Source: Eledone cirrhosa
Lineage: Eukaryota
Assembly (NCBI GenBank): GCA_964016885.1
Contig: OZ024740.1
Coordinates: forward strand, 57,908,001-57,972,000
Length of the DNA stretch: 64,000 nt
Direction: 5' to 3'
Shown here: positions 1 to 64,000 of the stretch, piece by piece
How the letters are laid out: every line of letters begins with the position of its first letter
Position numbering within the stretch: the first letter of the stretch is position 1
Program-made: the position numbers and the translations under genes
The notes under the pieces: generated by a model
The model's input: the letters and a program-made list of their open reading frames with translations, nothing else
What the model was told of the DNA's origin: nothing
The model's database searches: none

Positions 1-3000
1 ACCAGAGATCTAACCTGAATGAGGGGAGGGAGAGAGAAGAAAGTATTCTCAAACCAGAGATCTAACCTGAATGAGGGGAGGGAGAGGGAGGAAGGTTTTC
101 TGAAACCAGAGATCTAACCTGAATGAGAGGAGGGAGAGAGAGAGAGAGAGAAGAAGGTATTCTCAAACCAGAGATCTGACCTGAATGAGGGGAGGGAGAG
201 AGGGAAGAAGGTATTCTCAAACCAGAGATCTAAACTGAATGAGGGGAGGGAGAGAGAAGAAGGTATTCTCAAACCAGAGATCTAACCTGAATGAGGGGAG
301 GGAGAGAGAAAAAGGTATTCTCAAACCAGATATCAAACCTGAATGAGGGGAGGGAAAGAGAAGAAGGTATTCTCAAACCAGAGATCTAACCTGAATGAGG
401 TGAGGGAGAGAGAGAGAAGAAGGTATTCTCAAACCAGAGATCTAACCTGAATGAGGGGAGGGAGAGAGAAGAAGGTATTCTCAAACCAGAGATCTAACCT
501 GAATGATGAGAGGGAGAGAGAAGAAGGTATTCTCAAACCAGAGATGTAACGTGAATGAGAGGAGGGAGAGAGAAGAAGGTATTCTCAAACCAGATATCTA
601 ACCTGAATGAGGGGAGGGAAAGAGAAGAAGGTATTCTCAAACCAGAGATCTAACCTGAATGAGGGGAGGGAGAGAGAAAAAGGTATTCTCAAACCAGATA
701 TCAAACCTGAATGAGGGGAGGGAAAGAGAACAAGGTATTCTCAAACCAGAGATCTAACCTGAATGAGGGGAGGGAGAGAGAAAAAGGTATTCTCAAACCA
801 GATATCAAACCTGAATGAGGGGAGGGAAAGAGAACAAGGTATTCTCAAACCAGAGATCTAACCTGAATGAGGGGAGGGAGAGAGAAAAAGGTATTCTCAA
901 ACCAGATATCAAACCTGAATGAGGGGAGGGAAAGAGAACAAGGTATTCTCAAACCAGAGATCTAACCTGAATGAGGGGAGGGAGAGAGAAAAAGGTATTC
1001 TCAAACCAGATATCAAACCTGAATGAGGGGAGGGAAAGAGAACAAGGTATTCTCAAACCAGAGATCTAACCTGAATGAGGGGAGGGAGAGAGAAAAAGGT
1101 ATTCTCAAACCAGATATCAAACCTGAATGAGGGGAGGGAGAGAGAAAAAGGTATTCTCAAACCAGATATCAAACCTGAATGATGAGAGGGAGAGAGAAGA
1201 AGGTATTCTCAAACCAGAGATCTAACCTGAATGAGGGGAGGGAGAGAGAAAAAGGTATTCTCAAACCAGATATCAAACCTGAATGATGAGAGGGAGAGAG
1301 AAGAAGGTATTCTCAAACCAGAGATCTAACCTGAATGAGGGGAGGGAGAGAGAAAAAGGTATTCTCAAACCAGATATCAAACCTGAATGATGAGAGGGAG
1401 AGAGAAGAAGGTATTCTCAAACCAGAGATCTAACCTGAATGAGGGGAGGGAAAGAGAAGAAGGTATTCTCAAACCAGAGATCTAACCTGAATGAGGGGAG
1501 GGAGAGAGAGAGAAGAAGGTATTCTCAAACCAGAGATCTAACCTGAATGAGGGGAGGGAGAGAGAAGAAGGTATTCTCAAACCAGAGATCTAACCTGAAT
1601 GATGAGAGGGAGAGAGAAGAAGGTATTCTCAAACCAGAGATCTAACCTGAATGAGGGGAGGGAAAGAGAAGAAGGTATTCTCAAACCAGAGATCTAACCT
1701 GAATGAGGGGAGGGAGAGAGAGAGAAGAAGGTATTCTCAAACCAGAGATCTAACCTGAATGAGGGGAGGGAAAGAGAAGAAGGTATTCTCAAACCAGAGA
1801 TCTAACCTGAATGAGGGGAGGGAGAGAGAGAGAAGAAGGTATTCTCAAACCAGAGATCTAACCTGAATGAGGGGAGGGAGAGAGAAGAAGGTATTCTCAA
1901 ACCAGAGATCTAACCTGAATGAGGGGAGGGAGAGAGAGAGAAGAAGGTATTCTCAAACCAGAGATGTAACGTGAATGAGAGGAGGGAGAGAGAAGAAGGT
2001 ATTCTCAAACCAGAGATCTAACCTGAATGATGAGAGGGAGAGAGAAGAAGGTATTCTCAAACCAGAGATGTAACGTGAATGAGAGGAGGGAGAGAGAAGA
2101 AGGTATTCTCAAACCAGAGATCTAACCTGAATGATGAGAGGGAGAGAGAAGAAGGTATTCTCAAACCAGAGATGTAACGTGAATGAGAGGAGGGAGAGAG
2201 AAGAAGGTATTCTCAAACCAGAGATCTAACCTGAATGATGAGAGGGAGAGAGAAGAAGGTATTCTCAAACCAGAGATGTAACGTGAATGAGAGGAGGGAG
2301 AGAGAAGAAGGTATTCTCAAACCAGACATCTAACCTGAATGAGGGGAGGGAGAGAGAAGAAGGTATTCTCAAACCAGACATCTAACCTGAATGAGGGGAG
2401 GGAAAGAGAAGAAGGTATTCTCAAACCAGAGATCTAACCTGAATGAGAGGAGGGAGAGAGAAGAAGGTAGTCTCAAACCAGATATCTAACCTGAATGAGA
2501 GGAGGGGGAGAGAAGAAGGTAGTCTCAAACCAGATATCTAACCTGAATTAGGGGAGGGAAAGAGATGAAGGTATTCTAAAACCAGATATCTAACCTGAAT
2601 GAGGGGAGGGAAAGAGAAGAAGGTATTCTCAAACCAGAGATCTAACCTGAATGAGAAGAGGGAGAGAGAAAAAGGTATTCTCAAACCAGAGATCTAACCT
2701 GAATGAGAAGAGGGAGAGAGAAGAAGGTATTCTCAAACCAGAGATCTAACCTGAATGAGGGGAGGGAGAGAGAGAAGAAGGTATTCTCAAACCAGAGATC
2801 TAACCTGAATGAGGGGAGGGAGAGAGAAGAAGGTATTCTCAAACCAGAGATCTAACCTGAATGAGGGGAGGGAGAGATAAGAAGGTATTCTCAAACCAGA
2901 GATCTAACCTGAATGAGGAGAGGGAGAGAGAAGAAAGTATTCTCAAACCAGAGATCTAACCTGAATGAGGGGAGGGAGAGAGAGAGGTATTCTTAAACAA

Positions 3001-6000
3001 GAGATCTAACCTGAATGAGGGGAGGGAGAGAGACGAAGGTATTCTCAAACCAGAGATCTAACCTGAATGAGGGGAGGGAGAGAGAGAGGTATTCTCAAAC
3101 AAGAGATCTAACCTGAATGAGGGGAGGGAGAGAGAGAGAGAAGGTATTCTCAAACCAGAGATCTAACCTGAATGAGGGGAGGGAGAGAGAAGAAGGTATT
3201 CTCAAACCAGAGATCTAACCTGAATGAGGGGAGGGAGAGAGAAGAAGATATTCTCAAACCAGAGATCTAACATGAATGAGGGGAGGGAGAGAGAGAAGAA
3301 GGTATTCTCAAACCAGAGATTTAACCTGAATGAGGGGAGGGAGAGAGAGAAGAAGGTATTCTCATACCAGAGATCTAACCTGAATGAGGGGAGGGAGAGA
3401 GAGAGAAGGTATTCTCAAACCAGAGATCTAACCTGAATGAGGGGAGGGAGAGAGAGAGAGAGAAGAAGGTATTCTCAAACCAGAGATCTAACCTGAATGA
3501 GGGGAGGGAGAGAGACGAAGGTATTCTCAAACCAGAGATCTAACCTGAATGAGGGGAGGGAGAGAGAAGAAGGTATTCTCAAATCAGAGATCTAACCTGA
3601 ATGAGGGGAGGGAGAGACGAAGGTATTCTCAAACCAGAGATCTAACCTGAATGAGGGGAGGGAGAGAGAGAGGTATTCTCAAACAAGAGATCTAACCTGA
3701 ATGAGGGGAGGGAGAGAGAGAGAGAAGGTATTTTCAAACCAGAGATCTAACCTGAATGAGGGGAGGGAGAGAGAAGAAGGTATTCTCAAACCAGAGATCT
3801 AACCTGAATGATGGGAGGGAGAGAGAGAAGGTATTCTCAAACCAGAGATCTAACCTGAATGAGGGGAGGGAGACAGAGACAGAGATGGTATTCTCAAACC
3901 AGAGATATAACCTGAATGAGGGGATGGAGAAAGAGAGAAGAAGGTATTCTCAAACCAGAGATCTAACCTGAATGAGGGGAGGGAGAGAGAGAATAAGGTA
4001 TTCTCAAACCAGAGATCTAACCTGAATGAGGGGAGGGAGAGAAGAAGGTATTCTCAAACCAGAGATCTAACCTGAATGAGGGGAAGGAGAGAGAGAGTGA
4101 GAAGAAGGTATTCTCAAACCAGAGATCAAACCTGAATGATGGGAGGGAGAGAGAAGAAGATATTCTCAAACCAGAGATCTAACCTGAATGATGGGAGGGA
4201 GAGAGAGAAGAAGGTATTCTCAAACCAGAGATCTAACCTGAATGAAGGGAGGGAGAGAGAGATGGTATTCTCAAACCAGATATCTAACCTGAATGAGGGG
4301 AGGGAGAGAGAAGAAGGTATTCTCAAACAAGATATCTAAACTGAATGAGGGGAGGGAGAGAGAGATGGTATTCTCAAACCAGATATTTAACCTGAATGAG
4401 GGGAGGGAGAGAGAGAAGAAGGTATTTTCAAACCAGAGATCTAACCTGAATGAGGGGAGGGAGAGAGAGAAGGTATTCTCAAACAAGAGATCTAACCTGA
4501 ATGAGGGGAGGGAGAGAGAGAGAAGAAGGTATTCTCAAACCAGAGATCTAACCTGAATGAGGGGAGGGAGAGAGAGAAGAAGGTATTCTCAAACCAGAGA
4601 TCTAACCAGAATGAGGGGAGGGAGAGAGAAGAAGGTATTCTCAAACCAGAGATCTAACCTGAATGAGGGGAGGGAGAGAGAAGAAGGTATTCTCAAACCA
4701 GAGATCTAACCAGAATGAGGGGAGAGAGAGAGAAGAAGGTATTCTCAAACCAGAGATCTAACCTGAATGAGGGGAGGGAGAGAGAGAAGAAGGTATTCTC
4801 AAACCAGAGATCTAACCTGAATGAGGGGAGGGAGAGAGAGAAGAAGGTATTCTCAAACCAGAGATTTAACCTGAATGATGAGAGGGAGAGAGAAGAAGGT
4901 ATTCTCAAACCAGACATCTAACCTGAATGAGGGGAGGGGGAGAGAGAAGAAGGTATTCTCAAACCAGACATCTAACCTGAATGATGGGAGGGAGAGAGAG
5001 AAGAAGGTATTCTCAAACCAGAGATCTAACCAGAATGAGGGGAGGGAGAGAGAGAAGAAGGTATTCACAAACCAGAGATCTAACCTGAATGATGGGAGGG
5101 AGAGAGAGAAGGTATTCTCAAACTAGAGATTTGACCTGAATGATGGGAGGGAGAGAGAGAAGAAGGTATTCTCAAACTAGAGATTTAACCTGAATGATGA
5201 GAGGGAGAGAGAAGAAGGTATTCTCAAACCAGAGATCTAACCTGAATGAGGGGAGGGAGAGAGAGAAGAAGGTATTCTCAAACTAGAGATTTAACCTGAA
5301 TGATGAGAGGGAGAGAGAAGAAGGTATTCTCAAACCAGAGATCTAACCTGAATGAGGGGAGGGAGAGAGAGAAGAAGGTATTCTCAAACTAGAGATTTAA
5401 CCTGAATGATGAGAGGGAGAGAGAAGAAGGTATTCTCAAACTAGAGATTTAACCTGAATGATGAGAGGGAGAGAGAAGAAGGTATTCTCAAACCAGAGAT
5501 CTAACCTGAATGAGGGGAGGGAGAGAGAGAAGAAGGTATTCTCAAACCAGAGATCTAACCTGAATGAGGGGAGGGAGAGAGAGAAGAAGGTATTCTCAAA
5601 CCAGAGATCTAACCTGAATGATGGGAGCGAGAGAGAAGAAGGTATTCTCAAACCAGAGATCTAACCTGAATGAGGGGAGGGAGAGAGAAGAAGGTATTCT
5701 CAAACCAGAGATCTAACCTGAATGAGGGGAGGGAGAGAGAAGAAGATATTCTCAAACCAGAGATCTAACCTGAATGAGGGGAGGGAGAGAGAGAAGAAGG
5801 TATTCTCAAACCAGAGATATAACCTGAATGAGGGGATGGAGAAAGAGAGAAGCAGGTATTCTCAAACCAGAGATCTAACCTGAATGAGGGGATGGAGAAA
5901 GAGAGAAGAAGGTATTCTCAAACCAGAGATCTAACCTGAATGAGGGAGGGAGAGAGAGAGAGAGAAGAAGGTATCCTCAAACCAGAGATCTAACCTGAAT

Positions 6001-9000
6001 GAGGGGAGGGAGAGAGAGAGAGAGAAGAAGGTATTCTCAAACCAGAGATCTAACCTGAATGATGGGAGGGAGAGAGAGAAGGAGGTATTCTCAAACCAGA
6101 GATCTAACCTGAATGAGGGAGGGAGAGAGAGAGAGAGAAGAAGGTATCCTCAAACCAGAGATCTAACCTGAATGAGGGGAGGGAGAGAGAGAGAGAGAAG
6201 AAGGTATTCTCAAACCAGAGATCTAACCTGAATGATGGGAGGGAGAGAGAGAAGGAGGTATTCTCAAACCAGATATCTAACCTGAATGAGGGGAGGGAGA
6301 GAGAGAAGGAGGTATTCTCAAACCAGAGATCTAACCTGAATGAGGGGAGGGAGAGAGAGAGAGAGAAGAAGGTATTCTCAAACCAGAGATCTAACCTGAA
6401 TGAGGGGAGGGAGAGAGAGAAGAAGGTATTCTCAAACCAGAGATCTAACCTGAATGAGGAGAGGGAGAGAGAAGAAGGTATTCTCAAACCAGAGATCTAA
6501 CCTGAATGAGGGGAGGGAGAGAGAGAGAGAGAAGAAGGTATTCTCAAACCAGAGATCTAACCTGAATGAGGGGAGGGAGAGAGAGAAGAAGGTATTCTCA
6601 AACCAGAGATCTAACCTGAATGAGGGGAGGGAGAGAGACGAAGGTATTCTCAAACCAGAGATCTAACCTGAATGAGGGGAGGGAGAGAGAGAGAGAGAAG
6701 AAGGTATTCTCAAACCAGAGATCTAACCTGAATGAGGGGAGGGAGAGAGACGAAGGTATTCTCAAACCAGAGATCTAACCTGAATGAGGGGAGGGAGAGA
6801 GACGAAGGTATTCTCAAACCAGAGATCTAACCTGAATGAGGGGAGGGAGAGAGACGAAGGTATTCTCAAACCAGAGATCTAACCTGAATGAGGGGAGGGA
6901 GAGAGAGAAGAAGGTATTCTCAAACCAGAGATCTAACCTGAATGAGGGGAGGGAGAGAGACGAAGGTATTCTCAAACCAGAGATCTAACCTGAATGAGGG
7001 GAGGGAGAGAGAGAGAGAGAAGAAGGTATTCTCAAACCAGAGATCTAACCTGAATGAGGGGAGGGAGAGAGAGAAGAAGGTATTCTCAAACCAGAGATCT
7101 AACCTGAATGAGGGGAGGGAGAGAGACGAAGGTATTCTCAAACCAGAGATCTAACCTGAATGAGGGGAGGGAGAGAGAGAGAGAGAAGAAGGTATTATCA
7201 AACCAGAGATCTAACCTGAATGAGGGGAGGGAGAGAGACGAAGGTATTCTCAAACCAGAGATCTAACCTGAATGAGGGGAGGGAGAGAGACGAAGGTATT
7301 CTCAAACCAGAGATCTAACCTGAATGAGGGGACGGAGAGAGACGAAGGTATTCTCAAACCAGAGATCTAACCTGAATGAGGGGAGGGAGAGAGTCGAAGG
7401 TATTCTCAAACCAGAGATCTAACCTGAATGAGGGGAGGGAGAGAGACGAAGGTATTCTCAAACCAGAGATCTAACCTGAATGAGGGGACGGAGAGAGACG
7501 AAGGTATTCTCAAACCAGAGATCTAACCTGAATGAGGGGACGGAGAGAGACGAAGGTATTCTCAAACCAGAGATCTAACCTGAATGAGGGGAGGGAGAGA
7601 GTCGAAGGTATTCTCAAACCAGAGATCTAACCTGAATGAGGAGAGGGAGAGAGACGAAGGTATTCTCAAACCAGAGATCTAACCTGAATGAGGGGAGGGA
7701 GAGAGACGAAGGTATTCTCAAACCAGAGATCTAACCTGAATGAGGGGACGGAGAGAGACGAAGGTATTCTCAAACCAGAGATCTAACCTGAATGAGGGGA
7801 GGGAGAGAGACGAAGGTATTCTCAAACTAGAGATTTAACCTGAATGAGGGGAGGGAGAGAGACGAAGGTATTCTCAAACCAGAGATCTAACCTGAATGAG
7901 GGGAGGGAGAGAGACGAAGGTATTCTCAAACCAGAGATCTAACCTGAATGAGGAGAGGGAGAGAGACGAAGGTATTCTCAAACCAGAGATCTAACCTGAA
8001 TGAGGGGAGGGAGAGAGACGAAGGTATTCTCAAACCAGAGATCTAACCTGAATGAGGAGAGGGAGAGAGACGAAGGTATTCTCAAACCAGAGATCTAACC
8101 TGAATGAGGGGAGGGAGAGAGACGAAGGTATTCTCAAACCAGAGATCTAACCTGAATGAGGGGAGGGAGAGAGACGAAGGTATTCTCAAACCAGAGATCT
8201 AACCTGAATGAGGAGAGGGAGAGAGAAGAAGGTATTCTCAAACCAGAGATCTAACCTGAATGAGGGGAGGGAGAGAGACGAAGGTATTCTCAAACCAGAG
8301 ATCTAACCTGAATGAGGAGAGGGAGAGAGAAGAAGGTATTCTCAAACCAGAGATCTAACCTGAATGAGGGGAGGGAGAGAGAGAGCGAGAAGAAGGTATT
8401 CTCAAACCAGAGATCTAACCTGAATGAGGGGAGGGAGAGAGACGAAGGTATTCTCAAACCAGAGATCTAACCTGAATGAGGAGAGGGAGAGAGAAGAAGG
8501 TATTCTCAAACCAGAGATCTAACCTGAATGAGGGGAGGGAGAGAGACGAAGGTATTCTCAAACCAGAGATCTAACCTGAATGAGGAGAGGGAGAGAGAAG
8601 AAGGTATTCTCAAACCAGAGATCTAACCTGAATGAGGGGAGGGAGAGAGAGAGCGAGAAGAAGGTATTCTCAAACCAGAGATCTAACCTGAATGAGGGGA
8701 GGGAGAGAGACGAAGGTATTCTCAAACCAGAGATCTAACCTGAATGAGGAGAGGGAGAGAGAAGAAGGTATTCTCAAACCAGAGATCTAACCTGAATGAG
8801 GGGAGGGAGAGAGAGAGAGAGAAGAAGGTATTCTCAAACCAGAGATCTAACCTGAATGAGGGGAGGGAGAGAGAGAGAGAGACGAAGGTATTCTCAAACC
8901 AGAGATCTAACCTGTATGAGGGGAGGGAGAGAGAAGAAGGTATTCTCAAACCAGAGATCTAACCTGAATTAGGGGAGGGAGAGAGACGAAGGTATTCTCA

Positions 9001-12000
9001 AACCAGAGATCTAACCTGAATGAGGGGAGGGAGAGAGAGAGAGAGACGAAGGTATTCTCAAACCAGAGATCTAACCTGAATGAGGGGAGGGAGAGAGACG
9101 AAGGTATTCTCAAACCAGAGATCTAACCTGAATGAGGGGAGGGAGAGAGACGAAGGTATTCTCAAACCAGAGATCTAACCTGAATGAGGGGAGGGAGAGA
9201 GATGAAGGTATTCTCAAACCAGAGATCTAACCTGAATGAGGAGAGGGAGAGAGAAGAAGGTATTCTCAAACCAGAGATCTAACCTGAATGAGGGGAGGGA
9301 GAGAGAGAGAGAGAAGAAGGTATTCTCAAACCAGAGATCTAACCTGAATGAGGGGAGGGAGAGAGACGAAGGTATTCTCAAACCAGAGATCTAACCTGAA
9401 TGAGGGGAGGGAGAGAGAGAGAGAGAAGAAGGTATTCTCAAACCAGAGATCTAACCTGAATGAGGGGAGGGAGAGAAGAAGGTATTCTCAAACCAGAGAT
9501 CTAACCTGAATGAGGGGAGGGAGAGAGAGAGAAGGTATTCTCAAACCAGAGATCTAACCTGAATGAGGGGAGGGAAAGAGAAGAAGGTATTCTCAAACCA
9601 GAGATCTAACCTGAATGAGGGTAGGGAGAGAGACGAAGGTATTCTCAAACCAGAGATCTAACCTGAATGAGGGGAGGGAGAGAGAGAGAGAGAAGAAGGT
9701 ATTCTCAAACCAGAGATCTAACCTGAATGAGGGGAGGGAGAGAGAGAGAAGGTATTCTCAAACCAGAGATCTAACCTGAATGAGGGGATGGAGAGAGAGA
9801 GAGAGAAGAAGGTATTCTCAAACCAGAGATCTAACCTGAATGAGGGGAGGGAGAGAGAGAAGGTATTCTCAAACCAGAGATCTAACCTGAATGAGGGGAG
9901 GGAGAGAGAGAAGAAGGTATTCTCAAACCAGAGATCTAACCTGAATGAGGGGAGGGAAAGAGAAGAAGGTATTCTCAAACCAGAGATCTAACCTGAATGA
10001 GGGGAGGGAGAGAGACGAAGGTATTCTCAAACCAGAGATCTAACCTGAATGAGGGGTGGGAGAGAGAGAGAAGGTATTCTCAAACCAGAGATCTAACCTG
10101 AATGAGGGGATGGAGAGAGAGAGAGAGAAGAAGGTATTCTCAAACCAGAGATCAAACCTGAATGAGGAGAGGGAGAGAGAGAAGAAGGTATTCTCAAACC
10201 AGAGATCAAACCTGAATGAGGGGAGGGAGAGAGAGAAGAAGGTATTCTCAAACCAGAGATCTAACCTGAATGAGGGGAGGGAGAGAGAGAAGGTATTCTC
10301 AAACAAGAGATCTAACCTGAATGAGGGGAGGGAGAGAGAGAAGAAGGTATTCTCAAACCAGAGAGCTAACCAGAATGAGGGGAGGGAGAGAGAGAAGGTA
10401 TTCTCAAACCAGAGATCTAACCAGAATGAGGGGAGGGAGAGAGAGAAGAAGGTATTCTCAAACCAGAGATCTAACCTGAATGAGGGGAGGGAGAGAGAGA
10501 AGGTATTCTCAAACCAGAGATCTAACCTGAATGAGGGGAGGGAGAGAGAGAAGGTATTCTCAAACCAGAGATCTAACCAGAATGAGGAGAGGGAGAGAGA
10601 GAAGGTATTCTCAAACCAGAGATCTAACCAGAATGAGGGGAGGGAGAGAGAGAAGAAGGTATTCTCAAACCAGAGATCTAACCTGAATGAGGGGAGGGAG
10701 AGAGAGAAGGTATTCTCAAACCAGAGATCTAACCTGAATGAGGGGAGGGAGAGAGAGAAGGTATTCTCAAACCAGAGATCTAACCTGAATGATGAGAGGG
10801 AGAGAGAAGAAGGTATTCTCAAACCAGACATCTAACCTGAATGAGGGGAGGGAGAGAGAAGAAGGTATTCTCAAACTAGAGATTTAACCTGAATGATGAG
10901 AGGGAGAGAGAAGAAGGTATTCTCAAACCAGAGATCTAACCTGAATGAGGGGAGGGAGAGAGAAGAAGGTATTCTCAAACCAGACATCTAACCTGAATGA
11001 TGGGAGGGAGAGAGAGAAGAAGGTATTCTCAAACCAGAGATCTAACCTGAATGAGGCGAGGGAGAGAGAAGAAGGTATTCTCAAACCAGAGATCTAACCT
11101 GAATGAGGGGAGGGAGAGAGAAGAAGGTATTCTCAAACCAGAGATCTAACCTGAATGAGGGGAGGGAGAGAGAAGAAGGTATTCTCAAACCAGAGATCTA
11201 ACCTGAATGAGGGGAGGGAGAGAGAGAAGAAGGTATTCTCAAACCAGACATCTAACCTGAATGATGGGAGGGAGAGAGAGAAGAAGGTATTCTCAAACCA
11301 GAGATCTAACCTGAATGAGGGGAGGGAGAGAGAAGAAGGTATTCTCAAACCAGAGATCTAACCTGAATGAGGGGAGGGAGAGAGAGAAGGTATTCTCAAA
11401 CTAGAGATTTAACCTGAATGATGGGAGGGAGAGAGAGAAGGTATTCTCAAACCAGAGATCAAACCTGAATGAGGGGAGGGAGAGAGAGAAGGTATTCTCA
11501 AACTAGAGATCTAACCTGAATGAGGGGAGGGAGAGAGAAGAAGGTATTCTCAAACCAGAGATCTAACCTGAATGAGGGGAGGGAGAGAGAAGAAGGTATT
11601 CTCAAACCAGAGATCTAACCTGAATGAGGGGAGGGAGAGAGAGAAGAAGGTATTCTCAAACCAGAGATCTAACCTGAATGAGGAGAGGGAGAGAGAAGAA
11701 GGTATTCTCAAACCAGAGATCTAACCTGAATGAGGGGAGGGAGAGAGAGAGAGAGAAGAAGGTATTCTCAAACCAGAGATCTAACCTGAATGAGGGGAGG
11801 GAGAGAGACGAAGGTATTCTCAAACCAGAGATCTAACCTGAATGAGGGGAGGGAGAGAGACGAAGGTATTCTCAAACCAGAGATCCAACCTGAATGAGGG
11901 GAGGGAGAGAGACGAAGGTATTCTCAAACCAGAGATCTAACCTGAATGAGGGGAGGGAGAGAGAAGAAGGTATTCTCAAACCAGAGATCTAGCCTGAATG

Positions 12001-13883
12001 AGGGGAGGGAGAGAGACGAAGGTATTCTCAAACCAGAGATCTAACCTGAATGAGGGGAGGGAGAGAGACGAAGGTATTCTCAAACCAGAGATCTAACCTG
12101 AATGAGGGGAGGGAGAGAGACGAAGGTATTCTCAAACCAGAGATCTAACCTGAATGAGGGGAGGGAGAGAGACGAAGGTATTCTCAAACCAGAGATCTAA
12201 CCTGAATGAGGGGAGGGAGAGAGAGAAGGTATTCTCAAACTAGAGATTTAACCTGAATGATCGGAGGGAGAGAGAGAAGGTATTCTCAAACCAGAGATCT
12301 AACCTGAATGAGGGGAGGGAGAGAGAAAAGGTATTCTCAAACTAGAGATTTAACCTGAATGATGAGAGGGAGAGAGAAGAAGGTATTCTCAAACTAGAGA
12401 TTTAACCTGAATAAGGGGAGGGAGAGAGAGAAGAAGGTATTCTCAAACCAGACATCTAACCTGAATGATGGGAGCGAGAGAGAAGAAGGTATTCTCAAAC
12501 CAGAGATCTAACCTGAATGAGGGGAGGGAGAGAGACGAAGGTATTCTCAAACCAGAGATCTAACCTGAATGAGGGGAGGGAGAGAGAGAGGTATTCTCAA
12601 ACAAGAGATCTAACCTGAATGAGGGGAGGGAGAGAGAGAGAGAAGGTATTCTCAAACCAGAGATCTAACCTGAATGAGGGGAGGGAGAGAGAAGAAGGTA
12701 TTCTCAAACCAGAGATCTAACCTGAATGAGGGGAGGGAGAGAGAAGAAGATATTCTCAAACCAGAGATCTAACCTGAATGATGGGAGGGAGAGAGAGAAG
12801 GTATTCTCAAACCAGAGATCAAACCTGAATGAGGGGAGGGAGAGAGAGAAGAAGGTATTCTCAAACCAGAGATCTAACCTGAATGAGGAGAGGGAGAGAG
12901 AGAAGAAGGTATTCTCAAACCAGAGATCTAACCTGAATGAGGGGAGGGAGAGAGAGAAGGTATTCTCAAACAAGAGATCTAACCTGAATGAGGGGAGGGA
13001 GAGAGAGAAGGTATTCTCAAACAAGAGATCTAACCTGAATGAGGGGAGGGAGAGAGAGATGGTATTCTCAAACCAGATATCTAACCTGAATGAGGGGAGG
13101 GAGAGAGAGAAGAAGGTCTTCTCAAACCAGAGATCTAACCTGAATGAGGGGAGGGAGAGAGAGAAGGTATTCTCAAACAAGAGATCTAACCTGAATGAGG
13201 GGAGGGAGAGAGAGAAGAAGGTATTCTCAAACCAGAGATCTAACCAGAATGAGGGGAGGGAGAGAGAGAAGAAGGTATTCTCAAACCAGAGATCTAACCT
13301 GAATGAGGGGAGGGAGAGAGAAGAAGGTATTCTCAAACTAGAGATTTAACCTGAATGATGAGAGGGAGAGAGAAGAAGGTATTCTCAAACCAGACATCTA
13401 ACCTGAATGAGGGGAGAGAGAGAGAGAGAAGAAGGTATTCTCAAACCAGACATCTAACCTGAATGATGGGAGGGAGAGAGAGAAGAAGGTATTCTCAAAC
13501 CAGAGATCTAACCTGAATGAGGGGAGGGAGAGAGAAGAAGGTATTCTCAAACCAGAGATCTAACCTGAATGAGGGGAGGGAGAGAGAAGAAGGTATTCTC
13601 AAACCAGAGATCTAACCTGAATGAGGGGAGGGAGAGAGAGAAGGTATTCTCAAACTAGAGATTTAACCTGAATGATGGGAGGGAGAGAGAGAAGGTATTC
13701 TCAAACTAGAGATTTAACCTGAATGATGAGAGGGAGAGAGAAGAAGGTATTCTCAAACTAGAGATTTAACCTGAATAAGGGGAGGGAGAGAGAGAAGAAG
13801 GTATTCTCAAACCAGACATCTAACCTGAATGATGGGAGCGAGAGAGAAGAAGGTATTCTCAAACCAGAGATCTAACCTGAATG
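1..13883. repeat. Tandem satellite, ~52-bp unit (about 50-58 bp), roughly 260 copies, open at the window's left edge
   Basis: Unit ACCAGAGATCTAACCTGAATGAGGGGAGGG(AG)nAAGAAGGTATTCTCAA is repeated continuously. Length varies in the internal (AG)n. The array ends abruptly at ...CCTGAATG|TTTACAA. Confidence 0.98.
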
Positions 13884-14039
13884 TTTACAATATAATGAAA
13901 TCCAATAGAAGAAGCTAATGATCAAGATGGCGATGTTAAATTGATCAACCACCCAAATAGGCTATGTCAGCGTTTGAACTCAGAACACAGAAAGCTGGAA
14001 CAAATACCACACTGAAAGTTCTGCCAATCTACCACCCTG

Positions 14040-14128
14040 GAATGGTACTTTATTTATTGACCCCAAAAGGATAAAAAGCAAAGTTGGCCGAGGCAGGATT
14101 TGAACTCAAAACACAGAAAGTCAGAACC
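14040..14128 (-). mobile_element. tRNA-derived SINE fragment (family 1)
   Basis: Reverse complement gives GAGTTCAAATCC (box B) followed by CTTTTATCCTTTTGGGGTCAATAAATAAAGTACC, the same core as 14575 and 32195. Confidence 0.7.
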
Positions 14129-14132
14129 CCTC

Positions 14133-14514
14133 TCAAAGGCGACCGTGACCTCTGGTGTCACGCAGTAATACAGAGTACCTCACCTCCCATGGGTACAAGC
14201 TGAAGCATATAGACAATATGCCCAACACCCTCCCACTGCAAGGTGGTCGTGGAGGTGCCACGGCAAAAAAGCACCCAGCCCACACTGTAAAGTGGACGTG
14301 TAGGCGCCACGGAAAAAAGCACCTAGCACTCACTGTAAATGAGGTTGGTGTTAGGAAGGGCATCCAGCTGTACAAATCAAGCCAAAATCAGTTCCTGTAT
14401 GATCAAGGCATGGTCAGCCGACCAGACACTGCTCACAACAGGACAGCCCGTCTAACCCATGCTAGCATGGAAGAACGGACATAAAACGGTGATGATGATG
14501 ATGATGATGATGAT
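14133..14514 (+). mobile_element. RTE LINE 3' end (subfamily B): ORF end, 3'UTR and (GAT)n tail
   Basis: Near-identical to the reverse complement of 47565-47945. Ends ...AAAACGGT(GAT)n. Confidence 0.9.
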
Positions 14515-14574
14515 TTTGTCTTCCATTCTAATGAATTTGCTGCCTGACTTGTTGATTATCTTATTAACCCTGGT

Positions 14575-14780
14575 AGATTAGCAGAGTCTCGGACACCGTG
14601 CTTTGCAGCATAATTATGTCCCTTTACGTTCTGAGTTCAAATCCTGCTAAGGTTATCATTGCTTTTCATCCTTACGGGGTCGATAAAATAAAGAACTAGT
14701 AAGTACTGGGGTCGATTTAAACATACTTTGCCCTCCCCTTCAAATTGCTGACCTTGTGCCAAAAATAGAAACAATTATTT
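14575..14780 (+). mobile_element. tRNA-derived SINE (family 1)
   Basis: GTTCTGAGTTCAAATCC box B, core TTTCATCCTTACGGGGTCGATAAAATAAAG, tail GACCTTGTGCCAAAAATAGAAACAATTATT. Other copies at 16972-17050, 30275, 32195 and 63950. Confidence 0.85.
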
Positions 14781-14904
14781 TATTGACCCTGGAAGATTGA
14801 AAGGCAAAGTTGACCTTAGTAGGATTTAAACATATGTATCATTTGGTCTGTCTCTTATTCTGTTTCTGCCATTCCACCATCTTGGCAAACAATTAAAGAG
14901 CAAG

Positions 14905-15305
14905 TCAACAAAGGGACCTTCTATGTGGTTGCTCAGCATGCTAGAAAAAACAACCAAATCTCCTTTAAAACTACATCCTACCATTTAATATAAAAAAAAG
15001 ATTACACCAAACAATGTAATCCTGATATAAAATAGATAAAATAGTCATAGTTGGAACACCTTTGCTTGACAGGGGTATAAAATAGCAAACTGTTGTCCAA
15101 TAGTTGTTGTTATTGTTGGTCATCTTTGACCAAACAAATGTATGATCAAATACCTTCCAGCCATGACTATTCTGTCTTTTAGTATATCTGGGATTATTCT
15201 GTCTAATGTATCTTTCCTTTTTTTAACACAGTAGGGTGTGATTTGAAGGAGATTTAGCTGCTATTTGTAGCAGGTCAAGCAAGCGTGTAGAGGACCCTCT
15301 GTCGA
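14905..15305. repeat. Two diverged copies of an interspersed repeat in inverted (tail-to-tail) orientation
   Basis: 14905-15070 (GCTAGAAAAAACAACCAAATCTCC) mirrors 15125-15305 (GGAGATTTAGCTGCTATTTGTAGC). A third copy lies near 41985-42170. Confidence 0.6.
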
Positions 15306-16038
15306 TTCATACTGCAATAGTTATTATATTATATATTTGGGTAAGGCAAACACATTTGCTTACCTCAGTTTACTTAGGTAACATAAGTTTCACTCCTATT
15401 TTATTGAGACCATTAGTTAGTGGGGTGGGGTGGGGTGAATTCCTCATGATGATGATGATGATAATTCTAAAACAATTACTCTAATGGGTAAATGTACAAA
15501 TGAAACAAAAATTATTCCACCTATGTTAAGATCTTATCTCCTCTAAAATAGAAAACATGATATAGAATTACCATTTATTTAAATTCTATTTCAATTTCCT
15601 GTTCCATTGTAATATCTTGTCTTTTCTTTTCTACCTCTTCTTACAGTGTAATTGCTCTTTAGAAATTCTTAGCTGTATGCCATCTTTAGTTGAAACTAAC
15701 TGTTTTACTAAATTCTCGACTTTCCACATTTACTTTCTTTCTCACTCTCAACACTGTTCCAAAAATGTCAACATCTAATTATTCATTCTGAAGCTTGCCA
15801 TTTCTGAAAGTCTCTCCCCTTTTACATATAACTAAACAATATGTTCAACTCTAATTTTTCTATCTTCATTTAAGCCAATCAATCTCACTGGCAAAGCAAT
15901 GCCTTATCTTGTTGAGAGGAGAGAAGAAAAATACAAAACAAAACAAAAAAGGGGGGGGGGGCTCATATCAACATGGAAATTGGAAATAAAAAAGTAAACA
16001 AATAAACAAACAAAATATTGGTATTAAATGTTAAGTAC

Positions 16039-16203
16039 CTTTCCCATGGCAGAATACAGTATCCTTGACTGGTTTTTCAGATATGGCAACTCCTTAACAT
16101 TCTCTCTATATATAACTGCCCAATTTGTCTTCTGTTTACATCTTATCAAAAATCCAGGAAAACATTTAGTTAAATAAGACCAAAGTGGCACATTATTTGA
16201 TTC
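16039..16203 (-). other. Candidate exon, 165 nt, open frame (ESNNVPLWSYLTKCFPGFLIRCKQKTNWAVIYRENVKELPYLKNQSRILYSAMGK)
   Basis: AG|...|GT boundaries, phase 0/0, no stop. Splice contexts are weak and no homologue was recognised. Confidence 0.25.
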
Positions 16204-16314
16204 CTAATTTCATTTCATAATAATACAATAATACTGTTATATTTTTGAAAATCTGAGATGATACAATTGATGACTGACAGTAATTAGTCTGATGCCATAT
16301 ATTTCTAATTGCAA

Positions 16315-16591
16315 ACAGTAATGGTTGGGATGCTTGACGTAGGATCGTAATGTCAGCTGTTAGATTCCTGGGCAGGCTGCTGTGTTGTGTTCTTGGGCAA
16401 AACACTTTATTTCACATTGCTCCAGTACACTCAGCTGATTTGAGTACCAGCTGTAGCTGGGGAGTTAAACCTGCAATAGACCAGTGTCCTGTCCAGGGAG
16501 AGTCTTGTACTCTCAGTTGCTTAGTGTCAAGGAAACTGGGAACAAGCACCGGCCTGATGAGCCTTCAGCTTAGAACAGACTTTAACTTTAA
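16315..16591 (+). mobile_element. tRNA-derived SINE (family 2)
   Basis: Degenerate A/B boxes and central TTCTTGGGCAAAACACTTTATTTCACATTGCTCCAG, then AACCTGCAATAGACCAGTGTCCTGTCCAGGG and a CTTTAACTTTA tail. Second copy at 43525-43790. Confidence 0.8.
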
Positions 16592-17058
16592 ATCATTCCA
16601 AGACCAACTTTTCATGCCCATAAAGTCAATAAAATAAGTACCTGTTTCAGACTTGATTAAATTCATTTCAACTCTTCTTACTTTTACAGACAAATATGTT
16701 TTGTATATTTAGATATACAGATTATATTTAATGTTGTTCTATGACTAATGGGGAAAAAACTAATTATGTAATCAGAGTTTTCTGATTTAATATTTAATAT
16801 TCATTTTGAACAATGGCTCAAAGTCACTTATTCTGGAGAAGGAATAGTTGATTCCATCAACCTTTGTATGTATCTGCTACTAATTTTATATTAAGCTTAA
16901 TTTAAAGAGTGGGAACATGTTCACATGTGTAAACAAACTTTCAAAGAGCACTTTTAGTAGATGGTTATCATTTACGGGGTCGATAAAATAAAGTACCAGT
17001 AATGCACTGGAATAATTGCTGGCCTTGTGTCAAAAGTAGAAACAATTATGTTTTAAAC

Positions 17059-17207
17059 CTTTAGGTGGGTGTAAGGATGAATAATTATTTCATGTGAAAG
17101 AATTCCAAATGAGAGTTTGTTTTCATTGTACACACCTACATCTACATTGAAAACTACTATAACCAGCCAGTCATCCACCACATAAAGTGCTGACTCCTTG
17201 GAATTAT
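17059..17207 (-). other. Candidate exon, 149 nt, open frame (NSKESALYVVDDWLVIVVFNVDVGVYNENKLSFGILSHEIIIHPYTHLK)
   Basis: Strong acceptor TTTTTTTCTTCATCTTTTAG|, donor AAG|GTTTAA. Its phase-0 end matches the 16203 candidate. Confidence 0.3.
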
Positions 17208-18004
17208 CTAAAAGATGAAGAAAAAAAGATAAAAATGTAAATGCAAAAGATACTCCAGCTATGACCTAGATCTGTCAAATATGAATTTTAGACCAAACAA
17301 AAAAATATATTTCTTAGAGGTTATTTTTATGCTTTTTAAAATAATTTTCATCTTAACTCATTTAGTTATGCTAAGTTAATAGTTGGTAGACAGCTGGCAT
17401 AGCACTTCTACAATTCTTTCAACACTTTCATAATTCTTTCAAATGCATTTAATAAGTAAAACAAAACCTTTTTTAATAACCAAATTCTATCTCATGCAAG
17501 ATAATCTTCAAGAATATATTCAGTTACACACTCATTACTTACATTTAACTTGGATAATGTCTCGTCAGTTTATATATATATTTCAGTATAAAGGAATTTT
17601 AAGGAGTCTTCAAATGAAGTAGTTGGTCTTCTTTATCTTTTAAGATTGCATTATCATTTTTATATTTTTTTAGAAAGAGTTGAAAAAACTTTCCTAAATG
17701 TCAAACATTATTATGATGCAGACATCATTTAAACTAGAGATATAAAATAAGTTCCAAAAGAAATTTTATCTGGTAGTTAGCTTATTCATCAACTGAATCA
17801 GTCAAACCAGATCTAAAAGTTATTTTAAGTTGCCAAACACTATAAATGTATCCCAAAGAATCATGACTTTTATATCAACTGGCTACACCTTGACTATACT
17901 TTCTGTAGGCAGAACTAGAAATTTGGGAAAGTGTCTTACATCATAGCCTTGTGTTAATGAACACCTTGTCAATGGAATTTGGTAAATAAAAAGCATGCAG
18001 AAGC

Positions 18005-18005
<1 letters not shown>

Positions 18006-18038
<33 letters not shown>

Positions 18039-18531
18039 TTTACGTCCGCTTTTCCCTGCTTGCAAGGGTGGGATGGGTCTTATTCAGCACACCATCTCTC
18101 CACTCGTCACGGTCCTTCGTCATCTCCACCGTGAGCTTCAATGATCTGAGGTCTGTTCTCACCACCTCCGCCCATGTTTTTCGTGTTCTACCTCTACCAC
18201 GTCTTCCTTCAACTGGCATTTCCTGGCACTTCTTCACCCATCGGTCATCCTCCATGCGCATCACATGTCCATACCACCTCAGTCTCCTCTCCAGTACACT
18301 ACATTCTATCCCTCTCATACACAGTTTCTCTCTCAACACATTTATGCTGGGTCGTTCACGCACATTTACACTGCACATCCAACGGAGCATGCTTGCCTCA
18401 TTTCTCTCCAGCCGTCGCATATCCTCTGCAGTTGCTGCCCATGTCTCACTACCATGCAGCATCGCGCTCCTCACACAGGCATCATACAACCGGCCTTTCG
18501 TACGCAGGGAGAAACCCTTCTTCGTCAACAG
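18006..18531 (-). mobile_element. RTE LINE 3' fragment (subfamily C); the ORF runs almost to the (GAT)n tail
   Basis: ORF 18040-18528: KGRLYDACVRSAMLHGSETW...RRLRWYGHVMRM...RGRGRTRKTW, the typical RTE ORF2 C-terminus. Confidence 0.92.
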
Positions 18532-19254
18532 ATATATATGTATGTATGTATATATATCTATCTGTTTATCTCTTTCTCTCTCTCTCTATATATATATATA
18601 TAATATATATATATATATAGAGAGAGAGAGAGGGGGGGGCGAGAAATAGAGAAATATACTGCATATACTCATATATAAGTCAATAAATATGTCTCTTGTT
18701 GCCTCAATTATGGAAAGGTAAACACCATTTTTCTTTTGCCATTCGACCACTAGCTAATATGTAACAATAACAACATAACTATGGCCTGGCCAGTACCCCA
18801 GCCAGCTGACCGTACCTTTTAAACTCTTAATTTGTTTATTCCTTTGTTTGGCATGCCAACTCAACCTTTGTAATCGGTTTGTAAATAAATTATGTAAAAA
18901 CATTGTAAAGTCTTGAGATGCTATTACCACAGCAATAGCCTTTAAATATGATATGGAAAGATCCTTTCTAGAGTTATTATCACTGGGACTTACAGCCGAA
19001 CCTCAATTCAACTAACATTGCCATATAACAAAACCGTTACATTTATTGATATAACCAAACCATACCTTTCCTGCTACAACACAAATACATATCAATATTA
19101 TTGTTGGTGACCCCTGTTGACACAAATATTATTATCATTATTAATCCTCTGCTAAACAGTCATCAATGCAGATTCATTGAATACATATGCTAAGAAGAGT
19201 TTCAACATTATTCATGCCAATTTTTTTCTGAAATAAAGTTCTTTCATGACTTAC

Positions 19255-19312
19255 GTGTCTTTTACTAAATTCATGCAAATGTCCTCAAAGAACTGAGCAA
19301 AACTATATATCC
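19255..19312 (-). other. Candidate exon, 58 nt (IYSFAQFFEDICMNLVKD)
   Basis: TATTTATAG| acceptor and consensus donor |GTAAGT; one frame is open and protein-like. Confidence 0.3.
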
Positions 19313-19379
19313 CTATAAATATTAGTTGAGAAAATCAGGTAACCCTGGAAATAGAAAAAGTGGACAAAGCTATCTTTGT

Positions 19380-20193
19380 TAAGGCCTAGATAACTATAAT
19401 AAACAGAAAAAGGTCTGAGGATTAAGCCTTGATGAACACCAACCTGCACATTGAATCCTCACTAAACTCATTATCTAAACTCACTTTGCTGACCACACCA
19501 GTGTACATGGCTCATTCTGCTCTCACAAGCTATTCCTTTACCCTTAATTTCCTTTAAAATCACCAGATAACAGATCTTGGAATTTTGTGAAAGGCCTTCT
19601 CCAGATTAACAAAAATTAGATATAGTAGCTTACAGATAGCTAGGAACTTCTTTTGTAGTTCTCTCACTAAGGAGATGGTGTTCTTCCCAGCATAAAACCA
19701 AACTGCATCTCATCTAAGTTGATTCTTTTCCTAATTAGTTATGTGTTATGAAGTTCATCTATCCTCAATATAACTTTGTTTTATTGCATATCTTTCTTTT
19801 CTTACAAATATTATTGTTATATTTCTTCAAGACTAATTACTGTTTTTATATTCTAGATATTGAATAAAAGCTTGGAATTGGAGCTTTAGTTTTGCACAAC
19901 ATTATGCTAAAACACTTTCATAACTTGAACAATCAGTTTTATGTCTCTGTAGTTGCCCCTTTCTACAGCATTATCTTTTCCCTTGTAACAATTAATGATG
20001 TACTGCTATGCCAGTCATTGGGTATGGTACCACTGTGTATTACCTGATTGACTATGTGGGCAATAATTTTGACTACTACTTCACTAAATGATTTCAGTAT
20101 CTCAGTGACTATCTCTGATGGTCCAGCTGCTTTTCCATTTTTCATCTCCTTAATTGCTTCTTTAACATTGTAACTGTCAACTTCAATAGACAT
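19380..20193 (-). mobile_element. Decayed RTE RT fragment with a ~170-bp unrelated insert (~19750-19920)
   Basis: Recognisable [34 protein letters not shown] and VGVHQG motifs, with stops. Confidence 0.8.
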
Positions 20194-20210
20194 TCATATA
20201 TATATTGCAA

Positions 20211-20265
<55 letters not shown>

Positions 20266-21107
20266 TATATCATCATGTGTGTGTGTGTGTATGCATGTAT
20301 ATACACCCCCATATATATATATATATATATATGGGGGTGGATATACACACACGCACGCACACACATACCCATTATGGAAGCAAATTTCTTTTGTCATTAA
20401 TAAAAACAAAGTTTTAGTGTATGTACATAGCGACATTATAGCACCAAGTTGTCACATTACAAGAACTTTGCAGCTGCTATTGTTATTTTTTATATCATAA
20501 ATTAATCTCATGCTTTAAAAGATATCTAAAAAGAAGTAAAAAGTAAAAGTAAATAATTGACTTCTAATGAATGTGACAAGAAACTTAACAAAATTATTTG
20601 AGCTTTCTATTTTATGTCGCAATTACATTTAATTGAAAATGAAAACACATAAAATTTACTGCTCACACCTATTTTCGCTTATCTGGCTTCCTTTGTGGTT
20701 GCATCTCATAGGAGCTTTTGGGGGTGGTTTTATGATAGCTCAACACATGAGGTGTTGTATATTTTGTGATAATAAAACATTTGTGCTAATCAAACATAAT
20801 TATTCATCACACAAAATCAATAAGATCTAATAGAAAAAAAAGAAACATTTAATTAATTAGAGCTTATGGCTTAAGTTGTGATAAGTATAATTTTGGCTAT
20901 CAGTATTCAACCATTATCATCATAATTGTTTTTATACCCATTTTCCAATGCTTGTATATGTTAGAAAATCCTCTCCAGTACAATCTCTACTTGTCTCTTT
21001 CCTTTATGATCACTTTTATGGGCGAAGTTTCTGCCCATGAGTTCTTGATTGTCCTCAACCTTTGGAATTCATGATCAACTTATAATCATCATCCTTATAC
21101 ATTACAT

Positions 21108-21259
21108 CAGGCATGACTGCAAGCTGCATGTGGCCATTTACAAGCACACCTGTGGCCCGCACAAAGGTTTTTACAGCACGAGCGTAATATAAAATGAAAA
21201 ATGTTAGTTGTAATGTGCGCAATTAGTTGTCATGTGTGGCCCTTAGTTTGACATGCCTG
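21108..21259. mobile_element. hAT-type MITE inserted in a decayed RTE fragment
   Basis: TIRs CAGGCATG...CATGCCTG. 8-bp TSD CATTACAT/CATTCCAT (1 mismatch). Confidence 0.75.
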
Positions 21260-21769
21260 CATTCCATGTCTGAACCAAAGCAATCTTCTCTCTTGCACAC
21301 TAAATCTGACTCCTCTTATGTTTAGCTTTTACTTCAGTTCATCCATGTTTTGTTGTTCATGTACATTAACATTATGTATGTATATATATATATGTATATT
21401 TCAAATTTCGATTTTTCCCAATGTTTCTTAAGTCAACCACTTCCATTACACTTCTACCTGCATGCATAAAATCTTCTGAAAAGACAAAATTGTTAGAGTG
21501 ATTAACACACTCACTGACATATGAGAGATGCAGTGTTTGATTCCTTGTAGGCATCTCTATCCACCTTTTTCCATCTCCAGGGATACATTACCAGATTTTC
21601 TCAACTATTATTTATAGTGATCAATTATTACAGCCATTTGCATTGGGATATACACATTTCAAATATATGTGTTCACCAGGAGCCAGTCGTCATATTTATT
21701 ACAGTTCTTCAGGCTTTAACAGAAGTGTTTAAGATTAGCTGTCTATAGGAACTTCTGTCCACCCCACAT

Positions 21770-22133
21770 CCCTTCCATTACCTCCCACATCCTAACCCCC
21801 CACCCCCTCACACATGCTGAAATACCCACCTCCCCAATCCACCACATACTTCTCCCACCAAAGTCCCCAGTCCACACTGTAAAGTGGTTGTGAAGGTGTC
21901 ACGACAAAAAACACCCAGCCCGCACTGTAAAATGCTTGTGTAGATGTCATGACAAAAAGCACCCAGCACACACTGTAAATGTAGAAGGGCATTCAGCTGT
22001 AGAAACCAAGCCAAAAGCAGTTCTGTGTGAACAAGGCATGGTCAGCTGATCTGGCATTTCTCACAACAGGACAACTTGTCTAACCCATGTTAGCGTGGAA
22101 AATGGGTGTTAAACGGTAATGATGAAGATGATT
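21770..22133 (+). mobile_element. Diverged RTE-B-type 3'UTR with (GAT)n tail
   Basis: Three ~41-bp AAAAGCACCCAGCNCACACTGTAAA units, AAGGGCATTCAGCTGTAGAAAC, and CTAACCCATG...AAACGGTAATGATG. Confidence 0.75.
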
Positions 22134-22939
22134 ACGAATGTGTGTATATATATATATAGTGTTAGAAGGTAAGGCGACACAAACAAGAGATGGACAGTTT
22201 CCCTTTCTTAGTTGTCTACTATGGGTCACAGATGTTTTGGTGCATTATAAACAATACAACTATCTGTAGCGCGCCCAAAACATTTGATCTATCAAAGAGC
22301 CATGAGGGAGAGAAGCGATAGTGAAGAGAACGAAAGAAAGAAAAAAGAGAGGAGAAACAAAGGAAGAAAAAAAGGAAAAAAAGAAGTAAACATACTAATA
22401 GAAGGGGGAAACACAGGACAAGGCACATGTAAGTGAGTAACTGAGAAGAAATGATATCAAGTTAAAAAAAGCCATTGGGTTTAAGCCCAGGGGCCATAAC
22501 AACAGTGGAGCTAGGTAAATCCACTTCTGTTCTCAGTGAAAGCAAGCACAGAGAGAAAGCAAGACGGAGGAACCGGAAGTGAGAGGGGGTAGAAGGTAGA
22601 GGGGGTGAATAAGAGGGATAGAAAGAGAGGAGGATGAGGAGGGAAAGGGAGTTAATCCAAAAGGGTGTATGACGCATGTGCAACCAGGACCAACAAACAA
22701 GCGAGATTGATAGAGAGAGAGAGAGAGAGAAAGGGAAGGAGTTGATCCAACAGAGTGGCAGGATATAAGTCCGACCAGGAACAACAAACCAAGCGAGATA
22801 AGTAGACAGGATGGAGTGGAGGTCACAAACACTCGTTATCAGTAACCACACAGTCTCACCTCCCTCAATCCATATTTTTGTATATATCATCATCATCATC
22901 ACTTTATGTCTGCTCTTCCCTGCTTGCAAGGGTGGAACA

Positions 22940-22978
<39 letters not shown>

Positions 22979-23037
22979 TATAAATTAATAAAAAACAATG
23001 AAATAAAAACAAAGAACAAGTTCCTTATATTAAAAAT

Positions 23038-23173
23038 TCATCATTTTACGATCGTTTCTGGGATGTATGTGTGTGTTGGTATGTATATCATATAGATCTA
23101 TGTAAAAATATTACAAATTATCAGAGGAAATATACATACCTTTACATATACATGCCGTCCTCAGAAATGATGA
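23038..23173 (-). ncRNA. Type I hammerhead ribozyme with a 99-nt extended stem II
   Basis: TCATCATTT-CTGAGGA-[99 nt; GGTATGTATAT/ATATACATACC pairing]-GAAAC-GATC-GTA-AAATGATGA. Perfect 9-bp stem I, palindromic loop 3, GUA triplet. Confidence 0.8.
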
Positions 23174-23756
23174 GATGTGTTTATTGAAAAAGACCAACAA
23201 AGATTTAATATAAAAGGACTGTTTGGGAACAGGTTTTGAATTGACCAATAGAAAAGTAGTTAGAGGTCAAGTTGATAGAATAGCAGTAGTAGAAATTTAA
23301 TTTAGGGGTAGAGGAGTGCAGACTTATGTTTTGAATGAAAAGAATACTTTGGGGATGAAAAGAGGTCAAGCCAAATAGATAGTGAAGGGTACACGAAAAT
23401 TTGATGTTATTAAAGAATATGTTAAAAACGATATGTTAAAAACGATAATGTTAAAAACGAAGGAAAATAAAATTTTAGGGTAAGGGTATTAGTGAGAAAT
23501 ACCAATCTTATTTAAACCATAAGAAATCTAGATCTATAACAAGAAATTAAATTAATTGATAGGTATACTTATAGGGATAAAGTTATATTAGTTCATATGA
23601 ATGTGATAAATAAGAATTAGATGTTATTAAAGAGTGTTGTTAAAAACGAAGGAAGGTAAAATTTTGGGATAGGGGTAGTAGTGAGAAATACCAATCTTAT
23701 TTAAACTACAATGGAATTTAGATACATAACAGGAAATTAAATTAATTTATAGGTAT

Positions 23757-26700
23757 CATCATCATCATCATCATCATCAACGTTTAACGTCCGTGTTCCA
23801 CGCTTGCATGGGTTTGGACGGGGGTAGTCCCACTTGAGGCAAGAGTGATTGTCTTGCTCGCATAGGACTGTCTGGCAGGTTTTCTACAGTTGGATGCCCT
23901 TCCTAACACCAACCACATTTACAGTGTGGGTCTGGGAGGTTTTTACCGTGTTGCCTACACGGCCACATTACAGCGTGGACTGTGTGTTTTTTTGTCGTGA
24001 CACCTACACGATCTCATTTGTTTCGGCCTCGATGGCGCGGCACCAACATAACTTTACATAGAACGGGGTGGTGTGGATGGGGTGGGGGTGGTGGTGGTGG
24101 GACGGGGTGTATTTTGTTAGAGATGCCTACTGGCTGGAGTAGGTTTTACTATATATTTAGGTAAGGCGGGTCTTCTCTGTTACTGAGTACCGCCAAAGGT
24201 CTCGGTCCAGTGACATTGTCTTGGAGAGGTGTAAGTGTGTGATGTCGGAGTTTATCAGCTCGTCCCAGGTTTTTCTAGGTCTGCCTATTCCGTGACTACC
24301 GTCTATCTTTATTGCCCTGCACTTTGTTATACAGCTATCGACTTTCATGCGCATCACGTGTCCATACCAACGTAGCCTTCTCTCGAGTAAACAACATCTG
24401 ATCCCTCTTATCTCTAATTTTTTCCTTAGTTCGTTTATGCTTTGCCGTTCACGTATATTACTGTTACACATCCAGCAGAGCATGCAAGCTTCGTTCCTCT
24501 CTAGTCTGCGTATATCCTCTGCACACAATGCCCAGGTCTCACTGCCATGCAGCATTGCTGTTCGTATGCAGCCATCGTACAACCTGCCTTTCATTTTTAG
24601 TGAGAACCCTTTAGCAGCTAATAGTGGTATAAGCTCTCTGAACTTTTTCCAACCAGTTCTGACTCTAGCTACAGTACTTTCAGAGCACCCTCCCCCACTG
24701 CTGATTTTATCGCCCAGGTAACGGAAGCTGTCCACTATTTCTATAGAACCCTCTGCGCAATTGAAAGAGCTAGTATTTTGTGGGCACTTGCTGCTACTTA
24801 TTGCACCAGAGCACCGGCCACATGTAAAATCTATGTTCTTAGTTAGCTTACCTGTGATCCCACTACATCTTTTATGCACCCATACTTTGCATTTAGGACA
24901 TAAAATGGAGTTTCTACCTACGCCTTTCCTACACACCGAGCACGACCATTTCCCAGAGGGACCGCCGCCTTGTTTTCTTTCCTACAAACTAGTACTTTGG
25001 TCTTAGCCAGGTTAATTTTAAGTCCTTTTGACTCTAGGCCGTGCTTCCATGTTTGGAATTTCTTCTCTAGCTCGGCCATTGATTCCGCTATGAGTGTCAG
25101 GTCGTCTGCGTATAGGAGTTCCCATGGGCAGCCTGTCTTGAACTCCTCTGTTATAGCCTGAAGGGCAATAATAAATAGTAGTGGGCTGAGAACAGAGCCC
25201 TGATGGACGCCAACTTTTACGCTAAACTCTTCACTATATTCGTTGTTAATTCTAACCTTGCTGACTGTTTCTTTATACATGGCTTGTATAGCCCTCACAA
25301 GCCATTCGTCAACGCCTAGTTTTCTAAGAGCCCACCAGATAATGGAGCGGGGGACTCTGTCGAAGGCTTTCTCCAAGTCGACAAAAGCTAAGTAGAGGGG
25401 TTTACCTTTAGCTAGGTACTTCTCCTGTAGTTGTCGTACTATGAAAAGAGCGTCTGTGGTACTTTTGCCTGACACAAACCCGAACTGCATTTCATCTAGG
25501 TCAATTCTCTCTCTGATTAGTTGCGCTATTACTTTTTCCGTGACCTTCATGACCTGGTCGATTAATTTAATGCCTCTATAGTTACTCCTATCTAGGGCGT
25601 CTCCTTTACCCTTATAACAGTTAACGATGATGCTGCTATGCCAGTCCTTCGGAACAACCCCATTCTGTACGACTTGGTTAACTATGCGGGTGACCATGGT
25701 GTGTCCCACCGTGCCAGATGCCTTCAGCATCTCAGCAACTATTTCCGAAGGCCCAGCCGCCTTACCCGTCTTCATATCCTTGATTGCCTTACTTATTATA
25801 CTCCCCTCGACTAACACTGCTGGTCCCTCTATTGGGTCGATATGGGGGAGACTGTCTTTCTCCCATTTATTCTCCTCATTTAGTAGCCTTTCATAGTGAC
25901 ACTTCCAAGCTACCTTCTTATCAGCGTCGGTGATGGCAAGTGTGCCATCGTCGTTTAGTACACACTTCTCCCCGACAATATCACGGTTTTCCTTGACGCA
26001 TTGCCTAGCAATCCTGAACACCTCACGTTTTTGGTCATCGCGTTGTAGAACATGCTTGAACTTTCTTTCCTCAGCTTCCCTTCTTGCTAAGTACACTTGT
26101 CTCCTAGCTTCCCTCCTGGCCACTTGATAGTCCTCTCTACTTCCCCCATCCCGCCATACTTTCCAAGCCTGCTTTTTGGCCTTAATTGACCCCTCCACCT
26201 TACTGTTCCACCACCATGTTACTCTCCTCCTGCCTACAGGCCTGCTCCAGCCACAGACTTCGTCTGTCGCCAACAGCAGGTTTGCTTTCAGAAATTCCCA
26301 CTCTCCCTCTATATTGTCCGACTCTAAATGTTCTTCCTTACTGTCGAAAGCATCAAGTAATATGCTTTGAAATTTATTCCTGGCTGTGGGGTCCTTTAGC
26401 TTCCATATTTTTCTCCTGAGGATAGTCCTCTTCTGCTGTCGAGTACGTCTCGTCCTGACTATGAGGTCGCTAATTATCAGTCTATGTTGGGAGGTGCATT
26501 CTTCATGGGGGAGGGATTTAGTGTTTACAACAGACACTCTGTCACGTCTTCTGGTAAGGATATAATCTACCTGGCTTGTGTGTTCTCCGGATCTATAGGT
26601 GATCAGGTGATTGTCACGTTTTTTGAAGTTAGTGTTACAGATAGTTAGGTTATTTGCATCACAGAATTCCAGGATTCTGGAGCCTTCCTCATTTCTAGTA

Positions 26701-26801
26701 CCAAACCCATAGCCTCCATGGATTTCGTCGTAGCCGTCACAATGTTGTCCAACGTGACCATTTAGGTCGCCTGCGATAATTATATAGTCACTGTCGGATG
26801 C
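23757..26801 (-). mobile_element. RTE LINE (subfamily A), 5'-truncated inside the APE domain, 10-bp TSD
   Basis: TSD TTATAGGTAT at 23747-23756 and 26802-26811. (GAT)n tail at 23757. Confidence 0.95.
24157..26801 (-). pseudogene. RTE ORF2 (APE C-half, RT, PHD-like finger, C-terminal domain) with a single frameshift near 24957
   Basis: AGDLNGHVG, VDYIL and SQHRL (APE); FVDLEKAFDRV, GVHQGSVLSP and LYADD (RT); CSVC..CPKC..H..C..CGRC; DSFRYLG. Confidence 0.93.
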
Positions 26802-26943
26802 TTATAGGTATTAATTTTAGGAAAAGAGAGATGTAAGAGGGAAATAAAATTATGAAGTTCTCTGTAGTAAAATACTAATTATAGGTTAACTAAATAAAAA
26901 AAACAATTATAATAATTTGTAAAATATAAGAGTAAGGTGTATA

Positions 26944-27405
26944 TTAATTAGGTTTATAATATTTGAAGGTTCTTCTAATTCTATGATTGCAAGATATAAT
27001 TAATTCCTGTCGCTTATTTAATAGGATATCCTTAGATTTCATGATTTCAAAAAGTTCCTGGGAGCATAACCTACACTCATATATGCTATTTTGATAAGGG
27101 GTGGCCCTTTTGAGCATGCTCCAGGTCAGGTTGTAATCGATATTCTTCTTTCTATAATTATTAATTGTTTCAGCCAAGGATGTTGTATTAGCTAATGTGG
27201 CATTTTTAAAACTATGTTTGTGGGTATTAAATCTTACTTTAAATTGGTTAGACATAGCTCCTATATATGAATAAGGGGAGTCTTTAGTGCTAATTTTACA
27301 TTTATAGACTATGTTATTAATAAGATAATTTCCCTTTAATGGGCAATTTCTTTTGATTCTACAGTTACATCCATTCGTGAATATTATATCAGGGGAGTTA
27401 GTCAA
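26944..27405 (-). CDS. GIY-YIG endonuclease domain of Penelope-like element 1
   Basis: CNCR..NCPLKG..NIVYKC..SYIG..FKVRFNTH..CRLC..E..LLNKRQE..CNH, a Cys-rich linker plus GIY-YIG as in PLEs. This is a fragment of a larger disrupted ORF. Confidence 0.85.
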   Translation of the reverse strand: MTNSPDIIFTNGCNCRIKRNCPLKGNYLINNIVYKCKISTKDSPYSYIGAMSNQFKVRFNTHKHSFKNATLANTTSLAETINNYRKKNIDYNLTWSMLKRATPYQNSIYECRLCSQELFEIMKSKDILLNKRQELIISCNHRIRRTFKYYKPN

Positions 27406-27717
27406 ATTTGGTGTGGAGTTTACTCGACTTGTTATAGGGGAAGGAGATGGTGGTTTGTTGCGGTTTATTTTAGCATTATGGTTGGTTTGATGTGTTGGTT
27501 GTATATTTGTGTTTTTTTTACACTTATATGTGTTGTACGCACTTATATTCTGTTGTATATTTTTGGTAGGGGAGTAGGAAAATTTGACAGTTGATCTATT
27601 TAAAATTTGATGGTATTTATGGTTTGGTGGGAAGTTTTTCTCTAGGATGAAAAGTTTTCAGTTTTTTTTCAATGAAATGTAAACTGAAAAAGATTAATTT
27701 GTACACCCTACATGAAT

Positions 27718-27788
27718 CTCCCAGACCAGGATTGAACCTCCAGACTAGGATCTCACCATCTCTGGTATTTCCCACTAGGCCACTGAGA
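27718..27788 (-). other. tRNA-like / SINE-head segment at the PLE inversion junction
   Basis: TCTCAG-TGGCCTAGTGG (box A)...GGTTCAATCC (box B)-TGGT-CTGGGA. The ends can pair like an acceptor stem. Confidence 0.5.
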
Positions 27789-28080
27789 CTGCATGTATAT
27801 GTAAAGGTATGTATATTACCTCTGATAATATGATATACATACCAACACACATATACATCCCAGAAACGATCGTAAAATGATGAATTTTTTAATATAAGGA
27901 ACTTGTTCTTTGTTTTTATTTCATTGTTTTTATTAATTTATCTTGACTCTGTTTTCCTATGATTTTTATCGAAAATTTATGAATGCATCTTCTCTTTTCA
28001 TGATATTTGGATTACATTGATTTCTTCATACGGATTGGACACTACTGTATATTTTGGTAGATTTATCTACATATATATAT

Positions 28081-28268
28081 ATCACCTTGATCACCTTGAC
28101 CGACCAGTCTGTCGGACGCCAATTGGCGCCGCTGGTCACAGCACGTTGCGCTTTTTTAGCCATAAGATAATGCCATCCCACTGGCTGGGCGGGCAGGCCG
28201 GTACTCATTTCTACAGCTGAATAAACTGGAGCAATGTGAAATAAAGTGCCTTGCTCAAGGAAACAACA
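28081..28268 (-). mobile_element. SINE fragment (family 3): shared central domain, GGTGATCAAGGTGAT tail
   Basis: TTCCTTGAGCAAGGCACTTTATTTCACATTGCTCCAG core as in 16315 and 50508, with a different 3' part. Confidence 0.7.
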
Positions 28269-28313
28269 TATATATATATATATATATATACATATATATA
28301 TACATATATATAT

Positions 28314-28417
<104 letters not shown>

Positions 28418-28439
28418 AGTAAGATGTATATATATACAG

Positions 28440-29650
28440 CATCATCATCACCGTTTTACGTCCGTTCTTCCACGCTAGCATGGGTTAGACGGGTTGCCCT
28501 GTTGTGGGCAGTGTCCGGTCGGCTGACCATGCCTTGCTCATACGGGAACTGATTCTGGCTTGATTTCTACAGCTGGATGCCCTTCCTAACACCAACCTCA
28601 TTTACAGTGAGTGCTGGGTGCTTTTTTTCCGTTGTGACTACGCGTCCACTTTACAGTGTGGGCTGGGTGCTTTTTTGCTGTGGCACCTCCATGACCACTT
28701 TGCAGTGAGAGGGTGTGGGGGCTTCAGCTTCAGCTTGTACCCGTGGGGACTCGGGTCTTCTGTATTACTGTGTGACGCTAGAGGTCACGGTTGTGTGTCA
28801 TCATCTTTGAGAGGTGTAATTGGGTAAGGTCGGCCTTTATCACCTCATCCCAGGTCTTCTTGGGTTTCCCCACTCCGCGGTTTCCATCGACTTCTACTGC
28901 TCTGAACCTTTTTATGCAGCTGTCATCCTTCATACGCATCTCATGTCCATACCAACGCAACCGCCTCTCCTGCACGCAGCATTTGATTCCTCTTATGCTC
29001 AGTCTCTCTCTCAATTCATTTATGCTTTGCCGTTCACGTATATTACTATTACACATCCATCGGAGCATGCAGGCTTCATTTCTTTCTAATCTACGCAAGT
29101 TTTCCACAGTCAGCACCCAGGTCTCACTACCATGTAACATTGCTGTTTGTATACATGCATCATACAGTCTGCCTTTCATTTTGAGGGAGAAGCCTTTTGC
29201 AGCTAGCAGTGGAAGTAGCTCCCTGAACTTCTTCCATCCCATTCTTACCCTAGTTATTGTACTTTCCGAACACCCACCTCCACTGCTAATTCGGTCACCT
29301 AGGTAGCAGAAGCTGTCTACTGTTTCTATAGAGCCCTCCCAGAGTTTGGTGGTACTTGTTTCCTGTGGCTGTTTGCCGCTTGCTGTCCCAGCACAGCTGC
29401 TACATGTGAAGCCTACATTCTTAGTTAAGCTTCCTGAGATCACGCTACATCTCTTGTGTACCCATTGTTTGCATTTGGGGCAGAGAATGGAGTTCCTACC
29501 TACACCTTTTCTATATACTGAGCAAGGCCATTTGCCTGAGGGGATCTGGGTTCTGTTTTCTCGTCTACTTTCAAGGACCTTAGTCTTTGTCAGGTTTACT
29601 TTGAGACCCTTTCTTTCTAGTCCCTGCTTCCAAGTTTGGAATTTCTTCAG
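28440..29650 (-). mobile_element. RTE LINE subfamily B, 5'-truncated
   Basis: ORF 28778-29443 (DSFCYLG, RRLRWYGH), PHD-like region, 3'UTR and (GAT)n tail. Confidence 0.92.
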
Positions 29651-29964
29651 AGTGGACTGAAAAATTTATATTGTGGTACAGGTACTACTGCCACAGAAAG
29701 CAGACGGGTATTTTTCATCTTGCCACCATCACAATCATCTAACAAGGTGGACTAGGTGCTTTTTATTGTGGCTCTAGCAATATCACATTACAACACTCAG
29801 ATGCTTGTTCGCTAGGCTTGGAAGGCATTAATGATTGTGGGTATGTAAAATGAGAGGCGGGGGGGGGGGGGGGGCGCACAATCTACATCTTGGGGATAAG
29901 GGGATAATCATGGAAAAATAAAGGAGTGCAGGGTGGATGTGAGTGAGGAGATAAAAAGATGGTA

Positions 29965-30115
29965 GTCTTCTTCTTCTTCTTCTTCGCCCACTTATTCCTG
30001 AAAGGGTCATGGGGGCAGAGTCCTCAAATGCTCCTTCTAGTGGGTCCTGTCAGAAGCAACTATCTCCAACTGATCCGGCTGGATCCCCAAGCATGACCAG
30101 CCAAGCTGATGGACA
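29965..30115 (-). mobile_element. 3' end of a LINE-like element with a (GAA)n tail
   Basis: TCTGACAGGACCCACTAGAAGGAG...GACCCTTTCAGGAATAA...(GAA)n. Homologous to the + strand copy at 31680-31790. Confidence 0.6.
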
Positions 30116-30274
30116 TTATAATATCATGTGGGTGAAAAGATAAAGTGATGGTAAAATAGAAAAAAAAATAGGCAAGCATTTTCAATGCTGGAGAAGAAAT
30201 GAAGTGATAGTAGTAATGGAGAAAAATACAAGGGTAGGGGAGCATGCTGAACAAGGACGATGAGATGACATGAT

Positions 30275-30457
30275 AATAATAATTGCTTCTACTTTCGGCA
30301 CAAGGCCAGCAATTATCCCAGTGCATTACTGGTACTTTATTTTATTGTCCCTGTAAGGATGAAAGGCAAAGCTAACCTCAGCGGGATTTGAACTCAGACC
30401 ATAAAGGGTCGTAACTCTATGCTGCAAAGCATGGCGTCCAGCCCTCTACCGATACTG
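30275..30457 (-). mobile_element. tRNA-derived SINE (family 1)
   Basis: Reverse complement matches 32195-32370, including box B and tail. Confidence 0.85.
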
Positions 30458-30689
30458 AAATGATAATAATAATGTAGAAAGATATAGTGGGTGCATATCA
30501 GATGTGGGTGAAGAGATAAAATAATTGTAGTAATGTCGAAAAATAAACATGGGGATGGAGATGGCATGTTGGATGTGGGTGAAGATGAAATGATTGTAAT
30601 GTTAACAAGGAAAGTGGACATTAAATGATGATGATATATATGTATTTATTAAATACACGCACACACACATATATATATACATACACACA

Positions 30690-31610
30690 CACAGAGTCCA
30701 TTAGTGAAACATGATAGCTTTTCAATGGTGGCAAATAGAGTATATTGACAACTGTTATTGACTAAATGAATGTGATTTAAAAGCACATATGTTAACAGAT
30801 AAATAACTGTTCATTTAATCTTGTCAAGAATGTATCAAAATACCTCCTACTGTTTAATCCACTTACTTATAGTTTAGTCTGAAAATTCTTTATTGTGTGT
30901 TCTACTGTACCTTGAGGCATTGCAATAATTTCCTGATAAAATAACAACTTTCAGTACATCAGGTATATGTAATTTATTGACAAACCCTTTCCTTTTGAGG
31001 TAGCCACAAAAGGTCAGGTAATTGCGTAGGACATATCATGCTGGGAAATAATATACAATGGCCTATAACAATTTCTTAAATAATGTCCATGAAAACTCTT
31101 TCAGTATGAGTGGCTGCTCCATTTTGTTAAATTGTTTGTTCAATTCTGTGAAAAGGTAGTTGTACAATATCTACATATAAAAACCTGAATTCACTGTTCC
31201 TGCATGTCAACTTCCTTCAAAGAAATATGGGCCTGTCACACTATATTTTGCTGCATAGTATCACACTATTACACTTCACAGTGAAAGAGACACTCATGAA
31301 GTTGTTGACCAATCAATAGTAAAAATTTTGCTTGTTTACACAAGCAGACAGATGAAAATATACTTTGTCATTCATGAGAAGAACCATGTCATCTGTCCAT
31401 ATTGCTAGCACATTTTCTGGCTTTCCCAAGTCATATTGATTTATTTCTTACACAACTATAATCTTATAAACTTGAAAATTTAAATCAAGGTGCAATATCT
31501 TTCACACACTATAATCTGAAATTATTAGTGCAATGCCATGTTTTCACACAGAATGGTGAGGACTGTTCACTACAGTCTACATAAAAGCACACACCCCCAA
31601 TCCAATATTT
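30690..31610 (-). mobile_element. Decayed Tc1/mariner transposon
   Basis: Remnant motifs QNGAATHT (QQDGA-like) and FCGYLK (FLWGYLK-like) on the minus strand. Confidence 0.6.
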
Positions 31611-31679
31611 TACAATGTTTGAGCAGTTTTCACACCATCCAATTTTGTACTGCAAGATGATTGGATAACATCCATGAGC

Positions 31680-32070
31680 TCGGATGGAAATGATTGTTTC
31701 TGACAGAACCCACTGGAAGGAGTGTCTGAGGAATCTGCCACCACGACCCTCTCAGGAATATATGGAAGAAGAAGAAGAAGAAGAAGAAGGATCAGGATGA
31801 AGAGGATCAGTATGAGGATGAAGAAGGGGGAGGCAGAGGAGGAGGATGATAAGGAGGAGGAAGAGGAGGAGGAGGGGACGAAGAAGGGGAGGTGGAGGAG
31901 GAGGAGGAAGAGGGGATGAAGAAGGGGAGGTGGAGGACGATGATGATGATGATGAGGAGGAGGAGGAGGAGGAGGAGGGTAGAAGAAGGGGAGACAGAGG
32001 AGGATTGGGGTGAGGAGGAAGAGGAGGAGGAAGAAAGGGGAAGCGCTGGACGATGAAGATGATGATAAGG
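31680..32070 (+). repeat. LINE-like 3' end whose (GAA)n tail grades into a ~280-bp (GAG/GAA/GAT) low-complexity tract
   Basis: Direct inspection. Confidence 0.7.
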
Positions 32071-32194
32071 AGGAGAGAATATCCCTTGTCCCACTGCTAT
32101 AGTGCTACTCAACTCAACATATAACTCCCCCATCTATTGCCATTTTAACCTTTTAGTATTAACATTACTCTATATTTACTATTATATTTTCATG

Positions 32195-32370
32195 GATTGG
32201 CAATATCGGTAGAGGGTCGGATTCCATGCATAGAGTTACGGCCCTTGCCATTCTGAGTTCAAATCCCACCGAGGTTAACTTTGCCTTTCATCCTTACGGG
32301 GTCGATAAAATAAAGTACCAGTAATGCACTGGGTAATTGCTGGCCTTGTGCCAAATGTAGAAACTATTAT
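32195..32370 (+). mobile_element. tRNA-derived SINE (family 1)
   Basis: TGGCAATATCGG (box A-like), GAGTTCAAATCC (box B), CTTTCATCCTTACGGGGTCGATAAAATAAAGTACCAG. Confidence 0.87.
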
Positions 32371-33495
32371 ATTTTCATGGAAAAGGCTTTATCTCACATA
32401 ATATTGAATCTATGAGATTTTGATATTATTTATTTTGAGAAGAATACCTTAACGTTAGTATGGGAAAGTAAAGGAGTATATTTCATTTATGTTCTGAATG
32501 CAAATTCTACCATGGTTAATTTTCTTTTTCATCTTTTGGGGTTTCATAAAATAAGCATGGTCATATTCTTCTTTTCACTATATTCATAGACTCACAAATT
32601 TGTAGTAGCTCCTTGCTTATGTGAAAACCCCTATCATGATCATGATCATGATCATCATCATTGTCATCATCACTGTTTAATGTCCATTTTTCCACGCTAA
32701 TATATCATTATCATTTTATCTCCGCTTTCCTTGCTGGCCAAAGTTGAACTGGTCACCATAGTCTCAGTCAGTTCTTATTCAGAGTTACTACTTTCCTGGA
32801 TGGGTCAGGAGATCACATCATGCTTGCATATTCCAAATTTTGATATAGTCTCCATAGTTGGATGCCCTTCTTAACACCATTTATTTTATACAGAGTATAG
32901 GTGCATTTTGTCATGACACCAGCACTAGAGAGGATGTCATGTCCTCAACAGGACTAAAGATTCCACTATACCCTACATTTATCAACCACTTTACAGAGTG
33001 TACTGAGTGCATTTTATTAATCTTGCTTGACATATATACATTACTATATGATTCTTCAGTACAATATGTGTAGTATCTTCTGATAAGGAGATAAATACAT
33101 ATCAGTAATCACTTATATTTTCCGTGTACAGAAAAAAATACTTACATTTCATTTTTTTCACTGTAAGGTTTCTAATTCAAAAACGGTAGACAATGATAAT
33201 GATAACTTACCTTAATTGTTGAAATATACTGTATTCCAACATATATCATCGTTTTCATGTCTATTTTTCCATGTTTGATGGAGCTTTTTAAGGCAATGTT
33301 TTAAAACCAGATGCTATTCCTGACACCAACCCTTTTAGTCACCTCTTACAATACACAGGAATTTGGTATACTTATTCTAAACAGAATACATACAGTCATA
33401 TATATCATCATTTAATGTCCATTTTCCCTGGTATATATCAATATATTCCAATTCCAACCCGCCCGTCCTCTCAATCTATCTTATTTCTCATTCTT

Positions 33496-33531
33496 TCTTC
33501 TGATGAAGGACTAGCATCCGAAACGTTAAGA
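33496..33531 (+). ncRNA. Minimal hammerhead ribozyme in a solo pLTR/retrozyme-like fragment (~33435-33620)
   Basis: TCTT-CTGATGA-A-GGA(CTAGCA)TCC-GAAACGTT-AAGA. Palindromic AACGTT in stem III. Confidence 0.75.
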
Positions 33532-34471
33532 CCCTCTTCCTCTATATTAAACATTAACCTAATATATCCCTTCCATATACTGTACCGATTGTGTTGTTTT
33601 TTTCTGTTTACCTTTTACATACATACATACATACATATACGTATATATAATATATATATACTAAAAAATTAAACAAAAAACAAATATGCCCATACATATT
33701 TATACACTTACATACAAAATATTTTCACATTACAATAGAAGAGTTGTAATTATTAGTTATACAAGCTCATGGATAATGGTTTTCCTTGTATCTGACACTG
33801 CAATAAAGTGTTATTTTGGTTCATAAGATCATACTGCTAAAACTGATTAGGGGATTTGGTTATCTGAATAATTCAAAATATCCCAAACTATTTTCCCAAA
33901 TGCTTTGTATCATTACAGATGGATTTGGTAACATTGAAACAAGCCAAGACAAGATAAGTTAGGAATAGATAGATTTTCCAAAGTTCTTTTCTACAATATA
34001 GATAATACTACCAAACACCTTTCAAAATTGATATACTAATACTATCAAAAATAATGAGTTAAGTTGATGTGGCATAAAGATAACTTATATCTAATGTTTG
34101 GAGTAAAATCTTTCCATAGAAGAATTAATAGTCACAAAATTAATAGCCATTATTGCAGATTTATTTCTTCATAATAGATGAGGCTTTTGTTTATGTACAA
34201 TGTATTTGGCAGAGTCATTAGAACATCAGATAGAATGCTTTGCAGTATTTGTTCTGGCTCTCTGAGTTTAAATTTGTTTTTGAGGTCAATAATAAAAGTA
34301 TCCATCCTGTACTGGGGCTGATTCTTCTTTTATATCTCTATCTCACTTCTTCTCTCTCTCCTTCTCTGGAAGAAATCAGCTGTGTTTTGACATGGAGAGG
34401 GAATGGTCTCTGCAATCAGGAATTACAGATCCCATACACACATTTCTGTGTGTGTGTGTGTATTTATATAT

Positions 34472-35691
34472 ATCATCATCATCATCACCGTTTTACATCC
34501 ATTCTTCCACGCTAGCATGGGTTAGACGTGTTGTCCTGTTGTGGGCAATGTTAGGTCGGGTGACCTTGTCTTGCTCATACGGGAACTGATTTTGGCTTGC
34601 TTTCTACAGCTGGATGCCCTTCCTAGCACCAACCTCATTTACAGTGAGTGCTGGATGCTTCTATTCCATGTCGGCTACTGAACCACTTTACAGTGAGGTC
34701 TGGGTGCTTTTTTGTTGTGACACCTCCACGATCACTTTACAGTGGGGGCATATTGTCTATATACTTTGGCTTCAGCTTGTACCCGTGGGAAGTCGAGTCT
34801 TCTGTATTACTGCATCATGCCAGAGGTCATGGTCCTGTGTCATCACCGTTGAGAGATGCAATTGGGCAAGGTCCGCTTTTATCACCTCATCCCACGTCTT
34901 CTTGGATCCCCTCACTCCATGGCTTCCATCAACTTTTAGTGCTCTGCACCTTTTTATGCAGCTGTCATTCTTCATACACATTACATGTCCATACCAACGT
35001 ATCCTCCTCTCCTGCATACAGCATTTGATCCAGCTTATGCTCAGTCTCTCTCTCAGTTCGTTTATGTTTTGCTGTTCTAATCTACGCAAGTCTTCTATAC
35101 ACAGTGCTTAGGTCTAACTACCATGTAACATTGCTATTCATATGCACACATCATACAGTCTGCGTTTCATTTTGAGGGAAAAGCTTTTTGCAGCTAGCAG
35201 TGGTGGTAGCTCCCTGAACTTCTTCCATCCCATTCTTACGCTGGTTACTGTACTTTCAGAACACCCACCTCCACTGCTAATTTGGTCACCTAAGTAGCAG
35301 AAGCTATCTACTGTTTCTATAGAGCCTTCCCAGAGTTTGGTGGTGCCTGTTTACTGTGGCTGTTTGCTGCTACATGTAAAGCTTACATTCTTAACTAAGC
35401 TTACTGAGATCCCATTACATCTCTTGTGTATCCATAGTTTGCATTTGGGGCAGAGGATGGAATTCCTACCTACACCTTTCCTATATACTAAGCAAGACCA
35501 TTTCCCTGAAGGGATCTGGGTTCTGTTTTCTCGTCTACTTATGAGGACCTTAGTTTTTGACAGGTTGACTTTGAGACCCCTTCTTTCTAGTCCCTGCTTC
35601 CATGTCTAGAATTTCTTCTTTAGTTCCACTATAGACTCAGCTATAAGTGTAAGATCATCTGCATACAGAAATTCCCATGGGCATCCGGTCT
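34472..35691 (-). mobile_element. RTE LINE subfamily B, decayed, 5' end at TGCPWEFLYADD
   Basis: Collinear with 47565-48866, with small deletions and stops. Confidence 0.9.
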
Positions 35692-36429
35692 AATATATGT
35701 ATTCATACATGAATCCTGGGTTCAATCAGGGGTAACCACAGTAAGTAACGTTCTCAATACATTAGTAGAATAAATACAAAAAAATTAATATAGAAATGGA
35801 TTTTCTATATTAAATTTGTTATGTATATATGTATACAGGTTTGTACGTGTGCATGACTTATGTGAAAAAGAAACTGAGTTAGACACAGTAGAAAAAATGC
35901 AACAGCTCTAGTTATGGCAGCTTATCAAGATCAAATGTGTTTGTATGATATCACTCTCTTTAAAACATTTTGCTGTTAGCATAACAAATTGGCAAAATAT
36001 CTTTACCTTTTTTTCTACTGGTCTCAGTCAATGGCATGCTGTTATGCAGGAGTCTCACTTTTAAATGCTTTTAGTTGATTATAACTACCTCAGTATTTTG
36101 TCTTATAGACATTTTTACCATTCTAGTATCACAACCACTGTTACCACCATTTTTACATTCATTTTTTCATGCTGGCATGGATTTGGAGTTATAATAGAGT
36201 TGACATGTTGGTTATATGTTTCAATTTCAGCATAGTTACTATGGTTCGATTCTCAGTTATTTTACGGAATGTATTTAGTGCATTTTGTAAATTAGCTGGT
36301 GACAGGAACGGAATCTAGTAGTTGATAGTTTCTATGACTTAACAGTGGAGTGGATTGCTCTGAAAGCATAGCAGCTAGAATTAGAACAGGCTGGAAAAAG
36401 TTTATGGAGTTACTATCTCTGTTGACAAC

Positions 36430-36895
36430 AAAGAGATTTTCTTTCCAAGCAAAGGATAGATTGTATGATGTCTGTGCAAGAAATATGATGCTGCATAACA
36501 GTGAGACTTGTGCGTAAATACAGATATACAGAGATTGAAGATGAAGGGAGCATGCTTCATTGGATCTACAGTATTAGAGTGCATGAAAAACAGGTATGGA
36601 TGAAACGAGAGGAAAACTGGGTATAAGAAGAATCAAATGTGATGTGCAAGAGAGAAGATTGTGCTGGTTTGGACATGTCATGCATATGGATGAGGAATGC
36701 TGGGTGAAGAAGTGCCAGTAGAAAGAAGCTACAGTAGAGTAAGACTGAGAAAAACCTTGGTTAGAGCTGATTTCCAAACACTGAACCTCACAGAGGAGAT
36801 AATGAAGGAATGCTGCAAATGAAAGAAGGCCATGCTGGAATGGACCTGTCCAACCCATGCAAACATGGGAGGGTGAATATAAAAGGATGATGATT
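36430..36895 (+). mobile_element. Decayed RTE 3' fragment
   Basis: KLGIRRIKCDVQERRLCWFGHVMHM remnant and a GATGATGAT tail. Confidence 0.75.
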
Positions 36896-37446
36896 TATCA
36901 ACAACATAAAGTGATCATTGTAACAGATTGTGCATTGTGCTGCTGTGTTGAACTTACTACTCTACCATAAATATTATTCAATAATAAACATAAGTTGTTC
37001 TTGGACTATTAGTAAATTTATTAGATTTAAAAATAATTTGCAAAGTCACTATTATTATAAAGAAAATCAGTTAATGAATTTTCAAAAAAAATATTCATAT
37101 AGTTTAAGAAATAGAGGATGTATGCTGATGGAATGTCATTCATTCCTTAGTGCATATTTTGTCATCCTCCCATTTGTTCAGTGCCATATTATGATACAGT
37201 TAGCTGTAGAATAATCGCTGTAGTGTTTCATAACAGGAGATAGAAAAATTAACTTCTCACGATGATCTGTGTTTATATTGATGAGCAAGCTAAATGTTTA
37301 TGATAAAAACTTAACACCTTTGTTGGATGTGCAACAGATATCTAGGATACTCAGAATTCTAGTCATATTCATTTAATTTTTGTAGTAGTACACCATGTGT
37401 CTCTTGTGAAGAAAATGAATATACTTTTTATTCCTTGGAGGAATTT

Positions 37447-39135
37447 GATGATAATAATAATAATGAAATTATTGTGTAAAGTGCTCAGGTGCACTACAAC
37501 TCGTCAAAGGTGTATGTATAGTACATAGAATAATACACAAATGTCAGGGAAGTACATGTGTGTATGTGTTAGCTGTAGTGTTGGCGGATCTCGGGAAGCA
37601 TGGAGGCCTTAAAGGATGCAGTGTCTCAACAGCTAACAACTGATGCAGGTAGTTTGTTCCATGCTTCAGCAACTCTGAGCGTGAAAAAATGTTTCCGAAA
37701 GTCATGGGAACTGTGCTGTTTTCTTACTTTGTGGGCATGTCCACGTGTGTTAGACACATGGAAATCAAAAAGGTACTCAGGGTTGTTGTTGGCAACATGG
37801 TTAACAATTTTGTGGGTGTTTACCAAGTCAGTTGCCAGGCGTCGGAGCTTCAATGTATCCATGCCCAGGGAAGCAAGGCACTCAGAGTATGGTAGATGCC
37901 TGATGGAGGGTATTCGCTTGGTTGCACATCTCTGAACAGTTTCCAGGCGGTCAATGTTCTGAGCAAGATAGGGGTTCCAGACTGGTGATGCAAATTCTAA
38001 GTGTGGTCGCACCATAGCCATGTATAGCCTTAAATAGATATCTGGAGAGCGGCTGACAAAGGTCTTGCTGAGTGATGCTAAGACACCCTCGGCCCTCTTG
38101 ACAATTTTAGAGACGTGCCTCGTCCAACGCAAATCGCTGCTGACCGTAATGCCCAGGTCACGTTCACAAGAAGACTTCTTGATATTAGTGCTGTGGAGGG
38201 AGTATGTGGACGCTGGGTTTTTACTCCCAAAATGCATGGTGGTGCACTTGTCCACAACTAGCTTGAGTTGCCAGTCTGAGATCCTTTGTTGCATTGTGTC
38301 CAGGTCAGACTGCAAGCAAGATCTATAGTGTTCAGGATCTGTCCCTTTTATCTCAAGGTACAGCTTGATGTCGTCTGCGTACTTTAGTACTGTGGCATTC
38401 TTTAAGTTGGCATCTATGTCATTAATATATGCCACAAACAAAAGGGGGCCAAGAACAGATCCCTGTGGTACACCAGATGACATCTCATATGGTGAGGAAT
38501 GCTGTCCCAGAACCGTGACTACCTCTCTTCGACTGAGAATGAAGGACTTCAACCAGTTAAAAAGATCATCCTTCACATCTATTGCAGAGAGTTTTGCCAT
38601 AAGCCTTTTGTGTGGCACAGAATTGAAGGCTTTCGCAAAGTCAAGGTAAACAACATCCACCCATGAGCCGCCATCAGTGATCCGGGTGATGTCCTCAAGA
38701 AACTCTATAAGTTGATCACAGCAGCTGGAGTTGAGGATAAATCCAAATTGCGAGGGCCGGATAAGACTGTGAGAGCTCCAGAAGTTCCAAAGTGTTTCTC
38801 TGACACAGGATTCCATCAGTTTGGCGATGCAACTAGTAAGACTGACTGGACGATAGTTCACAGGTGATGTGCGGTCACCCTTTTTGAACAGAGGAATGAC
38901 ACTGGCAGTTTTCCACTGTTCTGGAGTAGCACTGTTGTTCAGACAGAATTGGAAGAAGCGTGATAATTGGTGCAGAAGGAAGTACCCACCACATTTAAGA
39001 AGCAGGTACGTAACACCATCAAGACCAGGAGAGGCATGGTTGCGTTTATTTTTTAGGTGACGTCGCAGCATTGCAGGTGTAAATCCCATGGTTGTAATAG
39101 AGTCCGGTGTCATAGGTGGTGGAGATGGTACACTC
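37447..39135 (-). mobile_element. CR1-clade LINE, 5'-truncated, (ATT)n tail
   Basis: Uninterrupted 495-aa RT ORF, short 3'UTR, (TTA)n end. Confidence 0.9.
37626..39113 (-). CDS. CR1-type reverse transcriptase (ORF2 C-terminal part)
   Basis: NYRPVSLTS, YLDFAKAF, GVPQGSVLGP, YADD, ERDLGI and TRGH..RKHFFTLRV..WNKLP. Confidence 0.92.
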   Translation of the reverse strand: MTPDSITTMGFTPAMLRRHLKNKRNHASPGLDGVTYLLLKCGGYFLLHQLSRFFQFCLNNSATPEQWKTASVIPLFKKGDRTSPVNYRPVSLTSCIAKLMESCVRETLWNFWSSHSLIRPSQFGFILNSSCCDQLIEFLEDITRITDGGSWVDVVYLDFAKAFNSVPHKRLMAKLSAIDVKDDLFNWLKSFILSRREVVTVLGQHSSPYEMSSGVPQGSVLGPLLFVAYINDIDANLKNATVLKYADDIKLYLEIKGTDPEHYRSCLQSDLDTMQQRISDWQLKLVVDKCTTMHFGSKNPASTYSLHSTNIKKSSCERDLGITVSSDLRWTRHVSKIVKRAEGVLASLSKTFVSRSPDIYLRLYMAMVRPHLEFASPVWNPYLAQNIDRLETVQRCATKRIPSIRHLPYSECLASLGMDTLKLRRLATDLVNTHKIVNHVANNNPEYLFDFHVSNTRGHAHKVRKQHSSHDFRKHFFTLRVAEAWNKLPASVVSC

Positions 39136-39199
39136 TGGTCTTCAATAATTTTATCTTCTAGTTTATTTGTCCATTATTTATTTGATTTTGTAGTTGTGA

Positions 39200-39760
39200 A
39201 AGACTAAAGTTTTTGATGTAATGCATTTCTTATCCTTTAGATCCTGACATCTAAAAGATACATTTGTTTCATAAGTGTATTTTAGTTGCTTTTAAATACT
39301 TATTTCAATTACTAATATATTTGATTACTAGATGTACATCATGTATATAACAACAACATGTCTATGTTTTATGTTGTGAAATACACTTTTTACAAGCATG
39401 TTAATATATCGAAGATCTAAGCTTAACTGGAAGCATATATTTTTTAACTTTCAGTTTTCCTGTGTGGTTTCTAAATGCAACCTCTGTAGTGCATGTGAAT
39501 AATAATATTTGAAAATAATTTGCAATATATGTACAGGTTTCATCGCTGGAGGATGGTATACATAATAGAGAATAGAGTATATTGCAGTGTTTATTGGCAC
39601 ATTAGTTATTAACTGTTCAACATCTAAAGATACACTGATGCTTTTAGGTGTGGTTGTTCTAAGAATACCAATATATTCAACTGTTGAATTCATCCTAAAA
39701 GTGTTAGGTAAAAGTTTTATTTAATTTTCAAGATATGTGTGACTGAATTAACATATGAGA
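39200..39760 (-). mobile_element. Old Penelope-like RT relic
   Basis: SLDVEQLITNVPINTAI resembles the PLE RT motif S(L/F)DV.SLFTNVP. Confidence 0.6.
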
Positions 39761-42700
39761 TGATTAGTTTAAATGGTATTTTTATGGAGCCATATATGTG
39801 AGCTTCTGTTTATTCACTTCAATAGATGCAGGGCCCACAGCTTTATTATTTACAGCATAAACACAATAAGTTTTAAACTGGCTTTTAAATTCAGTTATAG
39901 GGTCTCTTTTGAGAGAACATTTTTATCTAGTTCAAACACACACACACACACATATATATATACACAGGGTGTCCAAAAACATGTATACACACTTCAACAT
40001 CATTCTAATAAAAGAATGTCTACATTTTTGTATATGTATCGTATATGTATCATCATCACTATCATTATTATTTAATGGCTGTTTTTCCATGCTTGCATGG
40101 ATTAGACGGGTTGTCATGTTATGAGATGAGTCAGGCCAAGTGATCACATCTTGCTCATATGGAGCTGTATTTTGGCTTGGTTTCTACAGCTGGATGCTTT
40201 TCCTAATGCCAACTATGTTAATGTGGACAGGGTGCATTTTAGTGTGGTACTAAAACGACCATCTAACAGGGTGGACTGGGTGCTTTTTCATCATGTCACC
40301 AACACAACCATCTTACAAGGTGGACAAGGTGCTTTTTTTTCTCATGTCACTGACATGACCAATTATATATATTTATAGGTGTGTATATATGCATACATAT
40401 CACATATCACACCGCTCATAGCATATATATGCAAACATATAGCTACTCATACAATAAACACACACACAAATACATCATTGTATCGTCATGTTTGTCTGTT
40501 TTTCCAAGCTTGCATGGGTTAAACAAGTCTTTGCTAATACTACACTTCTCCGTATGTTTCTTTCCTTAGTCATGTCCTTTCTGAGACTCTTGTGATCAGC
40601 TTTCATCAGCTCTGTTCATATTTCTTTCATGGTCTTCCTTCCACTTGGAACTTCTTCACACAATGATCATCACTCATACATATTATATGTCCATACCTGT
40701 GCACTCTTCTCTACTCTACACTGTATCTGATTCATCTTATGCTCAATTTCTCTCTCAGCTCATCGATGCTTTGCTGTTCATGTACACTAATATTACTTAT
40801 CGAGTGGAGTATGGGCAATTTGTTTCTCTCCAGCCTTCACATATTTTTGGCATTCAAAATTTGCAAAGATCGAAAACTTAAGTCCCAGACAACTTAATCC
40901 ATTATCATCATCACCATTTATCATTTTACATCTACTTTCTATGCAGATGTTGGCTGGACAGAAGTCACCATATTCTGAGTCAGTTCTAATTTGGAACTAC
41001 TGCTCTCCTAGATAATTTGAGTGACTATGTCTTGCTTGTATGTTCCATTATTAGCATAGTTTCTATGGCTGAATGTTCTTCTTAATATCAACCACTTGAC
41101 AAAGTGTACTGGATAAGCAGCACTAGAGGAGTTGAATTTGTCTTCAACACAACTTAAAAGTCGTCTATAATATGTCGTCAATCACTCTATAGGATGTACT
41201 GAGCGCATTTTAACGTGGTACCAACACTAGAGAAGTTAACTTGTCCTCTAATAGAATAGAAAGTCCTCACTACTCTACATTATCTCCCTTCGTTCATGGC
41301 AAACATGAGGGTGGAGATAGAAGAAAAAGTGATAACCAAAAGGGTGTAAGAAGGTAGAGTATGAGTATGAGAAGGATGTGAGAAACAAAGTGATAGAAGT
41401 AAGGAAGATGGTGGGGAAGGATGTTGTAAGGAGACTGAATAAGAAACAGTATAAGCAGTGTGAGATGGGTAAGGGTAAAGGTAAATTATGGAGAAATTGA
41501 CAATGGTAGGTGAAAGTGGTATTTTTAATCTGATAGTTTTGTGGGAAGAAGCAATATCTATGACCATCACAGGTTTGAGATTAAATGTTGCAAGTTGTTA
41601 CATGTAGGAAATCAAAACAAAGAAGGAGTTTCAAGAGACATGCTAGCATAGAAAGCAGACACAAATTAGTGGCCAAGACATTTAACTCTGAAATAACTAA
41701 GTTCATCTATCTGTAAATTTAGGGTTGAAACCATTCACCATTGTGAAGAATGGACAGATGTGTTAGCTTTCATTTCATGTAAGCATTGCTTGGATATTTA
41801 AGGGCTTGATCAAAATGACCTTCCCAAGATACAAATTCAGGGATGTTTTAAATTGGTGCTTCTACAATGAAAAAAGTCATAGAATTCACCACTAAAATTT
41901 ACATAAAATTCTCTAAAATTTAATTTTTTAAACTGATTTGAACTGAGACAACTTCAATTACAATTTGGTAATGAGTAGTCCAGCCATGACTGAACAGACA
42001 TATGACCAAATGTGTGGCAGTTTACAGCCATGACCATCTTGTCCTACTCCCATGCACAGCATACCAATGTTCTTCCTTTATTTCTCATCTATTATTCCCC
42101 CACATTAAGGTGTGATTTGACTGCTATTTCTAGTAGGTTGAGTGACCACAGTGTGGCTCATTGTTAGCTAGTTGAATTTAAGTCTTTATACATAAGTCTA
42201 GTCATTTCATTTATAAATTTGATTGAAAAACTTTTAAGATATTTTAAGGTTGATTTGTGTTTCATAATTCCGGTATCGATCAAATATTTATGATTCTTAA
42301 ATAATTAGTAAAATGTTTGAGTGATAGGAATGACAACTGTACTTTCCTTTGCGTAAAAATAACACAAGCGTTTGTATTAACAGAGCGTAGCTTATGTCAA
42401 CAAAGTCACTTTTTATACGTATTCATAATTCTGGCAACTTAATTACACAAATAACAGGAAACAAAAGATAAGAAAGATTTCTTTGAAGTAAATTATTAAA
42501 TTTTCTTTAGTATTAATAAGTTTCTAGTAAGACTAAGAAAGTAAGAAGATTGCGTCATCCTGAACAGATTATTATTATCACCAACACAAAGAAGACACTA
42601 AATATTTTATTTAGAATTTGTTGTCTTTTTTGTGTATGATTTTATGATGGTGGAAACAATTATTTGTGAATAGATTTGATGAAGCAGGATGTTAGTGTAG

Positions 42701-43006
42701 TTTTTTGAAGCAATAATAACTCTATGGACTGTCAAAGAAATTATTCTCTACTTACTTATACTTTATTTAGTTTTAATATTTTCATATTTAATTCTTCTCA
42801 AACATGAAACTAAAAAATTTTGAAAGTACTTATTATAGATATCAAATGAATGAGAAACTTTCAAATCATCCGTAGAGTGGAAATTTCTCAAGCAACATTA
42901 ATGTTGCTTAGGAGAGAGCAATAGTATTGGAAAGTGCCAAATAGCTGATTTCTCTTAAGACTAATATGGCAAACATAAGGTATTTAAAAATTATTTTATT
43001 TTGTAT

Positions 43007-43082
<76 letters not shown>

Positions 43083-43223
43083 TATGTGTGTGTGTATATA
43101 TATATATATATCCATGCTAGCGTGGAAAATGGACGTTAAACGATGATGATGATGATGATAATGATACATATATATGTGTGTGTGTGTATATATATATATA
43201 AGCGTGGAACATGGACGTTAAAC

Positions 43224-43256
<33 letters not shown>

Positions 43257-43524
43257 ATATATATATATATATATATAATATATATACATATATATATAAT
43301 ATATATACGTACAAATATATATATATATCAATTTTATACACATATTTATTCAATTTATTAGGCTTTTTGTGAACAATAGCCTTGTTGGTTATGGGTTTTC
43401 AATAGTCAACTAACTGGTTCATTGCATTAATGATGGCAAGAGGGTATCTGTACAACTTGAGCAGAATAAATACCACAAGGTATTCTTCTTAAAAATATCA
43501 GCAATTTTTTTGCCGATGTATAAA

Positions 43525-43790
43525 TGATGTGGCCTAGTGATTAAGGTGTTTGTCTTACGATCACAGTATCATGTGTTCAATTCCTGGACCAGATGACACA
43601 ATTATGTTTGAGAAAAACACTTTGTTTCACATTGTTCCAGCACACTTAGCTGAGAATGAATACCGACAGTAGCTGGGTTAAACTTTGAAATAGACTAACT
43701 GCCAGCCTGTTCAAGGGAGAGTCTTGTATGCCCAGTCGTTCAATGCCAATGAAACCAGAATAAGCACTGGCCTAAGCCTCTGGACGAACT
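43525..43790 (+). mobile_element. tRNA-derived SINE (family 2)
   Basis: TGGCCTAGTGA (box A) and GTTCAATTCC (box B); collinear with 16315-16591. Confidence 0.78.
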
Positions 43791-44095
43791 TTTTTTAATA
43801 TCTTTTGCGGATACAAACACAATCCCCACACCATATATCATATATATATACATACACACACATGTTATATAAAACGTATAATGGCAAAAAGTAATAAAAC
43901 GATGAGAAAAAATAAAACATTGTTTATAATGTGAATCTAGCAGGACTTGTGAAGATATTAAGTTTGTTGCAACCAGCAAATACTATCACTAATGGAAAGA
44001 CCAACAAAAACATAAATCTGATGTTCCTTTCTTATATATACATGTATAGAACAGAGCTATTTAATTAGAAAGTGAACAACACAAAATATAACTAC

Positions 44096-44156
44096 TCCAT
44101 TACCAAAGGTTTCTGGATCCCAGACAATATTAATATACATCTGGATCGGTCATCAT
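44096..44156 (-). ncRNA. Hammerhead remnant with a long stem II, truncated at the core
   Basis: (A)TGATGA-CCGATCCAGA...TCTGGGATCCA-GAAACC-TTT-GGTA-ATGG. C3 and the 5' strand of stem I are absent. Confidence 0.45.
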
Positions 44157-44829
44157 GTTATATATATATGTTAAGGTGTTTGCTTTAATACAGCTGTATA
44201 CATATAAGTATGAGTGTTTTGTATATCTAGCGATATACAGTATGTTCCGGATTAACATTTTGAGATTTCAGCTATGAATTGGAAACTGACGATGTAGCAC
44301 CATCTGGCGCAAAGGTTCTCAACCCATTTCGGCCAAACGCCCCCTTTTGCCCCTCAAAATCACAAAACGCCCCCTACCCTATTTTTCCATTTTTCAATAT
44401 ACTACTGATTTTAATATCAGTAGATTACTGGGTCAAATCAAGTTATGTTAGAATCTTTAAAAAGATCTTTAAAAAATACTCACACGAATTAAATACAAAA
44501 AAGTTTCAGTCCAAAACAAAAGCAAGCTATTTCAAATTATATATTTAAAAAAAAAAGACGTGAATGTTCTCAAAGATTTGATCTCAGTCGAAAAAGTTTT
44601 TTTTTTAAATTCTATATTTCACTGTTAGCTGTTGTAATATTTTGAGTGAATAGACAATTCTATAATTCAAACTGTAAAGTCAAAATACAAAAATGCAAAA
44701 TATGAAGAAATTCTTACCTTTCCCTTGAATCACAAACTCAAGCGAAAAATAGTACCTTGCAAAATAAAGTGCCTCGATCACAAACTTAGTTGCAACGAAT
44801 GAATTGAGATGCTTGGTGACAGTGAACAA

Positions 44830-47002
44830 ACAATATCAGTCTGTGGAGCTAACATTGCTAGTAACTACAGACTGTCCTACTTCCTCTCCCTGATCATACG
44901 CCCATCATTGAAATGTCCCCAGATGTATGTGACAGCACGGAGGACCTCCTCAGCAGAATCGGCGAGAGTAACCGATCTAGGGACCTTACAAACTGCATAA
45001 TAGGTAGTATGGATGTTGTGTCCCTGTATCCATCTATTGACGTACAATGTTGAGTTCCGTGGGATTGATACCAGTGAGCTGGGATCCTACTTAAACTTAC
45101 CTATAGTAATAATTATCTAGACACATATGACCTTAGCAACCTGTGCCCTACAAGACCAGCAAGAGGCAGACCATCTACCATTACTTCAATGGCCAAGAAA
45201 ACCCACACAGATAGATGGAACGGGTGGACCAGAACCATACGGACCCCCGAAAACCACGATGAACTAAAGAAAATGATTGCACATGCGGTGGGGGCCAGCA
45301 TAAAAGGAACATATGTTCAAATTTAATGGAAAAACATATGCCCAAGAGGAGGGAGCAGCCATTGGTGTTAGCATTGCAGGTGACATAGCTAACTTATTCA
45401 TGGTATGGTGGGACAGTAGACTTAAACTTAAACTTAAAGAACAATTAGAAGACCCCGTACCCTGATAATGTACTCCCGCTATGTTGATGATATAAACATC
45501 GTAGTTAAAACACCCCCATAGAGAACAGTCAGGAATTAGAGAAAAACACAATGGAAAGCATCCAGCAAATAGCTAACTCCATCCACCAGAGTATTAGAGT
45601 TACTATAGACTACCCAAGCAAACACCCCAACCATCGATTACCTGTACTAGACACAGAGCTCTGGTTAGATACCATTAACAACAAAAAACAAATCCTCCAT
45701 TCCCATTATGCCCAACCCATGACTATCAAATATCTGATCTACTGAAACTCAGCTGTTTCGGACCATACCAAAATCAACATACTGATTGCGGATTTGGTAC
45801 GGGTGATGAGAAACGTGTCCCGCATGTGCAACCCCGAAGAACTAGAGAGACACATACAACACTTCATCCACCGTATGCAGTTCTCTGGTTACAATCAGAG
45901 AGATAAAATCAGAGTGTATAGAGGAGCCAGAACCAAATGGGAAAAAAATGGTAAATAATGACACAAATGGGACCTGCCCCTTGTATAGGAGCAAATTTTG
46001 GAATAGAATAGAAAGAACTAGCAATAAGGCTAATAGAATAAACTCATAGTATGATAGCAATAAATACCAGAGTGTAATGTTCATCGATACAACCCTTAGA
46101 GGTGAATTAGCTTACAAATTTAGAAGGGCCCTAGATAAACATAAACTCAATATTAAGATAGTAGAAAGACCAGGTACCTCCATAAAAACACTTATTAGCA
46201 AGACATACCCTTTTCAAAGACCCCTCCTGTATAGATAAGAAATATATAACCTGTAAATTAAGCCCCCATATTAACTGTAAAACTAGAAATGTAGTATATA
46301 GCATAAGATGTACTGAAGGACAATGTAGAGATAAAAATATAGTGTACATAGGTGAGACAGCTCGTAGTGTAGGGGAACGGATAAATGAACACTGGCGAGA
46401 CCTTCAAGATAGTAAAGAATCATCTGTACTCTACCAACATGGTAAAATAAAACATAAGGGTAAATTAGAGAACATAGAAATCTAAATAGAATCTACACAC
46501 AGAAAAGACGCAATGTTTAGAAAAAACACAGAGGCAATAAACATAAAAGAATTACAACCAAAATTAAATAGAAAACATGAGTAGAACAGCAACATCACAA
46601 CTTACAATTAAGGACAAAATGAAAACACACACGCACATAGAACAAACAACCAACCAGTAACATGTAAATAAACAAATAAATAAACGAATATAAACACACA
46701 CAGACATCCGGATGTGGCGCATGTGCAGACTGAGCACACAACACACGCACAGAAACAAGATGGCGTAGGACAGAACAAAGGAGAGGCACAAAAACAAAGA
46801 AAAGAATCCCCAGTCACTGAAGAGGTCACAGAATGTGTGACGAAAGAACTTTGACAATATATAAACAACCATCTGGTTGTGGGACCAAGCAACCGGAAAT
46901 TTATAAATTCCTCAATTTATAAATTTACTATAATAAATTGAAGTGAAAGCAACTGGTGCGTGTTTTTCTTATTGGCAACATGACCCTCCCAAAGTATAAC
47001 AA
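44830..47002 (+). mobile_element. Penelope-like element 2 (RT, GIY-YIG and pLTR), decayed
   Basis: MDVVSLYPSID, FKFNGKTYAQEEGAAIG, RYVDDI, LPVLD and NCKTRNVVYSIRC..YIGETARSVGERINEH. The pLTR carries an HHR and ends in (TA)n. Confidence 0.9.
46813..46855 (+). ncRNA. Minimal hammerhead ribozyme in the pLTR of PLE 2
   Basis: GTCA-CTGAAGA-G-GTCACA(GAATG)TGTGAC-GAAA-GAAC-TT-TGAC. Confidence 0.72.
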
Positions 47003-47022
47003 TATATATATATATATATATG

Positions 47023-47106
<84 letters not shown>

Positions 47107-47114
47107 TATATATA

Positions 47115-47148
<34 letters not shown>

Positions 47149-47182
47149 TATATATATATGCATATATATATATATATATATA

Positions 47183-47217
<35 letters not shown>

Positions 47218-47281
47218 AAATAAATATGGTTTTATAAATATAGTTTCCATTTATTAATATATTGTATATATATATATATAA

Positions 47282-47360
<79 letters not shown>

Positions 47361-47460
47361 TATAGGAAAAGAGTCTTTTCCTATTACCCACTCTACTAAC
47401 CTAAGTATCGAGTACTCTGGTGCGTTATGGTCCACCTAGTTTCTTACCTCACTTTCTTTG

Positions 47461-47520
<60 letters not shown>

Positions 47521-47522
47521 AC

Positions 47523-47565
<43 letters not shown>
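47002..47565. repeat. Compound (TA)n microsatellite hosting short element tails
   Basis: Direct inspection. Similar tracts at 28268-28415, 43005-43330, 48867-49326, 52725-52855 and 60410-60645. Confidence 0.95.
47362..47462 (+). mobile_element. Short PLE-type tail with an 11-bp fold-back at its 5' end
   Basis: ATAGGAAAAGA-G-TCTTTTCCTAT then TACCCACTCTACT...GCGTTATGGTCCACC. Homologous to 52975-53058 and 60850-60925. Confidence 0.7.
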
Positions 47566-47568
<3 letters not shown>

Positions 47569-48866
47569 TCATCATCATCATCATCATCACCGTTTTAAGT
47601 CCGTTCTTCCACGCTAGCATGGGTTAGACGGGTTGTCCTGTTGTGTGCAGTGTCTGGTCGGCTGACCATGCCTTGCTCATACAGGAACTGATCTGGCTTG
47701 ATTTCTACAGCTGGATGCCCTTCCTAACACCAACCTCATTTACAGTGAGTGCTGGGTGCTTTTTCGTGGCGCCTACACGTCCACTTTACAGTGTGGGCTG
47801 GGTGCTTTTTTGCCGTGGCACCTCCACGACCACCTTGCGGTGGGGGGTGTGGGGGCATATTGTCTATATGCTTCAGCTTGTACCCATGGGAGGTCGGGTA
47901 CTCTGTATTACTGCGTGACGCCAGAAGTCACGGTCGTGTGTCATTGTCTTTGAGAGGTGTAGTTGGGTAAGGTCGGCTTTTATCACCTCATCCCAGGTCA
48001 TCTTGGGTCTCCCCACTCCGCGGTTTCCATCAACTTCTAGTGCTCTGCACCTTTTTATGCAGCTGTCATTCCTTCATACGCATCACATGTCCATACCAGC
48101 GCAACCGCCTCTCCTGCACACAGCATTTGATTCCTCTTATGCTCAGTCTCTCTCTCAATGCACTTATGCTTTGTCGTTCACGTATATTGCTGTTACACAT
48201 CCATCGGAGCATGCAGGCTTCGTTTCTCTCTAATCTACGTAAGTCTTCCACCTTCAGCGCCCAGGTCTCACTACCATGCAACATCGCTGTTCGGATACAC
48301 GCATCATACAGTCTGCCTTTCATTCTGAGGGAGAAGCCTTTTGCAGCTAGCAGTGGTAGTAGTTACCTAAACTTCTTCCATCCCGTTCTTACCCTAGTTA
48401 TTGTACTTTCTGAACACCCACCTCCGTTGCTAATTCGGTCACCTAGGTAGCAGAAGCTGTCTACTGTTTCTACAGGGCCCTCCCAGAGATTGGTGGTACT
48501 TGTTTCCTGTGGCTGTTTGCTGCTTGCTGTTTCAGCACAGCTGCTGCATGTGAATCCTACATTCTTAATTAAGCTTCCTGAGATCCCGCTACATCTCTTG
48601 TGTACCCATTATTTGCATTTGGGGCAGAGAATGGAGTTCCTACCTACACCTTTCCTACATACTGAGCAAGGCCATTTCCCTGAGGGGATCTGGGTTCTGT
48701 TTTCTCGTCTACTTACAAGGACCTTAGTCTTTGTCATGTTGACTTTGAGGCCCTTTCTCTCTAGTCCCTGCTTCCAGGTTTGGAATTTATTCTCTAGTTC
48801 TACCATAGATTCAGCTATGAGTGCGAGGTCATCAGCATACAGGAGTTCCCATGGGCATCCGGTCTT
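47565..48866 (-). mobile_element. RTE LINE subfamily B, 5' end at [13 protein letters not shown]
   Basis: [32 protein letters not shown], 3'UTR and (GAT)n tail. Confidence 0.93.
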
Positions 48867-48892
48867 ATATATATATATGTATATATATGTAT

Positions 48893-48926
<34 letters not shown>

Positions 48927-48956
48927 GTATATATATGTATGTATATATATATGTAT

Positions 48957-49058
48957 ATCATCATCATCATCATCATCATCAACGTTTAACGTCCGTGTTC
49001 CACGCTTGCATGGGTTTGGACGGGGGTAGTCCCACTTGAGGCAAGAGTGATTGTCTTG

Positions 49059-49061
<3 letters not shown>
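48957..49061 (-). mobile_element. RTE subfamily A 3' tip
   Basis: Essentially identical to 23757-23859. Confidence 0.9.
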
Positions 49062-49105
<44 letters not shown>

Positions 49106-49122
49106 GTATATATATATATGTA

Positions 49123-49171
<49 letters not shown>

Positions 49172-49195
49172 GGATATATACATATATATATATAC

Positions 49196-49251
<56 letters not shown>

Positions 49252-49254
49252 GGA

Positions 49255-49286
<32 letters not shown>

Positions 49287-49287
49287 C

Positions 49288-49326
<39 letters not shown>

Positions 49327-49828
49327 TGTAGATAAATCTACCAAGAGTTTACGGTAGTGTCCAATCCGTATGAAGAACTCAATGTATTCCGGATATCATG
49401 GAAAGAAGAGATGTAATGAAAATCCACTTTCGGTGAAAGATAAACGGTATACAGAGTCAAGATAAAATATTAAACAAATAATGAATAAACAATTCCTTAT
49501 ATTAAACAAAAAAAGTTCATTATTTAACGATCGTTTCTAGGGTATATATGTGTTATAATTGGTATGCATATTCAACAGATCTATGTACAAAATTATACAA
49601 AATTATACAAATTATCAAGATTAAATATACATACCTAACACATATATACGCCGTCTTCAGAAATAATAATCTTGATAATTTGTATAATTTTGTATAATTT
49701 TGTACATAGATCTGTTGAATATGCATACCAATTATAACACATATATACCCTAGAAACGATCGTTAAATAATGAACTTTTTTTGTTTAATATAAGGAATTG
49801 TTTATTCATTATTTGTTTAATATTTTAT
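49327..49828 (-). mobile_element. PLE pLTR (relative of PLE 1) with a 162-bp fold-back duplication
   Basis: Arms 49462-49623 and 49667-49828, 43-nt loop. Tail 49327-49461 is homologous to 27941-28069. Confidence 0.88.
49517..49667 (-). ncRNA. Hammerhead with a 116-nt extended stem II
   Basis: ATTATTT-CTGAAGA-[GTATATATGTGTTA...TAACACATATATAC]-GAAAC-GATC-GTT-AAATAAT. Confidence 0.72.
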
Positions 49829-50004
49829 ATATATATATATAAATTAGAATCGGAGCTCTGAAATAGCAATATATATATGGATGTATATATAATGTATTTT
49901 GCAATACACTTTATGCTTAATTAAAAGCATTTTGAAGACCGTAAGCTATTGTTTTAAAGTAGTGACAAATTCACTCACTTTGATCTCAGCAAACAGGGGA
50001 GATA

Positions 50005-50048
50005 AGCCGACAAGACTTGTTTCGCTTTGGTTGAAGCTTATCAAGGCC
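50005..50048 (-). ncRNA. Hammerhead (U3-A8 variant), mirror copy
   Basis: Exact reverse complement of 50292-50335. Confidence 0.72.
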
Positions 50049-50291
50049 AACTACCCCACCTGTTTACTGAGATCATTGATGTTATATTCTTATAGAAATC
50101 TTGTAAATAATCAGGAGCTGATTATAGCAATATATATATGGATGTATATATATATTGCTATATCAGAGCTCCAATTCTAATTTTTAATTTCTGCCTGACC
50201 AACAACCGCTCTGCATAATCAGCTCCTGATTATTTACTAGATTTCTATAAGAATATAACATCAATGATCTCAGTAAACAGGTGGAGTAGTT

Positions 50292-50335
50292 GGCCTTGAT
50301 AAGCTTCAACCAAAGCGAAACAAGTCTTGTCGGCT
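50292..50335 (+). ncRNA. Hammerhead ribozyme, U3-A8 core variant
   Basis: GGCC-TTGATAA-GCTT(CAACCA)AAGC-GAAACAAG-T-CTTGTC-GGCT. GUC triplet. Confidence 0.75.
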
Positions 50336-50459
50336 TATCTCCCCTGTTTGCTGAGATCAAAGTGAGTGAATTTGTCACTACTTTAAAACAATAGCTTACG
50401 GTCTTCAAAATGCTTTTAATTAAGCATAAAGTGTATTGCAAAATACATTATATATACAT

Positions 50460-50507
<48 letters not shown>

Positions 50508-50509
<2 letters not shown>

Positions 50510-50830
50510 TTTCATCATCATCATTTCATTTTACGTCCGCTTTTTCCCTGCTTGCAAGGGTGGGACGGGAACTGATTCTGGCTTAATTTCTACACCTGGA
50601 TGCCCTTCCTAACACCAACCTCATTTACAGTGAGTGCTGGGTGCGTTTTTTCCGTGGCACCTACACGACCACTTTGCAGTGGAATGATTTGGACCCCAGT
50701 CCCTATCATCTCATTTCTACAGCTGAGTAAACTGGAGCAATGTGAAATAAAGTGTCTTGCTCAAGGAAACAACACATCATATTGAGAATTGAACTCACAA
50801 CCTTTCGATTGCAAGGCCAATGCTCTAACT
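50508..50830 (-). mobile_element. Composite tRNA-derived SINE (family 4) with RTE-derived 3' part
   Basis: GAGTTCAATTC box B, shared central domain, segment matching the RTE-B 3'UTR, tail matching RTE-C (18006-18075). Confidence 0.85.
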
Positions 50831-51130
50831 ATATATATATATACATATACATATATATACATATATATACATATATATATATACATATACATATATATAC
50901 ATATATATACATATATATATATATACAAATTTTAGTACAGCATTAACGAAGCTTTAGGTTGCGGCCAAGCAAACGAATGCAAATTCGGAATGTAGCTTTA
51001 GCACTCGATAGGGAATAGTACCCCAGAGTAATAACAATACGTTTAGACAGCTTTGCAAATCAAATATAGCGATCGGCATCCCAACAGCATTGCCACAGCA
51101 ACGAAAATGGTTGGACTCAGGAAAAGATTT

Positions 51131-51252
51131 TAGACTGACCTAGACATAGCGTGGAGACCGAATGCAATATATAATGCATATCGTATAGCATACGATATAC
51201 ATCACATACAACACACAACATCCACGCTAGGTTTCTGTAAATCCAAGATCGA
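51131..51252 (-). ncRNA. 3' half of a hammerhead-like motif with a ~100-nt stem III
   Basis: GAAACCTAG...CTAGGTC with internal TAGCGTGGA/TCCACGCTA and TATCGTAT/ATACGATA helices. The CUGA core is missing (truncated into (TA)n). Confidence 0.4.
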
Positions 51253-51266
51253 CATATATATATATC

Positions 51267-51307
<41 letters not shown>

Positions 51308-51325
51308 CCCCCCCCCCCGGAAAAA

Positions 51326-51361
51326 CCCCAGTTGATGGATGTGAATCCGAAATATATAGGG
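51326..51361 (+). ncRNA. Degenerate minimal hammerhead in a pLTR-like fragment
   Basis: CCC-CAGTTGA-T-GGAT(GTGA)ATCC-GAAA-TATA-TA-GGG. The core has 2 mismatches to CUGANGA. Confidence 0.5.
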
Positions 51362-51690
51362 ACAATTAAATCTCTCCCAAGGTAACTCTTTCTCGTGTTG
51401 TTATTTTTATTTTTATCCTTTACGCTCTTTGCTTCATTCCTCTACATGTTACAGTCTTATACACGCCACGCATCTCAACGTACACCCACTTACATCTCTC
51501 TCTCCACCATCGGATCTTGTTACCCGGAGATTTACCCATCTGCATTGTCGAGGCTTCCAAACGACTTAAAGAAATTTACCATATATATATATCGACATAT
51601 ATATATAACCGATCATTGCTCAAAGTAATGAATTAAAAGGCTTAATCACAGATCGATCTTTGACTCTTAGTAAAAGACAGCCAAAAAAAT

Positions 51691-52140
51691 TTGAAGCAAT
51701 TGCTAACAAAAGCAAAGTTTGACCTGAACAACAAAGACCAATCATTCACTGTATCTAAATGCAATGATAATCGATGCGGCACATGTCAATCCATACACGC
51801 CGGTCAATATATGAAAACAAAAACTGGAAAAATATTCCCAAATGCAAATATGAACTGCAAAAGCAGAAATCTAATTTACTGCATTAAATGCCCGAATTGT
51901 GAAGAACTATATGTCGGTCAAACTGGAAATGCACTATCGGAACGTGCACGGGTACACCGTCAACAAATCAGAGACCCAAATGTCCGTCAGATACCCCTAA
52001 GCGGCCACCTGGCAACATGTGGTCAGGGAATATTTATAATATTCCCATTCTACAAATTACACAGCCCAAGTGAAATCAAGAGAAAAATCAGAGAAAAGAA
52101 TTTTATTGATAAATTCAAACCCAAGCTAAATGAACAATAA
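51691..52140 (+). CDS. GIY-YIG endonuclease domain of PLE 3 (5'-truncated ORF)
   Basis: KCNDNRCGTC..NCKSRNLIYCIKCPNCEELYVGQT..ERARVH..H..RE..FIDKFKPKLN. Confidence 0.9.
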   Translation: MKQLLTKAKFDLNNKDQSFTVSKCNDNRCGTCQSIHAGQYMKTKTGKIFPNANMNCKSRNLIYCIKCPNCEELYVGQTGNALSERARVHRQQIRDPNVRQIPLSGHLATCGQGIFIIFPFYKLHSPSEIKRKIREKNFIDKFKPKLNEQ

Positions 52141-52514
52141 TGACGCCTAGGGGTATTACTTCTACTACCACTATGACCACGACCACTAACAACAACAACA
52201 ACAATAATAATAATAATAATAAAAGTGATGTTGATGGTGATGATTAATAGAAAATGCTATTTTCATCATTTCAAAAAGCAAAACAATTGATACGTTGGGT
52301 ATGACTATTGGACGTTAGCATGCTCAACCAGCCGTGACGCTTAAACCAATCAGCTGTAGTAATTCAGTGAAACTACACACTGATTGGTCGAAATACAGTT
52401 TACAGGGCTTTGCATTCTGGAGCCACTTTTCTCTGTATAAAATGTATAAAAGGTAGTAAATTTACCCATCTCATTACAGTTGAAAATTGCAAACTCGACT
52501 GTCACCACACATTA

Positions 52515-52553
52515 TGAACCTGAAGATTGCGAAAGCATGAAAGTACTTGTTCA
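52515..52553 (+). ncRNA. Minimal hammerhead ribozyme
   Basis: TGAAC-CTGAAGA-T-TGC(GAAA)GCA-T-GAAA-GTAC-TT-GTTCA. Palindromic GTAC loop 3. Confidence 0.8.
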
Positions 52554-52766
52554 ATTAACACTTAGAATTTAATATTCTATCATACTATTTCATTATAATA
52601 CCATATTATATATATTTTAAAGGATTGTAAATAAAACGAGTAAATCAGACAAAGTTGGAATTCCTCTTATTAATATAATCTTCTCTACACAATCATACAC
52701 ACCCGTGTATATTTACCTATCTATATCTATATATATATATATATATATATGTACATACATACTTAT

Positions 52767-52854
<88 letters not shown>

Positions 52855-52859
<5 letters not shown>

Positions 52860-53058
52860 AACCAGTAAGACCCCGACAGCTGAGCTCAAGCCGTTTCGAC
52901 GGCTAATTCTGGACTCAGAGTCCAGAATTAGCCGTCGAAACGGCTTGAGCTCAGCTGTCGGGGTCTTACTGGTTCCTATTACCCACTCTACTACCTCAAG
53001 TATTGAGTACTTTGGTGCGTTATGGTCCACCTGGTTCCTTACCACATTTCCTTCGTTA
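52855..53058 (+). mobile_element. Perfect 125-bp palindrome (62-bp arms, 1-nt centre at 52917) plus an ~80-bp tail
   Basis: Arms 52855-52916 and 52918-52979. The right arm contains GAAACGGCT(TGAGCTC)AGCTGTC, i.e. hammerhead stem III plus GUC. Confidence 0.9.
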
Positions 53059-53083
53059 TATATATATATATATATATATATAT

Positions 53084-53191
53084 TGAAATTCCAAACATGG
53101 AAGCACGGCCTAGAATCAAAAGGCCTTAAAATTAACCTGGCTAAGACTAAAGTTCTAGTTTGTAGGAAAGAAAATAAGGCGGCGGTCCCTT
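53084..53191 (+). mobile_element. Isolated internal fragment of RTE-A RT (no 3' tail)
   Basis: [35 protein letters not shown], the same peptide as in the 24918-26537 ORF. Confidence 0.9.
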
Positions 53192-53659
53192 AGACATCGG
53201 AGCATTACGCTAGCAACTAACTATGTAAGGATTCACCACTATCAACAGACCCCATGAGGTCTACAGATACACACACAGAGATTGGAGCCCTACTACTACA
53301 AACCATGTACAAGCCACCAGTGGTCTACCACCAATTACAGACCATTCAGAGATATACAAACCATATCTCTCTGTTACTAACTACTACCTCGGACTCCAAA
53401 TTCCAACAACAACAATTATCTGTCGCTCGCTGTTTTCACTCCAACAACAACAATTATCTGTCACTCGCTGTTTTCACACCAACAACAACAACAGACTACA
53501 ACAGCCTCACATCAGCAGCAATAACTACATTAACAACTCTTAGTAACTGTTTTATATGTACTTTTTAATTGATTCACGTGAAGTAAACTATATATAACCA
53601 AATCATTTATTCTTTATATTCCCGTTATTACATTTATTCATATTATACTTTGTTATTAT

Positions 53660-53939
53660 TGTGGTTAGAAAAAGCTATCTCACTTACCGCTTTTCATAGG
53701 CGCCGCTAAATTCCACTGCAGGTACTCCTCTTCCACGTGCGTCCAACTGCTTGACACCGGGAGCTGCCCAAAACTCGCGTCCACACCGTGTGCTGGTCAC
53801 CACTAGAGAGAGGCTCTCTGCTGGCCCTTCCGGTCGAGCATCCTTCCGGCCAAAGACCCCTTCCGGTCGAGCACTCCCCACACCCTTCCAGTCGAGCACT
53901 CCCCCGCCTCCGGCCACCGCACGCCACACCATACCCACA
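53660..53939 (-). repeat. 3' LTR
   Basis: 6 differences counted by eye versus the 5' LTR. Internal CCCTTCCGGTCGAGCA repeats. Confidence 0.96.
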
Positions 53940-53952
53940 CGCCCCCCTAATC

Positions 53953-56800
53953 TCAAGGATCAATTTCCCCCTCGTCCCTCTGCATATGAAAGTCTGCTGT
54001 CCAGGTCGGTGGTCTACGACCTCGTTGCGATCTTCGTAGTATTGGGGCAGAGCTCTGGGTTTCCACCTCATCTTGGGTTTCCTCTTCCCCGGAGTCCGTC
54101 GACACAGTGATTCTTCTTACATCCAGGACATGACGTGGTACCCCGTCCACGGACACATTGTTCTTTGAATTTACGGCCGTCACCGTTCCCCTTCCCTATT
54201 GAGATGTGCAACGTGCATCTGGGGGCTTAACCCAGACTTCTTCGCCCACCTGCACGAATGCACTCTCCCTCCCCACTGGCCGTTGTGGTGGCGTGCACGG
54301 GTGCCGCCACTCGTATTTGAATACTGCTCTATGTGGCACTGATTCCTCGACCTGTCCAACCCGAGGGGACATATTGTACCAGAACACTGCCTCCATTGGT
54401 GAGATATGGCCCCGCTCCGCCATTGCCTTGATCGTCCGGTGGTGTCGCTCCACGATTCCATTCCCGCTCGGCCTGTGCGCCGCTCTGAAGAAACAGTCCA
54501 CCTTCCATCCATCGAGAATCTCCCTCAGTGCCTCCGAGCGGAACGCTGCGCTGTTGTCTATCAGCAGTTCGTCCACAGGGCCCCGCTCCAAGAACACCTC
54601 TCTCAACGTCCGCACGATTTCCTCGGCCGTTCCAGTCTTCATCTCCCTCCATATCGCCACTCGACCTGGTCCACAGTCGACCATCGAGAGGTACGTTCCC
54701 TGCCCGTAGTGCGTCACATCCACCGCTAATCGCTTCCAGTCGCGATCCACCGGGAGGCTTCCCGTTTCGTGTACACCCGGGGCGGGATCAATGGACTGAC
54801 ATCGGACGCAGCCTCTAACCACCCCCCGAACACTGTGTCTGCTAACGTCCGAGTCAATTCTCCTGGCTAGGAACAGGCTCCTATCCACCCCCATGTGGTG
54901 CATGTCATGCAACCCCTTCAGGTCTAACTCGGTCAGCCAACACACGGCAGCTATCTCACCCTCTACCTCCTCCGGCGCTTCCATCCAGGCTTTCTTCACT
55001 CTAGTTAAGATGTCCGCCCTATTTTTCTCTGAGGGCACGAACACTACGCTCAGCTTCGGGTCAAACTCGGTGGCCAGCTCTCCTAACGTTCCCAGGCGGC
55101 GCTTTATCAGCATCTCCGCCGCGCCTCTCGTTCGCACTCTCTTCTCACTGGTGAGCACTGATCTTACCCATCCGAGTACAGTAGCCGAGTCGGTGCGTAT
55201 CTCGATGGTGCGCAGCCCCCACCGCAGGGCGAGGTTCACCCCTCTCAACACCGTGTCCAGCTCGGCCACATTGATGTGGCTGCAGTCGTCCTTCTTTCTA
55301 AGCCAGGCTGCATCCTCGACCTCAACACCTCCTATCTCCAACGTGACACCCAGCGCTATGCTGCTGGCATCGCACCATACGGTCCCGCTCTGTGATTTGG
55401 GAACGTACCAGCGTCCCCGCACTGGGTCGTCGGCCTTCACCCTCCCCACGATCTCCTGCATCATGGCCATCGTCCTCTCTCCCACTCTGTCACTCCAAGT
55501 CACCCTCCCGCTCGTCTCTTGACATAGCTGCATGCCGTCCGGAGCCACCCAGCGATCGGGTAGTGACCCACCAGCTTTCCACACACCGAAAAAAGCTCCA
55601 GCCTATTCATACTTGGGCCCAGTTCCGGAACTTCGTTTCCCCTCTGGAACACCAAAACGCCCGTCTTGTCTCGCCGTAGCCTAAGTCCCAGCGCGGCTCC
55701 TCCCTCCAATGCTTCTGATGGCTTCGCAGTCAGTCCATACCTCTGCAAATGGCTCGTGACCTCCGCCGTCGACACCACCGACTCGTCCACTAGGATGTCG
55801 TCAATATAGGAGTTAGTAGCCCTCTTTATCTTGTCGGCCCTCCCCAGAGCGGTCTTGAGGACCGCCGCCATGATCTTCGGTGCGGAGCTCAGCCCGAAAC
55901 CGAGCCTGGTCAGGCAATATGTCCGGCCCTTATACCTGACCAGCTGATACCGCCAGAGCTTCTCATCTATATGCAACTGCAAGTAAGCCGACTTTAGATC
56001 CACGATCGCTGAACCCCCCGTCATGCGTCTCCACTCACGCAGGGTTTCCCCACAGACATCCGTGACCTCGCCACCCGTGTGGCATGACACGTGCTCGTTC
56101 AGCTCCCGATAGTCCAGCACCGGCCTCACCTTGCTCTTCGTGGGTTGCACCACCGCCATCAACGGCAATACTCCGCACTTCACCTCCTCCTTCCAGGGAA
56201 GCAGTATGCCCTCTTCGATCCATCTCTCTACTTCTCGCTCGAACTCGCTCCTAGCGTTTCCCTTCAATGTGTGTTGATAGCAGCCCACTTTGGTCTTCAG
56301 TGTTGGTGGTTCTCCCTTCCAGTACCACTCAACAACCCATCGCTGCCCATCAAATACGGCCTTGAAGTCTTTGTCCTGTACAGTGTAAGCGGGGTATTCC
56401 TCCTCGTGGGCCTTCTGGTCTCATGACGTGTACTCACCGCGCATACCGATGCAGCGGCGCCAAACGACACACCGACATTGTTCACCGTGACGCCCCCTAG
56501 ACGGCCAATCGCGTCCATGCCCATAACCACGCCGATCCCATCCACCACACTGTCTACCACGATGGCGGAAAGCCTTATCCTCCTTCCCCGTACCGCTATT
56601 TCCATCTCGCTGCGACCTCGGCATTCAATTTTCCTGCCGTCAACTGCCCTTACGCTGCTCTTCCCTCCCCACCTCTGCGCCACCCCCGCGGTCACCAGTG
56701 TCGTCGTACAGCCCGTATCCACGAGGGCTCGCTGTGGCTTCCCCTTCACGAAGACTTCCACCACGGGCAGCGCCGCTACTCGTAAGGGGCAACTACCGGC
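53953..56800 (-). pseudogene. pol: pol: protease, RT, RNase H, integrase (several frameshifts)
   Basis: ALVDTGC; LDYRELN, VDLKSAYLQ, YIDD; WCDAS; H..H..C..C, VDVTH, LIDN, GIVERHHR. Confidence 0.93.
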
Positions 56801-57536
56801 GCAGTAGTTCCCCTTGGATCGTTTCCCTGGTCGCAGTTAGTAGCGATGTGGCCTGGTCGCTTACACCGGTAGCAAATTATCTCCGGCTTCGACTCTCTAC
56901 AGTCTCTAGCCATATGCGGGCCCTGGCACCGAAAACAGCGCCCCCTAAACGCATGCGGACGGCCGCGTGCCGAGGTTGCCTCCCTTTCACCATTTCGCTG
57001 CCAGGTGTCCTGAGCCTCCGTAGTTGCTATCGCCGCAACACTCTTTTTGGCATCTTCCGTTATGATCTGGGCTTGTTCCACCAGTAAACGCATTTCTATC
57101 TCTTTATAACCCGGGACTTGCTGCAGTTTCACCGCTATGTCGTCCGGAAATCCATTGATGAACGCCAACCGCACCGTGCGTTCGCATTCCGCCTGGTAAC
57201 CGGCCAACATAGCCAACCGCCTTATTTCCGCTGCGAAAATGTCGACGCGCTCACCATTCCAGCTGATTCTCGCCAGCTTAGCAAAAGCCGCCAACGGTCC
57301 CTCGGCGAATGCTCCATCAGAGGCCTCTCAATCTTCTGCACATCTCTTTGGCTGTGCTCGTCCAACTCAAGGAAGAGTACCAGCGCGTCGCCCTCGAGGT
57401 ACAATGCCATGAGGCCGGCCACGTCCTCTATCTTCTGCAAGCTTGCGACGAGCCGAACCTTCCGCAGCCAAGCGACAACATTACCTTCCCCGGTGAATGC
57501 CCTGATAGCTTCGTTCATCGGTAGTCTTGTCGCCAT
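56776..57536 (-). pseudogene. gag: gag with two CCHC zinc knuckles (one frameshift near 57310)
   Basis: CFRCQGPHMARDC and CYRCKRPGHIATNC. Confidence 0.9.
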
Positions 57537-57598
57537 CTTCTGATTTGTCTTGCGGAAAGTGTATTTTTTTTTTTTTTTTTTCAGTCGCCGAAATAGCT

Positions 57599-57878
57599 TG
57601 TGGTTAGAAAAAGCTATCTCACTTACCGCTTTTCACAGGCGCCGCTAAATCCCACTGCAGGTACTCCTCTTCTACGTGCGTCCTACTGCTTGACACCGGG
57701 AGCTGCCCAAAACTCGCGTCCACACCGTGTGCTGGTCACCACTAGAGAGAGGCTCTCTGCTGGCCCTTCCGGTCGAGCATCCTTCCGGCCAAAGACCCCT
57801 TCCGGTCGAGCACTCCCCACACCCTTCCGGTCAAGCACTCCCCCGCCTCCGGCCACCGCACGCCACACCATACCCACA
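57599..57878 (-). repeat. 5' LTR
   Basis: Direct repeat of 53660-53939. Confidence 0.96.
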
Positions 57879-57987
57879 ATTATCATATCAACTAATAACC
57901 ACATATAATCATCTAATTTTTCATTTTAAATATATAAGCAGGGAAAAAGCGGACGTAAAATGAAATGATGATGTATATATATATATA

Positions 57988-58320
57988 TCATCATCATCAT
58001 CATCATTTCATTTTACGTCCACTTTTTCCCCGCTTGCAAGGGAACTGACTCTGGCGGGATTTCTACAGCTGGATGCCCTTCCCAACACTAACTTCATTTA
58101 CAGTGAGTGCTGCGTGCTTTTCTTTTTTCCGTGGCACCTCCACGACCACTTTGCAGTGGAATGATATGGATCCCAGTCCTTATCATCTCATTTCTACAGT
58201 TGAGTAAACTGGAGCAATGTGAAATAAAGTGTCTTGCTCAAGGAAACAACACCTCACCCGGTCTGAGAATTGAACTCACAACCTTTCGATTGCAAGGCCA
58301 ATGCTCTAACCACTAAGCCA
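57988..58320 (-). mobile_element. Composite tRNA-derived SINE (family 4), full head
   Basis: TGGCTTAGTGG box A and GAGTTCAATTC box B; collinear with 50508-50830. Confidence 0.88.
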
Positions 58321-58499
58321 TATATATATATATATATATATAAACGCACACATACATATATAATCATACACAGACACATAAACACACACACACACACATT
58401 TATACATACACACACATACATATAAACACACATTCATATACACACCCACTTTACTGTGAAACCCAATATTAAAGTATTTTTCTTCCCGCCTATATTTAT

Positions 58500-59945
58500 T
58501 GTGTCCCTCTCTCTCAAAATATTACCCCTCTCTCACTAAAACATTCTCACCCTCTCTACATACCGCTGAATGCTTCACTCTCTCTCACTAGACCAACTTT
58601 CTTCCTTTCTCACTAAACCACCAAACTCTCTCCCCCTCTCAATATCCCACTACATACCTCACTCTCTCTTACTCTCACAATAAACCACAAAAATGTACCA
58701 CTACATACTTCACTCTATCATTCTGACAATTCTCCCTCTCTCCCCAAACCACCAAACTCACTGCCACTCTCGTAATTCCCACTCTCTCACTAGACCACCA
58801 AACTTTCTCCCCCCCTCACTATATTCCACTACATGCTTCACTCTCTATCGCTTTCAAAATTAACCCTCTCTTACAACACCACTAAACTCTCTGCCTCACT
58901 TTTATCCCAAGACATACATCACTCTCTCTCACAATTCGCCCTCTCTCATTAGAACACCAAATTCTCTCCCTCTTTCTATATTCCACTACATAACTCACTC
59001 TCTTCCATGCACTTAATTCCCCCCTCTCTCTAAGCCAACAAATTCTCTCCTGCTCTCTATATCCCACTACATACCTCACTCTCTTAATTCCCCTTCTGTC
59101 ACTAGCCCAACAAATTCTATCCCTCTCTCTATATCTCACTATATACCTCACTCCCTTAATTTCCCCTCTCTCATTAAACGAACCAACTCCCTCCCCCTCT
59201 CTCTATCCTACTACATACCTCACTCTCACTAGACCACCAATCTATCTCCCCATCTCTATATCCCACTACATACTTCTCTCTCTCTCACAGTATCCCCCCC
59301 CTCTCACTAGACCACCAAATCCTTTCCCTCTATATATTCCGCTACATAAATCACTCTATTTCAGTCTCTTAATTCCACCTCTTTCACTAAACCAACAAAT
59401 AACTTCCCGCTCTCAATATCCCAATACATACCTCACTCTCGCTCACAATTCCCCCTCTCTCACTATACGACCAAATTCTCTCCCCCTCTCTATATTCCAC
59501 TACATACATCACTATTTCTCACTCTCACAATATCCCCTCTCTCACCAGGCCAATAAAGTTTCTCCTCTCTATATCCCACTACATTCTATACTCTCTCACA
59601 AGACTACCAAATTCCCCCCTCTCTATATTCCACTACATATCTTACTCTCTTTCACTCTCTTAATTCCCCCTCTCTCACTAAACCAACAAACACTCTCCCG
59701 CTCTCTATATCTTACTGCATAGAACACACTTTCTCGCAATTGTCCCTCTCTCACTAGACCACCAAATTCTCTCCCCTCTATATTCCACTACATACTTCAC
59801 TCTCTTAATTCTCACTCTCTCACTAAACCAACAAATTCTCTCCCGCTCTCTATATTCCACTAAATACGTCACCCCCTCTTACTCTCACAATACCCTCTCA
59901 CTAAACCAACAAATTCTCTCTTCCTCTCTATATCTCACTACAATA
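58500..59945. repeat. Diverged pyrimidine-rich minisatellite, ~55-75-bp unit
   Basis: Recurring CTCTCACTA(G/A)ACCA(C/A)CAAATTCTCTCCC..CTCTATAT(T/C)CCACTACATACCTCACT, about 20 copies. Confidence 0.88.
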
Positions 59946-60219
59946 TTTTTTACTTTGAAACAACAAATGTTTTCATCTTCTGTAAAGAACGACAAAGTTC
60001 TCCATCCCATTCTCCACCTTTTGAACCCCTGGTGTGTGGGGGTGATTTTCGGGGGGGGGGGGGGGGGGGGCTTTTGTTGAATTATTTGACAGGAGTTAAA
60101 AATGTGTTGGTGGAGGGTGGGGTTGTGGTGTTGGTAGTAGTGCGGTGGTGGTTGTAGTGGTCGTGTTGTTGGTGGTGTTTGCTTATTTGAATCTATCTAT
60201 CTATCTATCCATCAAACTA

Positions 60220-60400
60220 TCTATATACTACTAAAACTCTATGATTGTGTGCTTGTCTGTAATTTAATATAGCCAAAACGGCGCATAATGGTGAAATACT
60301 TTGAAAGGAAGTTGCCCCTGAAATGGGAATACAAATGGAATAAAACAATTTTCGCGGAAATCGGATATGGTGTTTTTCCGGATACCTTCATAAATAGAGA
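60220..60400 (+). mobile_element. Possible Helitron 5' end fragment
   Basis: A|TCTATATACTACTAAAACTC...TGTGTGCTTGTCTG resembles non-autonomous Helitron 5' termini. Confidence 0.45.
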
Positions 60401-60427
60401 GAGAGAGAAAGATACACACACACACAC

Positions 60428-60524
<97 letters not shown>

Positions 60525-60543
60525 TGTGTGTGTGTGTACACAC

Positions 60544-60601
<58 letters not shown>

Positions 60602-60849
60602 ATACACACACAGATATATATATATTTATATATATATATATATATGGGCCTTCCAATTTCATTTTACATTATATACATGTCTGTATATTCTAATTATTTA
60701 AAAATTATCAAGTAGATTTTAAAAAAAACATTTTTAGACGAACGTTAACCATCAAGAAATATAGAGGTACCTACTTATATATATGTATATCTGTAAGAAA
60801 ATTTAAAATTTAATCTATTTAGTATATATATATATATATATATATATAT

Positions 60850-60925
60850 TACCCACTCTACTACGCCAAGTATCGAGTACTCTGGTGGGTTATGGTCCAC
60901 CTGGTATTTTAGCAACCCTATCTGA
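60850..60925 (+). mobile_element. Tail-only copy of the 47362/52855 family
   Basis: (TA)n|TACCCACTCTACTACGCCAAGTATCGAGTACTCTGGTGGGTTATGGTCCACCTGG. Confidence 0.75.
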
Positions 60926-60944
60926 TATATATATATATATATAG

Positions 60945-61112
60945 CTAAGATGATCTTGTAAAGTTTCCGCCTACCAAATTCCACCCACTAACCATCGGTC
61001 AACTTGATGCTACAGTAAAAGACACTTGTCCAAAATGCAATGCAGGGTAGTGGCATTGAAACCAAAACCACGAGGTTACAGAGAAAACTCCTTAACCATA
61101 CAAACATGTCTG
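60945..61112 (-). mobile_element. Diverged tRNA-derived SINE (family 5)
   Basis: TGGTTAAGGAG..TGGTTTCAATGCCACT..TTGGACAAGTGTCTTTTACTGTAGC. Confidence 0.65.
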
Positions 61113-61189
61113 CATCTATATTCATATTTATAACGATTGAAGTATTTAAGTATTTGTAACGAATTTTATTTACAATTGTATAAATAATA

Positions 61190-62168
61190 CTAGCAGCAGG
61201 GCCCGGCGTTGCACGCGGTAGGAAACGTGAAATAACAACACGCATATGCAAAGATTGAGGAATGTAGCTGTGTACTTTTTGAATTCCCTTATTCTCAGGG
61301 AATGATTGTTCATCTACTGGAAACGTAGAACACCAGCAGGCCGAATTCAGTAGTAACAGTGTCAATGGGCTGATTGCGGAAATCCTGTAAGCGAAAGGAG
61401 TAAATAAGTGTTGCGGGGCGATGTATGTCGTAAGTCTGTTCACGAATTACGTCAGGGATGGGGAACACACTCCAGTCTGAAGGAGCGACATAATCAATTG
61501 TGTGAAAACCAAGTATGGATGTACGTTTAAGTAGGGATATTGAGATGATGAAATCAGCGTGGCGACGCAGCTGCAGCAGGAGGGGGTCATAGTGCAATTA
61601 GCACAAACGCTGGTGGCACTGGTTGCACTGCGTTTACACAGCAACAAAGGTGTGACAAAAGGGGTCACCGCGGAATTAGCACAACCGCTGTTCGGCGTAC
61701 TTGAGCAGGGCGTTCATACTCCGGTGTAGGTGCAACAAAAGGGGTCTTAGTAGAAGTAGCACAGACGTGAGTTTTACGGCGTCAATAACACAGCAACGTA
61801 CACAGGGCCGGGATTTTCGCATGATGAAAGCACGAAGCGTCAACAGGGCGCCGACAAAAAATTTAAGGTCCTCCTCATTTCCTCAATCCCCCAAAAATGG
61901 TGCTGCGTAAAAGTAAGTAAGTGTTGTGTCCTCTGTTAAATAAACCAAATTTAACGAAATATTATACGCTACTTACGATATTTAAAAGCCTAAAAATGCC
62001 TTTAAAATGCGGTTTTTCGCCTAGGACAGAAAAAGTTAATTTTTTTTTTAGCTCATTGCACTTCAAGAAATATAAGTAACCGATATGTAAAGTTTGAAAA
62101 AAATCGGTCGGGTACTTCTCGAATTTTAGGGATTTACACACAGACAGACATCCTGTTTTATATATAGA
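61190..62168 (-). mobile_element. Non-autonomous Helitron 1
   Basis: 5' TCTATATATAAAA and (GTCT)n; 3' CCGCGTGCAACGCCGG hairpin-like segment plus CTAG|T. Confidence 0.8.
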
Positions 62169-63097
62169 CTAGCAGAAAACCACCCGGTGGGCGGTTTTCT
62201 GCTAACAAATCTAGTGTATATACTGATATTGTTGAGATTTGGATGAGAAATGTTTTCGGCACCACATGTTCACCGTCTCTCGGTGTGTCTTTAATGCATG
62301 TATAAATATATATGTTATCTATACGGTGAAATCTTTGAAATAAATATATGTTAAAACGAAAAAGGAGAAAATAAATAACTGGCGGTTAGAAAAAAATATT
62401 CCTATGAAATTTTAATCATACCATTAGGTGTGAATAAGGAAATATTTTTTTATTGTCAAAACAAATGTTCAAAAGTTAAACTTCAAATTTTTGAATTATT
62501 TCCAATTTTTTCATGAAATTGAACACTGGACATTGGCTGCTGGAAATGGAAATTAAATCGTATTTAATTGTATTTAAATTTCTAACCTTATTTTATTATT
62601 TATATTTTTCAATAAGAAATAAAAAAAAAACATCAACAAAAATTGAAGAAAAAAATTGAACAAATCAAACGTAGGTTATGGAACTGCGCAATCTGATTAA
62701 TAAATTACCTCATCAGCAACAACCTTCTTCAAATGGTCCTTATTATCAGCAGCAACAACCACATATTCAATGGCAACCTTCTTCGTATGGTGTCAAGTCA
62801 GAACCGCCTCGAACTGGTTACTTCTGGCTTGTGCAAGGTGTCTCTATAGCAACCAGCGATTCCCTCGGCCTCAGTGACCAAAGTCAGTGGAGAGGGGAAG
62901 GTAATGTTTCTATAAAGGAAGGGGAAGGTAATATTTCTGTAGCACGTGTTTTAGCGTCTATTCACTCTCTCTGTCTCCCTCCCGCTATCCCCCTCACGTA
63001 GTCTGTCTCTGTCTTTCACTCTCACTCTCTCTCTACGCACGTGTTTCCACTGTCGGACAGACAGACAGAGAAATTGCTGGTTATATATATAAGTAGA
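62169..63097 (-). mobile_element. Non-autonomous Helitron 2
   Basis: 5' TCTACTTATATATATAA and (GTCT)n. Its 3' CTAG is joined directly to the TC of Helitron 1. Confidence 0.78.
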
Positions 63098-63602
63098 CTA
63101 GCAGAAAACCACCCGGTGGGCGGTTTTCTGCTAGCAAATCTAGTGTATATACTGATATTGTTGAGATTTGGATGAGAAATGTTTTCGGCACCACATGTTC
63201 ACCGTCTCTCGGTGTGTCTTTTATGCATGTATAAATATATATGTTATCTATACGGTGAAATCTTTGAAATAAATATATGTTAAAACGAAAAAGGAGAAAA
63301 AGAGATTAGTGACGGAAATATAAACGTTATGATACATAAACGTTATGATATAACGATGGAAATATATATTCAAATGGTCCTTGGCATGGTGTCAAGTTAG
63401 AACCGCCTCGAACTGGTTACTTCTGGCTTGTGCAAGGTGTCTATATAGCAACCAGCGATTCCTTCGGCCTCAGTGACCAAAGTCAGTGGAGAGGGGAAGG
63501 TAATGTTTCTATAGCGACAGTGTTTCTCTTGGTAGTACCAAAGTGGAGAAAGGAAGGGGAAGGTAATATTTCTGTAGCACCTACATTTGAGTTTTAGGGA
63601 AG

Positions 63603-63636
<34 letters not shown>

Positions 63637-63830
63637 GAAATGCCCATATATTTCTGTGTGTGTATATATATATATATATATTACACACAGAGAAATGTAT
63701 ATATATTTCTGTGTGTATATATATATATATTACACACACAGAAATGTATATATATTTCTGTGTGCATATATATATATTTCTGTGTGTGTATATATATATA
63801 TATTACACACACAGAAATGTATATATATTT
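63098..63830 (-). mobile_element. Non-autonomous Helitron 3 (paralog of 2), 5' end decayed into a ~40-bp repeat
   Basis: 63098-63300 is nearly identical to 62169-62371. 63388-63580 matches 62789-62945. Confidence 0.75.
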
Positions 63831-64000
63831 CTTAGAACAAAATTATTATTAATGTTTTGCTGTTCAGAACAATTGGAATTGAAAAATTACTTTTGAAATT
63901 ATTAGTTATTTTACTAATGCTTAGATATGTAAAAATGAAGCAATGTTTCTAATAATTGTTTCTACTTTTGGCACAAGGCCAGCAATTATCCAGTACATTA

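Follow-up and report, generated by a model that had tools for sequence, protein, structure and literature searches.

Stubs of a Hydra-type PLE in Eledone cirrhosa end at two fixed sites, probably the starts of two cDNAs joined head to head

The window, a stretch of 64,000 nucleotides from Eledone cirrhosa (GCA_964016885.1, contig OZ024740.1, positions 57,908,001 to 57,972,000 of the forward strand), holds three copies from different subfamilies of one element, all of them, as the preliminary description had said, sited in (TA)n. We denote the breakpoint at which their tails begin as B and a second site 80 nt downstream as E, and give element positions relative to B. Copy 2 has a perfect palindrome (52855–52979) with 62-nt arms flanking one base, and comprises a B-started arm (element positions -1 to -61, inverted; 52855–52915, minus strand), a junction of one untemplated C per arm and the central base (52916–52918), an E-started arm (-61 to -1; 52919–52979, plus strand), and an 80-nt tail from B to E (52980–53059, plus strand). 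The E-started arm and tail are identical to the master element L122 at 141/141 positions, and folding places the 3′ half of a type I hammerhead within this arm, with a predicted cut after 52959. The 62-bp arms described previously thus stand as a palindrome, but one of the 62 bases in an arm is the untemplated C and not element sequence; the C on each arm is likely to be a copy of the RNA cap, made on both cDNAs. Copy 1, of an older subfamily, has short head-to-head arms of 11 nt (47362–47384), with B as the outer limit of both, and a tail from B to E (47385–47464, plus strand; 69/80 identical to the master). Copy 3 (60850–60925, plus strand; 51/56 identical) is without an arm and belongs to a subfamily with a divergent tail end; its first base is the tail start common to copies 1 and 2. 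The breakpoint reported for the three copies was recovered at 52980, 47385, and 60850, and it extends genome-wide. The (TA)n target lies to the left of copy 2 at 52718–52857 (right flank 53057–53083), of copy 1 at 47002–47364 (right flank 47462–47566), and of copy 3 at 60823–60849. A search of the window against Rfam returned only simple-repeat noise. A restriction site probably explains why reduced-representation reads mostly end at 52908 and 52926, and because they end there they rarely span palindrome centers. The three copies are ordinary dead stubs of a known class: an inverted arm, a one-sided tail, and two internal reverse transcriptase (RT) starts have all been published for Penelope-like elements (PLEs). 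What goes beyond the preliminary description is that the inner ends are defined by sequence as well.

The autonomous partner sought for these stubs was identified as a PLE with a 3.54-kb tandem unit and an intact 719-aa ORF, which carries RT motifs plus, at its C terminus, a GIY-YIG domain (VIY...YIG). A single ORF with RT and GIY-YIG endonuclease, tandem or partial tandem pseudo-LTRs, an inverted 5′ copy, and a one-sided tail are the features of an EN+ PLE, and all were found. The ORF has RWR at 37, DKT at 117, a CxCx5C linker at 572, the endonuclease at 591–700 with a single cysteine between VIY and YIG, CxxC at 670, and CxH at 698. These features, with the C-terminal endonuclease, the absence of CCHH, the placing of CxxC and CxH next to the conserved E and N, the hammerhead, and insertion into (TA)n, are those given for the Hydra clade, with its RW(K/R) motif (Craig et al. 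2021, PMC8557442); the 3.54-kb unit departs from the length of "generally <3 kb", which is a tendency rather than a rule in that source. Each Hydra motif is present in 107–119 of 120 homologs, and the GIY-YIG tyrosine motif in 98 of 120. We regard the element as a putative Hydra-type PLE, assigned by motifs and layout. Pfam returned no match for the 719-aa query and a search of solved structures returned none for the ORF; the homologs P0001 and P0032 match Pfam GIY-YIG. A Naiad or Chlamys element (N-terminal endonuclease, no canonical hammerhead) was ruled out by the C-terminal endonuclease and the hammerhead fold, and a MITE or fold-back DNA transposon by the one-sided tail and a center that varies from copy to copy.

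The breakpoint 15-mer has 48,248 exact matches genome-wide and its reversed control has 10, so the shared breakpoint is not due to chance. Genome counts were made by sequence patterns, tail words being too common for a DNA search. Copies terminate at B and at E, which are alike in their terminal TAT and adjoining (TA)n. An anchor indifferent to both ends gave 100 strands, of which 54 were without a tail; 49 of these ended exactly at B (by script), and 43 of the 46 tail-bearing strands ended at E (by eye). Furthermore, palindromes anchored at their centers paired one B end with one E end in 48/50 and 40/41 cases in two samples drawn from the first matches along the largest contig, with a skew to young, exact copies. 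The exceptions were B/B calls (2/50, 1/41, and 1/30) and two E/E copies, L024 and L105. The tail-only class is rare, at about 370 copies (418 matches, with a B start in 89 of the first 100 by hand count); tail-only copies stop at B in 89 cases and at another TAT within the tail in 11, a roughly eightfold preference. Single-reference BLAST under-called outer arm ends in diverged subfamilies; self-comparison, used instead, gave an inverted match in 74 of 100 copies, 68 of them ending exactly at B. Outer arm ends are almost always at B and E genome-wide. Raw reads of two other samples show loose ends, in 3,176 and 2,772 reads at B and in 8,198 and 8,915 reads at E, opposite-strand joints at -61/-60 were seen in raw reads of other samples, and contigs of another organism have the same ends. 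L258, which does not bear a tail, one duplicated copy (L242/L243), and three "tail-only" flags that proved to be partners with a short body are excluded from the counts or stated in them. Target-site duplications are unreadable within (TA)n, and patterns demanding a non-A base after the tail recovered target variants, not the master. A fixed initiation or cleavage point about 80 nt inside the 3′ end had been proposed, together with two cDNA starts, one internal and one at the tail end. The two fixed sites 80 nt apart support the spacing and the number of starts, and the pairing of B with E supports head-to-head joining, but the master runs on past E into the ORF, so that E is not the RNA 3′ end; both starts are therefore internal and lie in the 5′ leader.

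The two arms of a copy nearly always stop at the same inner site, either -61/-65 or -20. Copies mixing a long arm with a -20 arm number at most about 81 vs. about 2,500 expected if arms were independent, an estimate that uses a hand-counted -20 fraction and compares patterns of unequal stringency. Where arms differ in length, the B arm is usually the longer (23 vs. 7, P = 0.005; second sample, 21 vs. 8, P = 0.024), and in 6 of 54 cases the partner to which a B arm is joined is tail-only and, by eye, has no sequence in common with it. Later deletion at the palindrome center could produce both the asymmetry and the tail-only partners. A subfamily signature is common to both arms in 39/41 copies (shuffled mean 17) and discordant in the other 2/41, and the arms of one copy differ by 1–6 bases in 26/50 copies. 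The arms are probably two separate cDNAs and behave as such, so that "fold-back", the term used for the arm in the preliminary description, is probably a misnomer.

Inner ends are of two kinds, a stop at -61/-65 followed by an untemplated C, and a stop at -20, the predicted hammerhead cut, followed by an untemplated A or T. Ninety-nine of 148 arms stop within -54 to -67; the base after the -61 stop was C in 18, T in 3, and none in 2, A and G being unscorable as untemplated at this site. Among very short palindromes, 55/82 arms stop at -20, the predicted bond, and both arms do so in 24/41; the first untemplated base after these stops was A in 24, T in 15, and C in 5. The usage of C vs. T differs between the two stops (P = 1.3e-4). 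Blunt or 1-nt palindrome centers are common. The -61/-65 end is likely to be a capped transcription start, although the untemplated C could reflect terminal-transferase activity instead of cap copying. In the minimum-energy fold, the hammerhead has a three-way junction of three stems, an unpaired conserved core of the U3-A8 variant, a GUC site as its UH cleavage site, and a palindromic loop III; its folding z-score is only -0.64, and Rfam did not detect a hammerhead in the master. The DNA arm ends suggest, indirectly, self-cleavage at the predicted bond, and the -20 inner end would then be the RNA 5′ end left by the hammerhead. An RNA starting at -61 is without half of the hammerhead. Our search of the PLE literature found no earlier description of nonrandom inner ends.

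We consider it likely that the stubs are Hydra-type PLE insertions with outer ends at B and E, in which a cut in (TA)n left two ends, each of which primed a cDNA, and the two cDNAs were joined head to head. The GIY-YIG domain would cleave both (TA)n strands, each target 3′ end would pair with a UAU of the RNA leader, at one of the two sites (B or E) that 80 nt separate, and both cDNAs would be extended to the physical 5′ end of the RNA. Usually this end would be the capped start (-61 or -65), which adds a C; sometimes it would be the hammerhead cut (-20), which adds an A or T. Probably one RNA would template both cDNAs, the E-started cDNA displacing the B-started one and stalling more often, and host end-joining would then link the cDNA 3′ ends via microhomology or short inserts. 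Because the starts lie near its 5′ end, normal mRNA would yield only stubs of at most 200 bp; full-length copies would require read-through or circular RNA. We are evenly divided on a joint reading in which PLE integration is obligately double-primed, two fixed starts on one RNA being fired from either side of a double-strand cut, and the true 5′ end of the RNA is recorded in the head-to-head junction; with the promoter inside the hammerhead loop, normal mRNA would give only stubs and no self-cleavage, and read-through RNA would be cut by the ribozyme in vivo and then serve as template. Were this so, tens of thousands of stubs would map the PLE start site and ribozyme activity, and the origin of inverted pseudo-LTRs would be settled. 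The origin of head-to-head inverted ends and hammerhead cutting in vivo are named open questions (PMC8557442, section 15; PMC3846280; PMC11167929).

The evidence favors two target-primed, end-joined cDNAs over fold-back or antisense self-priming. The two-primer scheme might instead involve a protein dimer with two RNAs, one per cDNA, sharing a 5′ end through, e.g., dimeric hammerhead cleavage, which we think unlikely. The anole protein is predicted to be dimeric (PMC11167929), PLE hammerheads have been proposed to work as dimers and loop III is palindromic here, and the 2/41 copies with differing signatures would fit two RNAs; however, two RNAs predict neither the more frequent shortness of the E arm nor the preference of tail-only copies for B over other TATs in the tail, and, the -61 RNA being without half of the hammerhead, capped and cut RNAs would have to stay separate in dimers. 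Still less probable is a single E-started cDNA that is extended to the RNA 5′ end and then turns back to copy itself; B would be a stop or an endonuclease cut at target joining, and the asymmetry would arise by later deletion. Arm concordance and shared variants would follow automatically, the tail has been ascribed to endonuclease resolution (PMC8557442), and ATT, reported as the cut motif of the anole enzyme (PMC11167929), is present in B. Against this, the common blunt or 1-nt centers are incompatible with primed loops, the B arm ought never to exceed the E arm yet does so in 23 vs. 7, nonoverlapping arm pairs occur, and both tail boundaries are RT starts in the anole enzyme (same source).

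Self-priming by an antisense transcript before integration is the published hypothesis for head-to-head PLE palindromes (PMC3846280), and this or endonuclease resolution is preferred in PMC3846280, PMC8557442, and PMC2377424. We judge antisense self-priming very improbable here, since the inner ends lie where the sense RNA has its predicted hammerhead cut (-20) and its initiator-like starts with the extra C, and nonoverlapping arms and 0–1-nt centers fit it poorly. That the palindromes are assembly or chimeric-read artefacts has a negligible chance of being correct: no reads were recovered across the center and both flanks of the window copy, but the differences between arms, the tail on one arm only, and the recurrence of these ends in other samples' raw reads and in another organism's contigs all speak against it. 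The natural reaction products that this family offers number in the tens of thousands, and their ends are exact to the base. The predictions drawn from them are that each event uses one B start and one E start, that transcription begins with a cap at -61/-65, that the ribozyme cuts at -20, and that a single RNA serves both cDNAs; the intact ORF suits the published in vitro assay.

L1 twin priming generally uses a variable second start and gives pieces without overlap, whereas in the present family the two starts are fixed and overlap of the cDNAs produces a palindrome. The two processes are alike in that both cut ends prime cDNA and the products are joined head to head (10.1101/2024.12.14.628481). 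The stubs resemble the PLE insertion unit with its pseudo-LTR in the head-to-head inverted copy, one-sided tail, partial tandems, and palindromic junction (PMC3846280, PMC8557442, PMC2377424), but differ from its inverted, 5′-truncated form in having inner ends at -61/-65 and -20 rather than random truncations; the 80-nt tail also differs from the 30–40 nt given for PLEs (PMC8557442). For PAc, a Poseidon element of Anolis, Frangieh et al. (2024, PMC11167929) report that in vitro two internal RT starts delimit the tail and both target strands, which are AT-rich, are cut and extended, all as proposed here. PAc belongs to a different clade, however, and its starts lie inside the ORF and are described there as nonhomologous to the target, whereas ours are leader sites and have TAT in common with it. 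No RNA ends were detected at the hammerhead cut in that study, whose accessible part does not address end pairing or inversion. The hammerhead is like minimal PLE hammerheads (Cervera and de la Pena 2014, PMC4209133) in its type I topology, U3-A8 core, short stem I, long stem II, and palindromic loop III, and unlike them in a long loop II that appears to hold the transcription start and in the trace, apparently of cleavage, that the genome carries at the predicted bond.

The tail region is predicted to be closed by a 9-bp stem (z = -1.94), which is a lead only, with no covariation in nine partly overlapping masters. An apparent continuation beyond the tail in L028 and L041 was rejected as a separate short repeat (2 matches). 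A second family obeys the same two-end rule.

The exact arm/tail breakpoint that the preliminary description reported for three stubs in the window (47362, 52855 and 60850, all in (TA)n), for which it proposed two cDNA starts joined head-to-head, was present in all three as described when we re-inspected the sequence. We denote this outer end site B (B being the first tail base and -1 the last arm base) and the second, exactly 80 nt downstream, E; both lie within the leader, and both are terminated by TAT, the same as the target sequence. Exact matches to the 15-mer at B number 48,248 in the 3.0-Gb genome vs 10 for a control. When each of the first 100 matches was compared with itself, its last 20 bases matched an inverted segment upstream in 74 cases, the segment terminating precisely at B in 68 of them. 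A body anchor blind to both ends gave 54,367 genomic matches; the tail was absent in 54 of the first 100 strands, 49 terminating precisely at B (by script), and present in 46, 43 terminating at E (by eye). Loose ends followed by (TA)n were found at B and at E in raw reads of two other samples, and both ends are also present in contigs of another organism. Palindromes selected by centre alone pair a B end with an E end in 48/50 cases, the other two being broken local duplicates, and in 40/41 cases in a second centre-selected set (41 examined out of 54 listed insertions). The same pairing holds in long ORF-bearing copies and tandem arrays; two E/E exceptions were seen.

The element is real and high-copy, with an architecture ordinary for Penelope-like elements (PLEs): an inverted copy with a one-sided tail is standard in the sections consulted of PMC8557442, PMC3846280 and PMC2377424. 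In long copies, the sequence upstream of the stub comprises ~1 kb of non-coding DNA and, beyond it, a GIY-YIG ORF. The master copy, L122, has an intact 719-aa ORF whose ATG is ~90 nt beyond E; E is internal to the element because the master continues past it into this ORF. The predicted protein has RWR, DKT, the RT core motifs, a CxCx5C linker, and CxxC and CxH near its end, and lacks a CCHH motif, a set that matches the Hydra clade as defined in section 11 of PMC8557442; each motif is present in 98-119 of the best 120 of 2,054 homologs. The repeat unit of tandem arrays is 3.54 kb. Two arrays of at least four units on one sampled contig (C1:91476610-91487237 and C1:437200355-437210948) are bounded by a B end and, on the opposite side, by an inverted E end; they could have originated by rolling copying of a circular RNA or from a long read-through RNA. 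Other PLE-type ORFs near sampled sites (L123, minus strand, 1305-3446; L127, plus strand, 8949-9899; L130, plus strand, 1797-2471) comprise two master-related frames and one of 714 aa that contains a DKG motif. A predicted 9-bp stem (L122:3915-4013), in which the tail start pairs with sequence 15-25 nt beyond E, would hold B and E near each other; the few masters aligned showed no covariation for it.

The inner arm ends are also confined. Arm stops fall within -54 to -67 in 99/148 arms, only seven lying beyond that zone, and raw-read depth drops about tenfold upstream of it. The A of TCAGT or TTAGT falls at -61 and that of TCATT at -65, both sites resembling the initiator consensus. After a -61 stop, 18 arms continue with C, 3 with T and 2 with no extra base, and the copy at 52855 has the extra C on each arm. 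Cap copying is known for other retroelements, and we infer that arm inner ends correspond to RNA 5' ends. The D. virilis Penelope start site likewise falls within the pseudo-LTR, on the upstream side of the tail (PMC2377424). At four junctions (L026, L031, L218 and C1:18731498) the 3-T run just upstream of -61 has grown to 4-19 T, which suggests polymerase or RT stuttering at an RNA 5' end.

In a second palindrome class, arms stop at -20 (55/82 arms; both arms in 24/41 copies; the search pattern is blind to stops shorter than -19), with 0-16 untemplated bases between them, the first being A in 24, T in 15 and C in 5. The use of C vs T as first extra base differs between -20 and -61 stops (P = 1.3e-4). 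The -20 stop coincides with the predicted bond (between -21 and -20) of a type I hammerhead upstream of B, a U3-A8 core variant of the kind described in PMC4209133 (ribozyme sections); an Rfam search gave no hammerhead match for the element. A cut there would leave an uncapped RNA end. Partial tandems have their joints at -57 to -64 or -20 (L135, L140, L142, L160), as expected of template jumping at RNA ends. Short head-to-tail leader tandems (L201 (L134/L135), L140, L142, L153, L160) join sequence ~60-110 nt beyond E to -57 to -64 or -20 of the following copy.

The two arms tend to share a class: both arms reach -56 or further in ~8,500 copies and stop at -20 in roughly 180-220, and at most ~81 mixed copies were found vs ~2,500 predicted under independent choice, the search patterns differing in stringency. 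From these patterns, observed in DNA, we infer RNA ends and an order of events in which the arms are probably two separate cDNAs from a single RNA. The E-started cDNA would have to pass and displace the B-started one on that RNA. The B arm was the longer one in 23 vs 7 tail-anchored copies and in 21 vs 8 mixed copies, a partial tail is joined without overlap to 6/54 B arms, and tail-only copies, such as that at 60850, start eight times as often at B as at another tail TAT (89 vs 11, n = 100, by hand); together these fit such displacement. Antisense self-priming is the proposal offered for the inversion in PMC3846280, in the portion consulted. Simple fold-back of one cDNA does not fit the copies here, since its loop must span at least three bases and its B arm should never exceed the E arm in length, the reverse of the excess just given; a caveat is that palindrome centres may have been deleted later. 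Coordinated dimers, in place of one shared RNA, are a rival account of the matched arms. The junctions, with microhomology and short inserts, some of them copied from neighbouring arm sequence, resemble products of host end-joining.

PMC11167929 describes a tail bounded by two internal RT starts with both strands extended, and did not find RNA ends at its own hammerhead cut; its supplementary figures may bear on end pairing. The literature compared, in the parts covered (few subscription journals; older Penelope reviews outside; preprints 10.64898/2026.07.22.740005 and 10.1101/2024.12.14.628481 included), reports neither a one-B-one-E rule nor inner ends that are marked by a cap or fall at the hammerhead cut. 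The junctions offer unusually precise, testable evidence on the open mechanism of PLE integration.

A second hammerhead family (window:49845-50471; non-coding, retrozyme-like, 316-bp tandem unit, U3-A8 core, 704 pattern matches) also forms head-to-head insertions, with a tail of ~26-30 nt at one side only. It likewise has two fixed end sites, and its head-to-head pairs have one of each end (clear cases among 30 loci, by eye). A third head-to-head inverted element in (TA)n (window:49328-49835, arms within 49462-49828) has one arm that stops at TAT and another that continues ~130 nt, which suggests a longer one-sided tail. Window:1-13883 is a 52-bp satellite array of ~260 copies.
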